From: Patescibacteria group bacterium
GTDB taxonomy: Bacteria; Bacteroidota; Ignavibacteria; Kapaibacteriales; Kapaibacteriaceae
DNA: 64,000 nucleotides
Assembly: GCA_044238605.1 (NCBI GenBank)
Contig: JBIICY010000004.1
Span: 29,395-93,394, forward strand
Reading direction: 5' to 3'
Part shown: piece by piece, positions 1 through 64,000 of the stretch
How the letters are laid out: the number at the start of each line of letters is the position of its first letter
Numbering within the stretch: the stretch's first letter is position 1
Notes under the pieces: generated by a model
What the model was told of the DNA's origin: nothing
What the model saw: the letters and a program-made list of their open reading frames with translations, nothing else
The model's database searches: none
Position numbers and translations under genes: made by a program

Positions 1-1952
1 GTTTCCATTGCTTCAATCGGTGGATCGTCTCCAAGCACCTTCCGCAGTACCCAGATCTTTGCCAACGTTTCTGGAGAGAGGAGAAGCTCTTCGCGGCGTG
101 TGCCAGAGCGGTTTACATCGATGGCAGGGAAGATGCGTCGCTCGGCGATCTTTCGCTCGAGAACAAGTTCCATGTTGCCCGTGCCCTTGAACTCTTCAAA
201 GATCACTTCGTCCATCCGTGAACTTGTTTCTACCAGAGCGGTTGCGATGATCGTGAGAGATCCGCCTTCTTCTACGTTGCGAGCTGCACCAAAGAAACGC
301 TTCGGACGCTGCATAGCATTTGCATCAACACCGCCCGACAGCAGCTTGCCCGATTGCGGAACAACGGTGTTGTGCGCACGTGCAAGGCGGGTGATCGAGT
401 CCAAAAGGATCACGACATCCTGCTTGGCCTCAACCAGGCGCTTGGCCTTTTCGATGACCATTTCACTTACCTGAACATGCCTCTCAGCAGGCTCGTCGAA
501 GGTTGATGCAATTACCTCTGCATTGACAGAGCGTTGCATGTCTGTTACTTCTTCGGGACGCTCATCAATCAGAAGTACAATGAGTTTTACTTCTGGGTGA
601 TTACGCGAGATCGCATTTGCAAGCTTCTGCAGAAGCACGGTCTTACCAGCTTTAGGTGGCGAAACGATTAGGCCACGCTGCCCCTTTCCAATAGGGGACA
701 CAAGGTCGATGATACGCGTTGAAAACTCTGACTGCATTGTCTCAAGATTCAGACGCACCTTCGGATAGTAGGGCGTAAGATTTTCAAACAATGGACGTGG
801 TGTATTCTCTACGAACGGAATGTAGTTGATCGAGTCTACCTTGATCAAGGCAAAGAACCGCTCTCCCTGACGGGGTGCGCGCACAAAGCCCTTGATGGTA
901 TCTCCCGTGCGCAATCCATAGCGCTTTACCTGAGAGGGGGCTACGTACACATCATCAGGAGACGGTAGGTAGTTAAAATCTGCAGAGCGCATAAAACCAT
1001 ACCCATCTGGCAGGATCTCAATAACGCCTGTTGTAATAGAGATGCCTTCACGCTGTGACTCCCGCATCTGCCGTGCATTTTCTGCCTCGACGATGCGGTT
1101 GATGAGATCCTGCTTCTTGAGATCTGCGAAGTCTTCGATCTCAAGATTCTGCGCAATGTCTACGAGTTCTGCAATCTTTTTGAGCTTTAGTTCGTTGACG
1201 TCGATCACCGTTCCGGCTTGCATCAACTCGCGTTCTTCGCGCTCGATCTCCAGATCATATGCTCTATGATCGCGGAAATGCCCACGGTCGCGTCCGCCAC
1301 GTCCACGACGCCTGTTGCGACCATGTCGATCAAACCTATCACGACCACTGTCACGGAAGTCATGACCACCGTCGCGTCCACCATCGCGACTACTGTCACG
1401 ACCGCCATCACGACCACCGTCACGTCCACTGTCACGACCGCCATCACGACCACCGTCACGACCACCGTCACGTCCACCGTCGCGACCGCCATCACGACCG
1501 CCATCACGTCCAGCGTCACGTCCACCGTCGCGTCCACCGTCACGACCACCGTCACGTCCACCGTCGCGACCACCGTCGCGTCCACCGTCGCGACCACCGT
1601 CGCGTCCACCGTCGCGACCACCGCTGCGCTGTTCCCGTTGATCACGGAACTGACGGTTGTCGCGTCCCTCGTGGCGTTCCTGACGTCCCTCGCGCCCTTC
1701 TTGTCCCTCGTGGCGTTCCTGACGCTCCTGAGGTTGCTGCCGTTCTTCACGACGGCTTGCTGTCTCTTGAGCTACTTCTTCCTTTACGACCTTTGTTCTG
1801 CGTCGTGCTGGGCGTGGCGCATCCTCAGTAACTGGCGCTACTGTCGGCGCGGCTGGTGCTGCTGTTTCAGCATCGGTTTTCTTCTTGCGAGTGCGTGTTG
1901 CGCGTGGTGTGCTCTCTGCTTGAGCATCATCGGACATGGTGCGTTTTGCCAT
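1..1952 (-). CDS. rho: Transcription termination factor Rho (3-prime partial; C-terminal ~15-25 aa lie beyond the window start) with a long N-terminal insertion made of tandem RDGG repeats
   Basis: Minus-strand translation from the ATG at 1952 gives [11 protein letters not shown]..., then about 17 RDGG repeats. At window positions 50-110 the C-terminal sequence [38 protein letters not shown] matches the conserved Rho C-terminus. The ORF is absent from the six-frame track because it runs off the window edge. Confidence 0.85.
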
Positions 1953-2141
1953 GGTTCTAAAACGAAAATGTGGGATCGTCGAGCTTGAGACACCACAGCC
2001 AGACGTGCTGGGGGTGATGATTCTCTAGTGTAGCTGGCCTTCGGTAAATCATGCTGCATATACAGCCAGGATGGCTGTGAAGGCCTTGCAATATAGTCGC
2101 AATTATTGGTTCAGCAATATCTCTGTATATTTGCACCTCAC

Positions 2142-2215
2142 GGCGGTCGTAGCTCAGTTGGTAGAGCCCCAGATTGTGACTCTGGTTGTCGCGGGTTCAA
2201 GCCCCGTCGATCGCC
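2142..2215 (+). tRNA. tRNA-His (anticodon GTG) with an encoded G-1 and a C73 discriminator
   Basis: Hand-folded cloverleaf: G-1 plus acceptor stem GCGGTCG/CGATCGC, D-arm GCTCAGTTGGTAGAGC, anticodon stem CCAGA/TCTGG with loop TTGTGAC, T-arm GCGGGTTCAAGCCCCGT. Confidence 0.8.
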
Positions 2216-2235
2216 CAAATACTCGTTGATTTCAG

Positions 2236-2270
2236 ACGCCACGGCATTTCACCGTGGCGTTTGTTGTTTC
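2236..2270 (+). terminator. Rho-independent terminator after tRNA-His
   Basis: Perfect 9-bp stem ACGCCACGG / CCGTGGCGT with loop CATTTCA, followed by TTGTTGTTT. Confidence 0.6.
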
Positions 2271-2294
2271 GGTTGGTAGTTTGCGTAATTAGGT

Positions 2295-3998
2295 ATGATC
2301 ACCTTCGTACTCCATACGCATTTACCCTACGTCCTGCACCACGGACACTGGCCACACGGCAGCGACTGGCTATGTGAGGCCGTTGCCGAATGCTACATAC
2401 CACTGCTGCAAACGTGCAGACGCCTGATGGCCGAGGGCATCAGGCCTGGAGTTACCTTCGACATTTCTCCCATACTCTGCGAGCAGCTGGCACACCCCGA
2501 TTTTTCGCCGCTGTTTACGGAGTACTGTCGCAATCATATCGAGCTTGCAACGACTGATCTTCGTCAGTTCACTGCAGACCTGGCAGAGCCTGCAGTCATA
2601 GAACAGGCGCAGTACTGGTCTACCTGGTATGAAGAGGCCCTTCGTGCATTTCATGATGAGTTTGCGGGCAACATTCTTGCTGCATTCAAGGATCTGCAGG
2701 ATCAGGGGGCTATCGAGATTATGACGTGCGGCGCAACGCACGGGTACTTCCCACTGCTTGCAGAGGATTCATCGATAGATCTTCAAGTAAACCTAGCTGT
2801 ACAGTCATACAAGCGCCACTTCGGCAAGCCCCCTCGCGGAATCTGGCTTCCCGAATGTGCATATCGTCCGTCGTACCCGTGGCGAACCTACCTACCGGTC
2901 TACGCATATTCACGCGAAGAACGTCGCATGGGTATTGAGCAGATTCTGCAACAACACGGTCTGCAGTTTTTTGTAACGGATGAAGCCGCGATACGGAAGT
3001 CACAACCGATCGGTGTGCGCGGCGAGGATGGGTATCGCACTCCGTATCATGAAACATACGGACACGCCAGAGAGCTTCTTGATACAAGAACACCCTACAG
3101 TGTATACTCTGTCAGCGGATTTGATCATCATGATGCCGTTCGTGTTCTTTCGAGGAACATGAACATCGCGCTTCAGGTATGGAGTGGTCAGACAGGATAT
3201 CCTGGAGATCCGGACTACCTAGATTTTCACAAGAAGTATCATAACTCAGCGTTACGTTACTGGCGTGTAACCGATTCCAAGGCAGACATGCAGTACAAAC
3301 AGCCATATGTTCCAGTCTGGGCCGAGTCACGAGCCAAACTGCATGCCCGGCATTTCGTTGATTTCCTGGAAGTAACCGTGAAGTCGCGTTTTGCGCAAAA
3401 TGGATACGAACCAACAATATGCCTGCCCTTTGACACCGAGTTGTTTGGACATTGGTGGTTTGAAGGGCCGATGTTTATCGAACATGTTCTGCGCGGCATT
3501 CATGCTTCGTCTGTTCTCAAGACGCGGACAGCCTCGGAGCAGGTTGATCACCCACGTCCGATCTGCGAGGTAGCCCTTCCTGAATCGTCGTGGGGCAAGG
3601 ACGGCGATCACAGTGTGTGGATTAACGATGACACAAAATGGACGTGGGAAGCAGAGTATTCGCTCGAGCGCAGAATCACCCTGCTCATGGAGAAACATCC
3701 CGTGCGAATATGGGATGACGTCATGAGGCGCGTAGCACTGAACATCCACGCTGAACTATTGCTTACGCAAGCTTCAGACTGGCAGTTCCTGATCACAAAT
3801 TGTACTGCACGCGACTATGCTGAAATGCGATTTCATAATCACGTGCATGACACGCGCCGTTGCTGCGAGATCTTTGAGAGGTATGCGGTTACAAAAGAAC
3901 TTACTGACGATGACCTACGGTATCTCGATGAACTAGAGCAGCGCGACGGAGTCTTTAGGCAGGAACTAAATCTCTATTTTGCAGGCCATGCAGCATAG
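2295..3998 (+). CDS. GH57-family 1,4-alpha-glucan branching enzyme
   Basis: The N-terminus MITFVLHTHLPYVLHHGHWPHGSDWLCEAVAECYIPLL matches the GH57 branching-enzyme signature (HTHxPYV...WxxEAxxExYIPLL, as in Thermococcus TK1436 and Mycobacterium Rv3031). The ORF is 567 aa. Confidence 0.85.
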   Translation: MITFVLHTHLPYVLHHGHWPHGSDWLCEAVAECYIPLLQTCRRLMAEGIRPGVTFDISPILCEQLAHPDFSPLFTEYCRNHIELATTDLRQFTADLAEPAVIEQAQYWSTWYEEALRAFHDEFAGNILAAFKDLQDQGAIEIMTCGATHGYFPLLAEDSSIDLQVNLAVQSYKRHFGKPPRGIWLPECAYRPSYPWRTYLPVYAYSREERRMGIEQILQQHGLQFFVTDEAAIRKSQPIGVRGEDGYRTPYHETYGHARELLDTRTPYSVYSVSGFDHHDAVRVLSRNMNIALQVWSGQTGYPGDPDYLDFHKKYHNSALRYWRVTDSKADMQYKQPYVPVWAESRAKLHARHFVDFLEVTVKSRFAQNGYEPTICLPFDTELFGHWWFEGPMFIEHVLRGIHASSVLKTRTASEQVDHPRPICEVALPESSWGKDGDHSVWINDDTKWTWEAEYSLERRITLLMEKHPVRIWDDVMRRVALNIHAELLLTQASDWQFLITNCTARDYAEMRFHNHVHDTRRCCEIFERYAVTKELTDDDLRYLDELEQRDGVFRQELNLYFAGHAA

Positions 3999-4881
3999 TT
4001 CGTCATTCGCACGTGTCGTGATCAAACAGATTCGCGTGTATCAGTGGGTAAAGAACCTCCTGATCTTTGTTCCTCTTCTGCTCGCGCACAAGACAGACAA
4101 CGCACAGGCGATTATTCATTGCCTCATCGGTTTTGCGGCCATGAGTTTCCTTGCTTCCGCGGTCTATGTTCTAAACGACCTCGCCGATGCAGAACACGAT
4201 AGGGCGCATCCTCGTAAGAAGTATCGTCCGATTGCATCTGGGGCCGTCTCCGTAGCTCAGGCATGGACAATGGTTGCCATCCTGCTCGGTACAACTGTGC
4301 TACTTTGTACGCTGTACCTGCCGATGAGTTTTGTGGCATGGCTGGCTGTGTATGCGGTGGCAACAACGCTGTATTCGTTTGTACTCAAACGGGTTGTTCT
4401 GGTGGATGTGATTGCTCTTGCCGGACTTTACTCACTTAGGCTTGCTGCAGGGGGCGCTGCAGGTAACGTTGAGGTGTCGCCGTGGCTTCTTGGCTTTTCG
4501 TTGTTCTTGTTCATGAGCCTAGCTTTTCTGAAGCGGTATACTGAACTGCGCGACACGATCGAGCGAGACGGACATCATGTTTCGGGCCGGGGGTATCATG
4601 TTGGTGATTCAGAATTCGTTCTTATTGCCGGCACGGCATTGGGATTTGTGGCTGTCTTGATCTTTACGCTCTACGTCAATGGAACACAGGTACAGGCCCT
4701 GTATTCGCATCCTACCAGAATGTGGCTTATCTCACCATGTCTTGTGTATTGGATCAGCCACTTGTGGCTTACGGCTCATCGTGGCGGCATGCATGACGAT
4801 CCCATCGTCTTTGCAGCGCGCGACTATCCGTCGTGGATTGTCGGAGCAGTGATCACGGCTATCGCAGTATCCGCAACCTAG
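3979..4881 (+). CDS. UbiA-family polyprenyl-phosphate phosphoribosyltransferase (decaprenyl-phosphate 5-phosphoribosyltransferase-like, DPPR synthase)
   Basis: Multi-pass membrane protein with the UbiA motif VLNDLADAEHDRAHPRKKYRPIASG. It overlaps the GH57 stop and is immediately followed by DprE1/DprE2 homologs. Confidence 0.75.
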   Translation: MQAMQHSSSFARVVIKQIRVYQWVKNLLIFVPLLLAHKTDNAQAIIHCLIGFAAMSFLASAVYVLNDLADAEHDRAHPRKKYRPIASGAVSVAQAWTMVAILLGTTVLLCTLYLPMSFVAWLAVYAVATTLYSFVLKRVVLVDVIALAGLYSLRLAAGGAAGNVEVSPWLLGFSLFLFMSLAFLKRYTELRDTIERDGHHVSGRGYHVGDSEFVLIAGTALGFVAVLIFTLYVNGTQVQALYSHPTRMWLISPCLVYWISHLWLTAHRGGMHDDPIVFAARDYPSWIVGAVITAIAVSAT

Positions 4882-4889
4882 GTGCAGAT

Positions 4890-6209
4890 ATGAGCATGCC
4901 TGCTATGTCGTGGGGACGCTACCCACGCGCGCAACATACAAGAGAAGAATCACCAGAGTGGCGTCAGCAGCTTGTTCGGGCGATGTCCGGACATGATACA
5001 TTCCTTGCATTCGGACTCGGCAGATCATACGGAGACGTCTGCCTCAATGACGGTGCTGGGCTTGTCCGTATGCACAGATTCTCTCACATCCTGTCGTTCG
5101 ATACAACCACTGGTGTGCTTCGCGCTGAGGCCGGGTTATCTATAGCCGAGATGCTCTCGGTAATCATACCCGCAGGTTGGTTTACGCCTGTTACTCCGGG
5201 CACGAAATTCGTTACGCTAGGCGGCGCAGTGGCTAACGATGTTCATGGGAAGAATCATCATAAGGTAGGTACATTCGGCCGCCATGTGCGGGCGTTCGAG
5301 CTAATGCGGTCGGATGGAACGGTGATGGTCTGTTCACCAACACAGCACGTAGATCAATATCGGGCAACTATTGGTGGAATGGGGCTTACCGGAATCATCA
5401 CGTGGGTTGAACTACAGCTTACCCCGATTGCCTCTCGGATGGTCGAGGAACAGAGCATTAAAGCGCGATCCCTTCAGGAGGTGGTTGAGTTAACGGAAGA
5501 GGCCGATGCCGACTGGGACTATACCGTTAGTTGGATCGACGTGATGGCCTCAGGTAGCTCGTTAGGAAAGGGTATTCTGCTACGGGGCAGGTTCTCCGAC
5601 GCAGCTGATGGTTCACTTGCTTCGCCGCAAAGCTCCCAACTACTTCGAGTGCCATTTGATGCGCCTTCATGGGTGCTCAGCAGGCCCACGATCAAGGCCT
5701 TTAATACATTCTGGTATAACAAGCAGCTCGCACGAGAACACCGCCGGCATGTTGATCTTGAGCCATTCTTCTATCCGCTGGATGCCATAGGCAATTGGAA
5801 CCGGCTCTATGGAACACGTGGTATGCTCCAGTATCAATGCGTGGTGCCAATGCAAAACGGCGTTGCTACGATGAAGTCGATCATCGGTGAACTGCAGCGA
5901 GGCGCAGGAGCCTCGTTCTTGGCCGTTGTAAAGAAGTTTGGCTCTCATACGTCGCCCGGCTTAATGTCGTTTCCGCAGCCTGGATTGACGCTTACTTTAG
6001 ACATGCCGAATTCTGGTAGGCGGCTCTTCGCAGCTCTGGACCGCTGCGACGACATTGTTGCCTCGGTTGGCGGACGGGTCTATGCTGCAAAGGATGCTCG
6101 CATTCGTGGTGATCGCTTCATTAGCATGTATGAGAACTACTCTGAATTTGTCCAGTACATTGATCCTCGGTGCTCAAGCTCATTTTGGCGCCGCATTCAC
6201 AATAGCTAA
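4890..6209 (+). CDS. dprE1: FAD-dependent decaprenylphosphoryl-beta-D-ribose 2-oxidase-like protein (DprE1 homolog)
   Basis: Long collinear similarity to mycobacterial DprE1: GLGRSYGD, LPGTKFVTLGGAVANDVHGKNHH, IGGMGLTGIITWVELQLTP, QYQCVVP. The start is placed at ATG 4890, after the UbiA stop, rather than at 4833. Confidence 0.8.
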   Translation: MSMPAMSWGRYPRAQHTREESPEWRQQLVRAMSGHDTFLAFGLGRSYGDVCLNDGAGLVRMHRFSHILSFDTTTGVLRAEAGLSIAEMLSVIIPAGWFTPVTPGTKFVTLGGAVANDVHGKNHHKVGTFGRHVRAFELMRSDGTVMVCSPTQHVDQYRATIGGMGLTGIITWVELQLTPIASRMVEEQSIKARSLQEVVELTEEADADWDYTVSWIDVMASGSSLGKGILLRGRFSDAADGSLASPQSSQLLRVPFDAPSWVLSRPTIKAFNTFWYNKQLAREHRRHVDLEPFFYPLDAIGNWNRLYGTRGMLQYQCVVPMQNGVATMKSIIGELQRGAGASFLAVVKKFGSHTSPGLMSFPQPGLTLTLDMPNSGRRLFAALDRCDDIVASVGGRVYAAKDARIRGDRFISMYENYSEFVQYIDPRCSSSFWRRIHNS

Positions 6210-6223
6210 AGCGTAGGTTTTTT

Positions 6224-6964
6224 ATGTCTTCGAAGTCGATCGTCATCATTGGTGCAACGTCAGCAATTGCGCACGGCGTTGCAAAGCTCTACGCCAAGGA
6301 CAAGGCACGCTTTGCACTTGTGGCCCGCAGCGCACAAAACCTTGACGTTGTTGCGAATGATCTTCGCTCCCGAGGTGCATCGCATGCATCGACGTTTATC
6401 GCAGACCTGAAGGATATTGCGCGTCATGACGAGATCGTACGCTTTGCAATGTCAGATCTCGGTAGGGTAGACATCGTTATCCTCGCTCACGGCCTGCTGA
6501 AAGACCAGACAGAGATCGACAATGATGTTGACGCAACGCTCGAGATGTTTGAGGTGAACGCCACGAGTATGATATCTCTGGCTCATCGCTTTGGATGTGC
6601 ACTCGAGAAACAGGGAAGTGGCACGTTGGTTGGACTATCTTCAGTAGCTGGTGAACGTGGTCGCCGCGCACTCTATGCCTATGCCGCTGCAAAGTCTGCC
6701 GTTTCAGAGTTTCTCTCTGGAATGCGAGGACGCTACCTACCGCTCGGTATCAATGTGCTGACTGTAAAGCCTGGACCAGTTGATACGCCTATGACAGCCG
6801 GCCGAACCCTGCCGCTTATGGCCAGTGTTGACAAGGTCTCGCTCGATATCCGTAAGGCTATCGATACACGTAAGCATGTGCTCTACACACCAGGTATTTG
6901 GCGCGTTGTCATGGCCATCATGCGCTCTATCCCGGAAGGGATTTTCCAGCGCATGAAGATCTAA
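6224..6964 (+). CDS. dprE2: Short-chain dehydrogenase/reductase, DprE2-like 2-keto reductase partner of DprE1
   Basis: SDR fold with IIGATSAIAHGVA as the Rossmann motif, and YAAAK as the catalytic YxxxK. It is 246 aa, about the size of DprE2, and lies directly downstream of the DprE1 homolog. Confidence 0.65.
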   Translation: MSSKSIVIIGATSAIAHGVAKLYAKDKARFALVARSAQNLDVVANDLRSRGASHASTFIADLKDIARHDEIVRFAMSDLGRVDIVILAHGLLKDQTEIDNDVDATLEMFEVNATSMISLAHRFGCALEKQGSGTLVGLSSVAGERGRRALYAYAAAKSAVSEFLSGMRGRYLPLGINVLTVKPGPVDTPMTAGRTLPLMASVDKVSLDIRKAIDTRKHVLYTPGIWRVVMAIMRSIPEGIFQRMKI

Positions 6965-6977
6965 TGAATGCTGCGGC

Positions 6978-9035
6978 CTAGGATGGACTCAGCGCAAGGC
7001 TGCCTTCATCTGCACCAGAATCAGATTCAGTTGACGGGGCTTGTGGGGGTGCGCTGTTGCGCAGCTTTTCACGGAATGATTCTACATCCTTGATGATCGG
7101 GCGGAGCTCGCCCCCTTGGATAAGTACGTCCAGCTCGTTGCTGTCGAGAGTCTCACGTTCCATGAGAGCCTTGGAACATCTATGGAGCAATTCCAAGTTG
7201 TTCCTCATAAGCTCTTCGGCCTTTCGTTCTGCATCGATGATAATGCGCCGCACCTCGGAATCGATCGATCTGGCTGTTTCCTCAGAATGGTCACGGGGCT
7301 GAGAAATCTCACGTCCAAGAAATACTTCTTCCTGATGATTCGCGTAGCGAACAGGACCAATTACATCGCTCATTCCGAACTCGCACACCATCTTCTTTGC
7401 GATCATGGTTGCACGTTCAAGGTCGTTTGATGCACCAGTGTTGAGCTGATTGAACACCACACGCTCTGCTGCGCGCCCGGCAAGAAGTGTAACGAGTCGT
7501 GTAGCCAGTTGATCGGCACTCATCGTGTGCATTTCTTCGTTTGGCAGATACGACGTAACACCGAGTGCGCGTCCGCGTGGAATGATGGTAACCTTGTGTA
7601 CTTCATCGCCATGCGGCAGAAGCTTACCAGCGAGGGCATGTCCGATCTCATGGTAGGACGTCGTTTCCTTCTCGCGCTCGCTCATGACCATGCTCTTACG
7701 CTCTACGCCCATGATCACTTTGTCTTTCGCGTTCTCAAAATCGTACATCGCAACGTCCTGGCTATTCCTGCGAGCTGCAAGAAGCGCTGCTTCGTTCACA
7801 AGGTTAGCAAGGTCAGCGCCGCTCATGCCTGGAGTACCGCGGGCGATCACTTCAAGGTCTACATCCTTGCTCATCGGAACCTTGCGTGTGTGCACCTTGA
7901 GAATACCGAGTCTGCCATGAACATCTGGACGGTCCACAACAACCTGGCGGTCGAAGCGGCCTGGGCGAAGAAGCGCTGGATCTAAAACATCGGCACGATT
8001 TGTTGCCGCGATAATGATGATGCCAGAGTTTTGCTCAAACCCATCCATCTCAACGAGCAGCTGGTTCAATGTTTGTTCGCGCTCGTCGTGCCCGCCCCCT
8101 AGTCCAGCACCGCGATGGCGTCCAACAGCATCAATCTCGTCGATGAATACGATACATGGCGACTGCTTTTTAGCCTGTTCGAACAGATCACGCACGCGGC
8201 TTGCACCAACACCAACGAACATCTCCACGAAGTCTGCACCTGAGATCGTAAAGAATGGTACACCTGCTTCACCAGCAACCGCTCGCGCCAGGAGAGTTTT
8301 GCCAGTGCCCGGAGGGCCGAGTAGAAGCACACCACGTGGGATCTTGCCACCGAGGCGGGTAAACCTCGCAGGTTCACGGAGGAACTCAACGATTTCCTTC
8401 AATTCTTCCTTGGCTTCGTCCGCTCCTGCAACGTCAGTAAACGTAATGCGCATGTTCCCGTCATTTAGCAGCCGTGCACGGCTCTTTCCGAATGAAAAGA
8501 TGTTCTTGCCGCCCGATGCTCCAGACTGCATTCTGCGCGTAACAAAGATGAATGCCACAAACAGGAGCACCCATGGCAGAAACTGTACGATTGACATCCA
8601 CCATGGCGTGTCACCGCTTTCGTATTTCCATGTTACACCATGGCTAACCCAGTACTGTTCTGTCTGACTGTCTACAACTCCAAGCTTTGTCTCGAAAACA
8701 TCACCAGGGTTTAGTACGAGTTTTCCTTCAGGGATGTGTGACCGATAGACCGTGACAGGAGACTTTAACTCTCCGCGGAATTCAAAGTCGTTGAGCTGGG
8801 TCTTGTAGATCGTTGCTCGAGAAACCTTGTTCCCGTCGATTGCAAGCTTGTACTCACTGTAGGTAAGCTCCTGTACGACGCGATCGCCCTTTTGCATAAG
8901 TATGCCCACCATGACAAGGGAGACAAGGATGCCCACCCAAATCAGGACGTTGCGTAGGACGCGTGAAACCGACATGTCGTTGTTGTCTTCTTGATCGCGC
9001 CGTGGGCGCTGCGGCTGTTGTTGTTGTCCGTTCAT
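6978..9035 (-). CDS. ftsH: ATP-dependent zinc metalloprotease FtsH
   Basis: N-terminal TM segment, AAA Walker [12 protein letters not shown], second region of homology, zinc motif HEIGHALAG, acidic C-terminal tail. Confidence 0.9.
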
Positions 9036-9063
9036 AGGCGCTTAGACGTATACCCTTGCAATT

Positions 9064-9624
9064 TCATGCCTCGTGCGAGGCATCATGAACCCAAATATCG
9101 GCCAGATGACGACCCTGTTCTGCATAATCGAGGCCATATCCGACTACAAACTCGCTTCCGATTTCTTTACCGACGTAGTCAACCGACAACGGCTCTTTGT
9201 GAGCCTCAGGTTTACTCAGCAGGGCAGCAACAGTAAGACTTTTAGGCTGAAGTATGCTGAGATGTTTTTTCAATTCTGTGATGGTTGTACCTGATTCTAC
9301 AATGTCCTCGATCAGGAGGATGTTGCGACCCTCGACATCTGTAAACAGCCCTTCGATGGTGACCGTTCCCGATGACTGCATCCGTGACCCGTAGCTGGAG
9401 GCACGCGCGAACTCCACGACCACAGGCATCGTGAGGCGCCTGACCAAATCGGCTGCAAAGAGGAATGAACCTTTCAAAATCACGATCGCCGTGAGCTCTT
9501 GTCCAGAAAAGTCGGCGTTGATTTGTGCAGCAACAGAGTTGACCATCGATTCGATCTCTACGCTGGAGATCAGCGGACGAAATGTTTTGTCGTGAACCTG
9601 AATTTCAGTGGGTCTGTTGCCCAT
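9064..9624 (-). CDS. hpt: Hypoxanthine-guanine phosphoribosyltransferase
   Basis: PRTase motif ILLIEDIVESGTTI and VVVEFARASSYG. The start is probably the internal Met MGNRPTEIQVH. Confidence 0.85.
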   Translation of the reverse strand: MGNRPTEIQVHDKTFRPLISSVEIESMVNSVAAQINADFSGQELTAIVILKGSFLFAADLVRRLTMPVVVEFARASSYGSRMQSSGTVTIEGLFTDVEGRNILLIEDIVESGTTITELKKHLSILQPKSLTVAALLSKPEAHKEPLSVDYVGKEIGSEFVVGYGLDYAEQGRHLADIWVHDASHEA

Positions 9625-9628
9625 TTCA

Positions 9629-11017
9629 TTACCTGTCTGCGATAGAGGTTTCGTGTGTACTGAATGTGCAGCGCAGTACACGTGTAGTTGCGTTGGTTAC
9701 TGGGGCAATGTTACTGCGCCGAAAACCGCACACCCACAAAATACTGCTGCCGTTGGTAAGTACCCGTACGTTCCGCCGGATTTCATGAGGCACGCGAAGG
9801 TTGGTTAAGATGTCGCTCACCAGTGCAGATTTCCCATCCATCCCGAACGGAGCTATACGATCTCCATCGGTCCACGTGCGCCAGTAGAGCGGCATGAGCA
9901 CGTGATCAGCATCAAACAACGTCACGTTTGGTGAAAAAACTAGCCCCTTGTCATAACTCAGAGTGTCAAGATCAAGAACATCATCTCCGGAAAGATATCG
10001 TCCGCCCCCATCTATGCGTATCGATGCCGCATCATGGGTTCCATCTGCCCCAACAATCACGTAACCACGCTCTTTGAGGGCCATTACATTGTTGCTTAGC
10101 GAAGCGCGTGTGCCGGGTTCTTGCGTTAGGAGCACCTGAATTCTGTCTTGATCAATTGATGACAAAGAAAGCGTGTCGTGCAGAAGAAGCGCCCGAAGAT
10201 CAGGATGCAGTTCGTTGAGAGCATCTGCGTCGAGCACGACCCGCTCTGCGCCATTGCAACTGGAGCGTTTGACCGCGTTGCGGTAGGGGGCAAGCAGAAC
10301 ATCAAGTCCTCTCCGAAGCTGCTTCATGTGCCGAGTTGTCTCATGAATGCCGTTCAGAGCTGAGGCGCAAAGAGCACTCGTCAATGCGGGAAGGACAGTG
10401 TGTCGCACGCGGTTGCGAGTATACTCGTCGCTGTCGTTTGTGTGGTCCTCACGCCAGGATAGTCCATGTTCTGCCGCATACAGTTCAACCTCGCTTCGAG
10501 GACAGTCTAGGAGCGGACGTGCTATGGAGTATGGGGCATCGGCACGTAGTGCAGGGATTGCCGAGAGACCCTTGTACCCAGAGCCCCTTGCAGCGTGCAT
10601 GATAAAGGTCTCGACGTTGTCGTTCATCGTGTGTGCTGTGCATACAAACCGCGCATTGGTCTGTGCAGCCCAGCGTGCAAAGGCGCTGTATCGCTGCATA
10701 CGTGCGCATGCCTCTATGCCGCGTTCGGCTGCAAGATGGTGGTCTCGCGTTGCAAAGCGTTCAACGAGGATGTCACAGTTATATGTATTGGCAAGATTCC
10801 GTACAAAGTGCTCGTCGCTATCGCTGTGCTCTGCCCGAAGACAGTGGTTAACGTGAGCGATGCAGACGTTGACGCCGCGATCGCGGCCTGAATGAATGAG
10901 TGCATGGAGAAGCACCGAGCTGTCGATACCGCCGCTAACACCGACCAGAATCGTCTCGTCCTGCACGCCATGTGCTGCGTAGAACGAACGAACCGCGGTA
11001 TCGATTTGGGTGGTCAT
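9629..11017 (-). CDS. tilS: tRNA(Ile)-lysidine synthetase TilS
   Basis: PP-loop VGVSGGIDSSVLL. It sits in the conserved tilS-hpt-ftsH arrangement. Confidence 0.8.
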   Translation of the reverse strand: MTTQIDTAVRSFYAAHGVQDETILVGVSGGIDSSVLLHALIHSGRDRGVNVCIAHVNHCLRAEHSDSDEHFVRNLANTYNCDILVERFATRDHHLAAERGIEACARMQRYSAFARWAAQTNARFVCTAHTMNDNVETFIMHAARGSGYKGLSAIPALRADAPYSIARPLLDCPRSEVELYAAEHGLSWREDHTNDSDEYTRNRVRHTVLPALTSALCASALNGIHETTRHMKQLRRGLDVLLAPYRNAVKRSSCNGAERVVLDADALNELHPDLRALLLHDTLSLSSIDQDRIQVLLTQEPGTRASLSNNVMALKERGYVIVGADGTHDAASIRIDGGGRYLSGDDVLDLDTLSYDKGLVFSPNVTLFDADHVLMPLYWRTWTDGDRIAPFGMDGKSALVSDILTNLRVPHEIRRNVRVLTNGSSILWVCGFRRSNIAPVTNATTRVLRCTFSTHETSIADR

Positions 11018-12000
11018 ACAACGGCTGTTGGATCGGGGGCTTCTAGTTCGCTGGCAAAAGCGAGCATTCGCTCTTCAATCAGCGGATATGTTTCAAAGCG
11101 AACGACGTCCTGCCGGCACAACGAGTTGTTCCGAAGCCCCTTGAGATAGCCTCCGTAATGCTTCCGAAACTCGTGAATTGCCCTGCGTTCCTGCTTATGG
11201 AGCAATTCGAGACGCAAATGTTCAAGGCATGTTTCGATACGCTCGCGCGGTGTGACGGGATCGTAACTACCTGTGGCCATGAACTGCTTTGCACCGCGAA
11301 AGACAAACGGGTTGCCGATTGCTGCTCTGCCGATCATCACAGCATCTGCCCCTGTTTCATGAAATGCGCGTTGTACATCCTCGGGAGTGCGAACATCGCC
11401 GTTGAGAATTATTGGGATATCTACAACCTCTTTAATACGAGGAATCCAGGACCAATCGGCGTCGCCATCGTGTCCCATGTCTCGCGTTCTGCAGTGAACA
11501 GTTAATGCCGCAGCCCCTGCATCCTGAATCATTTTTGCAACATCAAGAATTACAATGGTGTCCCGAGACCATCCAAGACGTGTTTTTACTGTAACCGGTT
11601 TGTCTACCGCATCAACAATTGCGCGGGTCAGCCGCTGCATCTGCGGAGGATCTTTCAACAGTGCAGCACCGGCATTTCGGACGACCACGTTCTTCACCCA
11701 GCAGCCAAAATTGATGTCGACGAAGTCCGGTCCAGCATCTGCGGCGCGCCTGGCAGCCTCAACCATTACGTCTTCGTCGCCACCAAAAATCTGAATCGAA
11801 ACGGGGCGCTCATTCTCTGCAAGTTGTAGTTTTTCCATAGACCTACGTGCATCGCGCACGAGGCCATCGCTTGATATAAACTCCGTGTAGACGATGTCGG
11901 CACCGTACTTTTTGCACATCTGCCGGAAGGGTAGGTTTGTTACATCCTCCATAGGTGCCAGCAGCACCCCTTGGTCTACGTCGACATGTCCGATTTTCAT
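11014..12000 (-). CDS. dusB: tRNA-dihydrouridine synthase (DusB-like)
   Basis: The N-terminus LLAPMEDVTNLPFRQMCKKYGADIVYTEF is typical of the Dus family. A 4-nt overlap with tilS indicates one operon. Confidence 0.8.
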   Translation of the reverse strand: MKIGHVDVDQGVLLAPMEDVTNLPFRQMCKKYGADIVYTEFISSDGLVRDARRSMEKLQLAENERPVSIQIFGGDEDVMVEAARRAADAGPDFVDINFGCWVKNVVVRNAGAALLKDPPQMQRLTRAIVDAVDKPVTVKTRLGWSRDTIVILDVAKMIQDAGAAALTVHCRTRDMGHDGDADWSWIPRIKEVVDIPIILNGDVRTPEDVQRAFHETGADAVMIGRAAIGNPFVFRGAKQFMATGSYDPVTPRERIETCLEHLRLELLHKQERRAIHEFRKHYGGYLKGLRNNSLCRQDVVRFETYPLIEERMLAFASELEAPDPTAVV

Positions 12001-12122
12001 CCTGCAAAGCTACGATTTCCCGTTTTTTTTCCCCGACCTCTTGCATAGCGCGCAACAAATAGTGATGTTCGTGTCTGGTAGGGGGCACTCGGGACGATAA
12101 ACAAATGGGTAAAACTGTTGTT

Positions 12123-12150
12123 TTGTCTAATTGTTTTCTGTTCGTATAAT
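12123..12150 (+). promoter_or_regulatory. Putative sigma70-like promoter (TTGTCT - 16 bp - TATAAT) for the 12198 secreted-protein gene
   Basis: Perfect TATAAT at 12145-12150 with TTGTCT 16 bp upstream, about 45 nt upstream of the start codon. The assignment depends on the unconfirmed lineage. Confidence 0.3.
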
Positions 12151-12197
12151 AGCAACCACCCAAACAACGAATTCAACACTATTATTCATTCAGGGAT

Positions 12198-13529
12198 TTG
12201 GTCATGCATAAACTCTGCCTCCTTGCGGCATTCGCCGCACTCGCCGTCAGTGCCTCAGCAGGCGATGGCGATCGTACGCAGAACGTGACACCAGGTATCG
12301 ATACGATGCCACCAGTCATCACTGCTACATCGCTTCCTTGCGGTGTACGTGAGTTCACTGCTACGGAGCTCCGTAACAACCCTAATCCGCCAAAGCCAAC
12401 GCCAGGCGAAAAGGATCAGGTTGAGAGCGGTATTCAGCGCATTCGTCTTGCGCTCGACCCATCAGCGACAAATGTTACGCTGACACTTATCACAACACAG
12501 ACCTTCCCGAAGGATAATCCTGTATTCTCGTGCACGTTCCAAGTTGCACTGAAGGATCCGTCCAAGCCAGGTAGCTGCGTTATCGAAGTGCTCGACTGGA
12601 AGAACAACCTCACACAGCAGCAGATCAACATCGCAGCTGCTGCACCTGCAATCTCAGTTTCATCTGTGAATGTAGGATTGGTTAAGGTTGGCAACGTTGG
12701 TCAAGGCACAGTGAAGATCACCAACAACGGTGATGGTCCGATGATCCTTACAAACGTTTCGCTTCGCACAGGCTCACGCTTTGCGATTACAGCTGGCAAC
12801 AATGTTCCTGTAAACGTTGCACCAAATGGTGGAACACATGACATTGCATTCAGCTACACACCAACAGCTGCTTCTGAGAACGGTGATGACGATGTCCTCA
12901 CAGTTGAAACAGCTTGCGGTAACGTTACTTCCGCTCTGAGCGGCAAGGGCGGTGTGTCACGCATTGTTGTAGAAGACTGGAATGCAGGCGAAGTTGCTGC
13001 AGATGTTCAGAAGTGCAAGCCAGATCCAGGTCTGTTGATCCAGAACACAGGTAACGTTGATCTTACGATCACAAACCTCCAGGTCAGCGATCCGAAGTTC
13101 ACGCTTTCAACTCCAACAGTTCCAGCTCTGCCATTCACAATCCCAGCTGGTGGTTCACAGAGTGTTGGTCAGCTTTGCTACAAGTCATCTACGCTTGGCA
13201 GCGCTTCAGCAACCCTCACAATCACATCAGACGCAACGGATGCAACAGACAACGTAGCAAACCTTTCAGCTTCAACGTCAACAAGTGTTGAAGACGAAAT
13301 CGGTCAAATCGCTCGTGTTTGGTTCGATGCTGCAAACAGCCAGATTGTATTCTCACAAGTTCAGCCATCAACGGTTGTAACAGTTGTTGACCTCCAAGGC
13401 CGTGTTCTTGCTACGCAAGTAGCAGAAGGCTCATCACTCCGCATCAATGCTTCGGCTTGGACGGGTGTTGTAATGGTTAGCTTCACAGATGAGAGTGGTG
13501 TTAACTCACGCACGATCAGCGTTCGTTAA
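12198..13529 (+). CDS. Secreted repeat protein (Ig-like / choice-of-anchor-D-like beta domains) with a T9SS C-terminal sorting domain
   Basis: Signal peptide MVMHKLCLLAAFAALAVSASA. The C-terminus ...VVDLQGRVLATQVAEGSSLRINASAWTGVVMVSFTDESGVNSRTISVR fits the T9SS CTD pattern. Confidence 0.6.
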   Translation: MVMHKLCLLAAFAALAVSASAGDGDRTQNVTPGIDTMPPVITATSLPCGVREFTATELRNNPNPPKPTPGEKDQVESGIQRIRLALDPSATNVTLTLITTQTFPKDNPVFSCTFQVALKDPSKPGSCVIEVLDWKNNLTQQQINIAAAAPAISVSSVNVGLVKVGNVGQGTVKITNNGDGPMILTNVSLRTGSRFAITAGNNVPVNVAPNGGTHDIAFSYTPTAASENGDDDVLTVETACGNVTSALSGKGGVSRIVVEDWNAGEVAADVQKCKPDPGLLIQNTGNVDLTITNLQVSDPKFTLSTPTVPALPFTIPAGGSQSVGQLCYKSSTLGSASATLTITSDATDATDNVANLSASTSTSVEDEIGQIARVWFDAANSQIVFSQVQPSTVVTVVDLQGRVLATQVAEGSSLRINASAWTGVVMVSFTDESGVNSRTISVR

Positions 13530-13551
13530 TCTCGCGATCTATCGCAAATCC

Positions 13552-13589
13552 AAAGGGGCAGGTGTTTACACCTGCCCCTTTTTCGTTTT
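13552..13589 (+). terminator. Strong hairpin terminator between the convergent 12198 and MATE genes
   Basis: 12-bp perfect stem AAGGGGCAGGTG / CACCTGCCCCTT with loop TTTA, followed by TTTTCGTTTT. Confidence 0.6.
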
Positions 13590-14897
13590 GTAATGTATAC
13601 GGACAACGTATCCAGTGCTGGCAAGGATCAAGGCTACAACGTAGCCGATCCATACACCTTGCTCTTTCAACGGCGTTGAGGTGCTCAAGAAGTAGCCAAG
13701 GGGGAGAGCCACGATCGTGTAGGAGCAGAATGCGATGATAGTTGGCACCTTGGTGTCTTCGAGACCACGAAGGATTCCCATTCCCACCGCCTGCAGACCG
13801 TCGAATACTTGAAACACCGCGGCATAGATGAGTAAGACGCTGGCGATGTGAATCGTCGACGCATCATCGATGTACACATCAGGCAAAAGCCAACGGCCTG
13901 TCAGCAGCACAAATGCAGTAGCGATCTCATAGAGTGCTACCAGACCAAGAGCGGTGAATGCCTCGCTGCGCACATTCCGCCAGTTACCAGCGCCGCACTC
14001 TTGTGCAACCGTGATCGTCGAAGCAGAGCCGAATGCAAGAGCAATCATGAAGGTTACCGACGCGATATTCAGAGCGATCTGATGCGCTGCCAGTTCAGTT
14101 GCTCCGATCCAGCCGATCATGATTGCACCAGCCGCAAAGGCCATTACCTCCATTGTGATCTGCGCTCCGATGGCTGTGCCGGACTTCCAGATTTTGGAAG
14201 CGATTTCCGGAATCGATGATACAGAGGCTTTGGCGTTGCGCAATGGTGAAAAGAAGTCGTACCGTTTCCAGGCAGCATAGGCCAGTACAACACCAAATCC
14301 GCGAGATAGGAACGTTGCAAGCCCGGCACCCTCTGCTCCCATGGCTGGCAGCCCTGCAATACCCCAGATCAACAGCCAGTTGAACAGCACATTTAACAGG
14401 TTCGCAATGATGGCGATCATCATTGGAAGCTTTGTATTGCCCATACCTTCAGAGGTCTGTTTGAAGATCCCAAAGGTCAATCGAAACATGAAACTTGCAA
14501 CGAACCATCGATAATATGGGCCTGCCTCAGCCGTAACGTTTTCTGGCGCCCCTAGTAACCACAGAAATGGACTTAGCGCCAAGAGCAGGGCTACGAGGAC
14601 AGATGCCACGATAATGGAGATCCTGGCACCGGAGACAACTACCGCCTTTGCCTGCTCCACGTCTCCACGGCCCCATGCAGCTGCCAGAAGAGGCGTGATG
14701 GCGATGTTGTATCCCAAACCGAACAACAGGACCAGCATAGCACTGGAGCTTGACAACGATACAGCGGCCAGCGCCGTTGTGCCGAGCGCTCCAACCATAA
14801 TCGTGTCAACAGCGACGGTTACCATATCGCTTACCTGAGAGGCTGCTAAGGGAGCTGCCAAGCGGCCGAGACGCTTTGCACGTTCAATTCTATTCAT
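13566..14897 (-). CDS. MATE-family multidrug/efflux transporter
   Basis: 12-TM profile and NorM-like N-terminus RLAAPLAASQVSDMVTVAVDTIMVGALG. Confidence 0.8.
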   Translation of the reverse strand: MNRIERAKRLGRLAAPLAASQVSDMVTVAVDTIMVGALGTTALAAVSLSSSSAMLVLLFGLGYNIAITPLLAAAWGRGDVEQAKAVVVSGARISIIVASVLVALLLALSPFLWLLGAPENVTAEAGPYYRWFVASFMFRLTFGIFKQTSEGMGNTKLPMMIAIIANLLNVLFNWLLIWGIAGLPAMGAEGAGLATFLSRGFGVVLAYAAWKRYDFFSPLRNAKASVSSIPEIASKIWKSGTAIGAQITMEVMAFAAGAIMIGWIGATELAAHQIALNIASVTFMIALAFGSASTITVAQECGAGNWRNVRSEAFTALGLVALYEIATAFVLLTGRWLLPDVYIDDASTIHIASVLLIYAAVFQVFDGLQAVGMGILRGLEDTKVPTIIAFCSYTIVALPLGYFLSTSTPLKEQGVWIGYVVALILASTGYVVRIHYKTKKGQV

Positions 14898-14945
14898 ACT
14901 GGCAATCTGCCAAAAAAACGAGAGGTGGAGTTCGTAACTTCGCGC

Positions 14946-15971
14946 ATGAAGAGTTTTCGATTTTTCTCAAACGACGTCGGCATTGACCTTGGCACTGCCA
15001 ATACCTTGATATGGCAAAAAGGTAAGGGCATTGTCTTAAATGAACCCTCGATCGTAGCATTTGATCGCACTACAAAGAACATCATCGCGATCGGTAATGA
15101 TGCCGAACAGATGGTTGGCAAAACACACCGCGACATCAAAACGATTCGTCCTCTCAAGGACGGTGTGATTGCCGACTTCGAAATCGCTGAAGGAATGTTG
15201 CGCGCATTTATCAATAAGTCTTCGACAACCATGTCGCAGGCCAAGCGCATGGTTATCTGCGTTCCTTCTGGTATCACCGAAGTAGAAAAACGTGCAGTTC
15301 GCGATTCTGCTGAACATGCAGGTGCTAAACAAGTTCATCTTATTGCAGAGCCTATGGCTGCTGCGATCGGCGTAGGTATTGATGTTCACGAACCGATGGG
15401 CAACATGGTTGTCGACATCGGTGGCGGAACAACAGAAATCGCAGTGATCGCTCTATCGGGTATTGTTGTAGCAGAGTCAATCCGCATTGCCGGTGATGAA
15501 CTGACAAGTTCGATTGTAAACTGGTTTAAGAGACAGCATAACATTCTTATCGGTGACCGCTCAGCAGAGATCATCAAGAAAAGTGTTGGTTCTGCGTGGC
15601 CCCTTAATCAAGAGATTGAAGTTGAGGTCAAGGGGCGCGACATGGTAACCGGCACTCCGAAGAGTATCATCGTGTCGAGCGAAGCTATTCGCGGAGCTCT
15701 CAACGAAAATGTTTCTACGATCGTAGAGGCGGTTCTTGCACTTCTCGAGAAGACTCCGCCGGAGTTGTCCGCAGATATCTTTGACCGCGGGATCATTCTG
15801 ACCGGTGGCGGTGCGCTCCTGAAGGGTCTTGATGAGCGGCTACGCAGAGAAACAAGCCTGCCCGTGCACATTGCAGATGATCCGTTAACGGCCGTTGCGC
15901 GTGGTACCGGCAAGGTACTTGAAGATCTTGATGCCTATTCATCGGTATTGATCAAATCTAAACGGTACTAA
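14946..15971 (+). CDS. mreB: Rod-shape-determining protein MreB
   Basis: MKSFRFFSNDVGIDLGTANTLIWQKGKGIVLNEPSIVAF, an actin-like ATPase. Confidence 0.9.
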   Translation: MKSFRFFSNDVGIDLGTANTLIWQKGKGIVLNEPSIVAFDRTTKNIIAIGNDAEQMVGKTHRDIKTIRPLKDGVIADFEIAEGMLRAFINKSSTTMSQAKRMVICVPSGITEVEKRAVRDSAEHAGAKQVHLIAEPMAAAIGVGIDVHEPMGNMVVDIGGGTTEIAVIALSGIVVAESIRIAGDELTSSIVNWFKRQHNILIGDRSAEIIKKSVGSAWPLNQEIEVEVKGRDMVTGTPKSIIVSSEAIRGALNENVSTIVEAVLALLEKTPPELSADIFDRGIILTGGGALLKGLDERLRRETSLPVHIADDPLTAVARGTGKVLEDLDAYSSVLIKSKRY

Positions 15972-16822
15972 TGCGCGGACTGATCGAATTCGTTGTCCGA
16001 TACAGGAACTACATCACACTCAGTACGTTGGTTGTGATGTCGTTCTCGCTCATGAGCATTGGTAATCTTTCAGACCTTGGCGGCTTTCGTGCGGTTATTG
16101 TTGGATCGATCGGATGGATCCAATCTGCTTTTGCCTGGATACCGAACCCCGTTGCACTAAAAAGTGAAAACACGGCGCTTCGCGAGCTAAACCTTCAGCT
16201 TGCTGTTGAGGTTGCGCGTTCTCGCCAGGCCATCGTTGAGAATGAAACGATGCGAAAGATGATGAGGCTGCCGCAGTACACAGAACACAAGCTTATTGCA
16301 GCAGATATCGTCGGAAAGACAACAACCGAACAGCGTAACTATGCAACGATTAATCGAGGCAAAGCAAACGGTGTGCGCGAGGGCATGAGCTGCATCAATG
16401 ATGCAGGCCTAGTCGGGATCGTTATCGGTGCATCCGAGAATTATTCCGTGCTTGAGCTGCTGATAAACAGAGATACGCGGGTAAGCGCCAAAGTATTGCG
16501 AACCCGAGTCGATGGTGTGATTCAATGGGAAGGCGAGAATATTCTTGTCCTTAAGAACGTGCCACGCTCTCTTGATGTGCGGAAGTACGACGTTATCGTA
16601 ACATCTGCCTACAGCTCCAAGTATCCAGCGAACATCGTTATCGGCAGAGTATCAACGGTTGAAGACGAACCCAACTCGCTGTTTCACCGCATCGTGGTGC
16701 AGCCCTCGGTTAACTTTTCAACACTTGAACAGGTATTCATTGTAGACGCTCGACCAGATCCTGAACGGATCGGACTCGAGCGTAAGGTCGACGAAACCTC
16801 ACGTCAAAAGATCTCGCAATAG
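15971..16822 (+). CDS. mreC: Rod-shape-determining protein MreC
   Basis: ATGA overlap with mreB, N-terminal TM segment, coiled-coil region and beta domain. Confidence 0.8.
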   Translation: MRGLIEFVVRYRNYITLSTLVVMSFSLMSIGNLSDLGGFRAVIVGSIGWIQSAFAWIPNPVALKSENTALRELNLQLAVEVARSRQAIVENETMRKMMRLPQYTEHKLIAADIVGKTTTEQRNYATINRGKANGVREGMSCINDAGLVGIVIGASENYSVLELLINRDTRVSAKVLRTRVDGVIQWEGENILVLKNVPRSLDVRKYDVIVTSAYSSKYPANIVIGRVSTVEDEPNSLFHRIVVQPSVNFSTLEQVFIVDARPDPERIGLERKVDETSRQKISQ

Positions 16823-16830
16823 CAACCACA

Positions 16831-17361
16831 ATGGCACTCAATTTTGACATACGTCGGTCCGAGTACGTAACCAACCCTGTGCTTCGATACATCGGGTATG
16901 GCGTTATCGCTCTGCTCTTGAGCGTAGTGCACGTTGTATTCCTGCGATTCATGCAGGTAAGCTCAGTTACTCCCGACCTGCTGTTGATCTTTACGGTCTT
17001 TATTGCCATTTATGAAGGACAGTTTACCGGGATGATCGCCGGGTTTCTGTGTGGTCTTCTGTTCGATGCGATCTCGACAGACGTTATCGGTACCAATGCA
17101 CTTGCCAAGACGTTTGCCGGATTTGTAGCCGGATACTTCTATCGCGAGAACCAGGGAATACAGATCGTAGGCAGTCTGAACTTTCTCCTGATCGTGGCCC
17201 TAAGTGGATTTATCCACAACTTGGTCTACAGCTTTTTCTTTATCAAGCCCATGCAGGTATCATTCTGGGTTTTCTTCTTGCAGTACGGCCTTGCGGCCAC
17301 ACTCTATACAACAGTTACGGCGCTCTTCCTGATGCTTTTTGTGAACAGGCGTCGCGATTAA
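16831..17361 (+). CDS. mreD: Rod-shape-determining protein MreD
   Basis: Small polytopic membrane protein directly after mreC. Confidence 0.7.
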   Translation: MALNFDIRRSEYVTNPVLRYIGYGVIALLLSVVHVVFLRFMQVSSVTPDLLLIFTVFIAIYEGQFTGMIAGFLCGLLFDAISTDVIGTNALAKTFAGFVAGYFYRENQGIQIVGSLNFLLIVALSGFIHNLVYSFFFIKPMQVSFWVFFLQYGLAATLYTTVTALFLMLFVNRRRD

Positions 17362-17414
17362 CTTGTGGATAACTAGGTTGGTGTGGATAACGATCCGCGT
17401 CGCAAATTGACCCC

Positions 17415-20400
17415 ATGTATCTCTCAAAACTTGAAATGGTGGGCTTCAAGAGCTTTGGCTTGAAGACTGATCTGGATTTTACTGACGGTGTTACGGCAAT
17501 CGTTGGACCAAACGGTTGCGGCAAGACCAACGTTGTCGATGCGATTCGTTGGGTACTCGGCGAGCAGAAGACATCCATGCTTCGGGCCGACTCAATGGAT
17601 CAGGTGATCTTTAACGGTTCACGGACCCGTAAGCCCCTTGGCATGGCTGAAGTTTCGTTGACGATCGAAAACAATAAAGCCATCCTTCCTACCGAATACT
17701 CGCAAGTAGTTATCACGCGACGTCTTTTCAGAAATGGTGAGAGCCAGTATCTGCTGAACAAGACGCAGTGCCGGCTTCGTGATATCATTGACTTGTTCAT
17801 GGATACTGGCATGGGCTCTGACGCCTATTCCGTGATCGAGTTAAAAATGATCGAGACGATTCTGTCCGACAAGGCAGACGAGCGCAGGCACCTGTTCGAA
17901 GAGGCAGCTGGCGTTACGAAGTATAAAGCCCGAAGGCGCGAAGCTCAGCGTAAGCTTGATGCAGCGCAGCGTGATATCGCGCGGGTGCAGGACATCGTCC
18001 GGGAAGTACAGAAAACAGTAAACTCACTTGCGCGTCAGGCCGAAAAGGCACGTCAGCACCAGGAATTGTCGACGAAGCTCCGAGAACTCGACCGTCTTCT
18101 CTTTGCCTTCGAATACGCAGAAGAATATGCCCTGCTGCTTCAGCTGCAGGCGATGGTGCAGGGTATTCGAGAGCGGAGAGAGCAGGCTGAACAGTCCATT
18201 ACGGATCGTGAAAAGGCAGTTGCTGATGCTGAAGTCCAGCACCAGCAGTCAGATGCCGACATGCGCACGGCAATGGCATTTGAGACAGATGTGCGCACTG
18301 CGCTTGCAGAGATCCAGCAGACAATCTCACTTGTTAACGAGCGAAAGTCATCAACTCAGCGTACGCTCGACAGACTCGACCGTGAGAACGACGAGTCACA
18401 AAATCAGCAGTCGTCAACCTCTGAAGAGCTCAAGCATGTGCGCGAGCGCATGCTCGCTGTCCAGCAGGAGCACGCCGTCGTGACGCAGGATCTTGCAGAG
18501 TATCGTACCAAGGTGCAGGAGGCTCAAAGCGCTGTTGATGGAGTCCGTGCATCAATGGGTAGCAGACGTGAAGCACTGGCTGCGGCCCGTCAGCAGCTCA
18601 ACGAGCGATCCAATCTTGCTGATCGCTCACGAGTGCAGATGGATGCGCTGGGCCGTCGCAGACGTGATGTTGAGCAGCAGCAACAGCAGTCGCAGGAACG
18701 CATGCGTCAGGTCGAAGACCAGATCACTCGTGAAGGGGCCGACCTGCCAAACATTGAGCAACAGCTATCAGACGCAGAAAACCGTCTTCAGTCTGCAGAG
18801 CAGCGTCAGCGCGAACTCGAGGCACAACGCGACGTTCTGCAAAAGGAGCTTGAGGATTACCGCTCTGCCTTGGCACACAGTAAAGCATCGTTGGAGTTTT
18901 TGACGGGGCTTGTCGATACCACAGAGAGCAGCAAGTTCCTGCTCAACACCAAGGAGTGGCAGCCTTCGGGAGAGCGTGTTACGCTTGCCGAGGTGATCAA
19001 TACCCAAGAAGAGTACCGTGTAGCGATTGAAGCTGCACTAGGAGAGGCCGGACGCTATTTCGTGGTGGCCAACAGAGCAGAGGCCCAACAGGCAATTACT
19101 GCATTGTCGAAGAACAGCGTTGGTAAAGCAACGTTTCTCTGCCGTGATACGATTCCGGTGATGCATGCCCCTTCCTCGGAGAACCTTGCCGCTGGTGCAA
19201 TTGGCTGGGCATCAGAGGTTGTCACAACAGACGATCAGCTCCGTAGCGCGCTGCGTAGCCTACTGGGCGCTACTGTACTTGTAAGTAATCTCGATGATGC
19301 ATGGTCTGCTGTTGCTGCACCGGGAGTTTCATCGGCCGTTACGCTTGCTGGCGAGGTTGTGCACAAATCCGGAGCTGTGCGTGGAGGATCTACCTCGAAA
19401 ACGGAAGGCGTGCGCGTTGGACGTAGGGAACGCATTGATCAGCTGAACGAAGCGATCGCAAAACTTGAGAGCGCCATCGGCATCGCTGAAGGATCTCTTC
19501 GTGAGGTTCGCCAGGAGCTGGGTACAATCGATCTCCGGAGACTGGGCGACGAAGTGCGAAAGATTGCTCTGATACGTAATGATCGTCAGCAGCGCATCGA
19601 TGCTCTGCGCGGACGTGTCGAAGATATCTTGTCGCAACAGCAGTCATTGCACGACGAACTGCAGCGCATTGCAGAGGAAGTGCAGTCTCACAGTACAGAC
19701 CTTGCTGCTGTGGAGCAGGAAATCGCCGAAGCCTCGAGCATCGTAAGTGCCCGTGATAAGGAAATTGCCGAAGCAGAGCAGCATCTGCGCAGTGTTGAGG
19801 CTCAGAGTGCAGAACGCATTGCCGAATTGCGCACAGTGGAAATCCGTCTGGTTCGTCTGCAAGGCGAGCAGCAGACGTTGACCACAGACGAACAGCGTTT
19901 GGCCAATCAAAGTCTTACTATCGATCAGCGGCGTGCGCAACGGTCACAGGAACGCATAGATCTTGTGCAGCAGCTTGAGCAGCTTGAACAACAGCGAGTA
20001 ACAGACGAAGCGCAGGCCGCAAGAATCGTTGCGCGTCTTACAGAGGCACGTGCTAATCGCGAGAATCTTGAGCTCCAAGTCAAGGGTCATGCAGCTGCAG
20101 TGCAGGAAGGCAGCGAGCAGCTGCGACGCGATAGAAAAGCGCTCGATACACTTCTTGCAGAGCAGTATGATGCAGACGTCAAGCTCAACGAAGTAACCCT
20201 GCGTCTTGAATCGCTTGTTCGCAGGGCAACTGAAGAGTTGGATATCACACCGGATGAAACCCCATCCAATCCGGAATCGGAAATCGGACCAGAGCAGCTT
20301 CGCATCGATGTGCAAGAGCTGCGTCGAAGACTAACCTCGATGGGGAACGTAAACTTCCTGGCTCTCGAGGAGCATGAGCGTGAAAACGAACGGTTAAACT

Positions 20401-20954
20401 TCCTAAATCAGCAGCTCGCAGACCTTACGGAGAGCGAGCGCACACTGAACGAAACGATTGCAGAAATCAATCAGACTGCGCGTGAGAAGTTCACAGCAAC
20501 GTTTACGGCTATCCGTGAGAACTTCACGGTGCTCTTTAAAATGCTCTTTAGTGAAGACGACGAAGCTGATCTTCAGATGGTCGAATCCGAAGATGGTGAT
20601 CCGCTTGAATGTACGATCGACATCACCGCAAAGCCCCGTGGAAAACGTCCGCATAGCATCGAAATGCTCTCAGGGGGCGAGAAGACGCTAACAGCCATTG
20701 CACTGCTGTTTGCGATCTATCTCGTGAAGCCGAGTCCGTTCTGTATCCTCGACGAAGTTGATGCTCCGCTCGATGATGCAAACATTGACCGGTATCTCAA
20801 GATCATCCGCAAGTTCGCTGAGAACACGCAGTTTTTGATGATCACCCACAATAAGAAAACGATGGAAGCTGCTGATACGTTGTACGGTGTAACGATGGAA
20901 GAGCCAGCCGTTTCAAAGGTTGTCTCGGTTCAACTTTCAGGCGCAGCAGCATAA
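17415..20954 (+). CDS. smc: Chromosome partition protein SMC
   Basis: N-terminal Walker A GPNGCGKTN, long coiled coils, hinge, and C-terminal LSGGEKTLTAIALLFAI ... ILDEVDAPLD. Confidence 0.9.
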   Translation: MYLSKLEMVGFKSFGLKTDLDFTDGVTAIVGPNGCGKTNVVDAIRWVLGEQKTSMLRADSMDQVIFNGSRTRKPLGMAEVSLTIENNKAILPTEYSQVVITRRLFRNGESQYLLNKTQCRLRDIIDLFMDTGMGSDAYSVIELKMIETILSDKADERRHLFEEAAGVTKYKARRREAQRKLDAAQRDIARVQDIVREVQKTVNSLARQAEKARQHQELSTKLRELDRLLFAFEYAEEYALLLQLQAMVQGIRERREQAEQSITDREKAVADAEVQHQQSDADMRTAMAFETDVRTALAEIQQTISLVNERKSSTQRTLDRLDRENDESQNQQSSTSEELKHVRERMLAVQQEHAVVTQDLAEYRTKVQEAQSAVDGVRASMGSRREALAAARQQLNERSNLADRSRVQMDALGRRRRDVEQQQQQSQERMRQVEDQITREGADLPNIEQQLSDAENRLQSAEQRQRELEAQRDVLQKELEDYRSALAHSKASLEFLTGLVDTTESSKFLLNTKEWQPSGERVTLAEVINTQEEYRVAIEAALGEAGRYFVVANRAEAQQAITALSKNSVGKATFLCRDTIPVMHAPSSENLAAGAIGWASEVVTTDDQLRSALRSLLGATVLVSNLDDAWSAVAAPGVSSAVTLAGEVVHKSGAVRGGSTSKTEGVRVGRRERIDQLNEAIAKLESAIGIAEGSLREVRQELGTIDLRRLGDEVRKIALIRNDRQQRIDALRGRVEDILSQQQSLHDELQRIAEEVQSHSTDLAAVEQEIAEASSIVSARDKEIAEAEQHLRSVEAQSAERIAELRTVEIRLVRLQGEQQTLTTDEQRLANQSLTIDQRRAQRSQERIDLVQQLEQLEQQRVTDEAQAARIVARLTEARANRENLELQVKGHAAAVQEGSEQLRRDRKALDTLLAEQYDADVKLNEVTLRLESLVRRATEELDITPDETPSNPESEIGPEQLRIDVQELRRRLTSMGNVNFLALEEHERENERLNFLNQQLADLTESERTLNETIAEINQTAREKFTATFTAIRENFTVLFKMLFSEDDEADLQMVESEDGDPLECTIDITAKPRGKRPHSIEMLSGGEKTLTAIALLFAIYLVKPSPFCILDEVDAPLDDANIDRYLKIIRKFAENTQFLMITHNKKTMEAADTLYGVTMEEPAVSKVVSVQLSGAAA

Positions 20955-20983
20955 AAAATCAAACAGAGAACAAGGATCTAGTC

Positions 20984-21520
20984 ATGAAACGTTTCACATT
21001 GATACTTGCCGCAACAATCATGCTCGGCATCAGTCCTGCTCTTGCTCAGGAAGAAATTCAGGAAGCAATCACGCTCACCGAGACTGTACCTACAACGTTC
21101 GGTAAGGTCTGGCGTGCCATTAAAAAGTCAATGGAAGAGGTCTCCTGCACGAAAACCCAGGTTGAGAAGATCATTGAGCCGATGGAAGACGGCGGTCTCT
21201 ATAAGGGGCAGTACTTCTCGGAATTCTGTGTGCTAGCTCAGGGAGCAGACAGCACGAAGGATGTGATCAAGAGGTTCTCGGTGATACCTCGCATTCGTGG
21301 TGGAATCTGGACGACGTTCCGTATCCAGTACAAGTTCAACCTCAAAGAAGAGGAAGGCAACAAGACGAAGATCGTCCTGCGCGCTCAGTGCTCAGGGTAC
21401 GAGGAGTTCATTACGCAGGAAACACACTTCTGGAACTCCAACGGAAACCTCGAGAAAGAAATGATGGCCCGCCTTCTCGTGAATATCAAGAAAGAGATCG
21501 AAAGCGCTACGCAGGAGTGA
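20984..21520 (+). CDS. Hypothetical secreted protein
   Basis: Signal peptide MKRFTLILAATIMLGISPALAQEE. No recognisable catalytic motif. Confidence 0.5.
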   Translation: MKRFTLILAATIMLGISPALAQEEIQEAITLTETVPTTFGKVWRAIKKSMEEVSCTKTQVEKIIEPMEDGGLYKGQYFSEFCVLAQGADSTKDVIKRFSVIPRIRGGIWTTFRIQYKFNLKEEEGNKTKIVLRAQCSGYEEFITQETHFWNSNGNLEKEMMARLLVNIKKEIESATQE

Positions 21521-21737
21521 TATCGTACTCGGCAACCTTGATATCGAAAGTGGCTTCTGCTGTGTAGTGCTTTGCCATCTCCTGGTTGTTCGGTTCGATT
21601 ACTTTTACGGTAGCCCAGCAGCCACCGTGAAACTTTACAACCTCAGCGCGGTAGAGCGCTGTGCCTCGAAGTGCAACATTGTACTGCTGTCCGGGCTGAA
21701 ATTCTTCGAGAGCTACCTTATCGTGTTGAATGCTCAT
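21507..21737 (-). CDS. Small hypothetical protein, translationally coupled to the upstream kinase-like gene
   Basis: 76-aa ORF whose ATG overlaps the stop of the 21734..22900 gene (ATGA). No recognisable motif. Confidence 0.35.
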   Translation of the reverse strand: MSIQHDKVALEEFQPGQQYNVALRGTALYRAEVVKFHGGCWATVKVIEPNNQEMAKHYTAEATFDIKVAEYDITPA

Positions 21738-22900
21738 GATTCACTGGTCTTTCCGCAGAGCTGATGGTGGAGTGATTCGAGAACGTTGTACAACAGCTCG
21801 TTACGCACAGCAATAGTGAACGCTTGCGACTGCTGATCTGCATGGACGCGCATGATACCTGAATCGTGGATTTCCCGAGGCAAGGCCGTAACAGCCTGTA
21901 ACCACTGATGCAGGTGGGTAAACATTACGGTTACGGACGTGTAGGTTTCTTCGGCGCTCGTGATAAACACAGGGATACCAGCCACCTCCTGATCACTGAT
22001 ACACGTTGACTCGCCCAATGGATGATGGGCAGAGGCAATGCGGATAGGAATTCCTGCCTCTTCGGCAGGGGAGATCATCGTAGGGTAGATTAACTTGAGT
22101 CCCTGTACCGCCGCATGTCGCGCCTGCTTGTAGGACAACTGCGTTCGCACCGCCGAGTAGAGTCCGAACTTCGGATCGATACTCCGCACACCCTCGACGT
22201 CTGTCCAGATCACCACCTCAGACGCGCCCATCGTTGCCCCTAGGACAACAGCGGTAAGGTTCGAGGACTCCTTGCCCATCGTTGTGGTAGCCCCTTCTTC
22301 AGACTGGCCTACAAAGCCCTGTGTCACAACAACCGTGCGTGCCCCGAAAGCCTGCCCAGCTAGCAGCTGCTCAATTCGAACTGCCGATTTCTCGAAAAGG
22401 GGCTTGGCAGCTCCATGCTCGGATGAAGTTACGATAAGCTCCCGGGCATCAATCTGGACTGCCTCTACGGAATTGGCACGAAGTACAGAGCAAGCAAGGA
22501 TCCGAGAAAGGTCTTCGCCCAGTGCCATCAAGCGATCGAGCGTTCGAGAGGATAATTGTCTTGTTACTGAGATACTTCGAAGCAGTACTCGTGCCTGATG
22601 CACCACACCACTGAACTGCTCAACTGTATCATGTAGCGCGGATGGCTCATCAAGCAGCTCGGCTGCCGTTGCATGATGGTATGCCTCAATGCTGCTAAGA
22701 AGTTGAGCCGCTGTGTCATACTCCGATGCCATCGCAGTCTCTGCTGCCTCGATCAGACTTCGTGTTGTGGACCCAAGGGCACTGACGACAACAACAATTG
22801 GATTGGCCTGTTCCGACCGTATGATCGAGACCATATCCCTAAACCCTGCTGCGTGCTGCAGCACCGCCCCACCGAACTTCATGACGATCATAGCCCACAA
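21734..22900 (-). CDS. Amino-acid kinase family protein, aspartokinase-like with divergent catalytic motifs
   Basis: MKFGGAVL ... PIVVVVSALGSTT is the AAK fold N-terminus. Where GRGGSD is expected it has TTMGKESSN, and where VDGVYTADP is expected it has VEGVRSIDPK. Confidence 0.55.
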   Translation of the reverse strand: MWAMIVMKFGGAVLQHAAGFRDMVSIIRSEQANPIVVVVSALGSTTRSLIEAAETAMASEYDTAAQLLSSIEAYHHATAAELLDEPSALHDTVEQFSGVVHQARVLLRSISVTRQLSSRTLDRLMALGEDLSRILACSVLRANSVEAVQIDARELIVTSSEHGAAKPLFEKSAVRIEQLLAGQAFGARTVVVTQGFVGQSEEGATTTMGKESSNLTAVVLGATMGASEVVIWTDVEGVRSIDPKFGLYSAVRTQLSYKQARHAAVQGLKLIYPTMISPAEEAGIPIRIASAHHPLGESTCISDQEVAGIPVFITSAEETYTSVTVMFTHLHQWLQAVTALPREIHDSGIMRVHADQQSQAFTIAVRNELLYNVLESLHHQLCGKTSES

Positions 22901-23016
22901 ATCTACACCTCATTCATAGACATTTCACACCTAGTACTTGCACAGTATCCGGCGACTCCGTAGTTTTGCGATTCACATTTACACGATCAATTCACCCTCA
23001 AGAAATTTGAGGCCAC

Positions 23017-23191
23017 TATGGCTAAGCAGCAAACGTTCGGCGATAAAGGAAAGAAGAAAGCTGGCGATACCAAGATTAGCGTCAAGGTTATCAAGGCGTT
23101 TCGCTCTGAAAAGGGTACTATTAAGTACATGGAGCGCTTCGTTAAGGTAGACGATGTTGGTCAAATTGAAAAGATGGACTTCTCAAGGTAA
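23017..23191 (+). pseudogene. DUF4295-like small protein gene, apparently frameshifted in a T4 run
   Basis: Frame 1 reads MAKQQTFGDKGKKKAGDTKISVKVIKAF and then hits TGA after GCGTTTT. Frame 2 continues RSEKGTIKYMERFVKVDDVGQIEKMDFSR* to 23191. The joined product resembles Bacteroidota DUF4295 proteins that sit beside rpmE/rpmB/rpmG. It is under 60 aa and so absent from the ORF track. Confidence 0.4.
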
Positions 23192-23197
23192 TCGAAC

Positions 23198-23437
23198 ATG
23201 AAAAAGGGCATCCATCCCGCATACAAGACCATCGATATCGTTATGACCGATGGCAGTACATACAAGACACGTTCGTGCTACAAGGGCGATCGTATGGTAT
23301 TGGAAATCGACTCAAAGTCGCATCCATTCTATACTGGCCGTCAAATGCTTGTTGACACTGCAGGTCGTGTAGATCGTTTCAAAAAACGCATGGAAAAGAC
23401 AAAGGCCGTGCGCGATGCTAAGGCATCGGGTAAGTAA
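23198..23437 (+). CDS. rpmE: 50S ribosomal protein L31 (C-minus / type B form)
   Basis: MKKGIHPAYK ... SHPFYTGRQ ... GRVDRFKKR. It lacks the CxxC pairs. Confidence 0.9.
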   Translation: MKKGIHPAYKTIDIVMTDGSTYKTRSCYKGDRMVLEIDSKSHPFYTGRQMLVDTAGRVDRFKKRMEKTKAVRDAKASGK

Positions 23438-23455
23438 GGTTAAGGAGTTTTTCTC

Positions 23456-23731
23456 GTGGCAATCCCATCAGCACCAAATCCTAATACGATCAATTCGCCT
23501 TTCCGTCAAAAGCGGAACCAGCCGAAGAAGCGTACAAATCCGCTCAAGAAGTCTCGTATGATCGATTATCTCGATCCGAAGTTTCTGAGCCGCTTCACGA
23601 ACGATCAGGGTAAGATTCTACCTCGCCGCATCACCGGCGTAACAGCTCTGCAGCAGCGCAGACTTGCACGTGCGATCAAGTACGCACGTCATCTTGCGTT
23701 GCTACCTTTCGTAGCGCAGGATACGCGTTAA
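23456..23731 (+). CDS. rpsR: 30S ribosomal protein S18 with an N-terminal extension
   Basis: GTG start 9 nt after [40 protein letters not shown] matches the S18 core. Confidence 0.85.
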
Positions 23732-23783
23732 TAACACAGTCAACAAAGCCCTTGCTGTACGAAACATTGTGCGGCAAGGTAAT

Positions 23784-23855
23784 TGGGGCGTCGCCAAGCG
23801 GTAAGGCAGCGGGTTTTGGTTCCGCCATGCGTAGGTTCGAATCCTGCCGCCCCAG
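23784..23855 (+). tRNA. tRNA-Gln (anticodon TTG)
   Basis: U1:A72 acceptor pair TGGGGCG/CGCCCCA, D-arm TCGCCAAGCGGTAAGGCA nearly identical to E. coli tRNA-Gln, anticodon loop TTTTGGT, T-arm GTAGGTTCGAATCCTGC. Confidence 0.8.
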
Positions 23856-23881
23856 CACACGATCACTAGCTGGAATTCTAC

Positions 23882-24829
23882 GTGAACTCGGAGATAAAGA
23901 TCGTAGCCGGTAGATCTAACCCAGAGATTGCTCTGAAGATCGCGCGGGCCACGCATCGGGAACTATCGGAAGTTACCATTCGTAACTTCAGTGACGGTGA
24001 GATCTGGGTCAAGTACGAAGAAAACGTTCGTGGCGTTGATCTATACATTGTGCAATCAACGGTTGCCCCTTCGGACAACTTGATGGAACTGCTGATGTTG
24101 ATTGATGCGGCAAAGCGGGCCTCGGCACGCCGAATAACAGCAGTGATCCCGTACTTTGGATATGCAAGACAAGACCGCAAAGATCAGCCACGGGTTGCAA
24201 TAACGGCTAAACTAGTGGCAAATCTGTTGGTAGAAGCCGGAGCAAACCGCGTGGTTACCATGGATCTGCACACTCCGCAGCTTCAGGGATTTTTCGACAT
24301 CCCGCTTGACCACCTGTATGCGTCATCGGTGTCGGTTGGGATCCTGAAGGCTCTGCAGCTCGATAACCTAGCGATTGCCGCTCCCGACGTTGGGGGAGTG
24401 AAAACCGCCAGGGCATTTGCAAAGATGCTCGGTGATGCAGATCTGGTAGTTGTAGACAAGCGCCGGCCGAAACACAATGTTGCTCAGGTGATGAATATCA
24501 TCGGAGAAGTTCAAGGAAAGAACATTGTTATCGTTGACGATCTTATCGACACAGGTAGCACTTTTGTGCAGTGCGTCGAGGCGCTGAAGAAGCAAGGGGC
24601 TGCGCAGATCATCGGTGTGTGTACGCACCCAGTGTTCTCGGGCTCAGCGGTTCAAAAGCTTGTGAATTGTGAAGCACTCACAAAGTTGTATGTAACAGAT
24701 ACCATACCACTGCGCGAGTCACACAGCAAAATAGAAGTCATGAGTGTTGCTCCATTGTTCGCAGAAGCGATCATACGGACACATGAAAATCAGTCGATTA
24801 GCTCATTGTTCGACACGAGCCAGGGCTAA
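23882..24829 (+). CDS. prs: Ribose-phosphate pyrophosphokinase
   Basis: MNSEIKIVAGRSNPEIALKIA ... PRPP-binding motif VIVDDLIDTGST. Confidence 0.9.
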   Translation: MNSEIKIVAGRSNPEIALKIARATHRELSEVTIRNFSDGEIWVKYEENVRGVDLYIVQSTVAPSDNLMELLMLIDAAKRASARRITAVIPYFGYARQDRKDQPRVAITAKLVANLLVEAGANRVVTMDLHTPQLQGFFDIPLDHLYASSVSVGILKALQLDNLAIAAPDVGGVKTARAFAKMLGDADLVVVDKRRPKHNVAQVMNIIGEVQGKNIVIVDDLIDTGSTFVQCVEALKKQGAAQIIGVCTHPVFSGSAVQKLVNCEALTKLYVTDTIPLRESHSKIEVMSVAPLFAEAIIRTHENQSISSLFDTSQG

Positions 24830-24868
24830 GCACAAAACGTCGGTAATACATTTCGTTAGGATGTTGGT

Positions 24869-25462
24869 ATGAGCCAGATTGTTCTTCAAGCAGAATCGCG
24901 TGTTCCAGGACAGAGCATCGCAAAGAAGCTGCGCAGTGACGAACGCGTTCCAGGTGTGTTCTATGCAAACGGACAAACCCCAGTGCATTTCTCTGTAGCA
25001 TACCTTGCGTTGCGTCCGGTAGTCCATACACCGAAGGCAAAGACAGTGAACCTGGAAGTAGACGGCAAGCACATGCTCTGCATCCTCAAGGATGTAACGT
25101 TTGATCCTCTCACCGACAAGATCCTGCACGTAGACATGCTTGGCGTTAAGGCTGGTCAGAAGATCCAGATGAAGATTCCTCTCCACGTTAACGGCCTTGC
25201 TCAAGGCGTTCGCGAGGGTGGTACACTCGAGCATGTGCTTCACAAAGCAAATGTCAAGGTGGATCCTACCGAAATGCCGGAAGTGATTGAGATTGACGTC
25301 ACGAGCCTTGGTCGTGGTTCAGCAATCCACGTTTCAGACCTCAACGTCCCTGGCGTTGAGTTCCTCGATCGGCCAAGCGCTATTGTTGTTGCCTGCCACG
25401 CTCCAAAGGTTGTTGAGAAGGCAGAAACGACAGAGACAACGAAGAAGAAGGGTAAGAAGTAA
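24869..25462 (+). CDS. rplY: 50S ribosomal protein L25 / general stress protein Ctc
   Basis: N-terminus QAESRVPGQSIAKKLRSDERVPGVFYANG and the usual prs-rplY order. Confidence 0.85.
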   Translation: MSQIVLQAESRVPGQSIAKKLRSDERVPGVFYANGQTPVHFSVAYLALRPVVHTPKAKTVNLEVDGKHMLCILKDVTFDPLTDKILHVDMLGVKAGQKIQMKIPLHVNGLAQGVREGGTLEHVLHKANVKVDPTEMPEVIEIDVTSLGRGSAIHVSDLNVPGVEFLDRPSAIVVACHAPKVVEKAETTETTKKKGKK

Positions 25463-25475
25463 GAAGGGCACGAGG

Positions 25476-25537
25476 GTACTGAAGGTACTAGGGACTAGGT
25501 ACTAGGGACTAGGGACTAGGGACTAGGGACTAGGGAC
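25476..25537. repeat. Tandem heptamer array (ACTAGGG)n, about 7-8 units with two GTACTAGGG variants
   Basis: Read directly: gtactagggactaggtactagggactagggactagggactagggactagggac, immediately 3-prime of rplY. Confidence 0.8.
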
Positions 25538-25555
25538 GCAAGAGGAAATATATAG

Positions 25556-25588
25556 GCGCACGTATCGGAAACGGTACGTGCGTTTTTC
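25556..25588. terminator. Hairpin terminator between rplY and the convergent 25590 gene
   Basis: Stem GCGCACGTA / TACGTGCG(C) with loop TCGGAAACGG, then GTTTTT. Confidence 0.5.
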
Positions 25589-25589
25589 G

Positions 25590-26987
25590 TTAGAGAAGCT
25601 TGAGTGCTTCTGGTAGCAATGTGCGTTGTATCTCCTCTCGAAACTCAGTGTACAAGCGCTTCTGGGTTCGAATATCAGTGTGGCGCTCGATGTTCGTTAA
25701 CTGACGGTGCATCTTGAGTATCAGCTTTTTAAGGGGCTCGGCACCAGCGTCATCGCCGCCAGACTTCAATACAACAATCAGACGTTCAAATGCCTGTAGC
25801 GAGTTGAGGACGTCGTCCTGCTGCATCGCACGAATGATATCAACAACCCCGGAGTGAACGATAGATAACCCCCGTTGTTTCCTCCTACGCAGAACGGACT
25901 TAAGGAGCAGTTGATTGCCGGATAGTACGGCTACATAGCCAGCGGACTGAAGAATCACGCGCTGAATGTCTGCACGCTGCTTTCGAAATCGTTCGTGAGT
26001 AACGGCATCCGTAGCGATCTGTGCTGCAAGTTTATAATCTGCGCTGTGGAGCAAACGCCCCATGAGTTGATGCGTAACGAGAAACCAATTGGAACTGCCA
26101 ACACGGCTCAATTGTAGCAGTTTCTTTGTTGCTGCGGCAACTCGTGTGCGTTTTCCAAAAAACTGATGAATGATGATACTTTGAAGAATCCATGAGCTGT
26201 GATGTGAATCATCCCAAATCCCAATTTCTTTACACGCATCAGGGTATGCAGTAAGCCACGTTGTGGCAAGCTCATAATCATGCAGTATCTGGCTCGTTGT
26301 AACTGCCAGTGATAACCCCGCCGTAACAACGATAGGTTCTGTCTCCTTAACATTGATTCGACTCAAGATACTGGCGGCTTCGTTTGCTATTCGGACCTTA
26401 TGCTGCTGCCGCAGATTCTTTTTAACATTAGAGAGTATCAGCTTCCGTAAGACGGTATCAATTGCATTCAGCAGGTCGTGCGTTTTTTGGGCATCCTCAA
26501 GTTCTTCGCTGTAGCGATTGAAGTCGAGGGTGTTCGGCTCACTCGCGGCAATGGTTCTTAGCAGGCGGAGAGCATACAATTTTACATCGTACAAGTCTGG
26601 TAACACGATGTTGCGTATCGCAAGTTGAAGCTTGTGCTTTGCCAGCTGATGTGCCTGACTTCGGTACGCAATTCCAGCCGCGGCAACGAGTGAAAACACT
26701 TTGCGCGTTGAATCAATGCTCTTTCGCGCCGTAGACGATGGTTGAAAGGCTAGGATCATACCATCGAGCTTCTCGAGCAGTCTTGACTTTGCTTTTCGTG
26801 CAGAGTCCTCTCGCATACGAACATCCCGATCGTCAAGAAACTGGGGCCTTTGCCCTTCAATCACCTGCATAATGTAGCGTTGCTCTTCGTAGGTCAATGT
26901 GACTGCCAAGAGGTGCTGTAGATACAGACCATTGCCATAGAGCGACGTCAGGACGTCTGCATATTCCCGAAGCTTTTGATCGATCAT
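25590..26987 (-). CDS. Hypothetical all-alpha protein (cassette A large gene), distant paralog of 39378..40868
   Basis: 465 aa with no known motif. It shares the GSSNWFLxxxLMGRLL ... DYKLAAQI region and a THERFRKQRADIQRV-like stretch with the 39378 product at the same relative position, and has the same divergent arrangement with a small secreted-protein gene. Confidence 0.5.
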   Translation of the reverse strand: MIDQKLREYADVLTSLYGNGLYLQHLLAVTLTYEEQRYIMQVIEGQRPQFLDDRDVRMREDSARKAKSRLLEKLDGMILAFQPSSTARKSIDSTRKVFSLVAAAGIAYRSQAHQLAKHKLQLAIRNIVLPDLYDVKLYALRLLRTIAASEPNTLDFNRYSEELEDAQKTHDLLNAIDTVLRKLILSNVKKNLRQQHKVRIANEAASILSRINVKETEPIVVTAGLSLAVTTSQILHDYELATTWLTAYPDACKEIGIWDDSHHSSWILQSIIIHQFFGKRTRVAAATKKLLQLSRVGSSNWFLVTHQLMGRLLHSADYKLAAQIATDAVTHERFRKQRADIQRVILQSAGYVAVLSGNQLLLKSVLRRRKQRGLSIVHSGVVDIIRAMQQDDVLNSLQAFERLIVVLKSGGDDAGAEPLKKLILKMHRQLTNIERHTDIRTQKRLYTEFREEIQRTLLPEALKLL

Positions 26988-27108
26988 GGATGCCGCACAA
27001 AGTGGTCAATTTGGCCGTCCGAATATCTGCAAAAAGCAGCTTACTTCTGTTCGTTGTAGTTGAGAGTATTGAAACACACAATTGTTTCACTCTATTCAAT
27101 GGACTCTC

Positions 27109-27318
27109 ATGACCGAATTTTTTATCGCTCTGCTCATCTGGATGGGGCTGCTCGATCCAGCAACCAGCTACACGGTAAGTCAGGTAGAACAGATCTCAAC
27201 AACGAATTCATCGGCTATTCAGCAAGCCGCTTCGTCGTTGGATACAACTACCGCATCGTGGCAGAACGCACAGGCGCTCGTAAAAGAAACGCTGATCATC
27301 GATCCACGGGAATTATGA
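27109..27318 (+). CDS. Small secreted / membrane-anchored protein (cassette A small gene), paralog of 40946..41149
   Basis: MTEFFIALLIWMGLLDPATSY ... LIIDPREL is roughly 40% identical over about 60 aa to MELLLAILVWLGLLMPAQQ ... IVIDPLTR. The ATG at 27109 is preferred over the TTG at 27082 used by the ORF track. Confidence 0.45.
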   Translation: MTEFFIALLIWMGLLDPATSYTVSQVEQISTTNSSAIQQAASSLDTTTASWQNAQALVKETLIIDPREL

Positions 27319-28332
27319 CCGCGTCTCGAACCAACGTCCGTCAGAACGTATAATGTCGATCAATGCTTCTACAGCCCCGGCTGACGGAATATTCCGCTGC
27401 ACGATTTCTTGTCCGCGGTAGAGTGTGATGCGGTCCGGACCCGACCCTACATATCCGTAGTCGGCATCGGCCATTTCTCCGGGACCATTGACAATACATC
27501 CCATGATGCCGATCTTCACACCCTTGAGGTGATCGGTCTGGGCGCGAATCATGGATGTGGTCTCCTGCAGGTCAAAGAGCGTACGCCCGCATGATGGACA
27601 GCTGATGTACTCGGCTTTTGTCATGCGGGTGCGTGCGGCCTGAAGTATGCCGTAGGACAGGCGCACAGCGTCTGCCGACATACTATTGTTGCCGATTGAC
27701 ACATTCAGCATTACAGCATCACCATATCCTTCAACGAGCAAGCCCCCTACGTCTGTTGACGCCCAAAGTGATGCCTCATCGAGAGAGGTGGCCGAAATGT
27801 CTCTGTGCAGGATTATCGGGCATGCAATCTCACGCGCTGCCAGTACATCTAGTGTTCTTCGCAAGTCTCTGTAGTAGGACGTTGCGCTGCTTGAGATGCA
27901 TAACACGGCTGTTGTGTCGTGTAAGAGCTTTTCGAGAAGTGCATGATCGTCTGTCTCATCAGGTGAACATGCAACTACGTTCATTACTGTATGGCGTTCT
28001 TCAACGGTCAGATACTCCTGAAGTGTCAAACGCGGAACGCAGTAGAACTTGTCATCCTGCTGCAGCCACGCTGCATGATCAAGGATCTGCCGTGTTCCTG
28101 CAGGTGCCATAAATGGCAATGGGGTAGCCCCCATGAAGAGAAACTCAGCAGGCTGATCGGTCGTGGCCCACTTGTCTGTTGCGGCGTCGTAGATATGACC
28201 AAGGGGCGCTAACTGTTCCTTGTCGCTGATCTTTAGCTGTGACAGATCCGCAATAACGCGGGGCACGTTATCACCGCCAATGATCGCAACGTAGCGCGTT
28301 GCATACCGGTGATAGGCATATGGCGATCTCAT
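27313..28332 (-). CDS. ispG: IspG/GcpE C-terminal portion: insertion (A*) domain plus 4Fe-4S domain
   Basis: CPSCGRT ... [11 protein letters not shown] is the Fe-S cluster ligand region. Its ATG overlaps the stop of the upstream TIM-barrel ORF (ATGA). Confidence 0.8.
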
Positions 28333-29228
28333 GCATACCTCCGCGCGAGCGCTTGCGCAACAGGGATTTCGGCTTCTGGTTCTTCTGTGAGGGATACCCG
28401 AATGGTGTCTCCTAAGCCATCTTCCAAAAGTGTACCAATGCCTAACGCACTCTTTACGCGTCCGTCTTCGCCATCTCCAGCTTCGGTTACACCCAGGTGC
28501 AACGGATATGGCTTGAGGCCTTCTTGCCGGAGACGAGACACAAGAAGCCGGTAGGCATGGATCATCACGAGTGGATTGCTGGACTTCATCGACAGCACGA
28601 TGTTGTAGTAGCCTTCATCTTCGGCAATGCGCAGAAACTCGAGTGCAGACTCCACCATGCCGTCGGGATTATCTCCGTAGCGACTCATGATGCGGTCTGA
28701 CAGCGAACCATGGTTCGTTCCGATGCGCAGGGCTGTTCCGTACTCCTTGCAGATCTTGATCAGTGGCACAAAGCGCGCACGAATGCGGTCGAGCTCTTCC
28801 TGATATTCTGCATCGGTATACTCGATGATGTTGAACTGCTTTTTGTCGACGTAATTCCCTGGATTGATCCGCACCTTTTCAACTACACGGGCTGCAATCT
28901 CGGCGGCATTTGGCGTGTAGTGGATATCTGCTACTAACGGCGTTGTATAGCCCCGTTCGCGCAGACCCGTGCGGATCATTTCAAGGTTCTTAGCTTCTCG
29001 CATGGAAGGGGCGGTAATGCGCACCAGCTCGCATCCGGCGTCGATCATGCGGATAGATTGCTCGATAGTACCTTGCGTATCCATGGTGTTCGTTGTAGTC
29101 ATCGATTGAACACGGATAGGGTAGGCAGAGCCCATGGCGAGGTCGCCAATGGTCGCGGTTACCGTTTCACGACGGTGATAGGTCGTAAGCGACTCGCAAT
29201 ACGGCGGTAGGGTGTCGTGGTGCTGCAC
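28329..29228 (-). CDS. ispG: IspG/GcpE N-terminal TIM-barrel portion (HMBPP synthase)
   Basis: [11 protein letters not shown] ... VRITAPS ... [40 protein letters not shown] is typical of the GcpE barrel. Confidence 0.85.
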
Positions 29229-29230
29229 GG

Positions 29231-30163
29231 TTAGAGCTGACGGCTAACTTCAAAAAGAATGTTTTTTTCACGCTCAGACAATCCGTGGTATCCGCCACGC
29301 GAGATCTTGTCGAGGATTTGATCGATCTGTTCCTGCGATACAGGCTGCCCTTCAACTACAAACTTTGTTGGTGTCTGCGTAGCAGGTTCGCTACGAACCG
29401 GTTCCTGCGTAGGAACGTATTCATAGCGAGGGGGCTGGCGTTCTGAAAGATCTCGAAAATCTGCATCGATCACGTTGGATCCCCGACGGTAGCTGTCTTT
29501 GTACTGCGATCCCTCGATCTTCCGAAAGAGCGGTTCCCCAAACTTGATGAGCAGATAGCCCCCTAACGCACCTCCCAAGTGTGCAAAGTGCGCTACACCA
29601 TCTCCCGCGTTGAAGAGTCCGCTAACAAGATCGAACCCTGCGTAGATCATCACAAAGATCCGTGCCGGGATAGGGAAGAACAGCGGGAACATCATGATCG
29701 GCCTGTCGGGGAAGGTCATCCCGAAGGCAAGAAGAACGCCCATGATCGAGCCCGATGCACCGATCGTTGGGGCAAGGCCTCCGCCAAGCAATGGGGTGAT
29801 CGCAAGGTGCACAATGCCGGCCGCTATGCCGGCCAGGATGTAGTATGCTGCGAACCGACGTGACCCCCAGATGTATTCAAGCTCCACGCCGAACATCCAC
29901 AGGGCGAGCATGTTAAACAGCAGATGCGAAATACCACCATGCATAAACTGATACGACAGTAGCTGCCATGGATAAAACAATCCGCTGCCTGCAGGCCATA
30001 GGGCAAACGTCTCCATCACTACGTTGTCGATTGGCTGTCCACCAAGTGTGAGCCCCTGCAGAAACAGCGACTGAATCACAAAGACGATCACGTTGCTTGC
30101 AAGCAAGAACTTGATCACTGGTGGGAATGCGCCCATGCGGCCTTGGCCAAATTGTGCTGACAT
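29231..30163 (-). CDS. Rhomboid-family intramembrane serine protease with a C-terminal cytoplasmic extension
   Basis: [13 protein letters not shown] (GxSG) and AHLGGALGG (catalytic His) in a 6-7 TM core. Confidence 0.75.
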
Positions 30164-30166
30164 GTC

Positions 30167-32373
<2,207 letters not shown>

Positions 32374-32404
32374 TTATAAAAACGTGGCGCAAAAATACCA
32401 TGCT

Positions 32405-32971
32405 TTACTGTTTCTTGACGCGGCTCGGGTTCTTCTCTACGTAGTCTTTCCAGGCGTTTCGCTTCGAAACTTTTCCACCACGCTTTGCGGCAGGGGGCGG
32501 TCCGCCATTTACGGCATGACATATCGCTACGGCAAGAGCATCAGTAGCATCAAAAAACTCGGGTGTTTCATCGATGGACAAAATCGCCCGCACCATATGC
32601 TGTACTTGATCTTTTGTTGCAGCTCCGCGTCCGGTAACACTTCGCTTTACCTGCATCGGCGTATACTCGACGGGGTCGTGTCCACCCTGCGCGCATGCTA
32701 ACACGGCAACGCCGCGAGCATGGGAGAGCTGAACGATTGAGAGGACATTTTTTGCGTAGAACACTTTCTCAAGAGAGCACACATCGGGGGATGTGCGGGT
32801 GATCACAGCGCTCAAGCGCTCATGGATCTCTCGCAGACGCTCCGGAAACGACGAGCTGCGTCGCTTAACGGCTATCACGCCGTATTCGACAAGCTTCATG
32901 GACGAGCCCTCGGCATCTATTACACCGTATCCACAAACAACAGAGCCTGGGTCGATGCCAAGTATTCTCAT
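32405..32971 (-). CDS. ruvC: Holliday junction resolvase RuvC
   Basis: MRILGIDPGSVVCGYGVID. Confidence 0.85.
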   Translation of the reverse strand: MRILGIDPGSVVCGYGVIDAEGSSMKLVEYGVIAVKRRSSSFPERLREIHERLSAVITRTSPDVCSLEKVFYAKNVLSIVQLSHARGVAVLACAQGGHDPVEYTPMQVKRSVTGRGAATKDQVQHMVRAILSIDETPEFFDATDALAVAICHAVNGGPPPAAKRGGKVSKRNAWKDYVEKNPSRVKKQ

Positions 32972-33705
32972 GCTTCGTCCTCATCGGGCAGGTCGGCGTT
33001 GTGAAAGACGTTCTGCACATCGTCGTTATCGTCGAGCACATCAAGCAGCTTGTCGAGCATCTTTGAGTGGTCCTGTTCCGTAACCTGCACGGTTGTATTT
33101 GGCTCAAACACAATGCGCGTCTCTCGCACATCAAGACCCTTGTTGGAGCATTCATTAGCACACGTGCCCAGCATGTCGACTGCGCAATAGACGAGCGCGC
33201 CCTCATCAATCACTACCACGTCATCAGCGCCGATGTCCATAGCGATCGTCAGGAGGTCTTCTTCTGTGCGCTGAGTTTCGATGCGTATCTCGCCCTTGCG
33301 CGTAAAGTTCCAGCTTACGGAATTGGTTTCTCCAAGGTTGCCGCCAAACTTGGAAAACGTAGCACGCAGTTCTTGTGTAGAGCGGTTGCGGTGGTCTGTT
33401 GTGCAGACAACGATCACGGCAACGCCGCCCGGACCGTAGCCTTCGTATGTGACGTCTTCATAGCTCACACCTTCAAGTTCACCGGTGCCTCGCAGGATTG
33501 CGCGCTTGATGTTCTCTACCGGCATCGACACCGACCGTGCATTTTCTATTGCCATCCGCAGGCGGGCATTTGCGTCGGGGTCGCCCCCTCCGAGCTTGGC
33601 AGCAACGATGATCTCCTTCGAAACCTTCGTAAAGAGTTTCCCGCGCTTTGCGTCGACAACTGCCTTGCGACGCTTAATATTTGCCCATTTACTGTGTCCA
33701 GCCAT
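32968..33705 (-). CDS. yebC: YebC/PmpR-family transcriptional regulator
   Basis: MAGHSKWANIKRRKAVVDAKRGKLFTK. A 4-nt overlap with ruvC. Confidence 0.85.
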   Translation of the reverse strand: MAGHSKWANIKRRKAVVDAKRGKLFTKVSKEIIVAAKLGGGDPDANARLRMAIENARSVSMPVENIKRAILRGTGELEGVSYEDVTYEGYGPGGVAVIVVCTTDHRNRSTQELRATFSKFGGNLGETNSVSWNFTRKGEIRIETQRTEEDLLTIAMDIGADDVVVIDEGALVYCAVDMLGTCANECSNKGLDVRETRIVFEPNTTVQVTEQDHSKMLDKLLDVLDDNDDVQNVFHNADLPDEDEA

Positions 33706-33714
33706 GCTGCAAAG

Positions 33715-36429
33715 CTACAACTGTGGACGGTGTCGGTAGAGTGATGCGATTGCCTTTGCATACACGCTTGATGTAGACAGGATTTGTGCATCGCCGATCA
33801 TGACAAACTGTTCTTTTGCACGAGTCATGGCAACGTTGAGTTTGCGGTCGATGCGAGCCCCATTGTAGTCGATCTCAGATCGAATCTGATCGAACTCCTG
33901 CAGAGTTGATACAGCGGCTATGTAGATGATCACGTCGCGCTCGCTTCCCTGGAAGCGCTCTACAGTATCGACTGTGCAGTGCTGCCGTATATCGAACGGA
34001 AGAGCTTGCAGAATGGCATTATTGATGATGCGGAAGGGGCTAATGATGCCGATGCTCAGATGTTGTCCAGACGGATAGGGCAGAAGTGCGAGGGTTGATG
34101 CAAGCTCTACAGCATAGCGCACTTGCGTAGCTGTATCTATGAGGTCAACATAGCACGCTCGGTGTGGTAGAATGTGCGACCACGGAAGCGGACTGATGTC
34201 TGTCTGATGGTCGTGCAGACACGTAAGCGCGTCCGCGTAAAACGCACGAGCGGGAAAGGTCATCACATCGGTATGCATGCGGCCCTGCTGATGCAGCATT
34301 GCAACATGGTCATTGGTGGTGGCGCAGCGAAGAAGGCGCTCAAAAGCGCTGATGGAGGTAGACGTAAGATGAATCTCCTGCAGCAGAGGATGGTTTGTCG
34401 AAAGACGGTCAAGGGGCTGCACAACTACGGCAGGCAGCTGACAATGATCGCCGATAAGTATGGTACGTCCAGCACGCGCCATTGGAAGCAGCAGCATGGG
34501 CTCTAGGATCTGGGATGCTTCATCGACCACGGCAGTAGTAAAGCTCCCAAACTCCCAGATCTCGGGTGAAGACGTAAGCGACTGAATCGTAGAGACAACG
34601 CACTTCGTCGAATACAGATGCTCTGCTAGAGCCTCTGCCGAGAGCGTGCGTGCCATGTGGGGTATGCTGTGCGATCCGGTTGCCCCTTCAAGACTTCCAT
34701 GACGTACGTATGGAATGTCGTACCTCGCCAGTGCCTCACAGATCTCGTTTGCCGCACGGTTGGTATATGCCAGCACCAGGACGCGTTCATCTGGATCCTG
34801 AGAGAGCTCCTGAACTATAGCGCGAAGCACGGCAGATGTCTTGCCTGTTCCGGGTGGACCCTGGATCAGGAACAGCTCACGGGCACTTAGGGCGCGCCCA
34901 ACGATCGTGCGCTGCGAGTCCGTAAGATTCGGTGCCGTGCACGGCCTTGGAGCATCCATTTGGGGAGTCCTGCGCCCAAGAAGCACTGCTCGTTTGTCAG
35001 GAGGAAGCTCGAGAAAGGCCCTAATCCCAGCATAGTGTGCCTTGGATGCCGTATCCATGGTATCGAGCTCAATGTCCCATGTCCTCTGGGGAAACTCATG
35101 CACGGGAGCAAACTTGTTGCGGAGAGAAAGCACAACCGTTGTGGCGGTGAGTTCTCGAACCGAGGCCTTAAATCGTGTTGAGAGGAGAGGCGTTGCGTCA
35201 TCGGGCTGCCAAAGACGCAAGACAACCGCATCGCCGATGCGAATGGGGGTGTCGGTCACGAGCCCCCTTCGTTGAAACACCAGATGCATATGGGCGGTAT
35301 CAGAGGCCTCGGCATGGTACTCTAGATCGGTCAGCACCGTTCGCGTGCGCAAAGCTCCGATGCGCTGCTCGAGAAGTTCCCCCGAGACAAGGCAGAGCCA
35401 TGCGGCAACAGCGTGTTTTTCGGTAGTGTCGAGACTGATGAGCGCCCGTGAGGTGTCTTCTAGGTCCACATGCTCATAGCTCGATACATCGCTCGTATTG
35501 TTCGGATGAAAGTTGCTAAGCACCCTCAATGGGCTTGTATCTGACCGGGATAGAGCAAGATCAGAGGCTACAATGGCATTCCTCGCGCGCAGAAGGGCAG
35601 CAAAGGCCGCATCGGCGGTCCGCAATGACCTGAGCGGGCGCTCTGCGTCTTGCACATACCACAGCATAGACCGCACCTGCATATGCGGGTGCTGCTCTTG
35701 CACCATCATCTGATAGGCTGCTACCTGCGCCCGATGATCGAGACGGACTCCGGATGTTGGGGCTTTGCCGGCCTTCATTTCGACAATATCTATCCTGTCC
35801 GGACGCCGGAGGACGATGTCGGCCCGTCCCTGCAAACCGTACGACTCAGATACGAAGTATGGTTCAAGTGCCAGGTCTTCGTCGTGCCAGGTTGCCTGAA
35901 CCGCACGCAGCCGGGGGAGCAGTTCGGCAACTTTTGCAAAGACGTTGTTGATCTCCGATGCAGACCGAAGAGACGCTAGTGAGAGTGGACGCAACGTGGA
36001 AAGATGTTGGCTGATCTCGGCATCTGAGATGTTTGGCAGCTTTACGATCACATCAAAGGCCGCATTCACCAGGCTTCCGGTTACTGTGGCATGTAGAACC
36101 TTTGCTGGCTTAAACTTCCTGGCCACGATCTTCACGTCGATTGGACCATCTGCTCCAGCTACACCCGCCGCATCCGTTACATCAACCACATAGTCGGGCT
36201 GTAATATGAGCAAGGGGCTAGCCTGCTCACTGTGGATAACCTTGTGGATAGGGGTGCCCACAAGCCAGGCCGGATGCTGTGAGTGTGACCCGATGACAAG
36301 CCCAAGATCAGCAAACGTGCGCTCTTCGACGAGCCCTGTATCTAGTTGAATTGATATGGACTTGCCGCTGTTATCCACAGAGCAGATTTGACCTGTGTGG
36401 ATAACAGGGCGTGTAGGTTCAGCCGACAT
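33715..36429 (-). CDS. Dna2/Nam7-like SF1 helicase fused to an N-terminal PD-(D/E)xK (Cas4/RecB-like) nuclease
   Basis: Nuclease motif DIVLRRPDRIDIVEMKAGK ... QVAAYQMM. Helicase motifs [53 protein letters not shown]. The start is placed at the internal Met (MSAEPTRPV) to clear the recJ stop. Confidence 0.7.
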   Translation of the reverse strand: MSAEPTRPVIHTGQICSVDNSGKSISIQLDTGLVEERTFADLGLVIGSHSQHPAWLVGTPIHKVIHSEQASPLLILQPDYVVDVTDAAGVAGADGPIDVKIVARKFKPAKVLHATVTGSLVNAAFDVIVKLPNISDAEISQHLSTLRPLSLASLRSASEINNVFAKVAELLPRLRAVQATWHDEDLALEPYFVSESYGLQGRADIVLRRPDRIDIVEMKAGKAPTSGVRLDHRAQVAAYQMMVQEQHPHMQVRSMLWYVQDAERPLRSLRTADAAFAALLRARNAIVASDLALSRSDTSPLRVLSNFHPNNTSDVSSYEHVDLEDTSRALISLDTTEKHAVAAWLCLVSGELLEQRIGALRTRTVLTDLEYHAEASDTAHMHLVFQRRGLVTDTPIRIGDAVVLRLWQPDDATPLLSTRFKASVRELTATTVVLSLRNKFAPVHEFPQRTWDIELDTMDTASKAHYAGIRAFLELPPDKRAVLLGRRTPQMDAPRPCTAPNLTDSQRTIVGRALSARELFLIQGPPGTGKTSAVLRAIVQELSQDPDERVLVLAYTNRAANEICEALARYDIPYVRHGSLEGATGSHSIPHMARTLSAEALAEHLYSTKCVVSTIQSLTSSPEIWEFGSFTTAVVDEASQILEPMLLLPMARAGRTILIGDHCQLPAVVVQPLDRLSTNHPLLQEIHLTSTSISAFERLLRCATTNDHVAMLHQQGRMHTDVMTFPARAFYADALTCLHDHQTDISPLPWSHILPHRACYVDLIDTATQVRYAVELASTLALLPYPSGQHLSIGIISPFRIINNAILQALPFDIRQHCTVDTVERFQGSERDVIIYIAAVSTLQEFDQIRSEIDYNGARIDRKLNVAMTRAKEQFVMIGDAQILSTSSVYAKAIASLYRHRPQL

Positions 36430-36445
36430 GAGGACGTGTGGATAA

Positions 36446-38215
36446 CTACGAAAGTGGACGTAGGTCCTTGAGACGAATCTGCGGAGTAGACGTTCCTTGG
36501 AAGATGTTTTCCTCCAAGGTGTAGACCATGGAGAAGTGTCTGCCGTGGCTGCATTCCGAGATCTTCTTCCCGAGATTGAATCCAATAGCGTCGATAGCAA
36601 AGTTTCGTTGCAAGGCGCGGAACTTCAAATGGTTGTTCCCAACAATTTTAACGCCGTTGGCAGAGGCAACATTGTCTGTGTGGAAAACCGGACGATGGTT
36701 CTGGTAACCGTACGGGGCGAACTTCCCTAAGAACTTTAAAAAGCTTGGAGTTAGTTCGTTCAGCTGTAAATCGGTATCAACCACTATTTCGTGTTCAAGC
36801 ATCTCTGGCGTAATGGCTGAGGATGCCATTGCATCGAATCTGCGCTGTAGTTCGGGGATGTTCTCTACAGGTAGCGACAGCCCAGCTGCGTGGATATGTC
36901 CGCCAAATTCTGTGAGCAGATCCTCACACTGTTTAAGTGCGCCGTGGATGTCGAAATCCTTGACGGATCTAGCAGAACCCTTTGCGATTCCATCGATTGT
37001 GGTAAGCATGATCGATGGCACATTGTAACGTTCTACAAGACGCGAAGCCACGATTCCGATTACACCGGCATGCCAGTTATCGCTATGCAATACCAGCGAC
37101 TTACCACTGCCAGTTGCGAGTTGCTTTTCGGCCTGAATAGCAGCCTCTTCAAAGGTGTGCTCATCGATTGCGCGTCGCTGACGGTTGTCGTGTTCAAGTT
37201 CCTGTGCGATGTGGAAGGCGCGGAGTTCATCCGGCTGGATCATCATCTCAACCGCACGGCGTGGGTCTCCGAGGCGTCCTGCCGCATTAATCCGAGGAGC
37301 TAACCCGAAGATTACACTGGAGTTAGTGAGCTGTCCAAGGTGCAAGCCGGCGCAATCAACAAGCCCCTTAAAGCCCGGACGCGGGTAGGAATTGAGAAGT
37401 TCCAAGCCAAAATGGCTTAACACACGGTTTTCGCCAGTTAAGGGGGCTATATCTGCTGCCGAGGCGATGGCCACAAAGTCGAGGTATTCGAAGGCCAGTT
37501 CGGGATGACCCTGACGTTCACTGAGGGCTTGGAGCAGTTTGAATGCTACACCGCAGGCGGCTAAGTCCTTGTAAGGATAGCTACATCCGGGTTTGATCGG
37601 GTCAAGCAGGGCTAGCGCCTTCGGGATCTCTTCAGCGGCCTGGTGGTGATCGCAGACGATCACATCTATACCCAGTTCGCGTGCATGGTCTACAGCTCTG
37701 GAAGCCGTAACCCCAACGTCTACCGTAACAATAACCTTGGCACCGGCCTGATGGGCGCGGTCTACAGATAGCGGGGTAAAGCCGAACCCCTCTTCGAGTC
37801 GGCTGGGGATATGATAGTCAGCATGAGCACCAATTCTGCGCAAGAAATGCAGAACCATCGCAGTGCTCGATGTGCCGTCCACATCGTAATCACCATGAAT
37901 CCATATCAGTTCTTTATTCTGAATGGACTCCTCTATACGGTCAACAGCTTGATCCATGCCGTCCATGAGCCATGGAGAGTGCAAGTGATCAAGCGACGGT
38001 TCAAAGAACCGCTGAACGTCTTCAACTGTGGATAGCCCCCTGCTCACCAATACGCGTGCGATCGGTGGGGGGACGTGAAGTTGTTGTATTATGGTTTGGA
38101 CAGCATGCTCATCGTGACAATCCCGGGTAATCCACCGGTAGTTCAAAATGTTCCTGTTAATTTGAAAACAAACTGTCCGAAGATACGAACCAACCCATCC
38201 TGTGGCAAAACGCAT
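36446..38215 (-). CDS. recJ: Single-stranded-DNA-specific exonuclease RecJ
   Basis: DHH motifs IWIHGDYDVDGTSS and VDHHQ, with a DHHA1 domain. Confidence 0.85.
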   Translation of the reverse strand: MRFATGWVGSYLRTVCFQINRNILNYRWITRDCHDEHAVQTIIQQLHVPPPIARVLVSRGLSTVEDVQRFFEPSLDHLHSPWLMDGMDQAVDRIEESIQNKELIWIHGDYDVDGTSSTAMVLHFLRRIGAHADYHIPSRLEEGFGFTPLSVDRAHQAGAKVIVTVDVGVTASRAVDHARELGIDVIVCDHHQAAEEIPKALALLDPIKPGCSYPYKDLAACGVAFKLLQALSERQGHPELAFEYLDFVAIASAADIAPLTGENRVLSHFGLELLNSYPRPGFKGLVDCAGLHLGQLTNSSVIFGLAPRINAAGRLGDPRRAVEMMIQPDELRAFHIAQELEHDNRQRRAIDEHTFEEAAIQAEKQLATGSGKSLVLHSDNWHAGVIGIVASRLVERYNVPSIMLTTIDGIAKGSARSVKDFDIHGALKQCEDLLTEFGGHIHAAGLSLPVENIPELQRRFDAMASSAITPEMLEHEIVVDTDLQLNELTPSFLKFLGKFAPYGYQNHRPVFHTDNVASANGVKIVGNNHLKFRALQRNFAIDAIGFNLGKKISECSHGRHFSMVYTLEENIFQGTSTPQIRLKDLRPLS

Positions 38216-39269
38216 ACACGACTACATAGCGGGGCAACCCGACCAAGACGACCACGAACTGGGGTACCGTGCGCGCACACGGGAGCGAGCCAAGCTGCTG
38301 GATAGAACGCGCACGCGGGTAAAGCAGGGCAACATCCCTGAGGGGGCTCTCCAGGGCACCGTGATGCGTCCGCTGGGTCCGCGCTGGATGGTTGCCACAC
38401 CTGGATCCGTGTGGGACTGTGCCGTTTCGGGCATCATCGACGTGCCACACACATCCAGCCTAGTAGCCGTTGGGGACACCGTCTGGATCATGCCCGATCA
38501 GCGGGCATCCGGAGCAGCCTCAATCGTCAAGGTTGAAGAACGCACCACGGTACTCTCGCGCAAAGCTGCCGGACGCGGCAAGAAGGAGCAGGTTTTGGTG
38601 TCCAACGCCGAGCAACTCTGCATCGTTGTGGCAGCAGCCCAGCCAGACTATAAAAAGCGGCTCATCGACCGGTATTTGATCGCTGCTGACAAAGGCGAGC
38701 TTGCGCCGATGATCGTGATCAACAAGATCGACCTCATTCCTGATGAGTATCGCGAGGACTTTGTTGATGACCTTCGGGTGTACTCCGAAGACCTTGGCAT
38801 CCCTGTGCTGTTCACAAGCACCACAACAGGGGAGGGCATCGAAGAACTTGAGCAGCACCTCTTGGCGCACACCTCACTGCTTGCCGGCCCATCAGGCGTT
38901 GGCAAATCCTCCATCATCAACCTGATCAGCAACATCCCTCAAGCAGTTGGGGAGATCTCCCGCAAATACGATAAGGGGCGTCATACCACCACCGCGGCTA
39001 TCGTTATTCCATTGCGCAACGGCGGCATCGCCATCGACACCCCCGGCATCCGCGAATTTGCCCTTTGGGAACTGGGAATAGACGAGCTCCCATTCTACTT
39101 CGAAGAGTTCGCCCCTTTTGCCGAACACTGCAAGTTCAATTCCTGCTCTCACACCCACGAACCCGGCTGCGCCGTAAAGCAAGCTGTGGAAGATGGCTTG
39201 GTGGATGAAGAACGATATGCTTCATACCTGCTGTTGAGCAGCGAGCAGCAAGCAGCGAGCAGCGAGTAG
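38202..39269 (+). CDS. rsgA: Ribosome small-subunit-dependent GTPase RsgA (YjeQ)
   Basis: LAGPSGVGKSSIINLI, DTPGIREF and the zinc knuckle CKFNSCSHTHEPGCAV. The C-terminal tail SSEQQAASSE* is encoded by the heptamer repeat array. The true start may be the downstream Met, because the track start overlaps the recJ start. Confidence 0.8.
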   Translation: MAKRIHDYIAGQPDQDDHELGYRARTRERAKLLDRTRTRVKQGNIPEGALQGTVMRPLGPRWMVATPGSVWDCAVSGIIDVPHTSSLVAVGDTVWIMPDQRASGAASIVKVEERTTVLSRKAAGRGKKEQVLVSNAEQLCIVVAAAQPDYKKRLIDRYLIAADKGELAPMIVINKIDLIPDEYREDFVDDLRVYSEDLGIPVLFTSTTTGEGIEELEQHLLAHTSLLAGPSGVGKSSIINLISNIPQAVGEISRKYDKGRHTTTAAIVIPLRNGGIAIDTPGIREFALWELGIDELPFYFEEFAPFAEHCKFNSCSHTHEPGCAVKQAVEDGLVDEERYASYLLLSSEQQAASSE

Positions 39270-39325
39270 CGAACAGCGAGTAGCGAACAGCGAGTAGCGA
39301 ACAGCGAGTAGCGAACAGCGAGTCC
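39237..39325. repeat. Tandem heptamer array AGCGARY (4 perfect 14-mers AGCGAGTAGCGAAC plus degenerate units)
   Basis: Read directly: agcagcgagcagcaagcagcgagcagcgagtagcgaacagcgagtagcgaac... It overlaps the last codons and the stop of rsgA. Confidence 0.8.
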
Positions 39326-39363
39326 TAGTAATAGATTTCGAATGATAAATGACGAACAACGAG

Positions 39364-39392
39364 TTACTCGCTGCTCGCTACTCGCTGTTCAC
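39364..39392. repeat. Inverted copy (4 units) of the AGCGARY heptamer repeat, forming a long imperfect hairpin with the 39237 array
   Basis: ttactcgctgctcgctactcgctgttcac is the reverse complement of the upstream array. It supplies the NSE-TAG terminus of the 39378 gene. Confidence 0.6.
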
Positions 39393-40868
39393 TAACAGCT
39401 TCCCGAGAATCTCGAATCGGACGATTTCACTGTCTGAAAAAGTGCTGGGCAATTCGCCAAGGCGCTTACGAAATGCGTTTAAGTCTGCTCTTGAAGGAGC
39501 TGTTGCTCGATGCTGATACAGAAATTCTATAAATACACCGAATCGGCTGTTATAGCGCATGTGCTTGCGACGCTGTATGAATCGCCACAGCGTAGTAAGT
39601 GTCTCATCATACTGAAGCTGACGGCACTGAGCAGTTGATTCAATCAACAACCATATATGCGATGCAATGAAGAAGTGCCGAGCAAGCGATCCTGCGCGTA
39701 TTTCTTCTAGCAAATCTCGGATAAACTGGTGAGGTCTGCCGCGACGTGGACCGTCCAGTTGCATAAGGGTCTCTAACGATATGCAGTAGGCTTCGGCAAG
39801 CCTCCGTCCGACCTTCAAATGTGTGTCATGTATAAGAGCATTGGGTGTTGATCGCGTTTCTTGTAAGATGCCAGCAGCAAGCTGTGCTTCCCCCTGCAGT
39901 AGAAGTGCTCTTACAGCAAGATCTGAGCAGAGAAACCAATTCCTTGTGCCTTGTGCAAACAAATCTCTTGCCCGCATAGCATAATCCGCTGCCTTGTATA
40001 AGTTGCAAAGCGCCATATGACAAATTGCTGTCTGCAGGACTGTCTCACGCTTCGGCAGAAGTGATTTGCGCAAGAAAACAATAAGTTCATCGTAGCGCTC
40101 GGTGACTTGCAGGGTTGTGCACGTGATGCGCGCGACAGACTCAACAAACCATGGCATCGAGCATTGGCCAAGTGCAAGATTGCATTCGTTATAGAGCTCG
40201 TTCCATTGTTGTCGCATTCGTTCTGATAGCACACTGCCCGTAAAAATTTGGGCATACAGAACATCATGATTTCCACGCAGTGTGGTTTCAAGATGGAGGG
40301 CATCATTCGTTGCTATGAGTTGAGTATGATATTTATGAGCATTATGTCTTTGACCGTGTAATGCAACATGAAGGAGCAATTGGCGCAGCCCGGCAACGCA
40401 AAAGCCTTGCCAGGCTGCTGGTATTGTCTCGTGATGTCGTAGCCCCTTTCGAAGATGAAATGATGCACCATCACCGATGTTGTGCTGGGACAAGTAAAGT
40501 CCGATGATGAGAGATCTAACAGCCGCGATTTGTTGCACAAGAAGAGGGTCATCAGAAAAACGTGAAGGGTCTAAGAAGAATACAAGATTCTCTAATCGAG
40601 CTATGGTTCTTTGCATCAACCGATTAAAAGCACCTACAGGCTGGATGTTGCCAGAACTGAGAGTCGATAGCCGGAGTCTCGCAGTTGCTGATGTCATTTC
40701 AGGGTCGAGCGCGAGTTTATATAACTGAAACGTCTTCGTTGCGGAGGATAAATTATCCTCATTAAACACCTCAATTGATTTAAATCGCATTTGCTGAATT
40801 GTTACTGCCAGCGCTTGTAAATACGTGAAGTTTGACATAATTATTGATAATAGTGATGTCGTTAACAT
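39378..40868 (-). CDS. Hypothetical all-alpha protein (cassette B large gene), distant paralog of 25590..26987
   Basis: 496 aa. It shares the GTRNWFLxxxLAVRALL ... EAQLAAGI segment with the 25590 product, and has the same divergent partner arrangement. Confidence 0.5.
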   Translation of the reverse strand: MLTTSLLSIIMSNFTYLQALAVTIQQMRFKSIEVFNEDNLSSATKTFQLYKLALDPEMTSATARLRLSTLSSGNIQPVGAFNRLMQRTIARLENLVFFLDPSRFSDDPLLVQQIAAVRSLIIGLYLSQHNIGDGASFHLRKGLRHHETIPAAWQGFCVAGLRQLLLHVALHGQRHNAHKYHTQLIATNDALHLETTLRGNHDVLYAQIFTGSVLSERMRQQWNELYNECNLALGQCSMPWFVESVARITCTTLQVTERYDELIVFLRKSLLPKRETVLQTAICHMALCNLYKAADYAMRARDLFAQGTRNWFLCSDLAVRALLLQGEAQLAAGILQETRSTPNALIHDTHLKVGRRLAEAYCISLETLMQLDGPRRGRPHQFIRDLLEEIRAGSLARHFFIASHIWLLIESTAQCRQLQYDETLTTLWRFIQRRKHMRYNSRFGVFIEFLYQHRATAPSRADLNAFRKRLGELPSTFSDSEIVRFEILGKLLVNSE

Positions 40869-40945
40869 TTGTATTGTGGTAGTGCTGATAATCTACGGCA
40901 TTTCGAGGTTGCTCCATCATTCACACTCACGATGGAACAATCGCA

Positions 40946-41149
40946 ATGGAACTACTTTTGGCAATACTTGTCTGGCTTGGCTTGCTTATGCCAGCGCAAC
41001 AGATAACTTCATCGCAGTACGACGAAATCATCAATACAAATTCACAAGCAATATGTGCTGTCATCGATGACAGCGCCACTGCACAACAGGCTCTATACCA
41101 ATACTCGACGAAGCCAGCAGCCATCGTAATAGACCCTTTAACACGTTGA
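40946..41149 (+). CDS. Small secreted / membrane-anchored protein (cassette B small gene), paralog of 27109..27318
   Basis: MELLLAILVWLGLLMPAQQITSSQYDEIINTNSQAI ... AAIVIDPLTR. A conserved hydrophobic N-terminus and an IDP C-terminus are shared with the cassette A small protein. Confidence 0.45.
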   Translation: MELLLAILVWLGLLMPAQQITSSQYDEIINTNSQAICAVIDDSATAQQALYQYSTKPAAIVIDPLTR

Positions 41150-41177
41150 TCACAAACACTTTGAGGACATTCCCCGT

Positions 41178-41816
41178 ATGAACATTTACATTCGTCAACA
41201 AAAGTCCGCGACCATATTGTGGCTGTTGTTAACAATCATGTCATTTGTTAGCTTTTCGAATGCCAACGCTCAATGCCCAACATCGTGTCCTCCTACACCC
41301 GACTGTCATGCTGATGCGTGGAACGGCCCAGAACAAACCACCTACATTCTGTGCGTGGGCGGTAGGCCGTGCACCATTACAGTGCAGTACTGCTACAGAA
41401 GGGCATGTGGTGTTTTCAATGATGTGGCTGTTACGTGCATTGCCTTTTCAGATCCAAGCTGCGCCTCAAACTACACCATGGCACAGATTGGTGAGTTCGC
41501 TGCTAACGCAGCTTTCAATCATCGATATCAACAAAATGATACCAACTATACGGGTATTGCCACCTGCCCGAGTTTTACCGTTAGCTGGCGAGTGTATGCG
41601 GCTTCATGTTGGCTCAATCGCGATGGTAACTTGTTACCATGTGCCGGAAGTGGTCAGTGCTTTGCCACGTACAAAGTATGTTTGGACCTGATGCAGTACG
41701 GATGCAATGATGTACCCCAGCAGCGGATTCGATCAACTCGGGCAACAGTGATTGCCTCCGGCAATTGTCCGCAATGGACTCCTGAAGCAACACCCTGTTT
41801 GGAATGGTGTGAATAG
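41178..41816 (+). CDS. Cysteine-rich secreted protein (18 Cys), unknown function
   Basis: Signal peptide MNIYIRQQKSATILWLLLTIMSFVSFSNANAQ followed by a CPTSCPPTPDCHAD ... Cys-rich mature region. Confidence 0.5.
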   Translation: MNIYIRQQKSATILWLLLTIMSFVSFSNANAQCPTSCPPTPDCHADAWNGPEQTTYILCVGGRPCTITVQYCYRRACGVFNDVAVTCIAFSDPSCASNYTMAQIGEFAANAAFNHRYQQNDTNYTGIATCPSFTVSWRVYAASCWLNRDGNLLPCAGSGQCFATYKVCLDLMQYGCNDVPQQRIRSTRATVIASGNCPQWTPEATPCLEWCE

Positions 41817-41818
41817 TT

Positions 41819-44071
41819 ATGAAGCTGGCCCTACATTTACTCATCGCTACCTGCCTACTATTAGGCAGTGCTTCCGCTCAAGACTGGCAGCGTTATCCGG
41901 TGTTCCCGCCGGGGTATGCTCGAGTGTGTGCTACAGAGACACAAGCAAATGGAGAAGTAGTAGCTCTGGATATCTGTGGGCGCATCATCGATGCCAAGAC
42001 GGCGCGAGTAATCTCGTATCCCAATCGAGGCTCCTCGGTTGACAATGCGTTGCGGACGGAGTCTGGCTGGTTGATACGATATCTCGACGGATCGCTTTAC
42101 GTTGGTCAAACGTTAGCCGGCGATTTATCAAAGCGTCATGATAGCGTATTGCAGATCGTTCCAGATCGAAACGCGGGAGCCTATGTTGCCGCATCAAACG
42201 GTGATATCTATGCACTGACAAATGGCATGTTGACGAAGATCGGTTTGTGTTCCAAGGTAAAGACCATTGCTGGTGTGGATCAGAAACGGCTCTTTGCTCT
42301 TGATTCCGCAGGCCAGCTCTTTGATATGAGATTCCAGCAAGTTGGCTCTGAATGGAAGCTGCAGAAACTGCAATCATGCAATTCATACAGGGATATCAGC
42401 AAGTTTGTCTGTGTGATGATGAACGATTCATTGCTGGTTCGTAAAACGAATGATGCCTATAGCATCTACACCATGAGTAATGATTCACTCCATGCTGAAT
42501 TCAACATGCGCTCCATACCTGGGTTTGAACCTATCACCACCCTGAAACACGTAGGTGCTGTTGGTGCTATTGCCAGTAATACCGGTGTTGTGCTGTTCGA
42601 GATGGGAACGCGATTTGACGAGTGTCAGATCTATCCTGTAGCCTGTGCAGCATTGAGATTTAGCAGCAGAACATGGACGTTATATGCACGCGACCAGCTT
42701 GTTGATGGTCGTCTGACGTCGGCCGAGATTATCGCTGATACGCTCGTATACGGGACAACAAACGGGAGCATCACCCGCGTTGATCCGGCAGGCTACCGAA
42801 CGCTGGTTCGCAGACCAATGCGTGGCGACCTTGTTCGTTGGCTTGGATCGGTTCGTAATGGCAGCACGGTTGTATTCTATACCGAAACGGTAACCTGCGA
42901 TTCAAACAATCCAGCTGGGATACTGTTTGCGGTCTGGGACGCAAAAAATCGTGAGTGGGGGCGCGTTTTCGATGTAGTTGCTTCGCCCACGTGGCCGTAT
43001 AGTGATGGAAATGGCTTGCCGGGCTGTGATGTATCAAAAGCCAACAATAGAATTGTGTTTTCGCGGCTCAATGCGATCATGATTGTCGATTTGTCTACCG
43101 GCACCATCCTTCGTGAGACGCGGCTACCTGAGGCAGTAGTCAGTTTGCGATATCTTCAAAATCACTCGATCTTGGTGTCAGGTAGTACTCAGCGTTTTGT
43201 CGTTGATACCTTGTTAGTCGTTCGAGATCAAACAGTGTACACTGATTGTTCAATGCGGTATGTTGTCGGTTCGTCCATAGATCTCGACGGCAATTGTCTT
43301 CTCAATGTTGGCGCCAGCAACTATGCAGTTTATCACGCGGCATCTGGGAATTTGTCACGAATCATGAACGATTTGGGCTATTCTTCCGTGGAATGCGCAT
43401 TTCTCGGAAACCGGCCTGAGTTTCTGGTTGTTGGAGAACGTGACGGTAGAATAGAAGTACGAATGTTGAGTCGAAATGATGTGAATCTTGTGGGTTCGTT
43501 TTCCGCTGGCAACCCATCTCCAAATGTGACAGCACAAAGCGGAAAGCTGTCGGATGGTCCGGACTATGTTCGCCCATTTTGGGCGGCGCCCTCGTTTGTT
43601 ATCGTCCGTGGAAAGGAGCGCGACGTGCGTTATGTGCCTCCACCAAGGGGCTGGTTCCCACCAACGCCTACCCGAGACCGGTGGACGAACAGTGGTCTGC
43701 AACACCAGCTCGATGACAGCACGTATATGACCATCTTTTCACAGTCAGAGATGTGGGTTTACACGCTCCGTACGCAGGGAACGAGTGTTGCAGGTGAATC
43801 GCAATCACGTCAGCTCAGTGTCTATCCTAACCCGGCACATGACGTGGTCACGGTTTCGATAGATGCTACAATCACAGCCGGTGGCATGCCTTCAATGCTT
43901 CGACTGATCAATTCTCATGGTAGCATCATTGCACAACAAGAACTGCTCACGGATGGATCTACGTCGTTTCACACGCACAGTTTCTCACTTGCTTCGTTGC
44001 CCTCCGGCGTCTACTTCGTCGAGGTCATTGGATCTTCTACAACAACCATCCCCATTTCTGTGGTACGGTGA
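41819..44071 (+). CDS. Large secreted protein (probable beta-propeller/beta-rich) with a T9SS C-terminal sorting domain
   Basis: Signal peptide MKLALHLLIATCLLLGSASAQ. The C-terminus LSVYPNPAHDVVTVSID ... LPSGVYFVEVIGSSTTTIPISVVR is a classical T9SS CTD. Confidence 0.6.
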   Translation: MKLALHLLIATCLLLGSASAQDWQRYPVFPPGYARVCATETQANGEVVALDICGRIIDAKTARVISYPNRGSSVDNALRTESGWLIRYLDGSLYVGQTLAGDLSKRHDSVLQIVPDRNAGAYVAASNGDIYALTNGMLTKIGLCSKVKTIAGVDQKRLFALDSAGQLFDMRFQQVGSEWKLQKLQSCNSYRDISKFVCVMMNDSLLVRKTNDAYSIYTMSNDSLHAEFNMRSIPGFEPITTLKHVGAVGAIASNTGVVLFEMGTRFDECQIYPVACAALRFSSRTWTLYARDQLVDGRLTSAEIIADTLVYGTTNGSITRVDPAGYRTLVRRPMRGDLVRWLGSVRNGSTVVFYTETVTCDSNNPAGILFAVWDAKNREWGRVFDVVASPTWPYSDGNGLPGCDVSKANNRIVFSRLNAIMIVDLSTGTILRETRLPEAVVSLRYLQNHSILVSGSTQRFVVDTLLVVRDQTVYTDCSMRYVVGSSIDLDGNCLLNVGASNYAVYHAASGNLSRIMNDLGYSSVECAFLGNRPEFLVVGERDGRIEVRMLSRNDVNLVGSFSAGNPSPNVTAQSGKLSDGPDYVRPFWAAPSFVIVRGKERDVRYVPPPRGWFPPTPTRDRWTNSGLQHQLDDSTYMTIFSQSEMWVYTLRTQGTSVAGESQSRQLSVYPNPAHDVVTVSIDATITAGGMPSMLRLINSHGSIIAQQELLTDGSTSFHTHSFSLASLPSGVYFVEVIGSSTTTIPISVVR

Positions 44072-44127
44072 AGCTGTTCGCTGCTCGCTGTTCGCTACTC
44101 GCTGTTCGCTACTCGCTGTTCGCTACT
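44072..44127. repeat. Tandem heptamer array RYTCGCT (8 units), the reverse-complement orientation of the AGCGARY family
   Basis: agctgttcgctgctcgctgttcgctactcgctgttcgctactcgctgttcgctactc starts at the TGA of the T9SS cargo gene. Confidence 0.8.
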
Positions 44128-44165
44128 CTTTCTTATCTTCGCACGTCTCATCAATCACACACCAC

Positions 44166-44252
44166 GGAGAGGTGCGAGAGTGGTTGAATCGGACGGTCTC
44201 GAAAACCGTTATAGGAGCAATCCTATCGAGGGTTCGAATCCCTCCCTCTCCG
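44166..44252 (+). tRNA. tRNA-Ser (anticodon CGA), type II with a long variable arm
   Basis: Acceptor GGAGAGG/CCTCTCC, anticodon stem ACGGT/ACCGT with loop CTCGAAA, variable arm TATAGGAGCAATCCTATC, T-arm GAGGGTTCGAATCCCTC, discriminator G. Confidence 0.8.
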
Positions 44253-44275
44253 CAGGCTGGTGAGCGTTGAAGATT

Positions 44276-44359
44276 GGGCGAGTGCTGAAATTGGCAGACA
44301 GGCGGGTCTCAGAAGCCCGTGTTCGCAAGAACGTGTGGGTTCAAGTCCCACTTCGCCCA
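44276..44359 (+). tRNA. tRNA-Leu (anticodon CAG), type II
   Basis: Acceptor GGGCGAG/TTCGCCC, D-arm TGCTGAAATTGGCAGACAG (as in E. coli tRNA-Leu), anticodon stem CGGGT/GCCCG with loop CTCAGAA, variable arm TGTTCGCAAGAACGT, T-arm GTGGGTTCAAGTCCCAC, discriminator A. Confidence 0.8.
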
Positions 44360-44444
44360 CAAAACTGATCAACGGAAAACCGGGAAACCTTCCGTATTTT
44401 GTCGCTGTTTGGATAGCGATTACTCCTCACACTGATCAGGCGAT

Positions 44445-45737
44445 ATGTCACTACCGGTTTCGAATTCGGCTACGATTGAACGCGTAGAAAAGCTCCGTCA
44501 ATCAAAGATCCTGCGTGAAGTTCAGGACAAAGACACTGTTGCAATGTTCGAAGATCCGCTTGAGAACGATATGGTTCTCAACATGGGTCCGCAGCATCCT
44601 GCCACTCACGGCGTGCTTCGTGTGCTGTTGCGCCTTGATGGCGAGACGATCGCTAAGTGCGTTCCAGAGCTAGGATATCTGCACCGTGGATTCGAAAAGC
44701 TCGCCGAGAGCTGCACGTATCACGAGTTCATTCCGCACACAGACCGCCTTGATTATCTGTCACCCCTTTCCAACAATGTTGGAATCTGTATGGCGATCGA
44801 GAAGGCAGCAGGCGTACACGTGCCTGAAAGGGGCGTGTGGGTGCGTATGCTTGTGAGTGAGCTTGCCCGTATTTCATCGCACCTGCTGGCCATGGGTGCT
44901 ACGTCGATGGACGTTGGGGCATTGACGCTGTTCCTCTGGACGTTTACCGAGCGCGAAAAACAATACGACTTGTTTGAGCGTATCTGTGGCGCACGCTTTA
45001 CTACGAGCTTTGCCCGTATCGGTGGTGTTGCAAATGATATCCCAGACGATGTGCTTCGCGACGTGCGCGCATGGCTTAATCAGCTTCCAGAGCGCATGAA
45101 GGAAGTAGAAGGCCTTGTTAACCGTAACCGCATCTTTGTTGATCGTATGGCAGGTGTTGGACACATTACTGCTGAGAAGGCGATCGACCTTGGTCTTACA
45201 GGACCAACACTGCGCGGCTCGGGTGTTGCACGCGATCTTCGCCGCGACCAGCCGTACATGTTCTACAATCAAATGGACTTTGACGTCATCACCCGTAACG
45301 ACGGTGATTGCTACGCACGATACTCTGTGCGAAATGCAGAGATCTGGGAATCAATGAAGATCTGTCACCAGGTGATTGATCGTCTCGAAAAGATGCCTCG
45401 CACACCTGTATTGGCAGAAGATCAGCCGCAGTCGGTTCTTTCGCGCAAGGCAAACATCTATACAAAGATGGAAGAACTGATCAACGACTTCATGATCATC
45501 AACTTTGGTACGATGCCTCCTGCAGGTGAAACGTACACTGCTATTGAGTCTCCGAAGGGCGAGTTGGGCTTCTTCATCGTAAGCGACGGCACAGGTCATC
45601 CGTGGAAACTCAAGATCCGCTCACCGTCATCAAGTAACCTGCAGGCACTGAAGCACATGTCAGAAGGCTCAATGGTTTCCGACGTAGTTGCAATCATCGG
45701 TTCGATCGATCCCGTGATGGGCGAGGCAGACAAGTGA
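44445..45737 (+). CDS. nuoD: NADH-quinone oxidoreductase subunit D (49 kDa subunit), encoded without neighbouring nuo genes
   Basis: VLNMGPQHPATHGVLRVLLRL ... ESPKGELGFFIV ... DPVMGEADK. Confidence 0.85.
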   Translation: MSLPVSNSATIERVEKLRQSKILREVQDKDTVAMFEDPLENDMVLNMGPQHPATHGVLRVLLRLDGETIAKCVPELGYLHRGFEKLAESCTYHEFIPHTDRLDYLSPLSNNVGICMAIEKAAGVHVPERGVWVRMLVSELARISSHLLAMGATSMDVGALTLFLWTFTEREKQYDLFERICGARFTTSFARIGGVANDIPDDVLRDVRAWLNQLPERMKEVEGLVNRNRIFVDRMAGVGHITAEKAIDLGLTGPTLRGSGVARDLRRDQPYMFYNQMDFDVITRNDGDCYARYSVRNAEIWESMKICHQVIDRLEKMPRTPVLAEDQPQSVLSRKANIYTKMEELINDFMIINFGTMPPAGETYTAIESPKGELGFFIVSDGTGHPWKLKIRSPSSSNLQALKHMSEGSMVSDVVAIIGSIDPVMGEADK

Positions 45738-46142
45738 TCAGGTACTGAAGACTACAGCTAAGGACGTTACAAGAAGGAGCGTAACAATGGGCAACCATAG
45801 TCGACGCTCCTTTTTACTTGGCGTTATTGCGTTCATGATGGTTCCCAAACCGCAATAGCCAAGGACTCCCCATGATAACGTCATGCTGAGTTGGTGATAT
45901 TCAGGGAAGAGGTATCCTGCCCGTATCTCAATGATTAGGGCAAAGAACAGCACGATTACTGCCGACAATGCCGAGGCTAGTCGTAAACCGATTGGTAATC
46001 TGCCAGGAAAACGTCCGCCCCATGCATAGTCGCCCCATGGCGCTCCGGATGCCAATGCAATCTGAAACCCTACAACGACCATCGCAGCGACCGTAAACAT
46101 GTGGGCCATAGTTTCCATTTTGTCTAAATTCATGAATGCCAC
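45738..46142 (-). CDS. Hypothetical small membrane protein
   Basis: Four predicted hydrophobic helices. No motif. Confidence 0.45.
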   Translation of the reverse strand: MAFMNLDKMETMAHMFTVAAMVVVGFQIALASGAPWGDYAWGGRFPGRLPIGLRLASALSAVIVLFFALIIEIRAGYLFPEYHQLSMTLSWGVLGYCGLGTIMNAITPSKKERRLWLPIVTLLLVTSLAVVFST

Positions 46143-46735
46143 AACCGCACAACATAACCCCAGAGCGTAAGGCGAAAATTACGCGAGTATTGCAGAAGCG
46201 TCAACCGACGCTAACGGTTGTCTTTGAGAACGTGCACGATCCTCACAACGTAAGCGCAGTGATACGCTCGTGCGATGCAGTTGGCGTTGCGGAAGCGCAT
46301 GGGATTTACTACGGACGCACAGTGTTTCCAGATCTCGGAGAGAAGTCATCTGCAAGTGCGCGCAAATGGGTTGATGTGCATTTACACCAGACAGTAGATG
46401 ACTGCTATTCGGCTCTGCGAAGCAGAGGTTTTGCGATCTACACAACGCACATGTCGAGCGATGCAGTATCCTTGCATGATCTCAATCTAACCCAGCCCGT
46501 TGCGCTGGTGTTTGGCAACGAGCACTACGGTGTTTCCGACGAGGCGCGTGAGAAGGCCGACGGAAACTTCCTGATACCGCAGATGGGGATGATCCAGTCG
46601 CTGAACATCTCGGTCGCCTGCGCCGTTACGCTATTTGAAGCGATGCGTCAGCGTTTAGCAGGGGGCTTGTACAGCACCCCGCAATTTGATGCTGAGGTGC
46701 TGACACAGAAGATCGAAGACTGGTGCTCGCGGTAG
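46136..46735 (+). CDS. SpoU/TrmH-family RNA 2-prime-O-methyltransferase
   Basis: TLTVVFENVHDPHNVSAVIRSCDAVG ... LVFGNEHYGVS ... SLNISVACAV is the SPOUT class. Confidence 0.75.
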   Translation: MPQPHNITPERKAKITRVLQKRQPTLTVVFENVHDPHNVSAVIRSCDAVGVAEAHGIYYGRTVFPDLGEKSSASARKWVDVHLHQTVDDCYSALRSRGFAIYTTHMSSDAVSLHDLNLTQPVALVFGNEHYGVSDEAREKADGNFLIPQMGMIQSLNISVACAVTLFEAMRQRLAGGLYSTPQFDAEVLTQKIEDWCSR

Positions 46736-46763
46736 AGCAGTTGCGCTTTCGCCTTGAGTGGCG

Positions 46764-47984
46764 TTATTTCCTGAGGAAACTCTCGAACCAGCCCTTCTGG
46801 TCCTGCACGCCATAGATGAACACACCACGGTGATCAGCGCTTTGTCCGGCAGAAAGTGCCTGTGTAGGACCACCGCCAACCAGCGTCTGAAATCCGGCAG
46901 GGAGTTCGGCGATATACACTGGTGTAACCTCGTCTCGTCCGCCATGATAACAGCGTAGCGGAGTAACACTGCGCCAGCGGTATCCATGTGTGTGCTGCAA
47001 CGTCTGCCAGTAAGGAGTTTCGCCACCGATGCTGGACTTTACAAAATCATCGTTGAGCATGTCCTTGACCTTGAACGGAACAATCTTTGAGTACTCCGAC
47101 CAGCCGATCTTGTTTGCATGGAGATCACGTGCGGCCTGCAAGTACTCCGGCTTGAATGCACCTGTAGAGAGTCCGGGTTGATTATAGTAAAACTCGTGAG
47201 CATTGATCTGCAGCGCTGCACAGCCGGTGAGGTATACTGCGTCTACCGGCTGGAAGTTGTTGATCCACCTGTTCATGATCGTATAAACATCGGCAGGAGC
47301 ACTCGCTGCGGCTGCCGCAGTTACGGGAATGCCGAGATTCTCGAGGTGATTGAGAAACACGAGTGTAGCCCAGCCCCCTTGAGACCAGCCGCTGAGAAAG
47401 AAGTTTGCGGGCTTATACCCCACGGCATCGAGGATGATCTTTGCTGTGTGAAACATGTCGGTACAGGCCTGCTGCGTGCTGGCCTTGACGAGGTAGCTGT
47501 CGGGTTCGTCTGAGAGCCCCTTACCGAAGTAATCTGCAGCAACAACGATGTAGCCATCACCGGCAAAACGGGCGATCATCAGACGAGTCTCGTATGATTC
47601 TTCAGGGAACGATGGAACTGCTGTCTTTGTAAAAACGGTTCCATGCTGATACATTACCACAGGCAGGTTTTTGTTGGTAACCTTGGGAACGGCAATCAGT
47701 CCCGAGGCGCGCGTAGGACGATTCAGCTGCTCTGGTACTACCGATGGATATGTTACACGGTAGAGATCAACAGCATTCTTTGCCTGCGGGAAGGTGATCG
47801 TGTTATCAGGTGCAAATTCCTGGAGCTCTGTCGACAATATCTTGTTGAGTCGATCAACCGAATACGTGCCAAGAAACTGATAGCTCAATCCTGAAGGAAT
47901 AGCGATCGGCGTCATGTTCGCAGGTTGGGCAACGGCTGATACCACAGCAACAACCACTGCCAGCACTGTGAGAACACATTTCAT
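46764..47984 (-). CDS. Secreted alpha/beta-hydrolase (lipase/esterase-like)
   Basis: Signal peptide MKCVLTVLAVVVAVVSAVAQP and a nucleophile elbow GWSQGG. Confidence 0.6.
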   Translation of the reverse strand: MKCVLTVLAVVVAVVSAVAQPANMTPIAIPSGLSYQFLGTYSVDRLNKILSTELQEFAPDNTITFPQAKNAVDLYRVTYPSVVPEQLNRPTRASGLIAVPKVTNKNLPVVMYQHGTVFTKTAVPSFPEESYETRLMIARFAGDGYIVVAADYFGKGLSDEPDSYLVKASTQQACTDMFHTAKIILDAVGYKPANFFLSGWSQGGWATLVFLNHLENLGIPVTAAAAASAPADVYTIMNRWINNFQPVDAVYLTGCAALQINAHEFYYNQPGLSTGAFKPEYLQAARDLHANKIGWSEYSKIVPFKVKDMLNDDFVKSSIGGETPYWQTLQHTHGYRWRSVTPLRCYHGGRDEVTPVYIAELPAGFQTLVGGGPTQALSAGQSADHRGVFIYGVQDQKGWFESFLRK

Positions 47985-48037
47985 GGACCTTCTCCTGTAG
48001 ATGTAAAATCAGACAACCGCAAATTACTTCGGGGGTG

Positions 48038-49096
48038 TCAATCGCCGCCAAGGTACATTTCGACCGTAAGAACCGCTTCGGTGCGCGCACGGACCGAAGG
48101 GTTAGCATCGATAACGGAAACAGAATCGATGGCTGTAAGCCTGCGCACATCGGCACGGATCGTGCACCAGGACGCAGCAGCATAGTTCATGGTTGCCGTT
48201 GCACCTGCAGCTGAAAGTTCATTGATCGGAAGGGGGCTGGCATAGCGGTCATCAGCAACGATTCCATGTCTATCAATCACATATTCACCCCGTAGACCAA
48301 CTTGCAATCGATCATCTACATCATAGTAGCATCCAAGTAATCCGCTAGTCATTACCAAACCTGGGGTAACAGACGTGGGCAGCTCAGCACCAATGTTGAC
48401 CTCACCAATCAGATGCCATGAACCACGATGAAGTGTTGCACTCATCTGCGTGTATGATTGGTACACGCGTTGCTCATTAAGTGGTTCTTCACTGAGAATA
48501 GAATTCCATGCAAGTTGGGTAAGGCTGTCTGGACGATACTCAAGGTTGAGCGAATAGGCAGGGATTTCGCCGTCGATCTCTAATCCGTTAAATGATGTAA
48601 GAACGTCGGCATGAAACAGCATAACATCAGACACAGCTACATAACACTTTACACCGCCAAAGTAGTTTGGATCGAAGAAGCCGGTAGTAGAAACGATACC
48701 ACTGTAGTTTTCTGATGGACGCAGCCCCTCAACACCGAAATGCGATAGGAACACACCCGCCTGAATATCCACGTCACTTGTAACTCGGTATCCTAACCAA
48801 CCTTCCTGAAGTGGAAACTGCTTGCCCCATACAGTCTGAGCAATATCTCCATACTGAAGCGATACCGCACCGTGTAATCGTTCTGCATCCAATTCAACGG
48901 TTCCGCGTAGGATGTTGAGCCCTGCGCCTGTCCTAGCCGCTGTATTCATGAGATCATGAAAATCATACCGTCCGTTATCGGCAGTATTGAGAGCATAGTA
49001 AGAGCTTGCTTCTGCAGACCACCGAAGGGGCTGTCGCGGTTGGGCATGCAGCATAGCCGCACTCAGCAGTATGACTACGAACGTGTAGATCATCAT
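48038..49096 (-). CDS. Outer-membrane beta-barrel protein (possibly CopB-like) downstream of the multicopper oxidase
   Basis: Signal peptide, alternating amphipathic beta pattern, and operon context with the multicopper oxidase and TlpA genes. Confidence 0.45.
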   Translation of the reverse strand: MMIYTFVVILLSAAMLHAQPRQPLRWSAEASSYYALNTADNGRYDFHDLMNTAARTGAGLNILRGTVELDAERLHGAVSLQYGDIAQTVWGKQFPLQEGWLGYRVTSDVDIQAGVFLSHFGVEGLRPSENYSGIVSTTGFFDPNYFGGVKCYVAVSDVMLFHADVLTSFNGLEIDGEIPAYSLNLEYRPDSLTQLAWNSILSEEPLNEQRVYQSYTQMSATLHRGSWHLIGEVNIGAELPTSVTPGLVMTSGLLGCYYDVDDRLQVGLRGEYVIDRHGIVADDRYASPLPINELSAAGATATMNYAAASWCTIRADVRRLTAIDSVSVIDANPSVRARTEAVLTVEMYLGGD

Positions 49097-49608
49097 CTAA
49101 CCGAAGTTATGATCTGGAGAATCGAGACGTGGTCCATATATGGCGATGTTGAATAGTGCTCGAAGATAACGGCTCTCTTGTGCAGAACCAGTATCCCGTG
49201 TAGCTCCGTTACAGAGCCATTTCGTTCATAGATCGTTGTTCCAAGTGCGCGTGATGTTTTGTTGTCGACATCGCTGCAGAGCAAGAAGACATCGCGCGCG
49301 AATTGGTACTGCCGGGTTACCTGAAGGCATTTCTCAACATCGTTTTCCGAGAATGCGATGATGCGCGCGCCAGAGGCGCGGAACTCTGATGTGTACTCCT
49401 GAAACTTGACAAGCTGCTGCATGCAGTGTGTACACATTGAGCCAAGGAACCGAATGGCGATCACCGGTGTAGAATCGGAAACAGCTGCAATGTCAATCGT
49501 CGTGCTGTCAGCAGAAAGAATCAACGGCAACCGCAATGCCGGATGCTGCGCACGAGCGGCTGTATGCAAAAAGAATAGAAGGACAATAGCATACACGATA
49601 CGGATCAT
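49093..49608 (-). CDS. TlpA-like thiol-disulfide oxidoreductase (thioredoxin fold)
   Basis: Signal peptide and active site CTHC in FLGSMCTHCMQQL. A 4-nt overlap with the multicopper oxidase gene. Confidence 0.6.
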   Translation of the reverse strand: MIRIVYAIVLLFFLHTAARAQHPALRLPLILSADSTTIDIAAVSDSTPVIAIRFLGSMCTHCMQQLVKFQEYTSEFRASGARIIAFSENDVEKCLQVTRQYQFARDVFLLCSDVDNKTSRALGTTIYERNGSVTELHGILVLHKRAVIFEHYSTSPYMDHVSILQIITSVR

Positions 49609-51401
49609 CGCAGCAGTATGATCATGTCCGTGTTGGTAAACCGCACACCATCTGTAAGACGCACGTAGTATGTCCCAGCAGGGGCCTCAGCCACGTTAAA
49701 GACTGTCTTTCCTGCGTTTGCTGGAACATTTTGCCGTGTAATCTCGCTTCCAGTAACGTCGTGAAGAATGGCTACCAACTCCTTGCCCATAAGGAAATCA
49801 GGAACACGAATACTGATTTGAGCATAGCGTCCGACTACTGGATTGGGAAATGCAAGGGGCTCTGTCCAAGGTTGCTCATGCACACGAGATGTCTTTGGCA
49901 AGATTTCAATGAGGTTCATCATGCCCCAGTCTTCGTGCATCAGAAAGTGACAATGCAGTACTGTGAGACCGTCAAACTCCTGAAACCTGTGCCGTATTGT
50001 ATAGGTGGTCTTCGGAGAGAGCCACAATACATCGCGCCATACTGGTGGACTGAGCTTCTCATTGTTGATTTTCGTGACGAGAAACTCATTTACATGAATG
50101 TGGAATGGATGATATTCTGATCCACTGTTATGAACGGTCCACTCTTCAACATCTCCAACTCGCACGGTAACGTTTACCACATCATGATTGTACGGGGCAT
50201 TGTTGATCAGAAATGTGCGCATGATTGCTGTTGAATCTACCAGCGGACTCACCGAGCGATCTTCTGAAACGGTAATCTCACGAGTTCCTGTAATCTCACT
50301 GTCAAGAATGGGTCCGCTTATACACGGTGCAGGCAGCCGCTTCGGCATCTGCATGGGAGGTTCAACCGAGGTGCCTTCTACAACAAGGTCTATCGCAAGC
50401 CGAGTGGCAGTAGTTGTAAATGTGCGGTCGATAGTCGTAAGCTCAACAACATACTGTCCAGCGCTAGTTGGTGCGTTGACGAGCACATCAGACCGTCCAC
50501 CCGTCGGTATAACAACAGACTCCACAGTCTTTGCTGCATCATAGTACAGTCCGTCGATGGCAATTTCGCTCTGTGGCACAACAGCAGTATCTGAGCCACT
50601 GATGCGCAGCCATCGAAGCTTCACGAGCGGCTCGTACGTTGCATTGATTAATCTCCAACGCTGAATTTCACCAGGCCGCATCGACATTGTTCCACGAACT
50701 GCTCCGTTTACAAGTACAGGAGTTTCAATACCCATAACTGGTCGGTTGGCGGTGGCCGCACGAAGTCGGCGTGGCTTGGGTACAGCATTTGTCGTTGTGT
50801 CTACCATGAACATTGAAAACATCAGTACACGATCTTGATAGCCACGCAGGATAGGATCAGTTAGAGCCGGATCAGATGGATCTTCAACAATAAGTGTTCC
50901 GGCAACCGAGCTGGATCCCTGGTAAAAGGAAGCTGTGTGATGGTGGGGGTGATACCAGTGCGTGCCGCTGGAGTGGTTTTTAGGAACGATGATTTCGTAA
51001 TCAAACGACTCGCCTGGCAGGATCGAACGCAGAACGTTGTCGGAGGAGCCCTTGGGCGATACGTTGAGTCCGTGGGTATGGAGGTTCGTTGTATTCACCC
51101 GCTGTGGATAGTTGCCCTGATCTGTACTGTCCTGGTCAGAATTGGGAGGGAGCTGGTTGTTCAGGCGAATGCGCAGGGTATCGCCCGGATACACGCGCCA
51201 TATCGAACCCGGTACTCTGCCGTTATACGTGGCAGCCGTAAAGGTGCGCCCTGCAGCGCTAACTAATGACTCTTTCAGGGTAAGCGTATCTGAAAGGAGC
51301 CCCCTAACCGAGCGTACCGATTTCGGTTGCGGGATTTCGCCGCCGATGCAAAAAGCGTGTGAGGCAAGAGCTATTGCGATGGTTAATCGTGCGATAACCA
51401 T
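49605..51401 (-). CDS. Multicopper oxidase (laccase/CopA-like) with a T9SS C-terminal sorting domain
   Basis: Copper ligand motifs HTHG, WYHPHHH, HPFHIHVNEF and HCHFLMHEDWGMM. C-terminal CTD ...LAFPNPVVGRYAQISIRVPD ... YYVRLTDGVRFTNTDMIILLR. Confidence 0.8.
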   Translation of the reverse strand: MVIARLTIAIALASHAFCIGGEIPQPKSVRSVRGLLSDTLTLKESLVSAAGRTFTAATYNGRVPGSIWRVYPGDTLRIRLNNQLPPNSDQDSTDQGNYPQRVNTTNLHTHGLNVSPKGSSDNVLRSILPGESFDYEIIVPKNHSSGTHWYHPHHHTASFYQGSSSVAGTLIVEDPSDPALTDPILRGYQDRVLMFSMFMVDTTTNAVPKPRRLRAATANRPVMGIETPVLVNGAVRGTMSMRPGEIQRWRLINATYEPLVKLRWLRISGSDTAVVPQSEIAIDGLYYDAAKTVESVVIPTGGRSDVLVNAPTSAGQYVVELTTIDRTFTTTATRLAIDLVVEGTSVEPPMQMPKRLPAPCISGPILDSEITGTREITVSEDRSVSPLVDSTAIMRTFLINNAPYNHDVVNVTVRVGDVEEWTVHNSGSEYHPFHIHVNEFLVTKINNEKLSPPVWRDVLWLSPKTTYTIRHRFQEFDGLTVLHCHFLMHEDWGMMNLIEILPKTSRVHEQPWTEPLAFPNPVVGRYAQISIRVPDFLMGKELVAILHDVTGSEITRQNVPANAGKTVFNVAEAPAGTYYVRLTDGVRFTNTDMIILLR

Positions 51402-51406
51402 AGACG

Positions 51407-53254
51407 CTACCTAGCCTTTGCATAAAACACTGCGTTGCGTAGTGCCTTCTGTTCCGGTGTAGGTGAAGGATTGATCTCGATAAAGTGATACTCTTTGACG
51501 TCGAGCGTGCGTGCAGCCCCTTTGAGCTCAACAAGAGCGCCGTTGCGCGAAACTGTCATTGTCATTTCATCACCAAGTTTAGGACTACGGAACTTCGCAA
51601 GCTTCTGACGTCCTTCGGCGGACTGAAACGCCTCTTCCATCGCCATCCCCTCAATTGACACCACAACGTCGCCATCTTCAACCTTCATAGGGTTTTCAGC
51701 GGACGTTGTGCGCAGAACCAGCGATGGTTTGCCGTCGGCCATCGAAAAGTCTCCCTTGAATCCGAATCCTGGTTCCTGCTTGGTCTTTTCTGCAGTGTAA
51801 CTCCAGCCGATCTTAGCGAACATTTCTGCTGCTGGGATTCGTGAAGTGCCTTTGACATAGGTATCGAGATACCTGCGCACAGTTGCGTTGGTGATCTTCT
51901 CTATGTGATCAAAAAGCTCGTCGTCGTTAAATGGTTTGTTCGGCCCGAACTGCTTCATAAGTGTGAGCACAACATCGAGCAGACCTTGTTTGCCCCCTGA
52001 AGCATCACGAATTGCGATGTCAAGCAGGAATGCATTTACAGCGCCGTAGGTGTAAACCTTGCCGTAGTATTCGTGATACTCGTCCGAAAGCACATTTTTT
52101 GAAAATGTGGTAAGTGAAAACTCTTTGGGCAGATCCTCATCATCACGCAGCTTCTGCTGGATTTCGCGCTTAAACGACTCTTCCTTAATTGTGCTGTCGT
52201 GCAAAGGGGCAAGTGTTGCGAAGTACTCTGTTGTGCCTTCGTAGAGCCAGAGGTGCTGACTCATCTTTGGTGTGCGAAAGTCGAACGCGTCGATCTCTAC
52301 GCTGTGGAGGTTAAGAGGCACAAGTATGTGGAAGAACTCGTGAACGGCGATCTCGCGGAGTCCGAGCGGACGTTTCTGGAAACCGAGAAAGTAAAACGAG
52401 CTTTGATTATGCTCGAGAGCTCCCATTGCAAAGGGCTTGGAAACTTTTGATCGGTCGCCGCGCCAGAGGTAGAACAGAAAAGCATATCTGTTTACAGGCA
52501 TCGACGGCAGGAACTTTGCAATGGTGGTTGTAAACTTTGCAAGTTCCTTTGCATAGGCCGGTGCAACTGTGTCCAAACCCGAATGCGCGCAATGCACAAG
52601 CACATCAACACCCTCGATGCTATAGGTGGCAGTATCCGGCAGGGAGTAGAGCACGGGCGAGTCTACGAGCTCGTCATAGGAGCGTGCTGCATAGACATCC
52701 AAACTGGGGCTAACACGCTCGATGGAGAGCGCGCTCCCGCCCCAAAGATGTGCAGGCTTGTGAACAGCAACTTTGTATTCTCGTTTCTGCATTCCGTCCA
52801 CGTACGGAATTGTCCCTCCATGATTGAGCACAAAAATGCTATCGGCCTCCCATCCTGTACCGGCTGGTGCGAAGATGTCTACCTTACCCGTTGTATCGTC
52901 AAATGAGTCTTCAAGTTCATAGGTAATGTATCGAAGCTCCCTAGCATTGCGGACAACAAACTGCGAATCGATGCTACGTTCTACCACCAGTGATCGGTGG
53001 TTGCGGTCATAGGCCCTGAAGTTCTCGACTAGCCGCCACCAGAAGTGTTCCTCGTATGTGCCCGGCACCGTTACGGGAAAGACAAACGTTGCCGAATCCG
53101 ACGTAATCGCTGGAGGCCAGAGCATTACACGCAGACGGTCGTTTGTAACGTTCTGGAGATCGATATCAACACGATAGCGGTCTGACTGTGAGTAGGCCGC
53201 GACACTAGTGAATGTTAGAAGCAGAGCTAAGAGCAGTCGGGATAGGTTATTCAT
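51407..53254 (-). CDS. M61-family (glycyl aminopeptidase-like) zinc metallopeptidase with a C-terminal PDZ domain
   Basis: Signal peptide MNNLSRLLLALLLTFTSVAAYSQ, zinc motif AVHEFFHILVP (HExxH), C-terminal PDZ-like GDVVVSIEG. Confidence 0.55.
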   Translation of the reverse strand: MNNLSRLLLALLLTFTSVAAYSQSDRYRVDIDLQNVTNDRLRVMLWPPAITSDSATFVFPVTVPGTYEEHFWWRLVENFRAYDRNHRSLVVERSIDSQFVVRNARELRYITYELEDSFDDTTGKVDIFAPAGTGWEADSIFVLNHGGTIPYVDGMQKREYKVAVHKPAHLWGGSALSIERVSPSLDVYAARSYDELVDSPVLYSLPDTATYSIEGVDVLVHCAHSGLDTVAPAYAKELAKFTTTIAKFLPSMPVNRYAFLFYLWRGDRSKVSKPFAMGALEHNQSSFYFLGFQKRPLGLREIAVHEFFHILVPLNLHSVEIDAFDFRTPKMSQHLWLYEGTTEYFATLAPLHDSTIKEESFKREIQQKLRDDEDLPKEFSLTTFSKNVLSDEYHEYYGKVYTYGAVNAFLLDIAIRDASGGKQGLLDVVLTLMKQFGPNKPFNDDELFDHIEKITNATVRRYLDTYVKGTSRIPAAEMFAKIGWSYTAEKTKQEPGFGFKGDFSMADGKPSLVLRTTSAENPMKVEDGDVVVSIEGMAMEEAFQSAEGRQKLAKFRSPKLGDEMTMTVSRNGALVELKGAARTLDVKEYHFIEINPSPTPEQKALRNAVFYAKAR

Positions 53255-53286
53255 GGTTCTTTGACAGATAATCAGTTTGGTGAGTT

Positions 53287-54474
53287 TCAGCATTGGTTAA
53301 GGCTAGCCCAGAGTGCACAATGCACGCCCCATGCTTCAACAGTGTTAGCTACTACAGTGTGCCAGTAGTTTGCGGCAGGTTGTTCGCGGAGCCGCTGTGC
53401 GGAAAGCAGGATGTTCTTTTGCGTATGCTCCTGTGAGATAAACTCTTCAAGATGGGCATCATAGCCCTTCCACCGGAGGATATCACGCCGCATGGTGTCT
53501 GTCACGAGATCTCCTAGACGTTCTTTGGTGATACCGTCATCGAGAAGCGGACGCACCGATTCTGGTACGCGATCTTTATGAAGTTGTTTCTGGACGTAAT
53601 GATGACAGCAGGGGGCAATCAGCATCCGTTCGGCAGAAAGACGAAGACCCAACTCGATTGCCTGGTCTGTGGCTGTGTCGCATGCATGCAGCGCAATAAG
53701 CAGATCGCACGACGAAACACCCATGATGTCTAGGGCCGAGCGAATATCCGATACAACAAAGCTTGCATCTGTAAACCCCATCTCACGAGCAACATGCTCG
53801 CACTGCCTGATCACATGCTCGTTTGAATCAATTCCAATAAGCCGAACCTTGCGCCCCATTCGCTCCAGAACGTACATCAGCGATAGCGACAAGTAGGCCT
53901 TCCCACATCCAGCATCCACAATAACAAACTCGCTGCTCTCTGCTCTCTGCTCGCTGCTTGCTGCTCGCTGCTCGCTGCTCACTACTCGTGCAAGCAAGTG
54001 ATTGACCTGACGAAACTTATCGGCCATGGCAGTAAGGATCTGTCCATTTTCGGAAGCTAAGCCCATCAGATGCAGGAACCCGCAGTCTTCTGAAGGCGCC
54101 AGCAGGCGCTGTTTTACTCTGTCCGACGTTACCGATTCCCAGTGCGTGCGACTGGCTGCCGCATGCTTTACTGCTACCTCAACACGATCGTGCTTGAAAC
54201 TGCGCAGCACATGAACATCCTGGGATGGGGTCTGAACAAGAATTTGCCGAAATGAATCAGCAAGCAGTGCTGACAGCGCTTTGTCAAGGTTATCCACAGG
54301 TTCTTGCGAGGGGGCCGTGAACGACTGTTTGGCCGTAAACGACTCTACTCGCAGGCGCCATCGGCCGTCTTCTCGTTCTGCACGAACGACGGCTTTTGTC
54401 CATTGAGAGTTCTTGAGTGGACGCGAAAACGTGGCAACAAAGGCATCGGCCCCTGACAGCAGTTCAGTTAACAT
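53287..54474 (-). CDS. Class I SAM-dependent methyltransferase carrying an in-frame SSEQRA low-complexity insertion
   Basis: Motif I FVIVDAGCGKAYLSLSL, motif II LIGIDSN, post-II LLIALHACDTATD. Immediately before motif I comes ARVVSSEQRAASSEQRAESSE, encoded by the heptamer array. Confidence 0.65.
   Translation of the reverse strand: MLTELLSGADAFVATFSRPLKNSQWTKAVVRAEREDGRWRLRVESFTAKQSFTAPSQEPVDNLDKALSALLADSFRQILVQTPSQDVHVLRSFKHDRVEVAVKHAAASRTHWESVTSDRVKQRLLAPSEDCGFLHLMGLASENGQILTAMADKFRQVNHLLARVVSSEQRAASSEQRAESSEFVIVDAGCGKAYLSLSLMYVLERMGRKVRLIGIDSNEHVIRQCEHVAREMGFTDASFVVSDIRSALDIMGVSSCDLLIALHACDTATDQAIELGLRLSAERMLIAPCCHHYVQKQLHKDRVPESVRPLLDDGITKERLGDLVTDTMRRDILRWKGYDAHLEEFISQEHTQKNILLSAQRLREQPAANYWHTVVANTVEAWGVHCALWASLNQC
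53929..53991. repeat. Heptamer array CTCKCTG (7-9 units) inside the methyltransferase coding sequence
   Basis: ctcgctg ctctctg ctctctg ctcgctg cttgctg ctcgctg ctcgctg ctcacta ctcgtgc. It is the same family as the arrays at 39237 and 44072. Confidence 0.7.
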
Positions 54475-54533
54475 TCCACAAAACTACGCCCTTCGTACTT
54501 TTGTGGTTTCCTTTACGCCCCCTTACAGACTCA

Positions 54534-57059
54534 ATGACTTCACGCCAGATACGACAGACGTTTCTCGAGTTTTTCGAAGCTCGCCAACACCGCATCGTTC
54601 CCTCAGCTCCGGTTATCCCGCACGGAGATCCAACTCTGCTGTTTACCAATGCTGGTATGAATCAGTTCAAGGATGTCTTCCTTGGAACAGGCAAGCGCGA
54701 CTTTACCCGTGCAGCTGATACGCAAAAGTGTGTGCGCGTCTCTGGCAAACACAATGACCTGGAAGAAGTTGGGTACGACACATACCACCACACGTTTTTC
54801 GAAATGTTAGGCAACTGGAGCTTTGGAGATTACTTCAAGCAAGAGGCCATTGCATGGTCATGGGAACTGCTGACTGATGTCTACAAACTGCCGAAGAACA
54901 GACTTCATGCAACCGTCTATCGTACCGATGATGAGTCGTTCGAGATCTGGAAGAAGTATCTGCCCGTAGAACAGATCCATCGGTTCGATGAAAAAGATAA
55001 TTTCTGGGAAATGGGCGATACAGGTCCTTGCGGTCCGTGCACGGAGATCCATTTCGACAGAACACCAGACCGCACCGGCGGGCCCCTTGTGAACGCAGGT
55101 GTGCCAGAGGTGATCGAGATCTGGAACAACGTGTTTATCCAATACAACCGCAATGCAGACGGCTCCCTGAGTGATCTGCCTTCGAAGCACGTTGATACTG
55201 GTATGGGTTTTGAACGCCTTTGCGCGGTGATGCAGGGTAAGGATTCGAACTACGACACCGATGTCTTTCAGCCGATAATCGCCTACACAGAAGACTTGTG
55301 TGGACGTAGCTACCGCACTGAGCTTGAAAACCCGGATGGCGTTGCGATGCGCGTGATTGCTGATCACATTCGCACATTGTCGTTCGCCATCGCTGATGGT
55401 GCTATTCCAGGGAATGAAGGACGCGGCTATGTGCTTCGGCGCATTCTCCGCAGAGCTGCCCGCTATGCACGTAATCTTGGACTTACCGAACCCGTCTTGT
55501 GGAAGCACGTTCACATCCTGTGCGACACTATGGGCGATGTTTTTCCAGAGTTGCCCGAACGCCGGGAACTCATCGAAAAGATCATTCGCGCAGAGGAAGA
55601 GTCGTTCCTTGCCACGCTCGACCGTGGCCTACAGCGATTTGATCTGATCTCGACCTCAAGCACCGTCGTAAGTGGTGCTGATGCATTTGAACTCTACGAC
55701 ACGTTTGGTTTCCCACTAGACCTAACGCAGCTCATTGCCAGAGAGCGTGGACTCGAGGTAGACATAGACGGTTACAATACGTTGCTCGACGAGCAGCGGG
55801 CTCGTTCGCGTGCAGCTAGGAAGTCTGTTCTCCAGCAGGCATCAACCGAGTCTATCGATGCAATGTCACGTTTTACAGGGTATAACGGCACAGAGACTTC
55901 AGGAGAGGTTCTCTACGTTCAAGGCAATTCCATCGTGCTGGATCAAACACCGTTTTATGCTGAAATGGGCGGTCAGGTTTCCGATACAGGTATCATCACT
56001 GTAGGGGGCTCGCAGTACCGTGTGGAAGACGTGCGCAAAGTTGGTGATGCCATCGTGCACGTTTGTGAAACAGAGATCGACGCAGTTGTTGGTGATGTAG
56101 CAAAGGCAACGCTTGATGTTGCGCGCCGGCGTGATGTTGAAAGGGAACACTCGGTTACGCACCTGCTTCACGAGGCACTTCGCAGAGTGCTCGGTACACA
56201 CGTGCAGCAGTCGGGCTCACTTGTAGAGCCGGAGAGACTGCGGTTTGACTTTGCACACTTCGAGCGCATGCGAGACGATGAGATCGCTGCCGTAGAGGAA
56301 ATGGTGAACGAAAAAATCTTTGAGTCTATCGCTGTCCATACCGAAGAGATGACCATCGAAAAGGCACGTTCGGTGCCAGGTGCGAAAATGTTCTTTGGAG
56401 ATAAGTACGGTGATTCTGTACGGGTGGTGTTTATCGACGAGAACTTCTCTGTTGAGTTCTGCGGAGGAACCCATGTGCGCAACACGGCAGAGATTGGCCT
56501 ATTCAAGATTATCAGCGAATCGAGCGTAGCGAGCGGCGTGCGCCGTATTGAAGCCATTGCCGGACGCAGCATGCCGCTCTGGCTTAAGGAACAGCACCGC
56601 ACTGCAGACAACCTGCGCGACGATATCGCACGTCAGGCAGAGAAGATCCGTCAGCTCGAAAAAGAGCTCGCCTCATACAAGGTTGATGAGCTCAAGACGG
56701 TGATTCCCGACATGATTTCTTCTGCGCAGCACCTGGACGGATATCAACTGGCGGTGCGCCGCATTGATGGTGTTGAAATGGATCAGCTCAAGACCTTGGG
56801 CGATGAGCTCCGTTCGGCGCTCAAGACACAGGGTATCGGTCTGTTAGCATCGGTAGCCGACGATAAGGTACAGCTTGTCTGTGTTGTTACAGACGACCTC
56901 ACCAAGTCTAAACCAGCGGGCAAGATCGTTGGTGCAGTTGCAAAGGAGCTAGGCGGGGGCGGCGGAGGCAAGCCTCACATGGCTACGGCAGGGGGCAAGG
57001 ACATTCAACAGCTAGATGCCGTACTTTCGAACATTCCAACATTGGTTTCAACAATCTAA
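54534..57059 (+). CDS. alaS: Alanine--tRNA ligase
   Basis: MTSRQIRQTFLEFFEARQHRIVPSAPV ... FTNAGMNQFK, editing-domain HxxxH motifs, and a C-terminal DHHA1 GGGGGKPHMA. The internal Met is preferred because the track start overlaps the divergent methyltransferase gene. Confidence 0.9.
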   Translation: MTSRQIRQTFLEFFEARQHRIVPSAPVIPHGDPTLLFTNAGMNQFKDVFLGTGKRDFTRAADTQKCVRVSGKHNDLEEVGYDTYHHTFFEMLGNWSFGDYFKQEAIAWSWELLTDVYKLPKNRLHATVYRTDDESFEIWKKYLPVEQIHRFDEKDNFWEMGDTGPCGPCTEIHFDRTPDRTGGPLVNAGVPEVIEIWNNVFIQYNRNADGSLSDLPSKHVDTGMGFERLCAVMQGKDSNYDTDVFQPIIAYTEDLCGRSYRTELENPDGVAMRVIADHIRTLSFAIADGAIPGNEGRGYVLRRILRRAARYARNLGLTEPVLWKHVHILCDTMGDVFPELPERRELIEKIIRAEEESFLATLDRGLQRFDLISTSSTVVSGADAFELYDTFGFPLDLTQLIARERGLEVDIDGYNTLLDEQRARSRAARKSVLQQASTESIDAMSRFTGYNGTETSGEVLYVQGNSIVLDQTPFYAEMGGQVSDTGIITVGGSQYRVEDVRKVGDAIVHVCETEIDAVVGDVAKATLDVARRRDVEREHSVTHLLHEALRRVLGTHVQQSGSLVEPERLRFDFAHFERMRDDEIAAVEEMVNEKIFESIAVHTEEMTIEKARSVPGAKMFFGDKYGDSVRVVFIDENFSVEFCGGTHVRNTAEIGLFKIISESSVASGVRRIEAIAGRSMPLWLKEQHRTADNLRDDIARQAEKIRQLEKELASYKVDELKTVIPDMISSAQHLDGYQLAVRRIDGVEMDQLKTLGDELRSALKTQGIGLLASVADDKVQLVCVVTDDLTKSKPAGKIVGAVAKELGGGGGGKPHMATAGGKDIQQLDAVLSNIPTLVSTI

Positions 57060-57071
57060 TCAGGTACTACC

Positions 57072-57446
57072 ATGTCAAATTCCTACGAAGCAGTTGGTAC
57101 GCTTCACTTCCTCACGGAAACACAGCAGGTGAAGGACACCTTCCGCAAGCGCGAATTCGTGCTTGAAATTCAGGATGGCAACTATCCGCAGCATATCAAG
57201 TTTCAGGTAACGCAGGATCGCTGCGCCATCCTTGACAGCTATAAGGTTGGACAACAGCTCAAGGTGATGTTTAATCTCCGTGGCCGCCCCTTCCAGAATA
57301 AGGACGGACAGACACTCTACTTTACCAACCTCGAAGCATGGCGCGTCGAAGCTGCTGGAGCACCAGCCCCTACAACAACGGATTACTCGCAGATCTCAGC
57401 TGCTAATCCTGGCGCAAAAGACGATTTTGACGATGTGCCGTTTTAG
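57072..57446 (+). CDS. DUF3127-family protein
   Basis: FRKREFVLEIQDGNYPQHIKFQVTQDR ... LKVMFNLRGRPF ... WRVEA matches the DUF3127 pattern, with an acidic C-terminal tail. Confidence 0.6.
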   Translation: MSNSYEAVGTLHFLTETQQVKDTFRKREFVLEIQDGNYPQHIKFQVTQDRCAILDSYKVGQQLKVMFNLRGRPFQNKDGQTLYFTNLEAWRVEAAGAPAPTTTDYSQISAANPGAKDDFDDVPF

Positions 57447-57496
57447 TGCAATGCTGACAGACGTCGGTATCACCTGATGATTCACTGAACAACACC

Positions 57497-58771
57497 ATGA
57501 ACGAACGAATTCTTCTGATCGGGTCAGGCGGACGTGAGCACGCACTTGCAAAGGCACTGGTATCATCCGACTCATGCGAAAAGCTGTGGGTAGCTCCCGG
57601 CAATCCAGGCATTGCGCGCGAAGCCGAGTGCGTTTCACTGCGGGTTGACGATCATGAAGCGATAGAGCGATTCTGTTCGCGCAACGATGTATCGCTCGTT
57701 GTGATAGGTCCGGAGCAGCCCCTTGCCGAGGGGCTTTCAGATTTTCTCCGCGAAGAAGGCATCGATGTCTTTGGTCCGTCGAAAGCTGCTGCACAGCTCG
57801 AAACCTCTAAAGGCTTCTCAAAAGACTTTATGCAACGGCACGGCATACCAACTGCGCCGTATCGGCGTTACAACGCCATGCAGCATGATGACGCTCGCTC
57901 CTATGCCGCAGCGCATGAGTTGCCTGTTGTGATCAAGTATGACGGACTTGCTGCAGGTAAGGGAGTGGTTGTTGCTACAACGCATGCAGAAGCTCTTGAT
58001 GCAATCGATTTCATGTATGCTGGCGCCTTTGGAACAGACGGCGTTGTGATCGAAGGATTCCTGAGTGGCCAAGAAGCCAGCGTGTTTGCTATATGCGATG
58101 GTCAAACGTTTGTAACGCTTGCACCAGCTCAAGATCACAAGCGCGTTGGCGATGGAGACACGGGCAAGAACACCGGAGGCATGGGCGCATATGCTCCAGC
58201 ACCTATCGTTACACCTGTCGTGCTTGCACGTGTGCATGAGCAGATCGTTCAGCCCGTGCTCGATGGTATGTACAATGAGGGTATGCCGTTTGTTGGGTGC
58301 TTGTTCTGCGGCTTAATGATCAACGAACTAGGCGAGCCATCGGTTGTTGAGTTTAACGTCCGCTTTGGCGACCCCGAAACGCAGGCCGTGATGAGCGTAC
58401 TCAGCGCCGACACCGCAGCATTGTTTGCATCGGCTGCCAGGAGTAGCTTGGATGCAACGACAATATCATCTGTTGCGATTGGTTATGCCTGTAACGTGGT
58501 TCTTGCATCGGCAGGATATCCAGATGCATTTGAGAAGGGGCTGGATATTAGCGGCATAGACGATGCGGAATCGGATCCATATGTAACAGTCTACCATGCT
58601 GGCACAAAGGATGCAGATGGTAGTCTCGTAACCAATGGTGGACGTGTACTTGGCGTAACGGCGATAGGAGACACGCTTGAGCAGGCCGTTAGCAGGTCCT
58701 ATGCGGCCGTTTCAAAGATTTCGTACGATACCAAGTATTACAGAACAGACATTGCAAAGAAGGCCTTGTGA
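57497..58771 (+). CDS. purD: Phosphoribosylamine--glycine ligase
   Basis: MNERILLIGSGGREHALAKAL with an ATP-grasp core. Confidence 0.9.
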   Translation: MNERILLIGSGGREHALAKALVSSDSCEKLWVAPGNPGIAREAECVSLRVDDHEAIERFCSRNDVSLVVIGPEQPLAEGLSDFLREEGIDVFGPSKAAAQLETSKGFSKDFMQRHGIPTAPYRRYNAMQHDDARSYAAAHELPVVIKYDGLAAGKGVVVATTHAEALDAIDFMYAGAFGTDGVVIEGFLSGQEASVFAICDGQTFVTLAPAQDHKRVGDGDTGKNTGGMGAYAPAPIVTPVVLARVHEQIVQPVLDGMYNEGMPFVGCLFCGLMINELGEPSVVEFNVRFGDPETQAVMSVLSADTAALFASAARSSLDATTISSVAIGYACNVVLASAGYPDAFEKGLDISGIDDAESDPYVTVYHAGTKDADGSLVTNGGRVLGVTAIGDTLEQAVSRSYAAVSKISYDTKYYRTDIAKKAL

Positions 58772-59682
58772 AAATTCTCGTAACCGGTGGGGCGGGTTTT
58801 ATCGGCTCACACGTTGCTGAAGCATATCTGTGTGCAGGCCATACTGTTGATATCATCGACAACCTATCGATGGGATATCAAGAGAACGTACCGGCAGGTG
58901 CAACCTTCTACAACATGGACATCACATCGGATGCGTGTACAGAGCTGATACTCAATGGCGCCTATGATGCGATAAACCACCATGCCGCGCACATGGAGCT
59001 TCGTGTAAGTGTTGAGAAGCCGGTGCACGATGCTGGAATAAACATTCTGGGGTCGTTGCGGATCTTCGAAGCCGCCCGAAAATCAGGCGTGCAGCACGTG
59101 ATCACAGCATCTACTACAGCCGTTCTGGGTGAATTCGTCAACCTTCCAGCCGATGAAACACATCCGGTCTGCCCCATAGCGCCATACGGCGTTTCAAAGA
59201 GGGCGATGGAGATCTATGCCGAATATGAGCGCATTGTGCACGGCATGAGCATTACCATCCTTCGGTACACAAACGTTTACGGTCCACGTCAGAACCCCCA
59301 CGGCGAGTCGGGTGTGATTGCCATCTTCCTAGAAAAGTTTCTGCGCAATGAGATTCCGACGATCCATGGAGACGGTTCTCAAGAGCGTGACTATATCCAT
59401 GTGGACGATGTCGCAAGAGCCAACCTTGCAGCTCTTGAATACAAGCCACAAGGCACATACCATATCTGTCGGAACGGGGCTGCAAGTGTAAACGATGTTG
59501 TTACGGCATTGCGTTCTGCACTTGGAAGAGACTATCCAGTGAATAATGGTCCGGCAAAGCCCGGAGACCCAGCGAAAACACGTGGGTCGCACCATCTGTT
59601 CAGTAGTGTAACAGGGTGGTCACCATCAATAGATCTTGCACCGGGAATTCTTGAGACGGCAGATTGGTTTATGCGCAAATGA
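58768..59682 (+). CDS. NAD-dependent epimerase/dehydratase (UDP-sugar 4-epimerase-like)
   Basis: MKILVTGGAGFIGSHV and a YxxxK active site. A 4-nt overlap with purD. Confidence 0.8.
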   Translation: MKILVTGGAGFIGSHVAEAYLCAGHTVDIIDNLSMGYQENVPAGATFYNMDITSDACTELILNGAYDAINHHAAHMELRVSVEKPVHDAGINILGSLRIFEAARKSGVQHVITASTTAVLGEFVNLPADETHPVCPIAPYGVSKRAMEIYAEYERIVHGMSITILRYTNVYGPRQNPHGESGVIAIFLEKFLRNEIPTIHGDGSQERDYIHVDDVARANLAALEYKPQGTYHICRNGAASVNDVVTALRSALGRDYPVNNGPAKPGDPAKTRGSHHLFSSVTGWSPSIDLAPGILETADWFMRK

Positions 59683-59809
59683 TGATGGTTATCCACACCA
59701 ATCCTCGAAAAAGATCTGCACAGGAACCCTCTTGTTTTTTCACATGGCAAGTTGATCGTATTTTGGCGCCACTTGACTTGGACTATCTCATTTCACGAGG
59801 TTCACACAC

Positions 59810-60343
59810 ATGCAGACTTTGAAGACACGAATTCTTCTTTTGTCGTTTGCTGTTTGTTCAATCACAGTCCTGAGCGGCTGTAACATTCAAGGGTTGTTCA
59901 CCTCATATGGTGACGATCCAGTTTGGGTAGATCCCAATGCAGCAGCTGCCGAGGCGGCAGGAACAGCTGATGCTGGCGGTCCTGGCAAGGCAGTGTATGG
60001 TCGAATCTGCGCAGCATGCCACCTAGGCAGCGGCAAGGGTGTTCCAGGTAACAATATCCCACCATTGGCGGGGTCGGCAATCGCTCAAGGTGATGCCCGC
60101 AAGCCAATAGGAATTGTTCTTCACGGATTGCGTGGTCCAATAGAGAGAAACGGCGTTCAGATCAATGGCCAAATGGCAGCTTGGAAAGATCAGCTCAGTG
60201 ATCAGGAAATCGCCGATGTTCTCACGTATGTTCGTGCCAACTTTGGAAATACAGGCGCAGCCGTAACTGCAGACGAAGTAAAAGCACTTCGTGAAGAAAC
60301 AGCATCGCGTACGCAAGCGTACACGGAAGCTGAGCTCCCATAA
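59810..60343 (+). CDS. Class I c-type cytochrome (lipoprotein), probable electron donor to the downstream oxidase
   Basis: Lipobox LSGCN and heme motif CAACH followed by a Met ligand region. Confidence 0.75.
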   Translation: MQTLKTRILLLSFAVCSITVLSGCNIQGLFTSYGDDPVWVDPNAAAAEAAGTADAGGPGKAVYGRICAACHLGSGKGVPGNNIPPLAGSAIAQGDARKPIGIVLHGLRGPIERNGVQINGQMAAWKDQLSDQEIADVLTYVRANFGNTGAAVTADEVKALREETASRTQAYTEAELP

Positions 60344-60412
60344 GCGCCCCTGCACGGGCATTCTTGATTGACGTAGAAACAACACTTTCCATCTCCTTGG
60401 AGAAACTGATTC

Positions 60413-61261
60413 ATGGATCGTTTGCTTAGCATCTTCGACATGTTGGTATGGTTCCCTGAGAACATTTCAACGTTCGGACATGAACTCGACAACTTGTTTG
60501 CGATCATCTACTGGGTGAGCGTTGCAATCTTCTTTTTAACCTTCGGCGTTATGGGGTATTTCCTCGTGAAATACCGTTACCGTAAGGAAGCGCGGGGCTA
60601 TAACTACCATGGCAACAACCTCGTTGAGATTACATGGACGATACTCCCGACCATTCTTTTTGCGAGCATCGGTCTGTATTCAGACGACATCTGGGAGCGC
60701 ACGAAGTATTCGTCGAGACTTCCTCAGGCTGATGTAAAGGTGCTGGTGATGGGTAAGCAATACGGCTGGCAGTTCCTGTATCCGGGCGCTGACGGAAAGT
60801 TTGGCCGTAACGCCTACACAGATCGCGATAACTGTCGCAAGCTGATCAGCATGACGAATCCGTTTGGTATCGATTCCAGTGATGCTGCCAGCATGGATGA
60901 CTTTACAACTGAGAATCAGTTTAAGGTCCCTGTCAACGCTAATATCGTATTCCACGGTTCTTCACAGGATGTTCTGCACAGTTTCTTCCTGCCGCATGCA
61001 CGAGTTAAGCAGGATGTTGTACCCGGCACGTGGATGAACATTTGGTGCAACCTGTTTAAGACAGGGAAGTATGAACTTGCCTGCGCAGAACTTTGCGGCG
61101 GCGGACACTACTCCATGCGCGCCGAATATGAAGTCTTGAGCAAATCTGCCTATGAACAGTGGGTAGACAAGAAGGTATCAGAGGCAATCGCTGCACGTTC
61201 GCCTCAGCCAGTCGCAGCCCCGGTCGCAGACACGACCAAAGTAGCCTCTCTTACCAAGTAA
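60413..61261 (+). CDS. coxB: Cytochrome c oxidase subunit II
   Basis: Two N-terminal TM helices and the CuA site H ... CAELCGGGHYSM. Confidence 0.85.
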   Translation: MDRLLSIFDMLVWFPENISTFGHELDNLFAIIYWVSVAIFFLTFGVMGYFLVKYRYRKEARGYNYHGNNLVEITWTILPTILFASIGLYSDDIWERTKYSSRLPQADVKVLVMGKQYGWQFLYPGADGKFGRNAYTDRDNCRKLISMTNPFGIDSSDAASMDDFTTENQFKVPVNANIVFHGSSQDVLHSFFLPHARVKQDVVPGTWMNIWCNLFKTGKYELACAELCGGGHYSMRAEYEVLSKSAYEQWVDKKVSEAIAARSPQPVAAPVADTTKVASLTK

Positions 61262-61285
61262 TCGGAAACAGGAGAACATAACATT

Positions 61286-63139
61286 ATGAGCACAGCAACA
61301 CTTGAACATGCAGCAGATACTGCACATGATCATGGACAGGAGCATCATCATCACGATCTCCCATGGTACCGCAAGTATATTTTCTCGACAGACCACAAGG
61401 TGATTGCGAAGCAGTTCATGCTTTCATCGCTTTTCTTTCTCTTCGTCGGTGGAGCATTTGCGCTCTTTATTCGCTGGCAGCTGGCGTACCCAGGCCAGCC
61501 TGTTCCCGTTATTGGTTCGATCCTTCCCGACACATGGGTAACGGAGGCCGGTAGTGGTATCATTACACCAGAGTTCTATGCACAGCTTCTGACAATGCAC
61601 GGATCGATCATGATCTTCTTCGTGATCATCCCTTTTGCAGTGGGTATGTTCGGAAACTTCTGCATCCCTTTGATGCTCGGTACAGATGATATGGCCTTGC
61701 CACGGTTGAACATGTGGTCGTTCTGGCTAGTGCCGCCAGCTGGACTTGTGATGATGGCTGGCTTCTTTACGCAAACAGGATATGCGGCTGCAGGCTGGAC
61801 GAGTTATCCGCCCCTTTCAGCGCAAACAGGGCTGGACGCATTTACGATTTCGGGTCAAACGCTCTGGACGATTAGCATCTTCCTCGTCGGCTTTTCGTCG
61901 ATCATGGGTGCGGTCAACTACGTCTCTACAGTTCTGAACAAGCGCGCCAAGGGAATGAAGCTGTTCGACATGCCGCTCACGGTTTGGGCATTGTTTATTA
62001 CGGCCATCATCATCACACTTGGAACGCCTGTGCTTGCTGCGGGATTGGCCATGCTGTTCATGGACAACTTCCTCCACACGAGCTTCTTCCTTCCAGATAA
62101 TCTGGCTACATCACAGAAGTACTTCGGCGGTGGCCAGCCAATCCTGTTCCAGCACGTTTTCTGGTTCTACTCACACCCAGCTGTGTACATCATGATTCTG
62201 CCTCTGATGGGTATTGTTTCTGATGTTATGGCAACCTTCTCACGCAAGCCCGTATACGGCTACAAGGCCATGGTGTTTGCTATCGCTGGAATCGCCTTCC
62301 TCGGTTTTGTCGTGTGGGGTCACCACATGTTCCAATCGGGTATGAATCCACTGTTGGGCACAACATTCATGTTGTCTACCATCGTGATCGCCGTTCCGTC
62401 TTCGATCAAGGTTTTCAACTGGCTTGGAACACTTTGGCGTGGTAATATCAAGTTCTCATCAGCCATGCTCAACGCACTTGCGTTTGTATCGATGTTTATC
62501 ATCGGCGGTCTTTCGGGCGTGTTCATGGCATCTGCTCCGGTTGATATCTACATCCACGACACGTATTTCATCGTTGCACACATCCACTACGTTCTCTTCG
62601 GTGGTTCCCTCTTCGGAATCTTTGCTGGTATCTACTATTGGTATCCGAAGATGTTTGGCAAGATGCTTAACGAGCGTCTTGGACGTCAGCACTTCATCCT
62701 TACGTTTATTACGTTCAATTTGACGTTCTTCCCGATGCACGTGCTCGGGTTGGGCGGTCATATGCGTCGTATCTACGATCCAAATGTCTATGACTTCCTT
62801 AAGGGTCTATCAGACATCAACGAACTTGTAACTATTGGCGCTATTGCTCTTGGTTTCTCTCAGCTCATTCTTGTTTTCAACGTCCTGTGGTCATTGAAGT
62901 TTGGCAAGAAAGCTCCTCGCAACCCATGGCGTGCCAACACACTCGAGTGGGCTGCACCTGAACATCCGGGTCACGGAAACTTTGATCGTGACATCACGGT
63001 GTATCGTGGGCCATACGAATTCGGTGTAGAAGGACGTCAGAGCGACTACTGGCCGCAATGGGAACCAGGTGCTTCAAAGACCATTAACCACAAGACTGTG
63101 GTTGTAGAAGACGATTCACGTACGTTCGGTGCTCACTAA
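61286..63139 (+). CDS. ctaD: Cytochrome c oxidase subunit I
   Basis: 12 TM helices with [19 protein letters not shown] and HDTYF(I)VAHIHYV. Confidence 0.9.
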
Positions 63140-63162
63140 TCATAGTTGCCCAACAACAACGA

Positions 63163-64000
63163 ATGTCTGAAATCCATTCACAACACCGTTCACACAGCGC
63201 GATACACAAGGTAGCGTTGGTGCTCTGCGTGTTAACGTTTGCTCTCATTGTATGGGGCGGACACGTTAACACCACGCGCAGTGGTATGGCATTTCCGGAT
63301 TGGCCAACATCCAATCTAGCCCCCATGGTAACCTACACACCATCAGAATGGTTGTGGGCCAAGGATAAGTTTTGGGAGCACGGACACAGACTCTTTGCTG
63401 CACTGGTAGGGCTGGTAACCACCAGCATTCTGGTACTTTCATACAGGGCAACTCCCAAGGGGGCACGTCCCAACACTGCACTGATGACCCTTGTTGGCGT
63501 GGTGTTCCTTACGATCTCCACAGCCGTTATCGGCGTCAATTCGATGCCTGCCGGAGTTATGGAGGCATTTATGATCGCCCTCGGTGTCCTCATGGTTTCG
63601 CTTCTTACGAAAGCAGCACAGGCACCGAGTCATCAGCGATTAGTCTGGTTAGCGATGTCGGCCTTTGTAGCCGTCTGCCTGCAGGGTTCGTTTGGTGGGT
63701 ATACGGTTCGTAACAATCTACCTGACTGGACATCCACCACACACGGCGTTCTGGCAGAGATCTTCTTTATGATCGTTATCGGCATCACGCTGATAACATC
63801 AAAGTCTTGGAACAGTGGTGCTGTAAACAGTTCACTTTCACGTGGCGCGTTGATCGTTGTTGGAAGCACATGGGGCCTCACGTTTCTTCAGTTTGTTCTA
63901 GGCGCACTTACGCGCCACACAGACTCATGGGGCGTAAGCAACACATTCCCAGCGTGGAGTCCGGATGGATTTCTGCCAAGCGCAGATCTTTGGCAATACT
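63163..64000 (+). CDS. ctaA: Heme A synthase CtaA/COX15 family (3-prime partial)
   Basis: MSEIHSQHR ... LVLCVLTFALIVWGGHVNTTRSGMAFPDWP... is a polytopic protein. It runs off the window end and is therefore absent from the ORF track. Confidence 0.7.
   Translation, partial: MSEIHSQHRSHSAIHKVALVLCVLTFALIVWGGHVNTTRSGMAFPDWPTSNLAPMVTYTPSEWLWAKDKFWEHGHRLFAALVGLVTTSILVLSYRATPKGARPNTALMTLVGVVFLTISTAVIGVNSMPAGVMEAFMIALGVLMVSLLTKAAQAPSHQRLVWLAMSAFVAVCLQGSFGGYTVRNNLPDWTSTTHGVLAEIFFMIVIGITLITSKSWNSGAVNSSLSRGALIVVGSTWGLTFLQFVLGALTRHTDSWGVSNTFPAWSPDGFLPSADLWQY

Follow-up and report, generated by a model that had tools for sequence, protein, structure and literature searches.

The window, that is, the whole stretch of 64,000 nucleotides that we analysed, carries two diverged cassettes, in each of which a gene for a large cytoplasmic protein (L1 or L2, collectively L) is transcribed divergently from a gene for a small protein (S1 or S2, collectively S). 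Comparison with related sequences confirms both cassettes as real and shows them to be conserved in genomes of Kapabacteria/Ignavibacteria (Table 1). Both components fall into two types, type 1 (L1, S1) and type 2 (L2, S2). Tentatively, we favour an interpretation wherein L is a cytoplasmic TPR receptor or regulator and S its cognate small exported protein, with both acting at a common divergent promoter.

Table 1. Features of the two cassettes, in window coordinates; a slash marks a putative cleavage site
Feature	Position	Strand	Description
L1	25590..26987	-	465 aa, predicted cytoplasmic, all-α, TPR-like; type-1 cassette
Cassette 1 divergent intergenic region	26988..27108	.	121 bp between L1 and S1
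Palindrome/hairpin TGAAACA-N6-TGTTTCA	27070..27089		last base 19 nt upstream of S1 start codon
S1	27109..27318	+	69 aa; head MTEFFIALLIWMGLLDP, acidic tail, IIDP near C-terminus; gene called in metagenomes
L2	39378..40838	-	486 aa, predicted cytoplasmic, TPR-like; type-2 cassette; ORF open to 40868
Cassette 2 divergent intergenic region	40839..40945	.	107 bp between L2 and S2
S2	40946..41149	+	67 aa; MELLLAILVWLGLLMPA/QQITSSQ...IVIDPLTR
212-aa Cys-rich secreted protein	41178..41816	+	signal peptide ...NANA/QCP, many Cys; 28-bp gap after S2
750-aa secreted protein, third S2-operon gene	41819..44071	+	T9SS C-terminal sorting domain; signal peptide ...SASA/QDW

The small proteins

An end-to-end BLASTP alignment of S1 and S2 contains 27 identities in 65 positions (42%, E 2e-11), which agrees with the figure of about 40% given by the sequence-only reading that first paired them. 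The statistical significance lies in the N-terminal 16 residues, and upon their removal BLASTP recovers nothing between the two. This segment is specific in sequence and not of a generic hydrophobic kind, the next-best hydrophobic segment among about 10,000 ORFs scoring no better than E 15 in a profile comparison, and the invariant residues span the full length of the protein (M1, E2, W10, P16, N32, Q48 and I-D-P at 62-64). Furthermore, the C-terminal parts of S1 and S2 are reciprocally each other's only matches, at sub-threshold E-values of 0.019-0.87. S is an acidic protein overall. Its hydrophobic head, which is the most conserved part of S, starts with M-E, lacks a basic n-region and runs for 12-13 residues (9 in one sequence) before a proline. 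In 7 of 8 type-2 S proteins it is followed by ...P-[AGE]/Q-Q, and type-1 S proteins show no Q after the putative cleavage site. The type-2 pattern agrees with the Q-rule for signal-peptidase sites in Bacteroidetes (PMC5837995) and with the A/Q sites of the secreted proteins encoded next to it, and we count this agreement in favour of our preferred interpretation. It is plausible that S is secreted or membrane-anchored.

The two tiny ORFs had been proposed to be real genes, and this is borne out by their length, fixed at 67 or 69 aa in more than 12 independent loci with start and stop conserved at identities down to 28%, and by a coding pattern of substitution, in which codon position 3 exceeds position 1 and position 1 exceeds position 2 (762, 496 and 1215 substitutions at positions 1, 2 and 3 in type-2 S; 71, 45 and 135 in type-1 S). 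The copies found in related metagenomes and MAGs are kept in register, gene calling picked up the ORFs in each of the metagenomes examined, and the exact sequence of S1 is indexed in 164 blocks of the sequence collection; a direct word-indexed homology search with S2 returned S2 itself as the sole match. Between the types S is more conserved than L (34% versus 15% identity), and the comparative data as a whole indicate that S is under strong purifying selection. That S1 and S2 are instead chance ORFs within conserved non-coding control regions would fit with there being no database homologues outside the lineage, but the excess of third-position changes, the conserved codon length and termini and the consistent gene calls all argue against it, and we consider it extremely improbable. 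A PDB sequence-profile search with S gave nothing meaningful. The DNA likeness previously seen around the two starts (caatggac / caatggaac) turned out to be coincidental: in cassette 2 the string includes the S2 start codon; in cassette 1 it is out of frame, 10 nt before the start of S1.

The large proteins belong to one unannotated family

Profile comparisons place L1 and L2 in one large unannotated Bacteroidota family of proteins of about 500 aa, comprising at least 422 clusters at 50% identity. The two are only about 15% identical to each other, and the G-[ST]-x-NWF...LAA segment that had been noticed in both is genuine, although direct BLASTP recovers it weakly (E 0.002 over 58 aa). Aligning the subfamily profiles with each other, one of the checks proposed for the earlier claim, yields E 2.6e-4 across 265 collinear columns. 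In hmmsearch, a profile built from 90 remote relatives of about 500 aa detects L2 with E 1.1e-30 (profile positions 3-496) and L1 with E 5.8e-29 (profile positions 62-356), and hhalign against the same family gives E 3.3e-35 and 2.2e-21, respectively. On these alignments the homology of L1 and L2 is firm only by way of this third family. The start of L2 had been placed at 40868, which is probably too long: all homologues and the metagenome gene calls agree on 40838 (MSNFTYLQ...), probably the true start.

AlphaFold models of L1 and L2 (pLDDT 83.8 each) are all-α, as had been read from the sequence, and form TPR-like α-solenoids, with an N-terminal helical domain of about 95 aa modelled at lower confidence; a hydrophobic segment is absent from the N-terminus of both. 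L1, L2, S1 and S2 have no match in Pfam, NCBIfam or PADLOC, in keeping with the earlier statement that they contain no nameable motif. The scans also took in the 90 remote L relatives and the two genes downstream of S2, and apart from the sorting domain described below they assigned no family there either. The number of Pfam TPR families detected in L1 and L2 is accordingly zero, and the 90 remote relatives show only sub-threshold TPR_1/2/8 matches, at residues ~270-300. A PDB sequence-profile search with L returned nothing meaningful, and Foldseek against the PDB returned generic solenoids only, none at E <= 0.001.

Pfam scans of the consensus N-termini and of the 90 relatives detected no DNA-binding domain in L. 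A candidate N-terminal HTH, the pattern '..AA..LYG....Y..LKSRL..RL', which resembled sigma region 4/LuxR, was set aside as unsupported: Pfam was negative for the consensus N-termini, and hhalign against an uncurated set of sigma-r4/LuxR sequences gave no alignment. These results bear on the earlier suggestion of an anti-sigma-like pair, a scheme that would make L a transcription factor and S its membrane-anchored inhibitor. In favour of such a pair is the occurrence of a hydrophobic-headed small protein beside a cytoplasmic one, their genes being separated by a divergent promoter region. However, nothing was found to back the idea, as L lacks a sigma-factor domain: neither sigma-70 r2/r4 nor any other DNA-binding domain was recovered with Pfam, NCBIfam or hhalign. 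Moreover, the 12-13-residue run of S is too short for a standard transmembrane helix and is not preceded by a cytoplasmic anti-sigma domain. We therefore regard a sigma/anti-sigma-like system as very unlikely.

Gene neighborhoods and duplication of the cassettes

The divergent arrangement described from the window, with the gaps listed in Table 1, recurs wherever S is found: S lies divergently upstream of L twice in the window and in loci L007/8, L009/10, L015/16, L017, L021-L024, L026 and L030, and the gap measures 107-126 bp in every S-containing locus. Intergenic length is conserved within each cassette type, being 107-114 bp in all type-2 cassettes. The palindrome of cassette 1 is kept in loci L015 and L030, and in L017 with G-U-compatible changes; in RNA folding it reaches a z-score of -2.6 in the window, with weak values in two relatives. 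Scans of both intergenic regions for sigma-70 promoter and terminator consensus sequences were uninformative.

Each genome carries at least two diverged copies of the L-S module, and some relatives carry three. Both types are syntenic on a single scaffold in a related genus. Together with the split of S and L each into types 1 and 2, this gives support to the earlier view that the cassettes are ancient paralogues, duplicated as units. A separate case of multiplication is a genome with three tandem copies of an L relative of about 500 aa (L028). The L-S pair is retained where the flanks change, for instance beside a P-type ATPase gene in L007 and in other contexts in L021-L024, which supports the pair as the conserved core, with variable genes around it. 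The proposal that the pair constitutes a module thus stands with respect to this core, but the type-2 unit is larger by the 212-aa and 750-aa genes.

In type-2 cassettes S is the first gene of an operon that continues with a Cys-rich secreted protein of about 212-232 aa and a secreted protein of 750-850 aa; in the window the unit occupies 39.4-44.1 kb (L2, the divergent S2, the 212-aa protein and the 750-aa T9SS cargo). The 750-aa protein matches Pfam Por_Secre_tail (PF18962, E 4.8e-8, above the cut-off) as well as TIGR04183 and, having both a sorting domain and an N-terminal signal peptide, has the hallmarks of T9SS cargo; it is conserved in loci L007, L009 and L020. Positional analogues of the 212-aa protein, of 220-232 aa, follow S in loci L021, L023, L024 and L026. 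BLASTP could not align the Cys-rich protein with its positional analogues in distant cassettes and detected no homology between their large secreted cargo proteins. A control module with variable cargo would be expected to show just this, with L and S retained and the cargo genes differing from one distant cassette to another. In type-1 cassettes S stands alone, and S1 has no downstream operon. We also considered a link of S with the rhomboid protease gene at 29231..30163 but dropped it, since this gene belongs to the conserved housekeeping synteny and shows no connection to S.

The distribution of S is restricted to a narrow lineage of Kapabacteria/Ignavibacteria. It is missing beside three close homologues of L2: a deletion removed it from L018 and L019, leaving a cargo-gene remnant, and L020 has L directly next to the cargo gene. 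No S was found beside remote L relatives among the loci examined; next to one of these relatives (L034) there is a divergent 39-aa ORF of similar design, whose match to S is not significant (E 25). The objection that the large gene might occur without its small partner is borne out in part, by these three homologues and by the remote relatives whose loci were examined. L relatives are divergent from T9SS-type cargo genes even without S (L020 and L031), which ties L to the neighbouring secreted-protein operon. Conversely, no S copy away from an L gene was encountered among the loci examined, and a DNA-pattern scan of metagenomes with the S alignment gave 2 loci only, both L-adjacent.

This distribution raises the possibility that L and S are adjacent without being partners, S being the first gene of a secreted or envelope operon (an orphan remnant in cassette 1) and L an independent TPR protein, perhaps a scaffold or regulator, that has stayed beside it through inheritance of a duplicated block. 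Because every locus with S belongs to the same narrow lineage, the L-S synteny could simply be inherited; the housekeeping flanks are likewise syntenic, and L does occur without S, in the three close homologues and in the remote relatives examined. Yet L and S stay together in different flanking contexts (L007, L021-L024), the pair has outlasted a duplication old enough to leave 15% identity in L, the intergenic length is conserved within types, and S was recovered only next to L both in the loci examined and in the metagenome scan. On balance we consider mere adjacency unlikely.

Possible roles and relationship to known systems

If L is a receptor or regulator and S its cognate partner, S would be exported, or at least membrane-targeted, by means of its N-terminal segment, and L would be its intracellular partner, with S or a fragment of it bound in the TPR groove. 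This binding would set expression from the divergent promoter region, which would drive S and, in type-2 cassettes, also the genes for the Cys-rich secreted protein and the T9SS cargo. Co-occurrence and co-divergence of L and S despite changing flanks speak for this reading, as does the correlation between the pairwise identities of S and those of L (Spearman 0.79). Against it stand the failure of the scans to find a DNA-binding domain in L, a likeness to RRNPP receptors (see below) that is generic to TPR folds, the highly conserved head of 12-13 residues without a basic n-region, unlike ordinary signal peptides, the lack of an operon downstream of S1, the lack of Q in type-1 S and the three close L2 homologues without S. 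In a diderm cell such signalling would need export across two membranes followed by re-import through them, and no peptide transporter is linked to the L-S cassettes.

The properties of the head could also be accommodated if L were a dedicated cytosolic TPR chaperone or adaptor holding the hydrophobic helix of S, and perhaps those of further clients, ahead of export or insertion into the membrane, and S a small envelope protein aiding the neighbouring Cys-rich and T9SS proteins in folding or secretion, in a non-transcriptional role. No part of S is more conserved or more specific in sequence than the N-terminal segment (E2, W10, G12, P16), S is more conserved than L, and a DNA-binding domain was not found in L, all of which would suit a targeting pair. 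However, divergent genes separated by a short region of fixed length are more typical of regulator-target pairs, S1 adjoins no secreted-protein genes, and members of the L family without S are common. We judge a chaperone function to be somewhat unlikely and retain the receptor/regulator interpretation as our preferred one.

Should L and S prove to be receptor and ligand, or regulator and partner, they would give a first functional lead on this large Bacteroidota family without annotation, and would imply signalling by small proteins, or control of secreted T9SS proteins that depends on small proteins, in a phylum for which we found no such systems described. Irrespective of mechanism, S constitutes a validated new family of small proteins (67-69 aa), conserved more strongly than the large partner, and the presence of two or three diverged cassettes per genome offers a natural experiment for specificity.

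Among known systems the L-S pairs are most readily compared with RRNPP systems, whose generic signature consists of a small propeptide (10-100 aa), Sec/SPI (or PptAB-type) export, an intracellular receptor of 250-500 aa that matches TPR HMMs, and adjacency (PMC10075063). Three of five generic criteria are seen in the L-S pairs, namely a small peptide, a receptor within this size range (465 aa in L1, 486 aa in L2) and adjacency. In logic they may be analogous to RRNPP or Rgg-SHP pairs, but we do not assign them to this group, since the likeness in fold is of a generic kind, scans of L recovered no DNA-binding domain and S has an atypical putative signal peptide. The RRNPP/RRNPPA systems (Rap-Phr, NprR-NprX, PlcR-PapR, Rgg-SHP, PrgX, AimR-AimP) are from Bacillota, whereas the host of the L-S cassettes belongs to a diderm Bacteroidota lineage. 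L shows no sequence homology to Rap, NprR, PlcR, Rgg or AimR and resembles them in generic TPR fold only; NprR, PlcR, Rgg and AimR carry an N-terminal HTH, of which none was detected in L by Pfam or hhalign. Rap has a response-regulator-binding 3-helix bundle at its N-terminus; the N-terminal domain of L is helical and less confidently modelled. RRNPP systems conserve only the short mature peptide, in contrast to S, which is conserved throughout and above all in its head; this head lacks a basic n-region, and no linked Opp transporter was found beside the cassettes. That they represent the first small-protein/cytoplasmic-receptor systems of RRNPP-like logic in a diderm Bacteroidota lineage, controlling T9SS proteins, with the wider family of about 500 aa forming a large, so far unrecognised class of TPR sensor-regulators across Bacteroidota, is in our estimation quite unlikely.

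Other TPR proteins offer more distant parallels. MalT domain III, STAND-type proteins and other TPR-sensor regulators resemble L at the generic repeat level only, and L lacks their NTPase domain and C-terminal LuxR HTH. The chaperones and adaptors YfgM-PpiD, class II T3SS chaperones, SRP72 and Sec72, to which no homology of L was detected, are much smaller than L or part of larger machines. The actual relatives are the Bacteroidota proteins of about 500 aa, named only 'hypothetical' or 'TPR-containing', such as WP_089685953.1 of Catalinimonas alkaloidigena. Unlike L1 and L2, none of the remote members examined has a neighbour of the S family; with L1 and L2 they have in common a collinear LKSRL..RL.NTLFF motif (R..RLENL in L2, SRLLEKLD in L1) and GS.NWF.

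The S proteins

The small proteins S1 (69 aa) and S2 (67 aa), encoded by type-1 and type-2 cassettes respectively and each transcribed divergently from a large protein (L1, L2), align over their full length with 42% identity (E 2e-11), bearing out the end-to-end similarity described in the sequence-only reading. A two-sequence HMM recovered, in most related loci, one homologue directly and divergently upstream of an L homologue (L007/8, L009/10, L015/16, L017, L021, L022, L023, L024, L026 and L030). Length is fixed, all type-2 proteins having 67 and all type-1 proteins 69 residues. In a ten-sequence alignment M1, E2, W10, P16, N32, Q48 and I62-D63-P64 are invariant, and L8, G12, T21, Q24, I36 and S46 nearly so. 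Substitutions between orthologues at codon positions 1/2/3 number 762/496/1215 in type 2 and 71/45/135 in type 1. This third-position excess and the fixed lengths uphold the earlier claim that the tiny ORFs are real genes; on these patterns S1 and S2 are best regarded as translated genes under purifying selection, and the notion that they are spurious ORFs is scarcely credible.

S proteins are acidic overall, with net charges between -3 and -6 and just 1-3 basic residues, and retain 43-84% identity across distant type-2 cassettes. Their best-conserved part is the head, whose hydrophobic stretch spans 12-13 residues (9 in a single sequence) and which lacks a basic n-region. When the first 16 residues are removed BLASTP no longer aligns S1 with S2, and the pairwise significance therefore rests on the head. 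To that extent the objection that the likeness is only a hydrophobic segment holds, but a type-2 head profile retrieves type-1 heads (E 0.001-1.2, full length), and among about 10,000 ORFs, including many true signal peptides, no other hydrophobic segment scored better than E 15. For the tail profiles the other type supplied the sole sub-threshold hits, in register (E 0.019-0.87). S thus carries a specific head, which by these profile comparisons is not a generic hydrophobic segment. The type-2 junction, '...P-[AG]|Q-Q', resembles the A|Q sites at which all the inspected secreted proteins nearby are cleaved, and is compatible with the Bacteroidetes Q-rule, which is not valid throughout the FCB group (PMC5837995); the type-1 proteins have no such Q.

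The L family

L1 and L2 share only about 15% identity, with a BLASTP match around the NWF motif (E 0.002) and an hhalign match between their orthologue alignments (E 2.6e-4, 265 collinear columns). When the merged alignment was run by HMMER against all of 1.84 billion cluster representatives, 422 proteins scored E <= 1e-3, most of about 500 aa and matching end to end. An alignment of 90 such remote relatives (A5) reaches, by hhalign, E 3.3e-35 against the L2 family (479 columns) and E 2.2e-21 against the L1 family (341 columns), and in a plain hmmsearch of the window proteins retrieves L2 at 1.1e-30 and L1 at 5.8e-29. Because A5 matches both, L1 and L2 are homologous, both belonging to a single family as remote members, and the relationship proposed earlier becomes firm. 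The family has no model in Pfam, NCBIfam or PADLOC, and the sole named example found is a Catalinimonas alkaloidigena protein annotated as 'hypothetical' or 'TPR-containing'. L is cytoplasmic and, from modelling, predicted to be TPR-like. The L2 start is better placed at 40838 than at 40868.

Cassette architecture, setting and exceptions

In type-1 cassettes S stands by itself, convergent with ispG, whereas in type 2 S is followed, after a 28-bp gap, by a protein of 212-232 aa that bears a signal peptide and some 20 cysteines and then by a 750-850-aa secreted protein, which has a Por_Secre_tail T9SS domain in the window copy. This layout recurs in L007, L009, L021-L024 and L026, and type-2 cassettes drive secreted-protein genes. 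Hence the cassette described earlier as a gene pair keeps its core pair, but one copy is a four-gene unit. L and S are separated by 107-114 bp in type-2 cassettes and by 121-126 bp in type-1 cassettes. The large secreted (cargo) proteins of distant type-2 cassettes could not be aligned. The Cys-rich proteins, always directly after S, have no Pfam match (window copy and analogues in L021, L023, L024 and L026), and those of distant cassettes are too divergent for BLASTP alignment; they may constitute a separate fast-evolving disulfide-rich family.

A single scaffold of a relative carries the two cassettes, together with the intervening 12 kb, in synteny with the window, and its L proteins share only 41-50% identity with the window copies. 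The duplication, called ancient in the sequence-only reading, therefore predates the split from that relative.

Features of the window and of related loci
Feature	Locus	Coordinates	Strand	Remarks
L1	window	25590..26987	-	465 aa
Inverted repeat	window	27070..27089		TGAAACA-CACAAT-TGTTTCA
S1	window	27109..27318	+	69 aa
ispG/gcpE, both ORFs	window	27313..29228	-
ispG/gcpE, C-terminal part	window	27313..28332	-	GcpE_C, 339 aa
ispG/gcpE, N-terminal part	window	28329..29228	-	GcpE TIM-barrel, 299 aa
L2	window	39378..40838	-	486 aa
45-46-aa ORF	window	40780..40920	-	spans L2-S2 intergenic region
S2	window	40946..41149	+	67 aa
Cys-rich protein	window	41178..41816	+
T9SS cargo	window	41819..44071	+	750 aa
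tRNA gene pair	window	44166..44359	+
Deletion region	L018	1..620
Deletion region	L019	5900..6340
L-superfamily tandem array	L028	1384..6530		8.9-Mb Bacteroidota genome
39-aa ORF beside P0044	L034	313..432	-	divergent; MTTLIALLLALGFIFSPDEATPEVLEQYEWVIHEDLEVN

The window is chromosomal, from a Bacteroidota-group bacterium (GC about 0.52), with T9SS cargo and ordinary housekeeping genes; many metagenome assemblies contain identical or near-identical contigs, and L homologues occur on MAG contigs named Ignavibacteria bacterium, uncultured Melioribacter sp. and Candidatus Kapaibacterium sp. Only housekeeping genes separate the cassettes (split ispG/gcpE, rhomboid, pgk, gap, ruvC, yebC, a PD-(D/E)XK-AAA_11/12 helicase, recJ and rsgA), which speaks against a mobile island here: the region is not one. 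The two ispG/gcpE ORFs are linked by an ATGA start/stop overlap; since the identical split is called in every related contig (L011-L017, L030), the two genes are genuinely separate and no frameshift error is involved. The tRNA pair, immediately 3' of the cargo gene and also present in L019, marks a conserved right-hand cassette boundary.

The perfect 7-bp inverted repeat, whose last base precedes the S1 start codon by 19 nt, is perfect in L015, 6/7 in L030 and altered in L017, where G-U pairs are still possible in RNA; RNA folding gives it a z-score of -2.6 in the window and of about 0 in L017. It might serve as an operator or form a hairpin in the 5' UTR. The 45-46-aa ORF overlapping the L2 5' end, called by metagenome gene callers in L001-L006, is probably spurious, because it is uncalled in the more distant L007 and L009.

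L homologues also occur without S. In two MAGs (L018, L019), whose L2 homologues are 60% identical, S and the Cys-rich gene are gone, as is most of the gene for the 750-aa cargo; since 42 residues of the cargo N-terminus (QRYPVFPPGYARVCATET...) survive as a remnant in L019, the loss points to deletion. An unrelated 692-aa ORF is also left. In L020 the cargo gene abuts L directly. Gene contexts of remote relatives differ: P0026 (L031) has a divergent 746-aa T9SS-like protein and no S, L027 a divergent 59-aa ORF with an Opp-like transporter downstream, and L028 three tandem paralogues of about 508 aa plus a truncated fourth. The L028 paralogues are separated by repeated spacers of about 270 bp, and the array adjoins an IS21 IstB gene and an HmuY-like T9SS protein. 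The 39-aa ORF of L034 (starting MTTLIALLLALGFIFSPDE...), divergent from the remote L-family member P0044, has an S-like design in which a hydrophobic head and a G precede P and an acidic tail, its similarity to S being non-significant (E 25).

Possible function and comparison with RRNPP systems

L and S form a co-inherited, co-diverging core in which S is the more constrained. The functional module envisaged earlier stands as regards this core but is not obligatory, as L018, L019 and L020 attest; that the two genes are merely adjacent, a reading to which these loci would lend themselves, is unlikely. We tentatively favor a regulatory receptor/partner model, wherein L and S would interact and the pair would act on the shared promoter region. 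A chaperone or targeting role, which might suit a cytoplasmic L beside an S with a specific hydrophobic head, is conceivable though doubtful. An anti-sigma-like pair, suggested by the divergent arrangement, is very improbable, no DNA-binding domain having been found in L.

The module belongs to no described family. The generic signature of RRNPP systems, the peptide quorum-sensing receptor/propeptide systems of Bacillota, covers peptide size, receptor size, adjacency, export signal and TPR HMM hits (PMC10075063). L-S agrees in peptide size, receptor size and gene adjacency; L lacks TPR HMM hits, although its modelled fold is TPR. On an export signal the observations point both ways, the hydrophobic run and the type-2 junction towards one, the want of a basic n-region and of the type-1 Q away from it. 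Against an RRNPP-like reading stand the failure to find a DNA-binding domain, the head as the most conserved part of S without a basic n-region, the type-1 S without Q and the diderm host cell, and the regulatory receptor/partner model remains tentative because of these points. The finding would gain in importance if peptide or small-protein signalling were demonstrated in Bacteroidota, and the closest analogy to the L-S module is the RRNPP-type receptor/propeptide pair.

Follow-up and report, generated by a model that had tools for sequence, protein, structure and literature searches.

A dispersed AGCGARY heptamer repeat at gene ends and a length-variable, mostly in-frame array within a methyltransferase gene of the Kapabacteria/Ignavibacteria lineage

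A tandem repeat with a unit of seven nucleotides is at odds with the triplet code, and its presence inside a gene for a conserved enzyme raises the question of whether it acts as a switch, as a spacer or as a linker whose length is free to vary. Such an array lies in frame in a methyltransferase gene of the window (i.e. the whole 64-kb stretch of DNA that was analysed), and arrays of the same unit lie at the ends of other genes. The answer considered here as probable is that the coding array is a slippage-prone minisatellite, a linker of variable length that belongs to a dispersed heptamer family and whose frame is maintained by purifying selection; phase variation of the classical kind is possible for the methyltransferase.

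Period-7 arrays were detected at four sites of the window by Tandem Repeats Finder. According to a unit scan, the AGCGARY arrays occupy positions 39240-39323 (12 units, plus strand), 39366-39393 (4 units, minus strand), 44076-44124 (7 units, minus strand) and 53928-53983 (8 units, minus strand), and three of the four overlap or abut stop codons. The two-unit pattern AGCGARYAGCGARY has 18 matches in the whole window vs. 0.02 expected from shuffles, which confirms that these arrays form a real dispersed heptamer family, as put forward in an earlier note on this DNA, and that they occur far above chance. The limits given by Tandem Repeats Finder are 39236-39322 for the array at the rsgA end (12.4 copies, also with a 14-nt super-period, AGCGAGT+AGCGAAC), 39367-39387 for the inverted array near rsgA, 44073-44128 for the array after the T9SS cargo gene and 53929-53988 for the methyltransferase array (8.6 copies, 86% matches). 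For the latter, the span 53929-53991 had been given: the coding array is indeed located there, but its end has to be moved to about 53983-53988. As for known families, none in Rfam matched the window arrays or 12 foreign (AGCGARY) loci.

The repeat had also been described as a genome-specific element, a view that does not survive a scan of genome contigs, in which (AGCGARY)3 arrays were found in at least 118 stretches from many phyla, often as inverted pairs able to form hairpins. ORF-context calls for the 118 foreign loci listed are unreliable, since ORFs delimited by two stops are frequent both in GC-rich DNA and on a strand free of stops, and these loci served for unit-type counts only. A protein database search with (SSEQRAA)x8 gave two matches above threshold, which is no measure of how often the repeat enters coding sequence.

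At the end of rsgA (ribosome small-subunit GTPase A; 38202..39269, plus strand), the last 10 codons are array-derived. The C-terminus of RsgA reads SYLLLSSEQQAASSE, followed by TAG, and both the unit scan and the translation of 38202..39269 indicate that the first units of the 12-unit array (39240..39323, plus strand) encode the tail SSEQQAASSE and the stop (39267-39269), while the rest of the array, (AGCGAGT AGCGAAC)x4 plus AGCGAGT, is 3' untranslated. TAG occurs in all three frames of the array (39267, 39281 and 39295). An array-encoded RsgA tail is found in close relatives only, distant orthologs having an unrelated tail of similar length (...SYLNLRAETSDE). The 4-unit array lies in the opposite orientation (39366..39393, minus strand; unit scan and folding) and would pair with 39240-39323 as the 3' side of a hairpin. 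On the minus strand, its units specify the C-terminal residues NSE and the TAG stop (39380-39378) of a 496-aa ORF (39378..40868, minus strand), which is convergent with rsgA, ends LLVNSE-TAG and had no family match in a profile search. The repeat therefore supplies both the RsgA end and the stop of the 39378 gene, as had been read from the sequence.

The inverted arrays (39240-39393) fold at -74 kcal/mol (z = -6), with no U-tract after the long hairpin. A small local hairpin, terminator-like, is predicted by folding downstream of the 496-aa ORF (39352..39378, minus strand), in which the degenerate plus-orientation units GACGAAC AACGAGT pair with the inverted array, with a T-rich tail on the minus strand. 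A role as hairpin or terminator may be suggested for the intergenic AGCGARY copies. Look-ups of the RsgA protein and of that encoded by the 496-aa ORF returned contigs that end within the arrays.

The third gene concerned is a T9SS cargo gene (41819..44071, plus strand; Por_Secre_tail), whose TGA (44069-44071) is abutted, in keeping with what had been noted, by an array of 8 units (44073..44128, minus strand; 14-nt super-period x4 in Tandem Repeats Finder). This array starts 2 nt after the TGA and has the AGCGARY orientation when the minus strand is read. Structure prediction leaves it unfolded, and a tRNA-Ser gene lies 38 nt downstream. The units at 3' gene ends hence provide the C-terminal tail and stop of two genes and abut a third one. 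No length variation of the 44073 array was found in seven strain contigs, nor of the rsgA-end arrays in the one strain contig comparable.

The remaining array lies in a gene coding for a class I SAM-dependent methyltransferase of 395 aa (53287..54474, minus strand), which matches Pfam PF13679 (Methyltransf_32) with 111 bits for a cut-off of 27. Rossmann-fold methyltransferases were matched by Foldseek, and no substrate was pointed to by PDB sequence and fold searches or by NCBIfam. The gene has alaS as its divergent neighbour and overlaps an M61 peptidase gene at the start of the latter. Its product consists of an N-terminal beta-rich domain, a long helix, the array and motif I (VIVDAGCGKA), in this order, with D186, G188 and G190 invariant or nearly so. 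The eight units (53928..53983, minus strand; Tandem Repeats Finder, unit scan and translation) encode SSEQRAASSEQRAESSE, residues 166-182, and the translation of ORF 53287..54474(-) contains NHLLARVVSSEQRAASSEQRAESSEFVIVDAGCGKAYL: the in-frame heptamer insert just before motif I, as initially proposed, can be read there directly, the array being immediately 5' of motif I. The units are AGTGAGC, AGCGAGC, AGCGAGC, AGCAAGC, AGCGAGC, AGAGAGC, AGAGAGC and AGCGAGT. AGCGARY, given earlier as the unit of this array, is exact for four of them but not for the other four (AGTGAGC, AGCAAGC and two AGAGAGC), each different by one base. None of the eight units creates a TAG, whereas T-ending, TAG-forming units dominate the intergenic arrays and are missing from the coding one.

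In the AlphaFold models made for two alleles (395 and 416 aa), the helix before beta-1 spans residues 147-172 and 148-185, respectively. Confidence is lowest over the array, and the other parts of the fold stay at a pLDDT of about 90. The array-encoded segment is placed by AlphaFold in a surface helix-loop, which would lengthen with unit number and be tolerated by the fold.

A check on unit-number heterogeneity between strains, as proposed in the earlier note, gave 5, 8, 11, 14, 17, 21 and 23 units across strains and relatives. Arrays with flanks 98.7-99.8% identical have 8, 17, 21 or 23 units, and those of more distant relatives 5, 11 or 14; given 8 to 23 units at flanks of about 99% identity, the coding array changes far more quickly than the flanks acquire point substitutions. 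The homologous proteins are 388, 395, 402, 409, 416 or 430 aa long, close homologs differing by whole SSEQRAx heptapeptides only, and the DNA alleles of 5, 8, 11, 17 and 23 units are built of 21-nt blocks, each beginning with AGCGAGC. At least 55 contigs are in frame (n = 2 mod 3) vs. 1 out of frame, a tally biased towards alleles assembled and called as one gene, in which long or out-of-frame alleles are possibly under-sampled, all alleles being from short-read metagenome assemblies where many contigs and scaffolds break at the array. Identical alleles were recovered repeatedly, that of 23 units from seven samples, that of 5 units at six loci and that of 8 units in four sources. In the same strains, the intergenic arrays are purer than the coding array, yet they are constant where the latter varies. 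Array length is also constant within one sub-clade, the P0012 cluster (8 sequences). A metagenome contig search with the methyltransferase found a single close relative, L127.

The out-of-frame contig, L124 (21 units), corresponds to the 23-unit allele minus 'AGCAAGC AGCGAGC' plus one substitution, in a clean 7-nt register. Its methyltransferase is split into two called ORFs of 221 and 196 aa, which bears out the expectation that a change by one or two units shifts the frame, although this MEGAHIT contig could be an assembly chimera. Truncated homologs (the 196-aa MYVLERMG... and others) were considered as further frameshift alleles and rejected, most of them being due to contig ends (L125, L126 and L170 end at the array; L123 begins 1 nt before it) or to scaffold N-gaps (L122 and L171), with L124 as the only real internal frameshift. 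An apparent additional array in the M61 peptidase gene of L164-L169 was found to be a chance near-match in conserved coding sequence.

Comparison of orthologs with and without the insert showed that relatives of 64-67% protein identity have the array in the same position (NSEQRAA x1-3, and longer), and that it is missing from relatives at 53% identity or less, which have an unrelated short linker instead. The idea of a recent invasion of coding sequence has to be abandoned on these grounds. The heptapeptide SSEQRAx/NSEQRAx is conserved through synonymous unit variants, e.g. CGA vs. AGA for Arg.

The favoured explanation, a minisatellite under slippage and selection, can be set out as follows. 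The AGCGARY family is a dispersed heptanucleotide simple-sequence repeat with most copies at 3' gene ends. Its T-ending units create TAG wherever two units meet and, with a unit that is no whole number of codons, stops arise in all three frames, so that an array can stand in for a short C-terminal tail and bring its own stop codon; hairpins between convergent genes could form from inverted pairs of arrays. The methyltransferase array is a stop-free form (units ending in C) that separates the N-terminal domain from strand beta-1 (motif I), with three units (21 nt) making one heptapeptide SSEQRAx. Its quick length changes would probably come from slippage during replication or from unequal exchange. 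Motif I and the downstream part stay in frame only if the unit number changes by a multiple of three, and natural alleles would for this reason be found at 5, 8, 11, 14, 17 and 23 units (388 to 430 aa), whereas rare out-of-frame slips would yield null alleles. The length of the linker is assumed to be neutral. Slippage alone predicts that the intergenic arrays vary at least as much as the coding one, and their constancy counts against this explanation.

That the array is a true contingency locus, where one or two units are gained or lost by slipped-strand mispairing and the methyltransferase is thereby turned OFF and ON in a reversible manner inside a population, as for the simple-repeat-controlled genes of Haemophilus and Neisseria, appears unlikely. 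In known contingency genes, OFF states are frequent; here, the frame is lost in about one contig out of 56, which contradicts OFF and ON unit numbers both being common among strains. From the phase-variable locus initially proposed, the unit-number polymorphism and the break of frame (L124) are therefore retained, while the ON/OFF switching is weakened. A switch would be in line with a unit of seven nucleotides, which is not divisible by 3, with the position of the array upstream of all catalytic motifs, where an out-of-frame change would be null, with the high polymorphism among strains about 99% identical, and with the clean two-unit deletion that splits the gene in L124, a contig for which the possible chimera has to be borne in mind. 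The other apparent fragments are nevertheless contig ends or scaffold gaps, the 23-unit allele is unchanged in its seven samples, the units are imperfect and arranged as 21-nt blocks, the array is located mid-protein rather than near the N-terminus, and the neighbours are alaS and the M61 peptidase gene, not restriction or surface-structure genes. In-ORF heptanucleotide repeats with frameshifts are known, e.g. in hmw1A of H. influenzae strain PittAA (PMC2651432). The phase-variable genes of Haemophilus and Neisseria, including the hmw1A/hmw2A heptanucleotides (PMC2651432), share with the methyltransferase array an in-ORF unit that is not a multiple of 3, a strain-variable unit number and the capacity to shift the frame. 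The array differs from them by the rarity of OFF states (about 1/56), its imperfect units and its 21-nt super-structure, its host being a free-living freshwater bacterium and its gene neither a surface nor a restriction-modification one.

A selected functional spacer was also considered, in which the SSEQRAx helix sets the distance or geometry of the N-terminal beta-domain vs. the catalytic domain and the various lengths are adaptive alleles under diversifying selection. It would account for a coding array that varies while non-coding arrays of the same family are constant in the same strains, for the maintenance of the array at its site across the clade down to 64% identity and for the heptapeptide conserved via synonymous units, and the helix is predicted to lengthen with unit number. 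Relatives at 53% identity or less nevertheless use their unrelated short linker, the distal array is predicted at low confidence as a disordered loop, and the eight sequences of the P0012 cluster are without length variation, so that this reading is judged quite unlikely. A combination of both ideas, very unlikely in our view, is an evolved tuning and switching device: three-unit changes would adjust the helical spacer and alter activity or target choice, and slips of one or two units would switch the enzyme off. Such a device would account for a coding array that varies far more than the purer non-coding arrays of its family in the same strains.

Finally, length differences produced by short-read assembly of a tandem repeat are hardly credible: contigs and scaffolds do often end or carry N runs at the array, and arrays of 17-23 units (119-161 nt) are near read length, but assembly errors would ignore the reading frame, which is intact in at least 55 of 56 contigs, the heterogeneity of the units permits unambiguous assembly, and the 23-, 5- and 8-unit alleles were each recovered identically, the first from seven independent samples.

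Dispersed heptamers overlapping stops or lying inside ORFs are already known (TAACTGA, GGGAATC, STRR). TAACTGA heptamers were described in Beggiatoaceae, Cyanobacteria and some Bacteroidetes (MacGregor 2015, PMC4679880), where they overlap stop codons, stop all frames and, in the stop-free orientation, lie within ORFs as heptapeptide repeats (PMC4679880). Both they and AGCGARY are dispersed tandem 7-nt repeats, mostly intergenic, with three-frame stops one way and readable the other way. TAACTGA repeats are located just upstream of start codons, with coding copies at the protein periphery (PMC4679880), whereas AGCGARY has another unit, arrays at 3' ends and a coding copy between two domains of a conserved enzyme, for which copy-number polymorphism across strains is documented here. 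As for the GGGAATC repeats of Xanthomonas and the GGGGA(T/C)T repeats of Nostoc (Rehm et al. 2015, PMC4692102), these genome-enriched heptamers prefer positions within 50 bp of stops, sometimes overlap them and include some inverted pairs or stem-loops (PMC4692102); STRR heptanucleotides of cyanobacteria are represented by Calothrix PCC 7601, as cited in that study (PMC4692102). The position near or over stops and the occurrence of some inverted pairs are shared with AGCGARY. The Xanthomonas and Nostoc repeats are, however, G-rich and quadruplex-forming, with four units preferred (PMC4692102), while AGCGARY has no G-tracts, its single arrays are predicted to be unstructured and its intergenic lengths are constant in the strains compared. 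With coding VNTR linkers of bacterial proteins, the methyltransferase array has in common the 7-aa whole-repeat steps, a permissive segment that is modelled at low confidence and a conserved remainder; it differs in that its 21-nt period is built from a 7-nt unit also present in non-coding arrays of the same genome, which makes out-of-register slips of 7 or 14 nt possible, to be removed by selection.

The methyltransferase array is a clean natural case of a 7-nt repeat inside an essential part of a gene. As 7 is coprime to 3, the heptapeptide encoded is the same in each of the three frames, and selection would filter a fast mutational process down to three-unit steps, giving a ladder of proteins from 388 to 430 aa in strains about 99% identical. 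The little-studied heptameric repeat families are extended to the Kapabacteria/Ignavibacteria lineage, with a single family also shaping C-terminal tails and stop codons. In practice, metagenome assemblies are interrupted and gene calls split at AGCGARY arrays, and strains of this lake lineage could be told apart at high resolution by the coding array. If changes in length or frame were functional, they would represent phase or rheostat variation outside host-associated pathogens.

A second heptamer family, AGGGACT (x7.9), which contains TAG and is unrelated to AGCGARY, was found between convergent genes of the window (25483..25537, plus strand). Its first base is 21 nt past the stop of ORF 24869..25462, and a GC-rich hairpin and then a T run lie downstream. 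This array shows that AGCGARY is not the only heptamer family of the genome at 3' gene ends.

Four tandem repeats of period 7 are built from the AGCGARY unit in the window: a coding array at 53929-53988 (8.6 copies, 86% matches) and three others at 39236-39322, 39367-39387 and 44073-44128. The two-unit pattern AGCGARYAGCGARY has 18 matches in the window vs. 0.02 expected from dinucleotide-preserving shuffles, and a unit-by-unit scan gave 12, 4, 7 and 8 units for the arrays that it placed at 39240, 39366, 44076 and 53928, respectively. The observation made in the earlier note is confirmed, all its factual statements holding except for minor details of coordinates and unit purity, and its interpretation is partly supported. 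In the intergenic arrays, AGCGAGT alternates with AGCGAAC and each AGT-AGC junction creates a TAG; those at 39267, 39281 and 39295 shut all three frames, because 14 mod 3 = 2. As for the coding array, it contains only units ending in C, without TAG.

The coding array lies in a 395-aa ORF (53287..54474, minus strand) reading ...NHLLARVV-SSEQRAA-SSEQRAE-SSE-FVIVDAGCGKAYL..., whose product matches Pfam Methyltransf_32 with 111 bits and is a class I methyltransferase. Translation of the ORF places the array in frame and directly before motif I. The gene and alaS diverge. An M61 glycyl-aminopeptidase-like gene has a start that overlaps the methyltransferase stop; in an 88%-identity relative, the stop lies ca. 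30 nt upstream of that start. Both neighbours (window 53287-57059) are constant in all the relatives compared (contigs L119-L121, L163-L169 and L174-L180). The HACDTATD and APCCHH motifs, invariant or nearly so, suggest a conserved, uncharacterised enzyme; fold and sequence searches with the methyltransferase returned nothing beyond generic class I methyltransferases.

A database search with this protein retrieved close relatives (84-100% identity) of 388, 395, 402, 409 and 416 aa, to which cluster members add 430 aa. All length differences between the close relatives are multiples of 7 aa and, in the alignment, correspond solely to whole SSEQRAx heptapeptides at the array site, in 1 to 7 copies. 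The unit-number heterogeneity between strains that had been proposed as a check was recovered, with alleles of 5, 8, 11, 17, 21 and 23 units. At the DNA level, five units were found in L164-169, eight in the window and L119-121, 11 in L127, 17 in L163 and 23 in L174-180, the last with the same sequence in all seven samples. The in-frame alleles without exception satisfy n = 2 mod 3, and the alleles are made of 21-nt blocks, each with AGCGAGC first: AGCGAGC AGCGAGC AGCAAGC encodes SEQRAAS, AGCGAGC AGAGAGC AGAGAGC encodes SEQRAES, and SEQRAVS comes from a block whose last unit is AGTGAGC. Identity to the window in the flanking part of the gene (1,050 nt) is 98.7-99.8% for strains that carry 8, 17, 21 or 23 units; array length therefore changes far more rapidly than substitutions build up.

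When orthologues with and without the insert were compared, its length varied among carriers and it was absent at ≤53% identity, where Kapabacteria-type relatives have a short unrelated linker at the array site. A second clade (64-67% identity) carries NSEQRAA at the same place, also in 7-aa steps (386/393/407 and 388/402/409). The repeat is therefore old at the methyltransferase site, and the idea that it invades coding sequence does not hold as a recent event in this genome. Two other relatives (ca. 60-65% identity) are peculiar: P0036 carries some 39 additional residues (LNRYSRDLFRHSRESGNPVLAPRFRGGDIQHRGGDDSRE) right after the heptapeptide repeat, and in P0115 six copies of the repeat give way to unrelated sequence. 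The repeat site may be an insertion hotspot; alternatively, the two contigs may be chimeric.

AlphaFold models of the 395-aa and 416-aa alleles, based on a 107-sequence alignment, were confident, with mean pLDDT values of 90.8 and 89.8. In the 395-aa allele of the window, a long helix (147-172) enters the first heptapeptide and is followed by a lower-confidence coil (173-181) and strand beta-1 (182-187). In the 416-aa allele, the helix reaches residue 185 and precedes a loop (188-198, pLDDT <50) and a short helix, the remaining fold being unchanged. In these models, the array-encoded segment would thus be a surface helix-loop excursion growing with unit number, a predicted location consistent with tolerance of length change.

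By unit arithmetic, a shift of one or two units frameshifts motif I and everything downstream, and the locus had been considered potentially phase-variable. Such a frameshift was seen in L124 (ENA ERZ27272096, k141_911137), whose 21-unit array differs from the 23-unit allele by the loss of 'AGCAAGC AGCGAGC' and by one substitution. This deletion is what slippage in a 7-nt register predicts, and the clean two-unit loss, which splits the gene into ORFs called as 221 and 196 aa, speaks for true phase variation through repeat-unit change; the allele may also be a MEGAHIT artefact. Against this single out-of-frame contig, however, stand at least 55 contigs in which the allele is full-length and in frame (388 aa in 11, 395 in 9, 402 in one, 409 in 17, 416 in 7 and 430 in 10). 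Common OFF states, by which contingency loci are defined at the population level, were not seen, and the alaS/M61 peptidase neighbourhood is neither a restriction-modification nor a surface-structure context. True phase variation of the methyltransferase is unlikely. The remaining truncated gene calls inspected were rejected as frameshifts, since the contig ends at the array (L125, L126 and L170; L123 starts there) or a scaffold gap lies inside it (N runs at L122:2724-2823 and L171:1394-1492). Short-read assemblies very often break or carry N runs exactly at heptamer arrays of this family (contigs L155 and L172 also end at one), leading to truncated calls that mimic frameshifts.

Of the non-coding arrays, the one at 44073 has the same length in seven contigs (L156-L162), two of which show a single A/G change, and these contigs include carriers of the 17-unit (L159 = L163) and 23-unit (L156 = L174) methyltransferase alleles. 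The rsgA arrays (39240-39393) are identical in one strain (L173; RsgA identity 98%). No length change of a non-coding array was seen in this small sample of strains, whose methyltransferase arrays have 8, 17 or 23 units. This constancy runs directly counter to expectation for purer repeats under simple slippage. The variability of the coding array, despite its less perfect units, possibly reflects linker-length selection, 21-nt block exchange, or constraint on the intergenic copies.

Taken together, we consider it probable that the methyltransferase array is slippage-prone, that it encodes a linker of variable length whose frame is maintained by purifying selection, and that it belongs to a dispersed repeat family of 3' gene ends. 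A selected functional spacer is quite improbable. An assembly artefact, in spite of the frequent breaks at heptamer arrays, is very improbable, the 23-unit allele having been recovered identically seven times.

Concerning the 3' gene ends, the array at 39240 does provide the tail and stop of rsgA (38202..39269, plus strand), RsgA ending in ...LLLSSEQQAASSE-TAG. The convergent 496-aa ORF (39378..40868, minus strand) likewise ends in ...LLVNSE-TAG inside the inverted array, and the TGA of the T9SS cargo gene (44069-44071) is separated by one base from the 44073 array, itself upstream of tRNA-Ser. RsgA orthologues with 84-98% identity have SSEQQAASSE, SSEQRTASSE or SSEQRAANSESQ as C-termini, and more distant ones an unrelated tail of similar length (...SYLNLRAETSDE); it follows that the array took the place of the tail and brought the stop codon with it. 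The 12-unit array and its 4-unit counterpart run in opposite orientations between the convergent genes, with a joint predicted hairpin of -74 kcal/mol (z = -6), and the minus strand also has a smaller hairpin (39378-39352) that resembles a terminator and ends in a tail rich in T. No structure was predicted for single AGCGARY arrays.

The family had been thought genome-specific, which is contradicted by a search for (AGCGARY)3 in 185,579 species genomes that yielded more than 118 stretches from many phyla. Among the matches listed are Mesorhizobium, Nitratireductor, Vibrio, Acinetobacter, Gemmatimonadales, Bacteroidia, one Kapaibacterium and one Ignavibacteria MAG, the commonest units being AGCGAAT (333) and AGCGAGT (192). 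An inverted array pair within 150 nt (loop of 4-140 nt) occurs in 31 of the 118 matches listed, 24 as 5'-AGCGARY...loop...RYTCGCT-3' and seven in reverse. Several of the listed arrays directly follow a stop codon, ahead of a terminator hairpin (L021:7632-7736, L009:6560-6643). Foreign arrays of the family also lie at L031:4896-4997 and 6183-6284, and at L072:2922-3054. The conserved loop shared by two Mesorhizobium copies suggests a dispersed element; no Rfam family matched the 12 foreign AGCGARY loci compared with Rfam. A type ISP restriction-modification enzyme fragment from Xanthomonas hortorum (P0301) opens with (SEQRAAS)x5, a peptide shared with the methyltransferase insert, and a JGI fragment annotated as RnfC (P0302) has the tail ...EQRAASSEQRTANSEQRTANSEQRTANSEQRTAIDL; the heptamer therefore enters other coding sequences.

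Heptameric simple repeats are reported to be over-represented in many bacterial genomes, and GGGAATC in Xanthomonas and GGGGAYT in Nostoc lie mostly <50 bp from stops, sometimes overlapping them or as inverted pairs (PMC4692102). TAACTGA repeats of Beggiatoaceae, Cyanobacteria and Bacteroidetes give three-frame stops in one orientation, overlapping upstream stop codons, and in the other lie within ORFs, mainly at protein ends (PMC4679880). AGCGARY fits this known kind; its particularities are the lineage, the unit, the internal site separating two domains of a conserved enzyme, and an allele ladder in three-unit steps. Mid-protein simple repeats are generally suppressed (PMC3315296), and H. 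influenzae has heptanucleotide repeats able to mediate phase variation, one of them within the hmw1A ORF (PMC2651432).

Other repeats, unrelated to this family, were also found in the window. At 1359-1623, a 12-nt tandem repeat with a 48-nt super-period (GTCACGACCACC x22) would encode GGRD in reverse complement, the neighbouring ORF calls being ambiguous. A second heptamer family, AGGGACT (x7.9, containing TAG), occupies 25483-25537 (context 25440-25600), between convergent genes and starting 21 nt beyond the end of ORF 24869..25462, whose stop codon itself coincides with a short GTAAGAA repeat (x2, 25452-25466). Beyond the AGGGACT array comes a hairpin, GC-rich and with a T run, at about 25549-25590.
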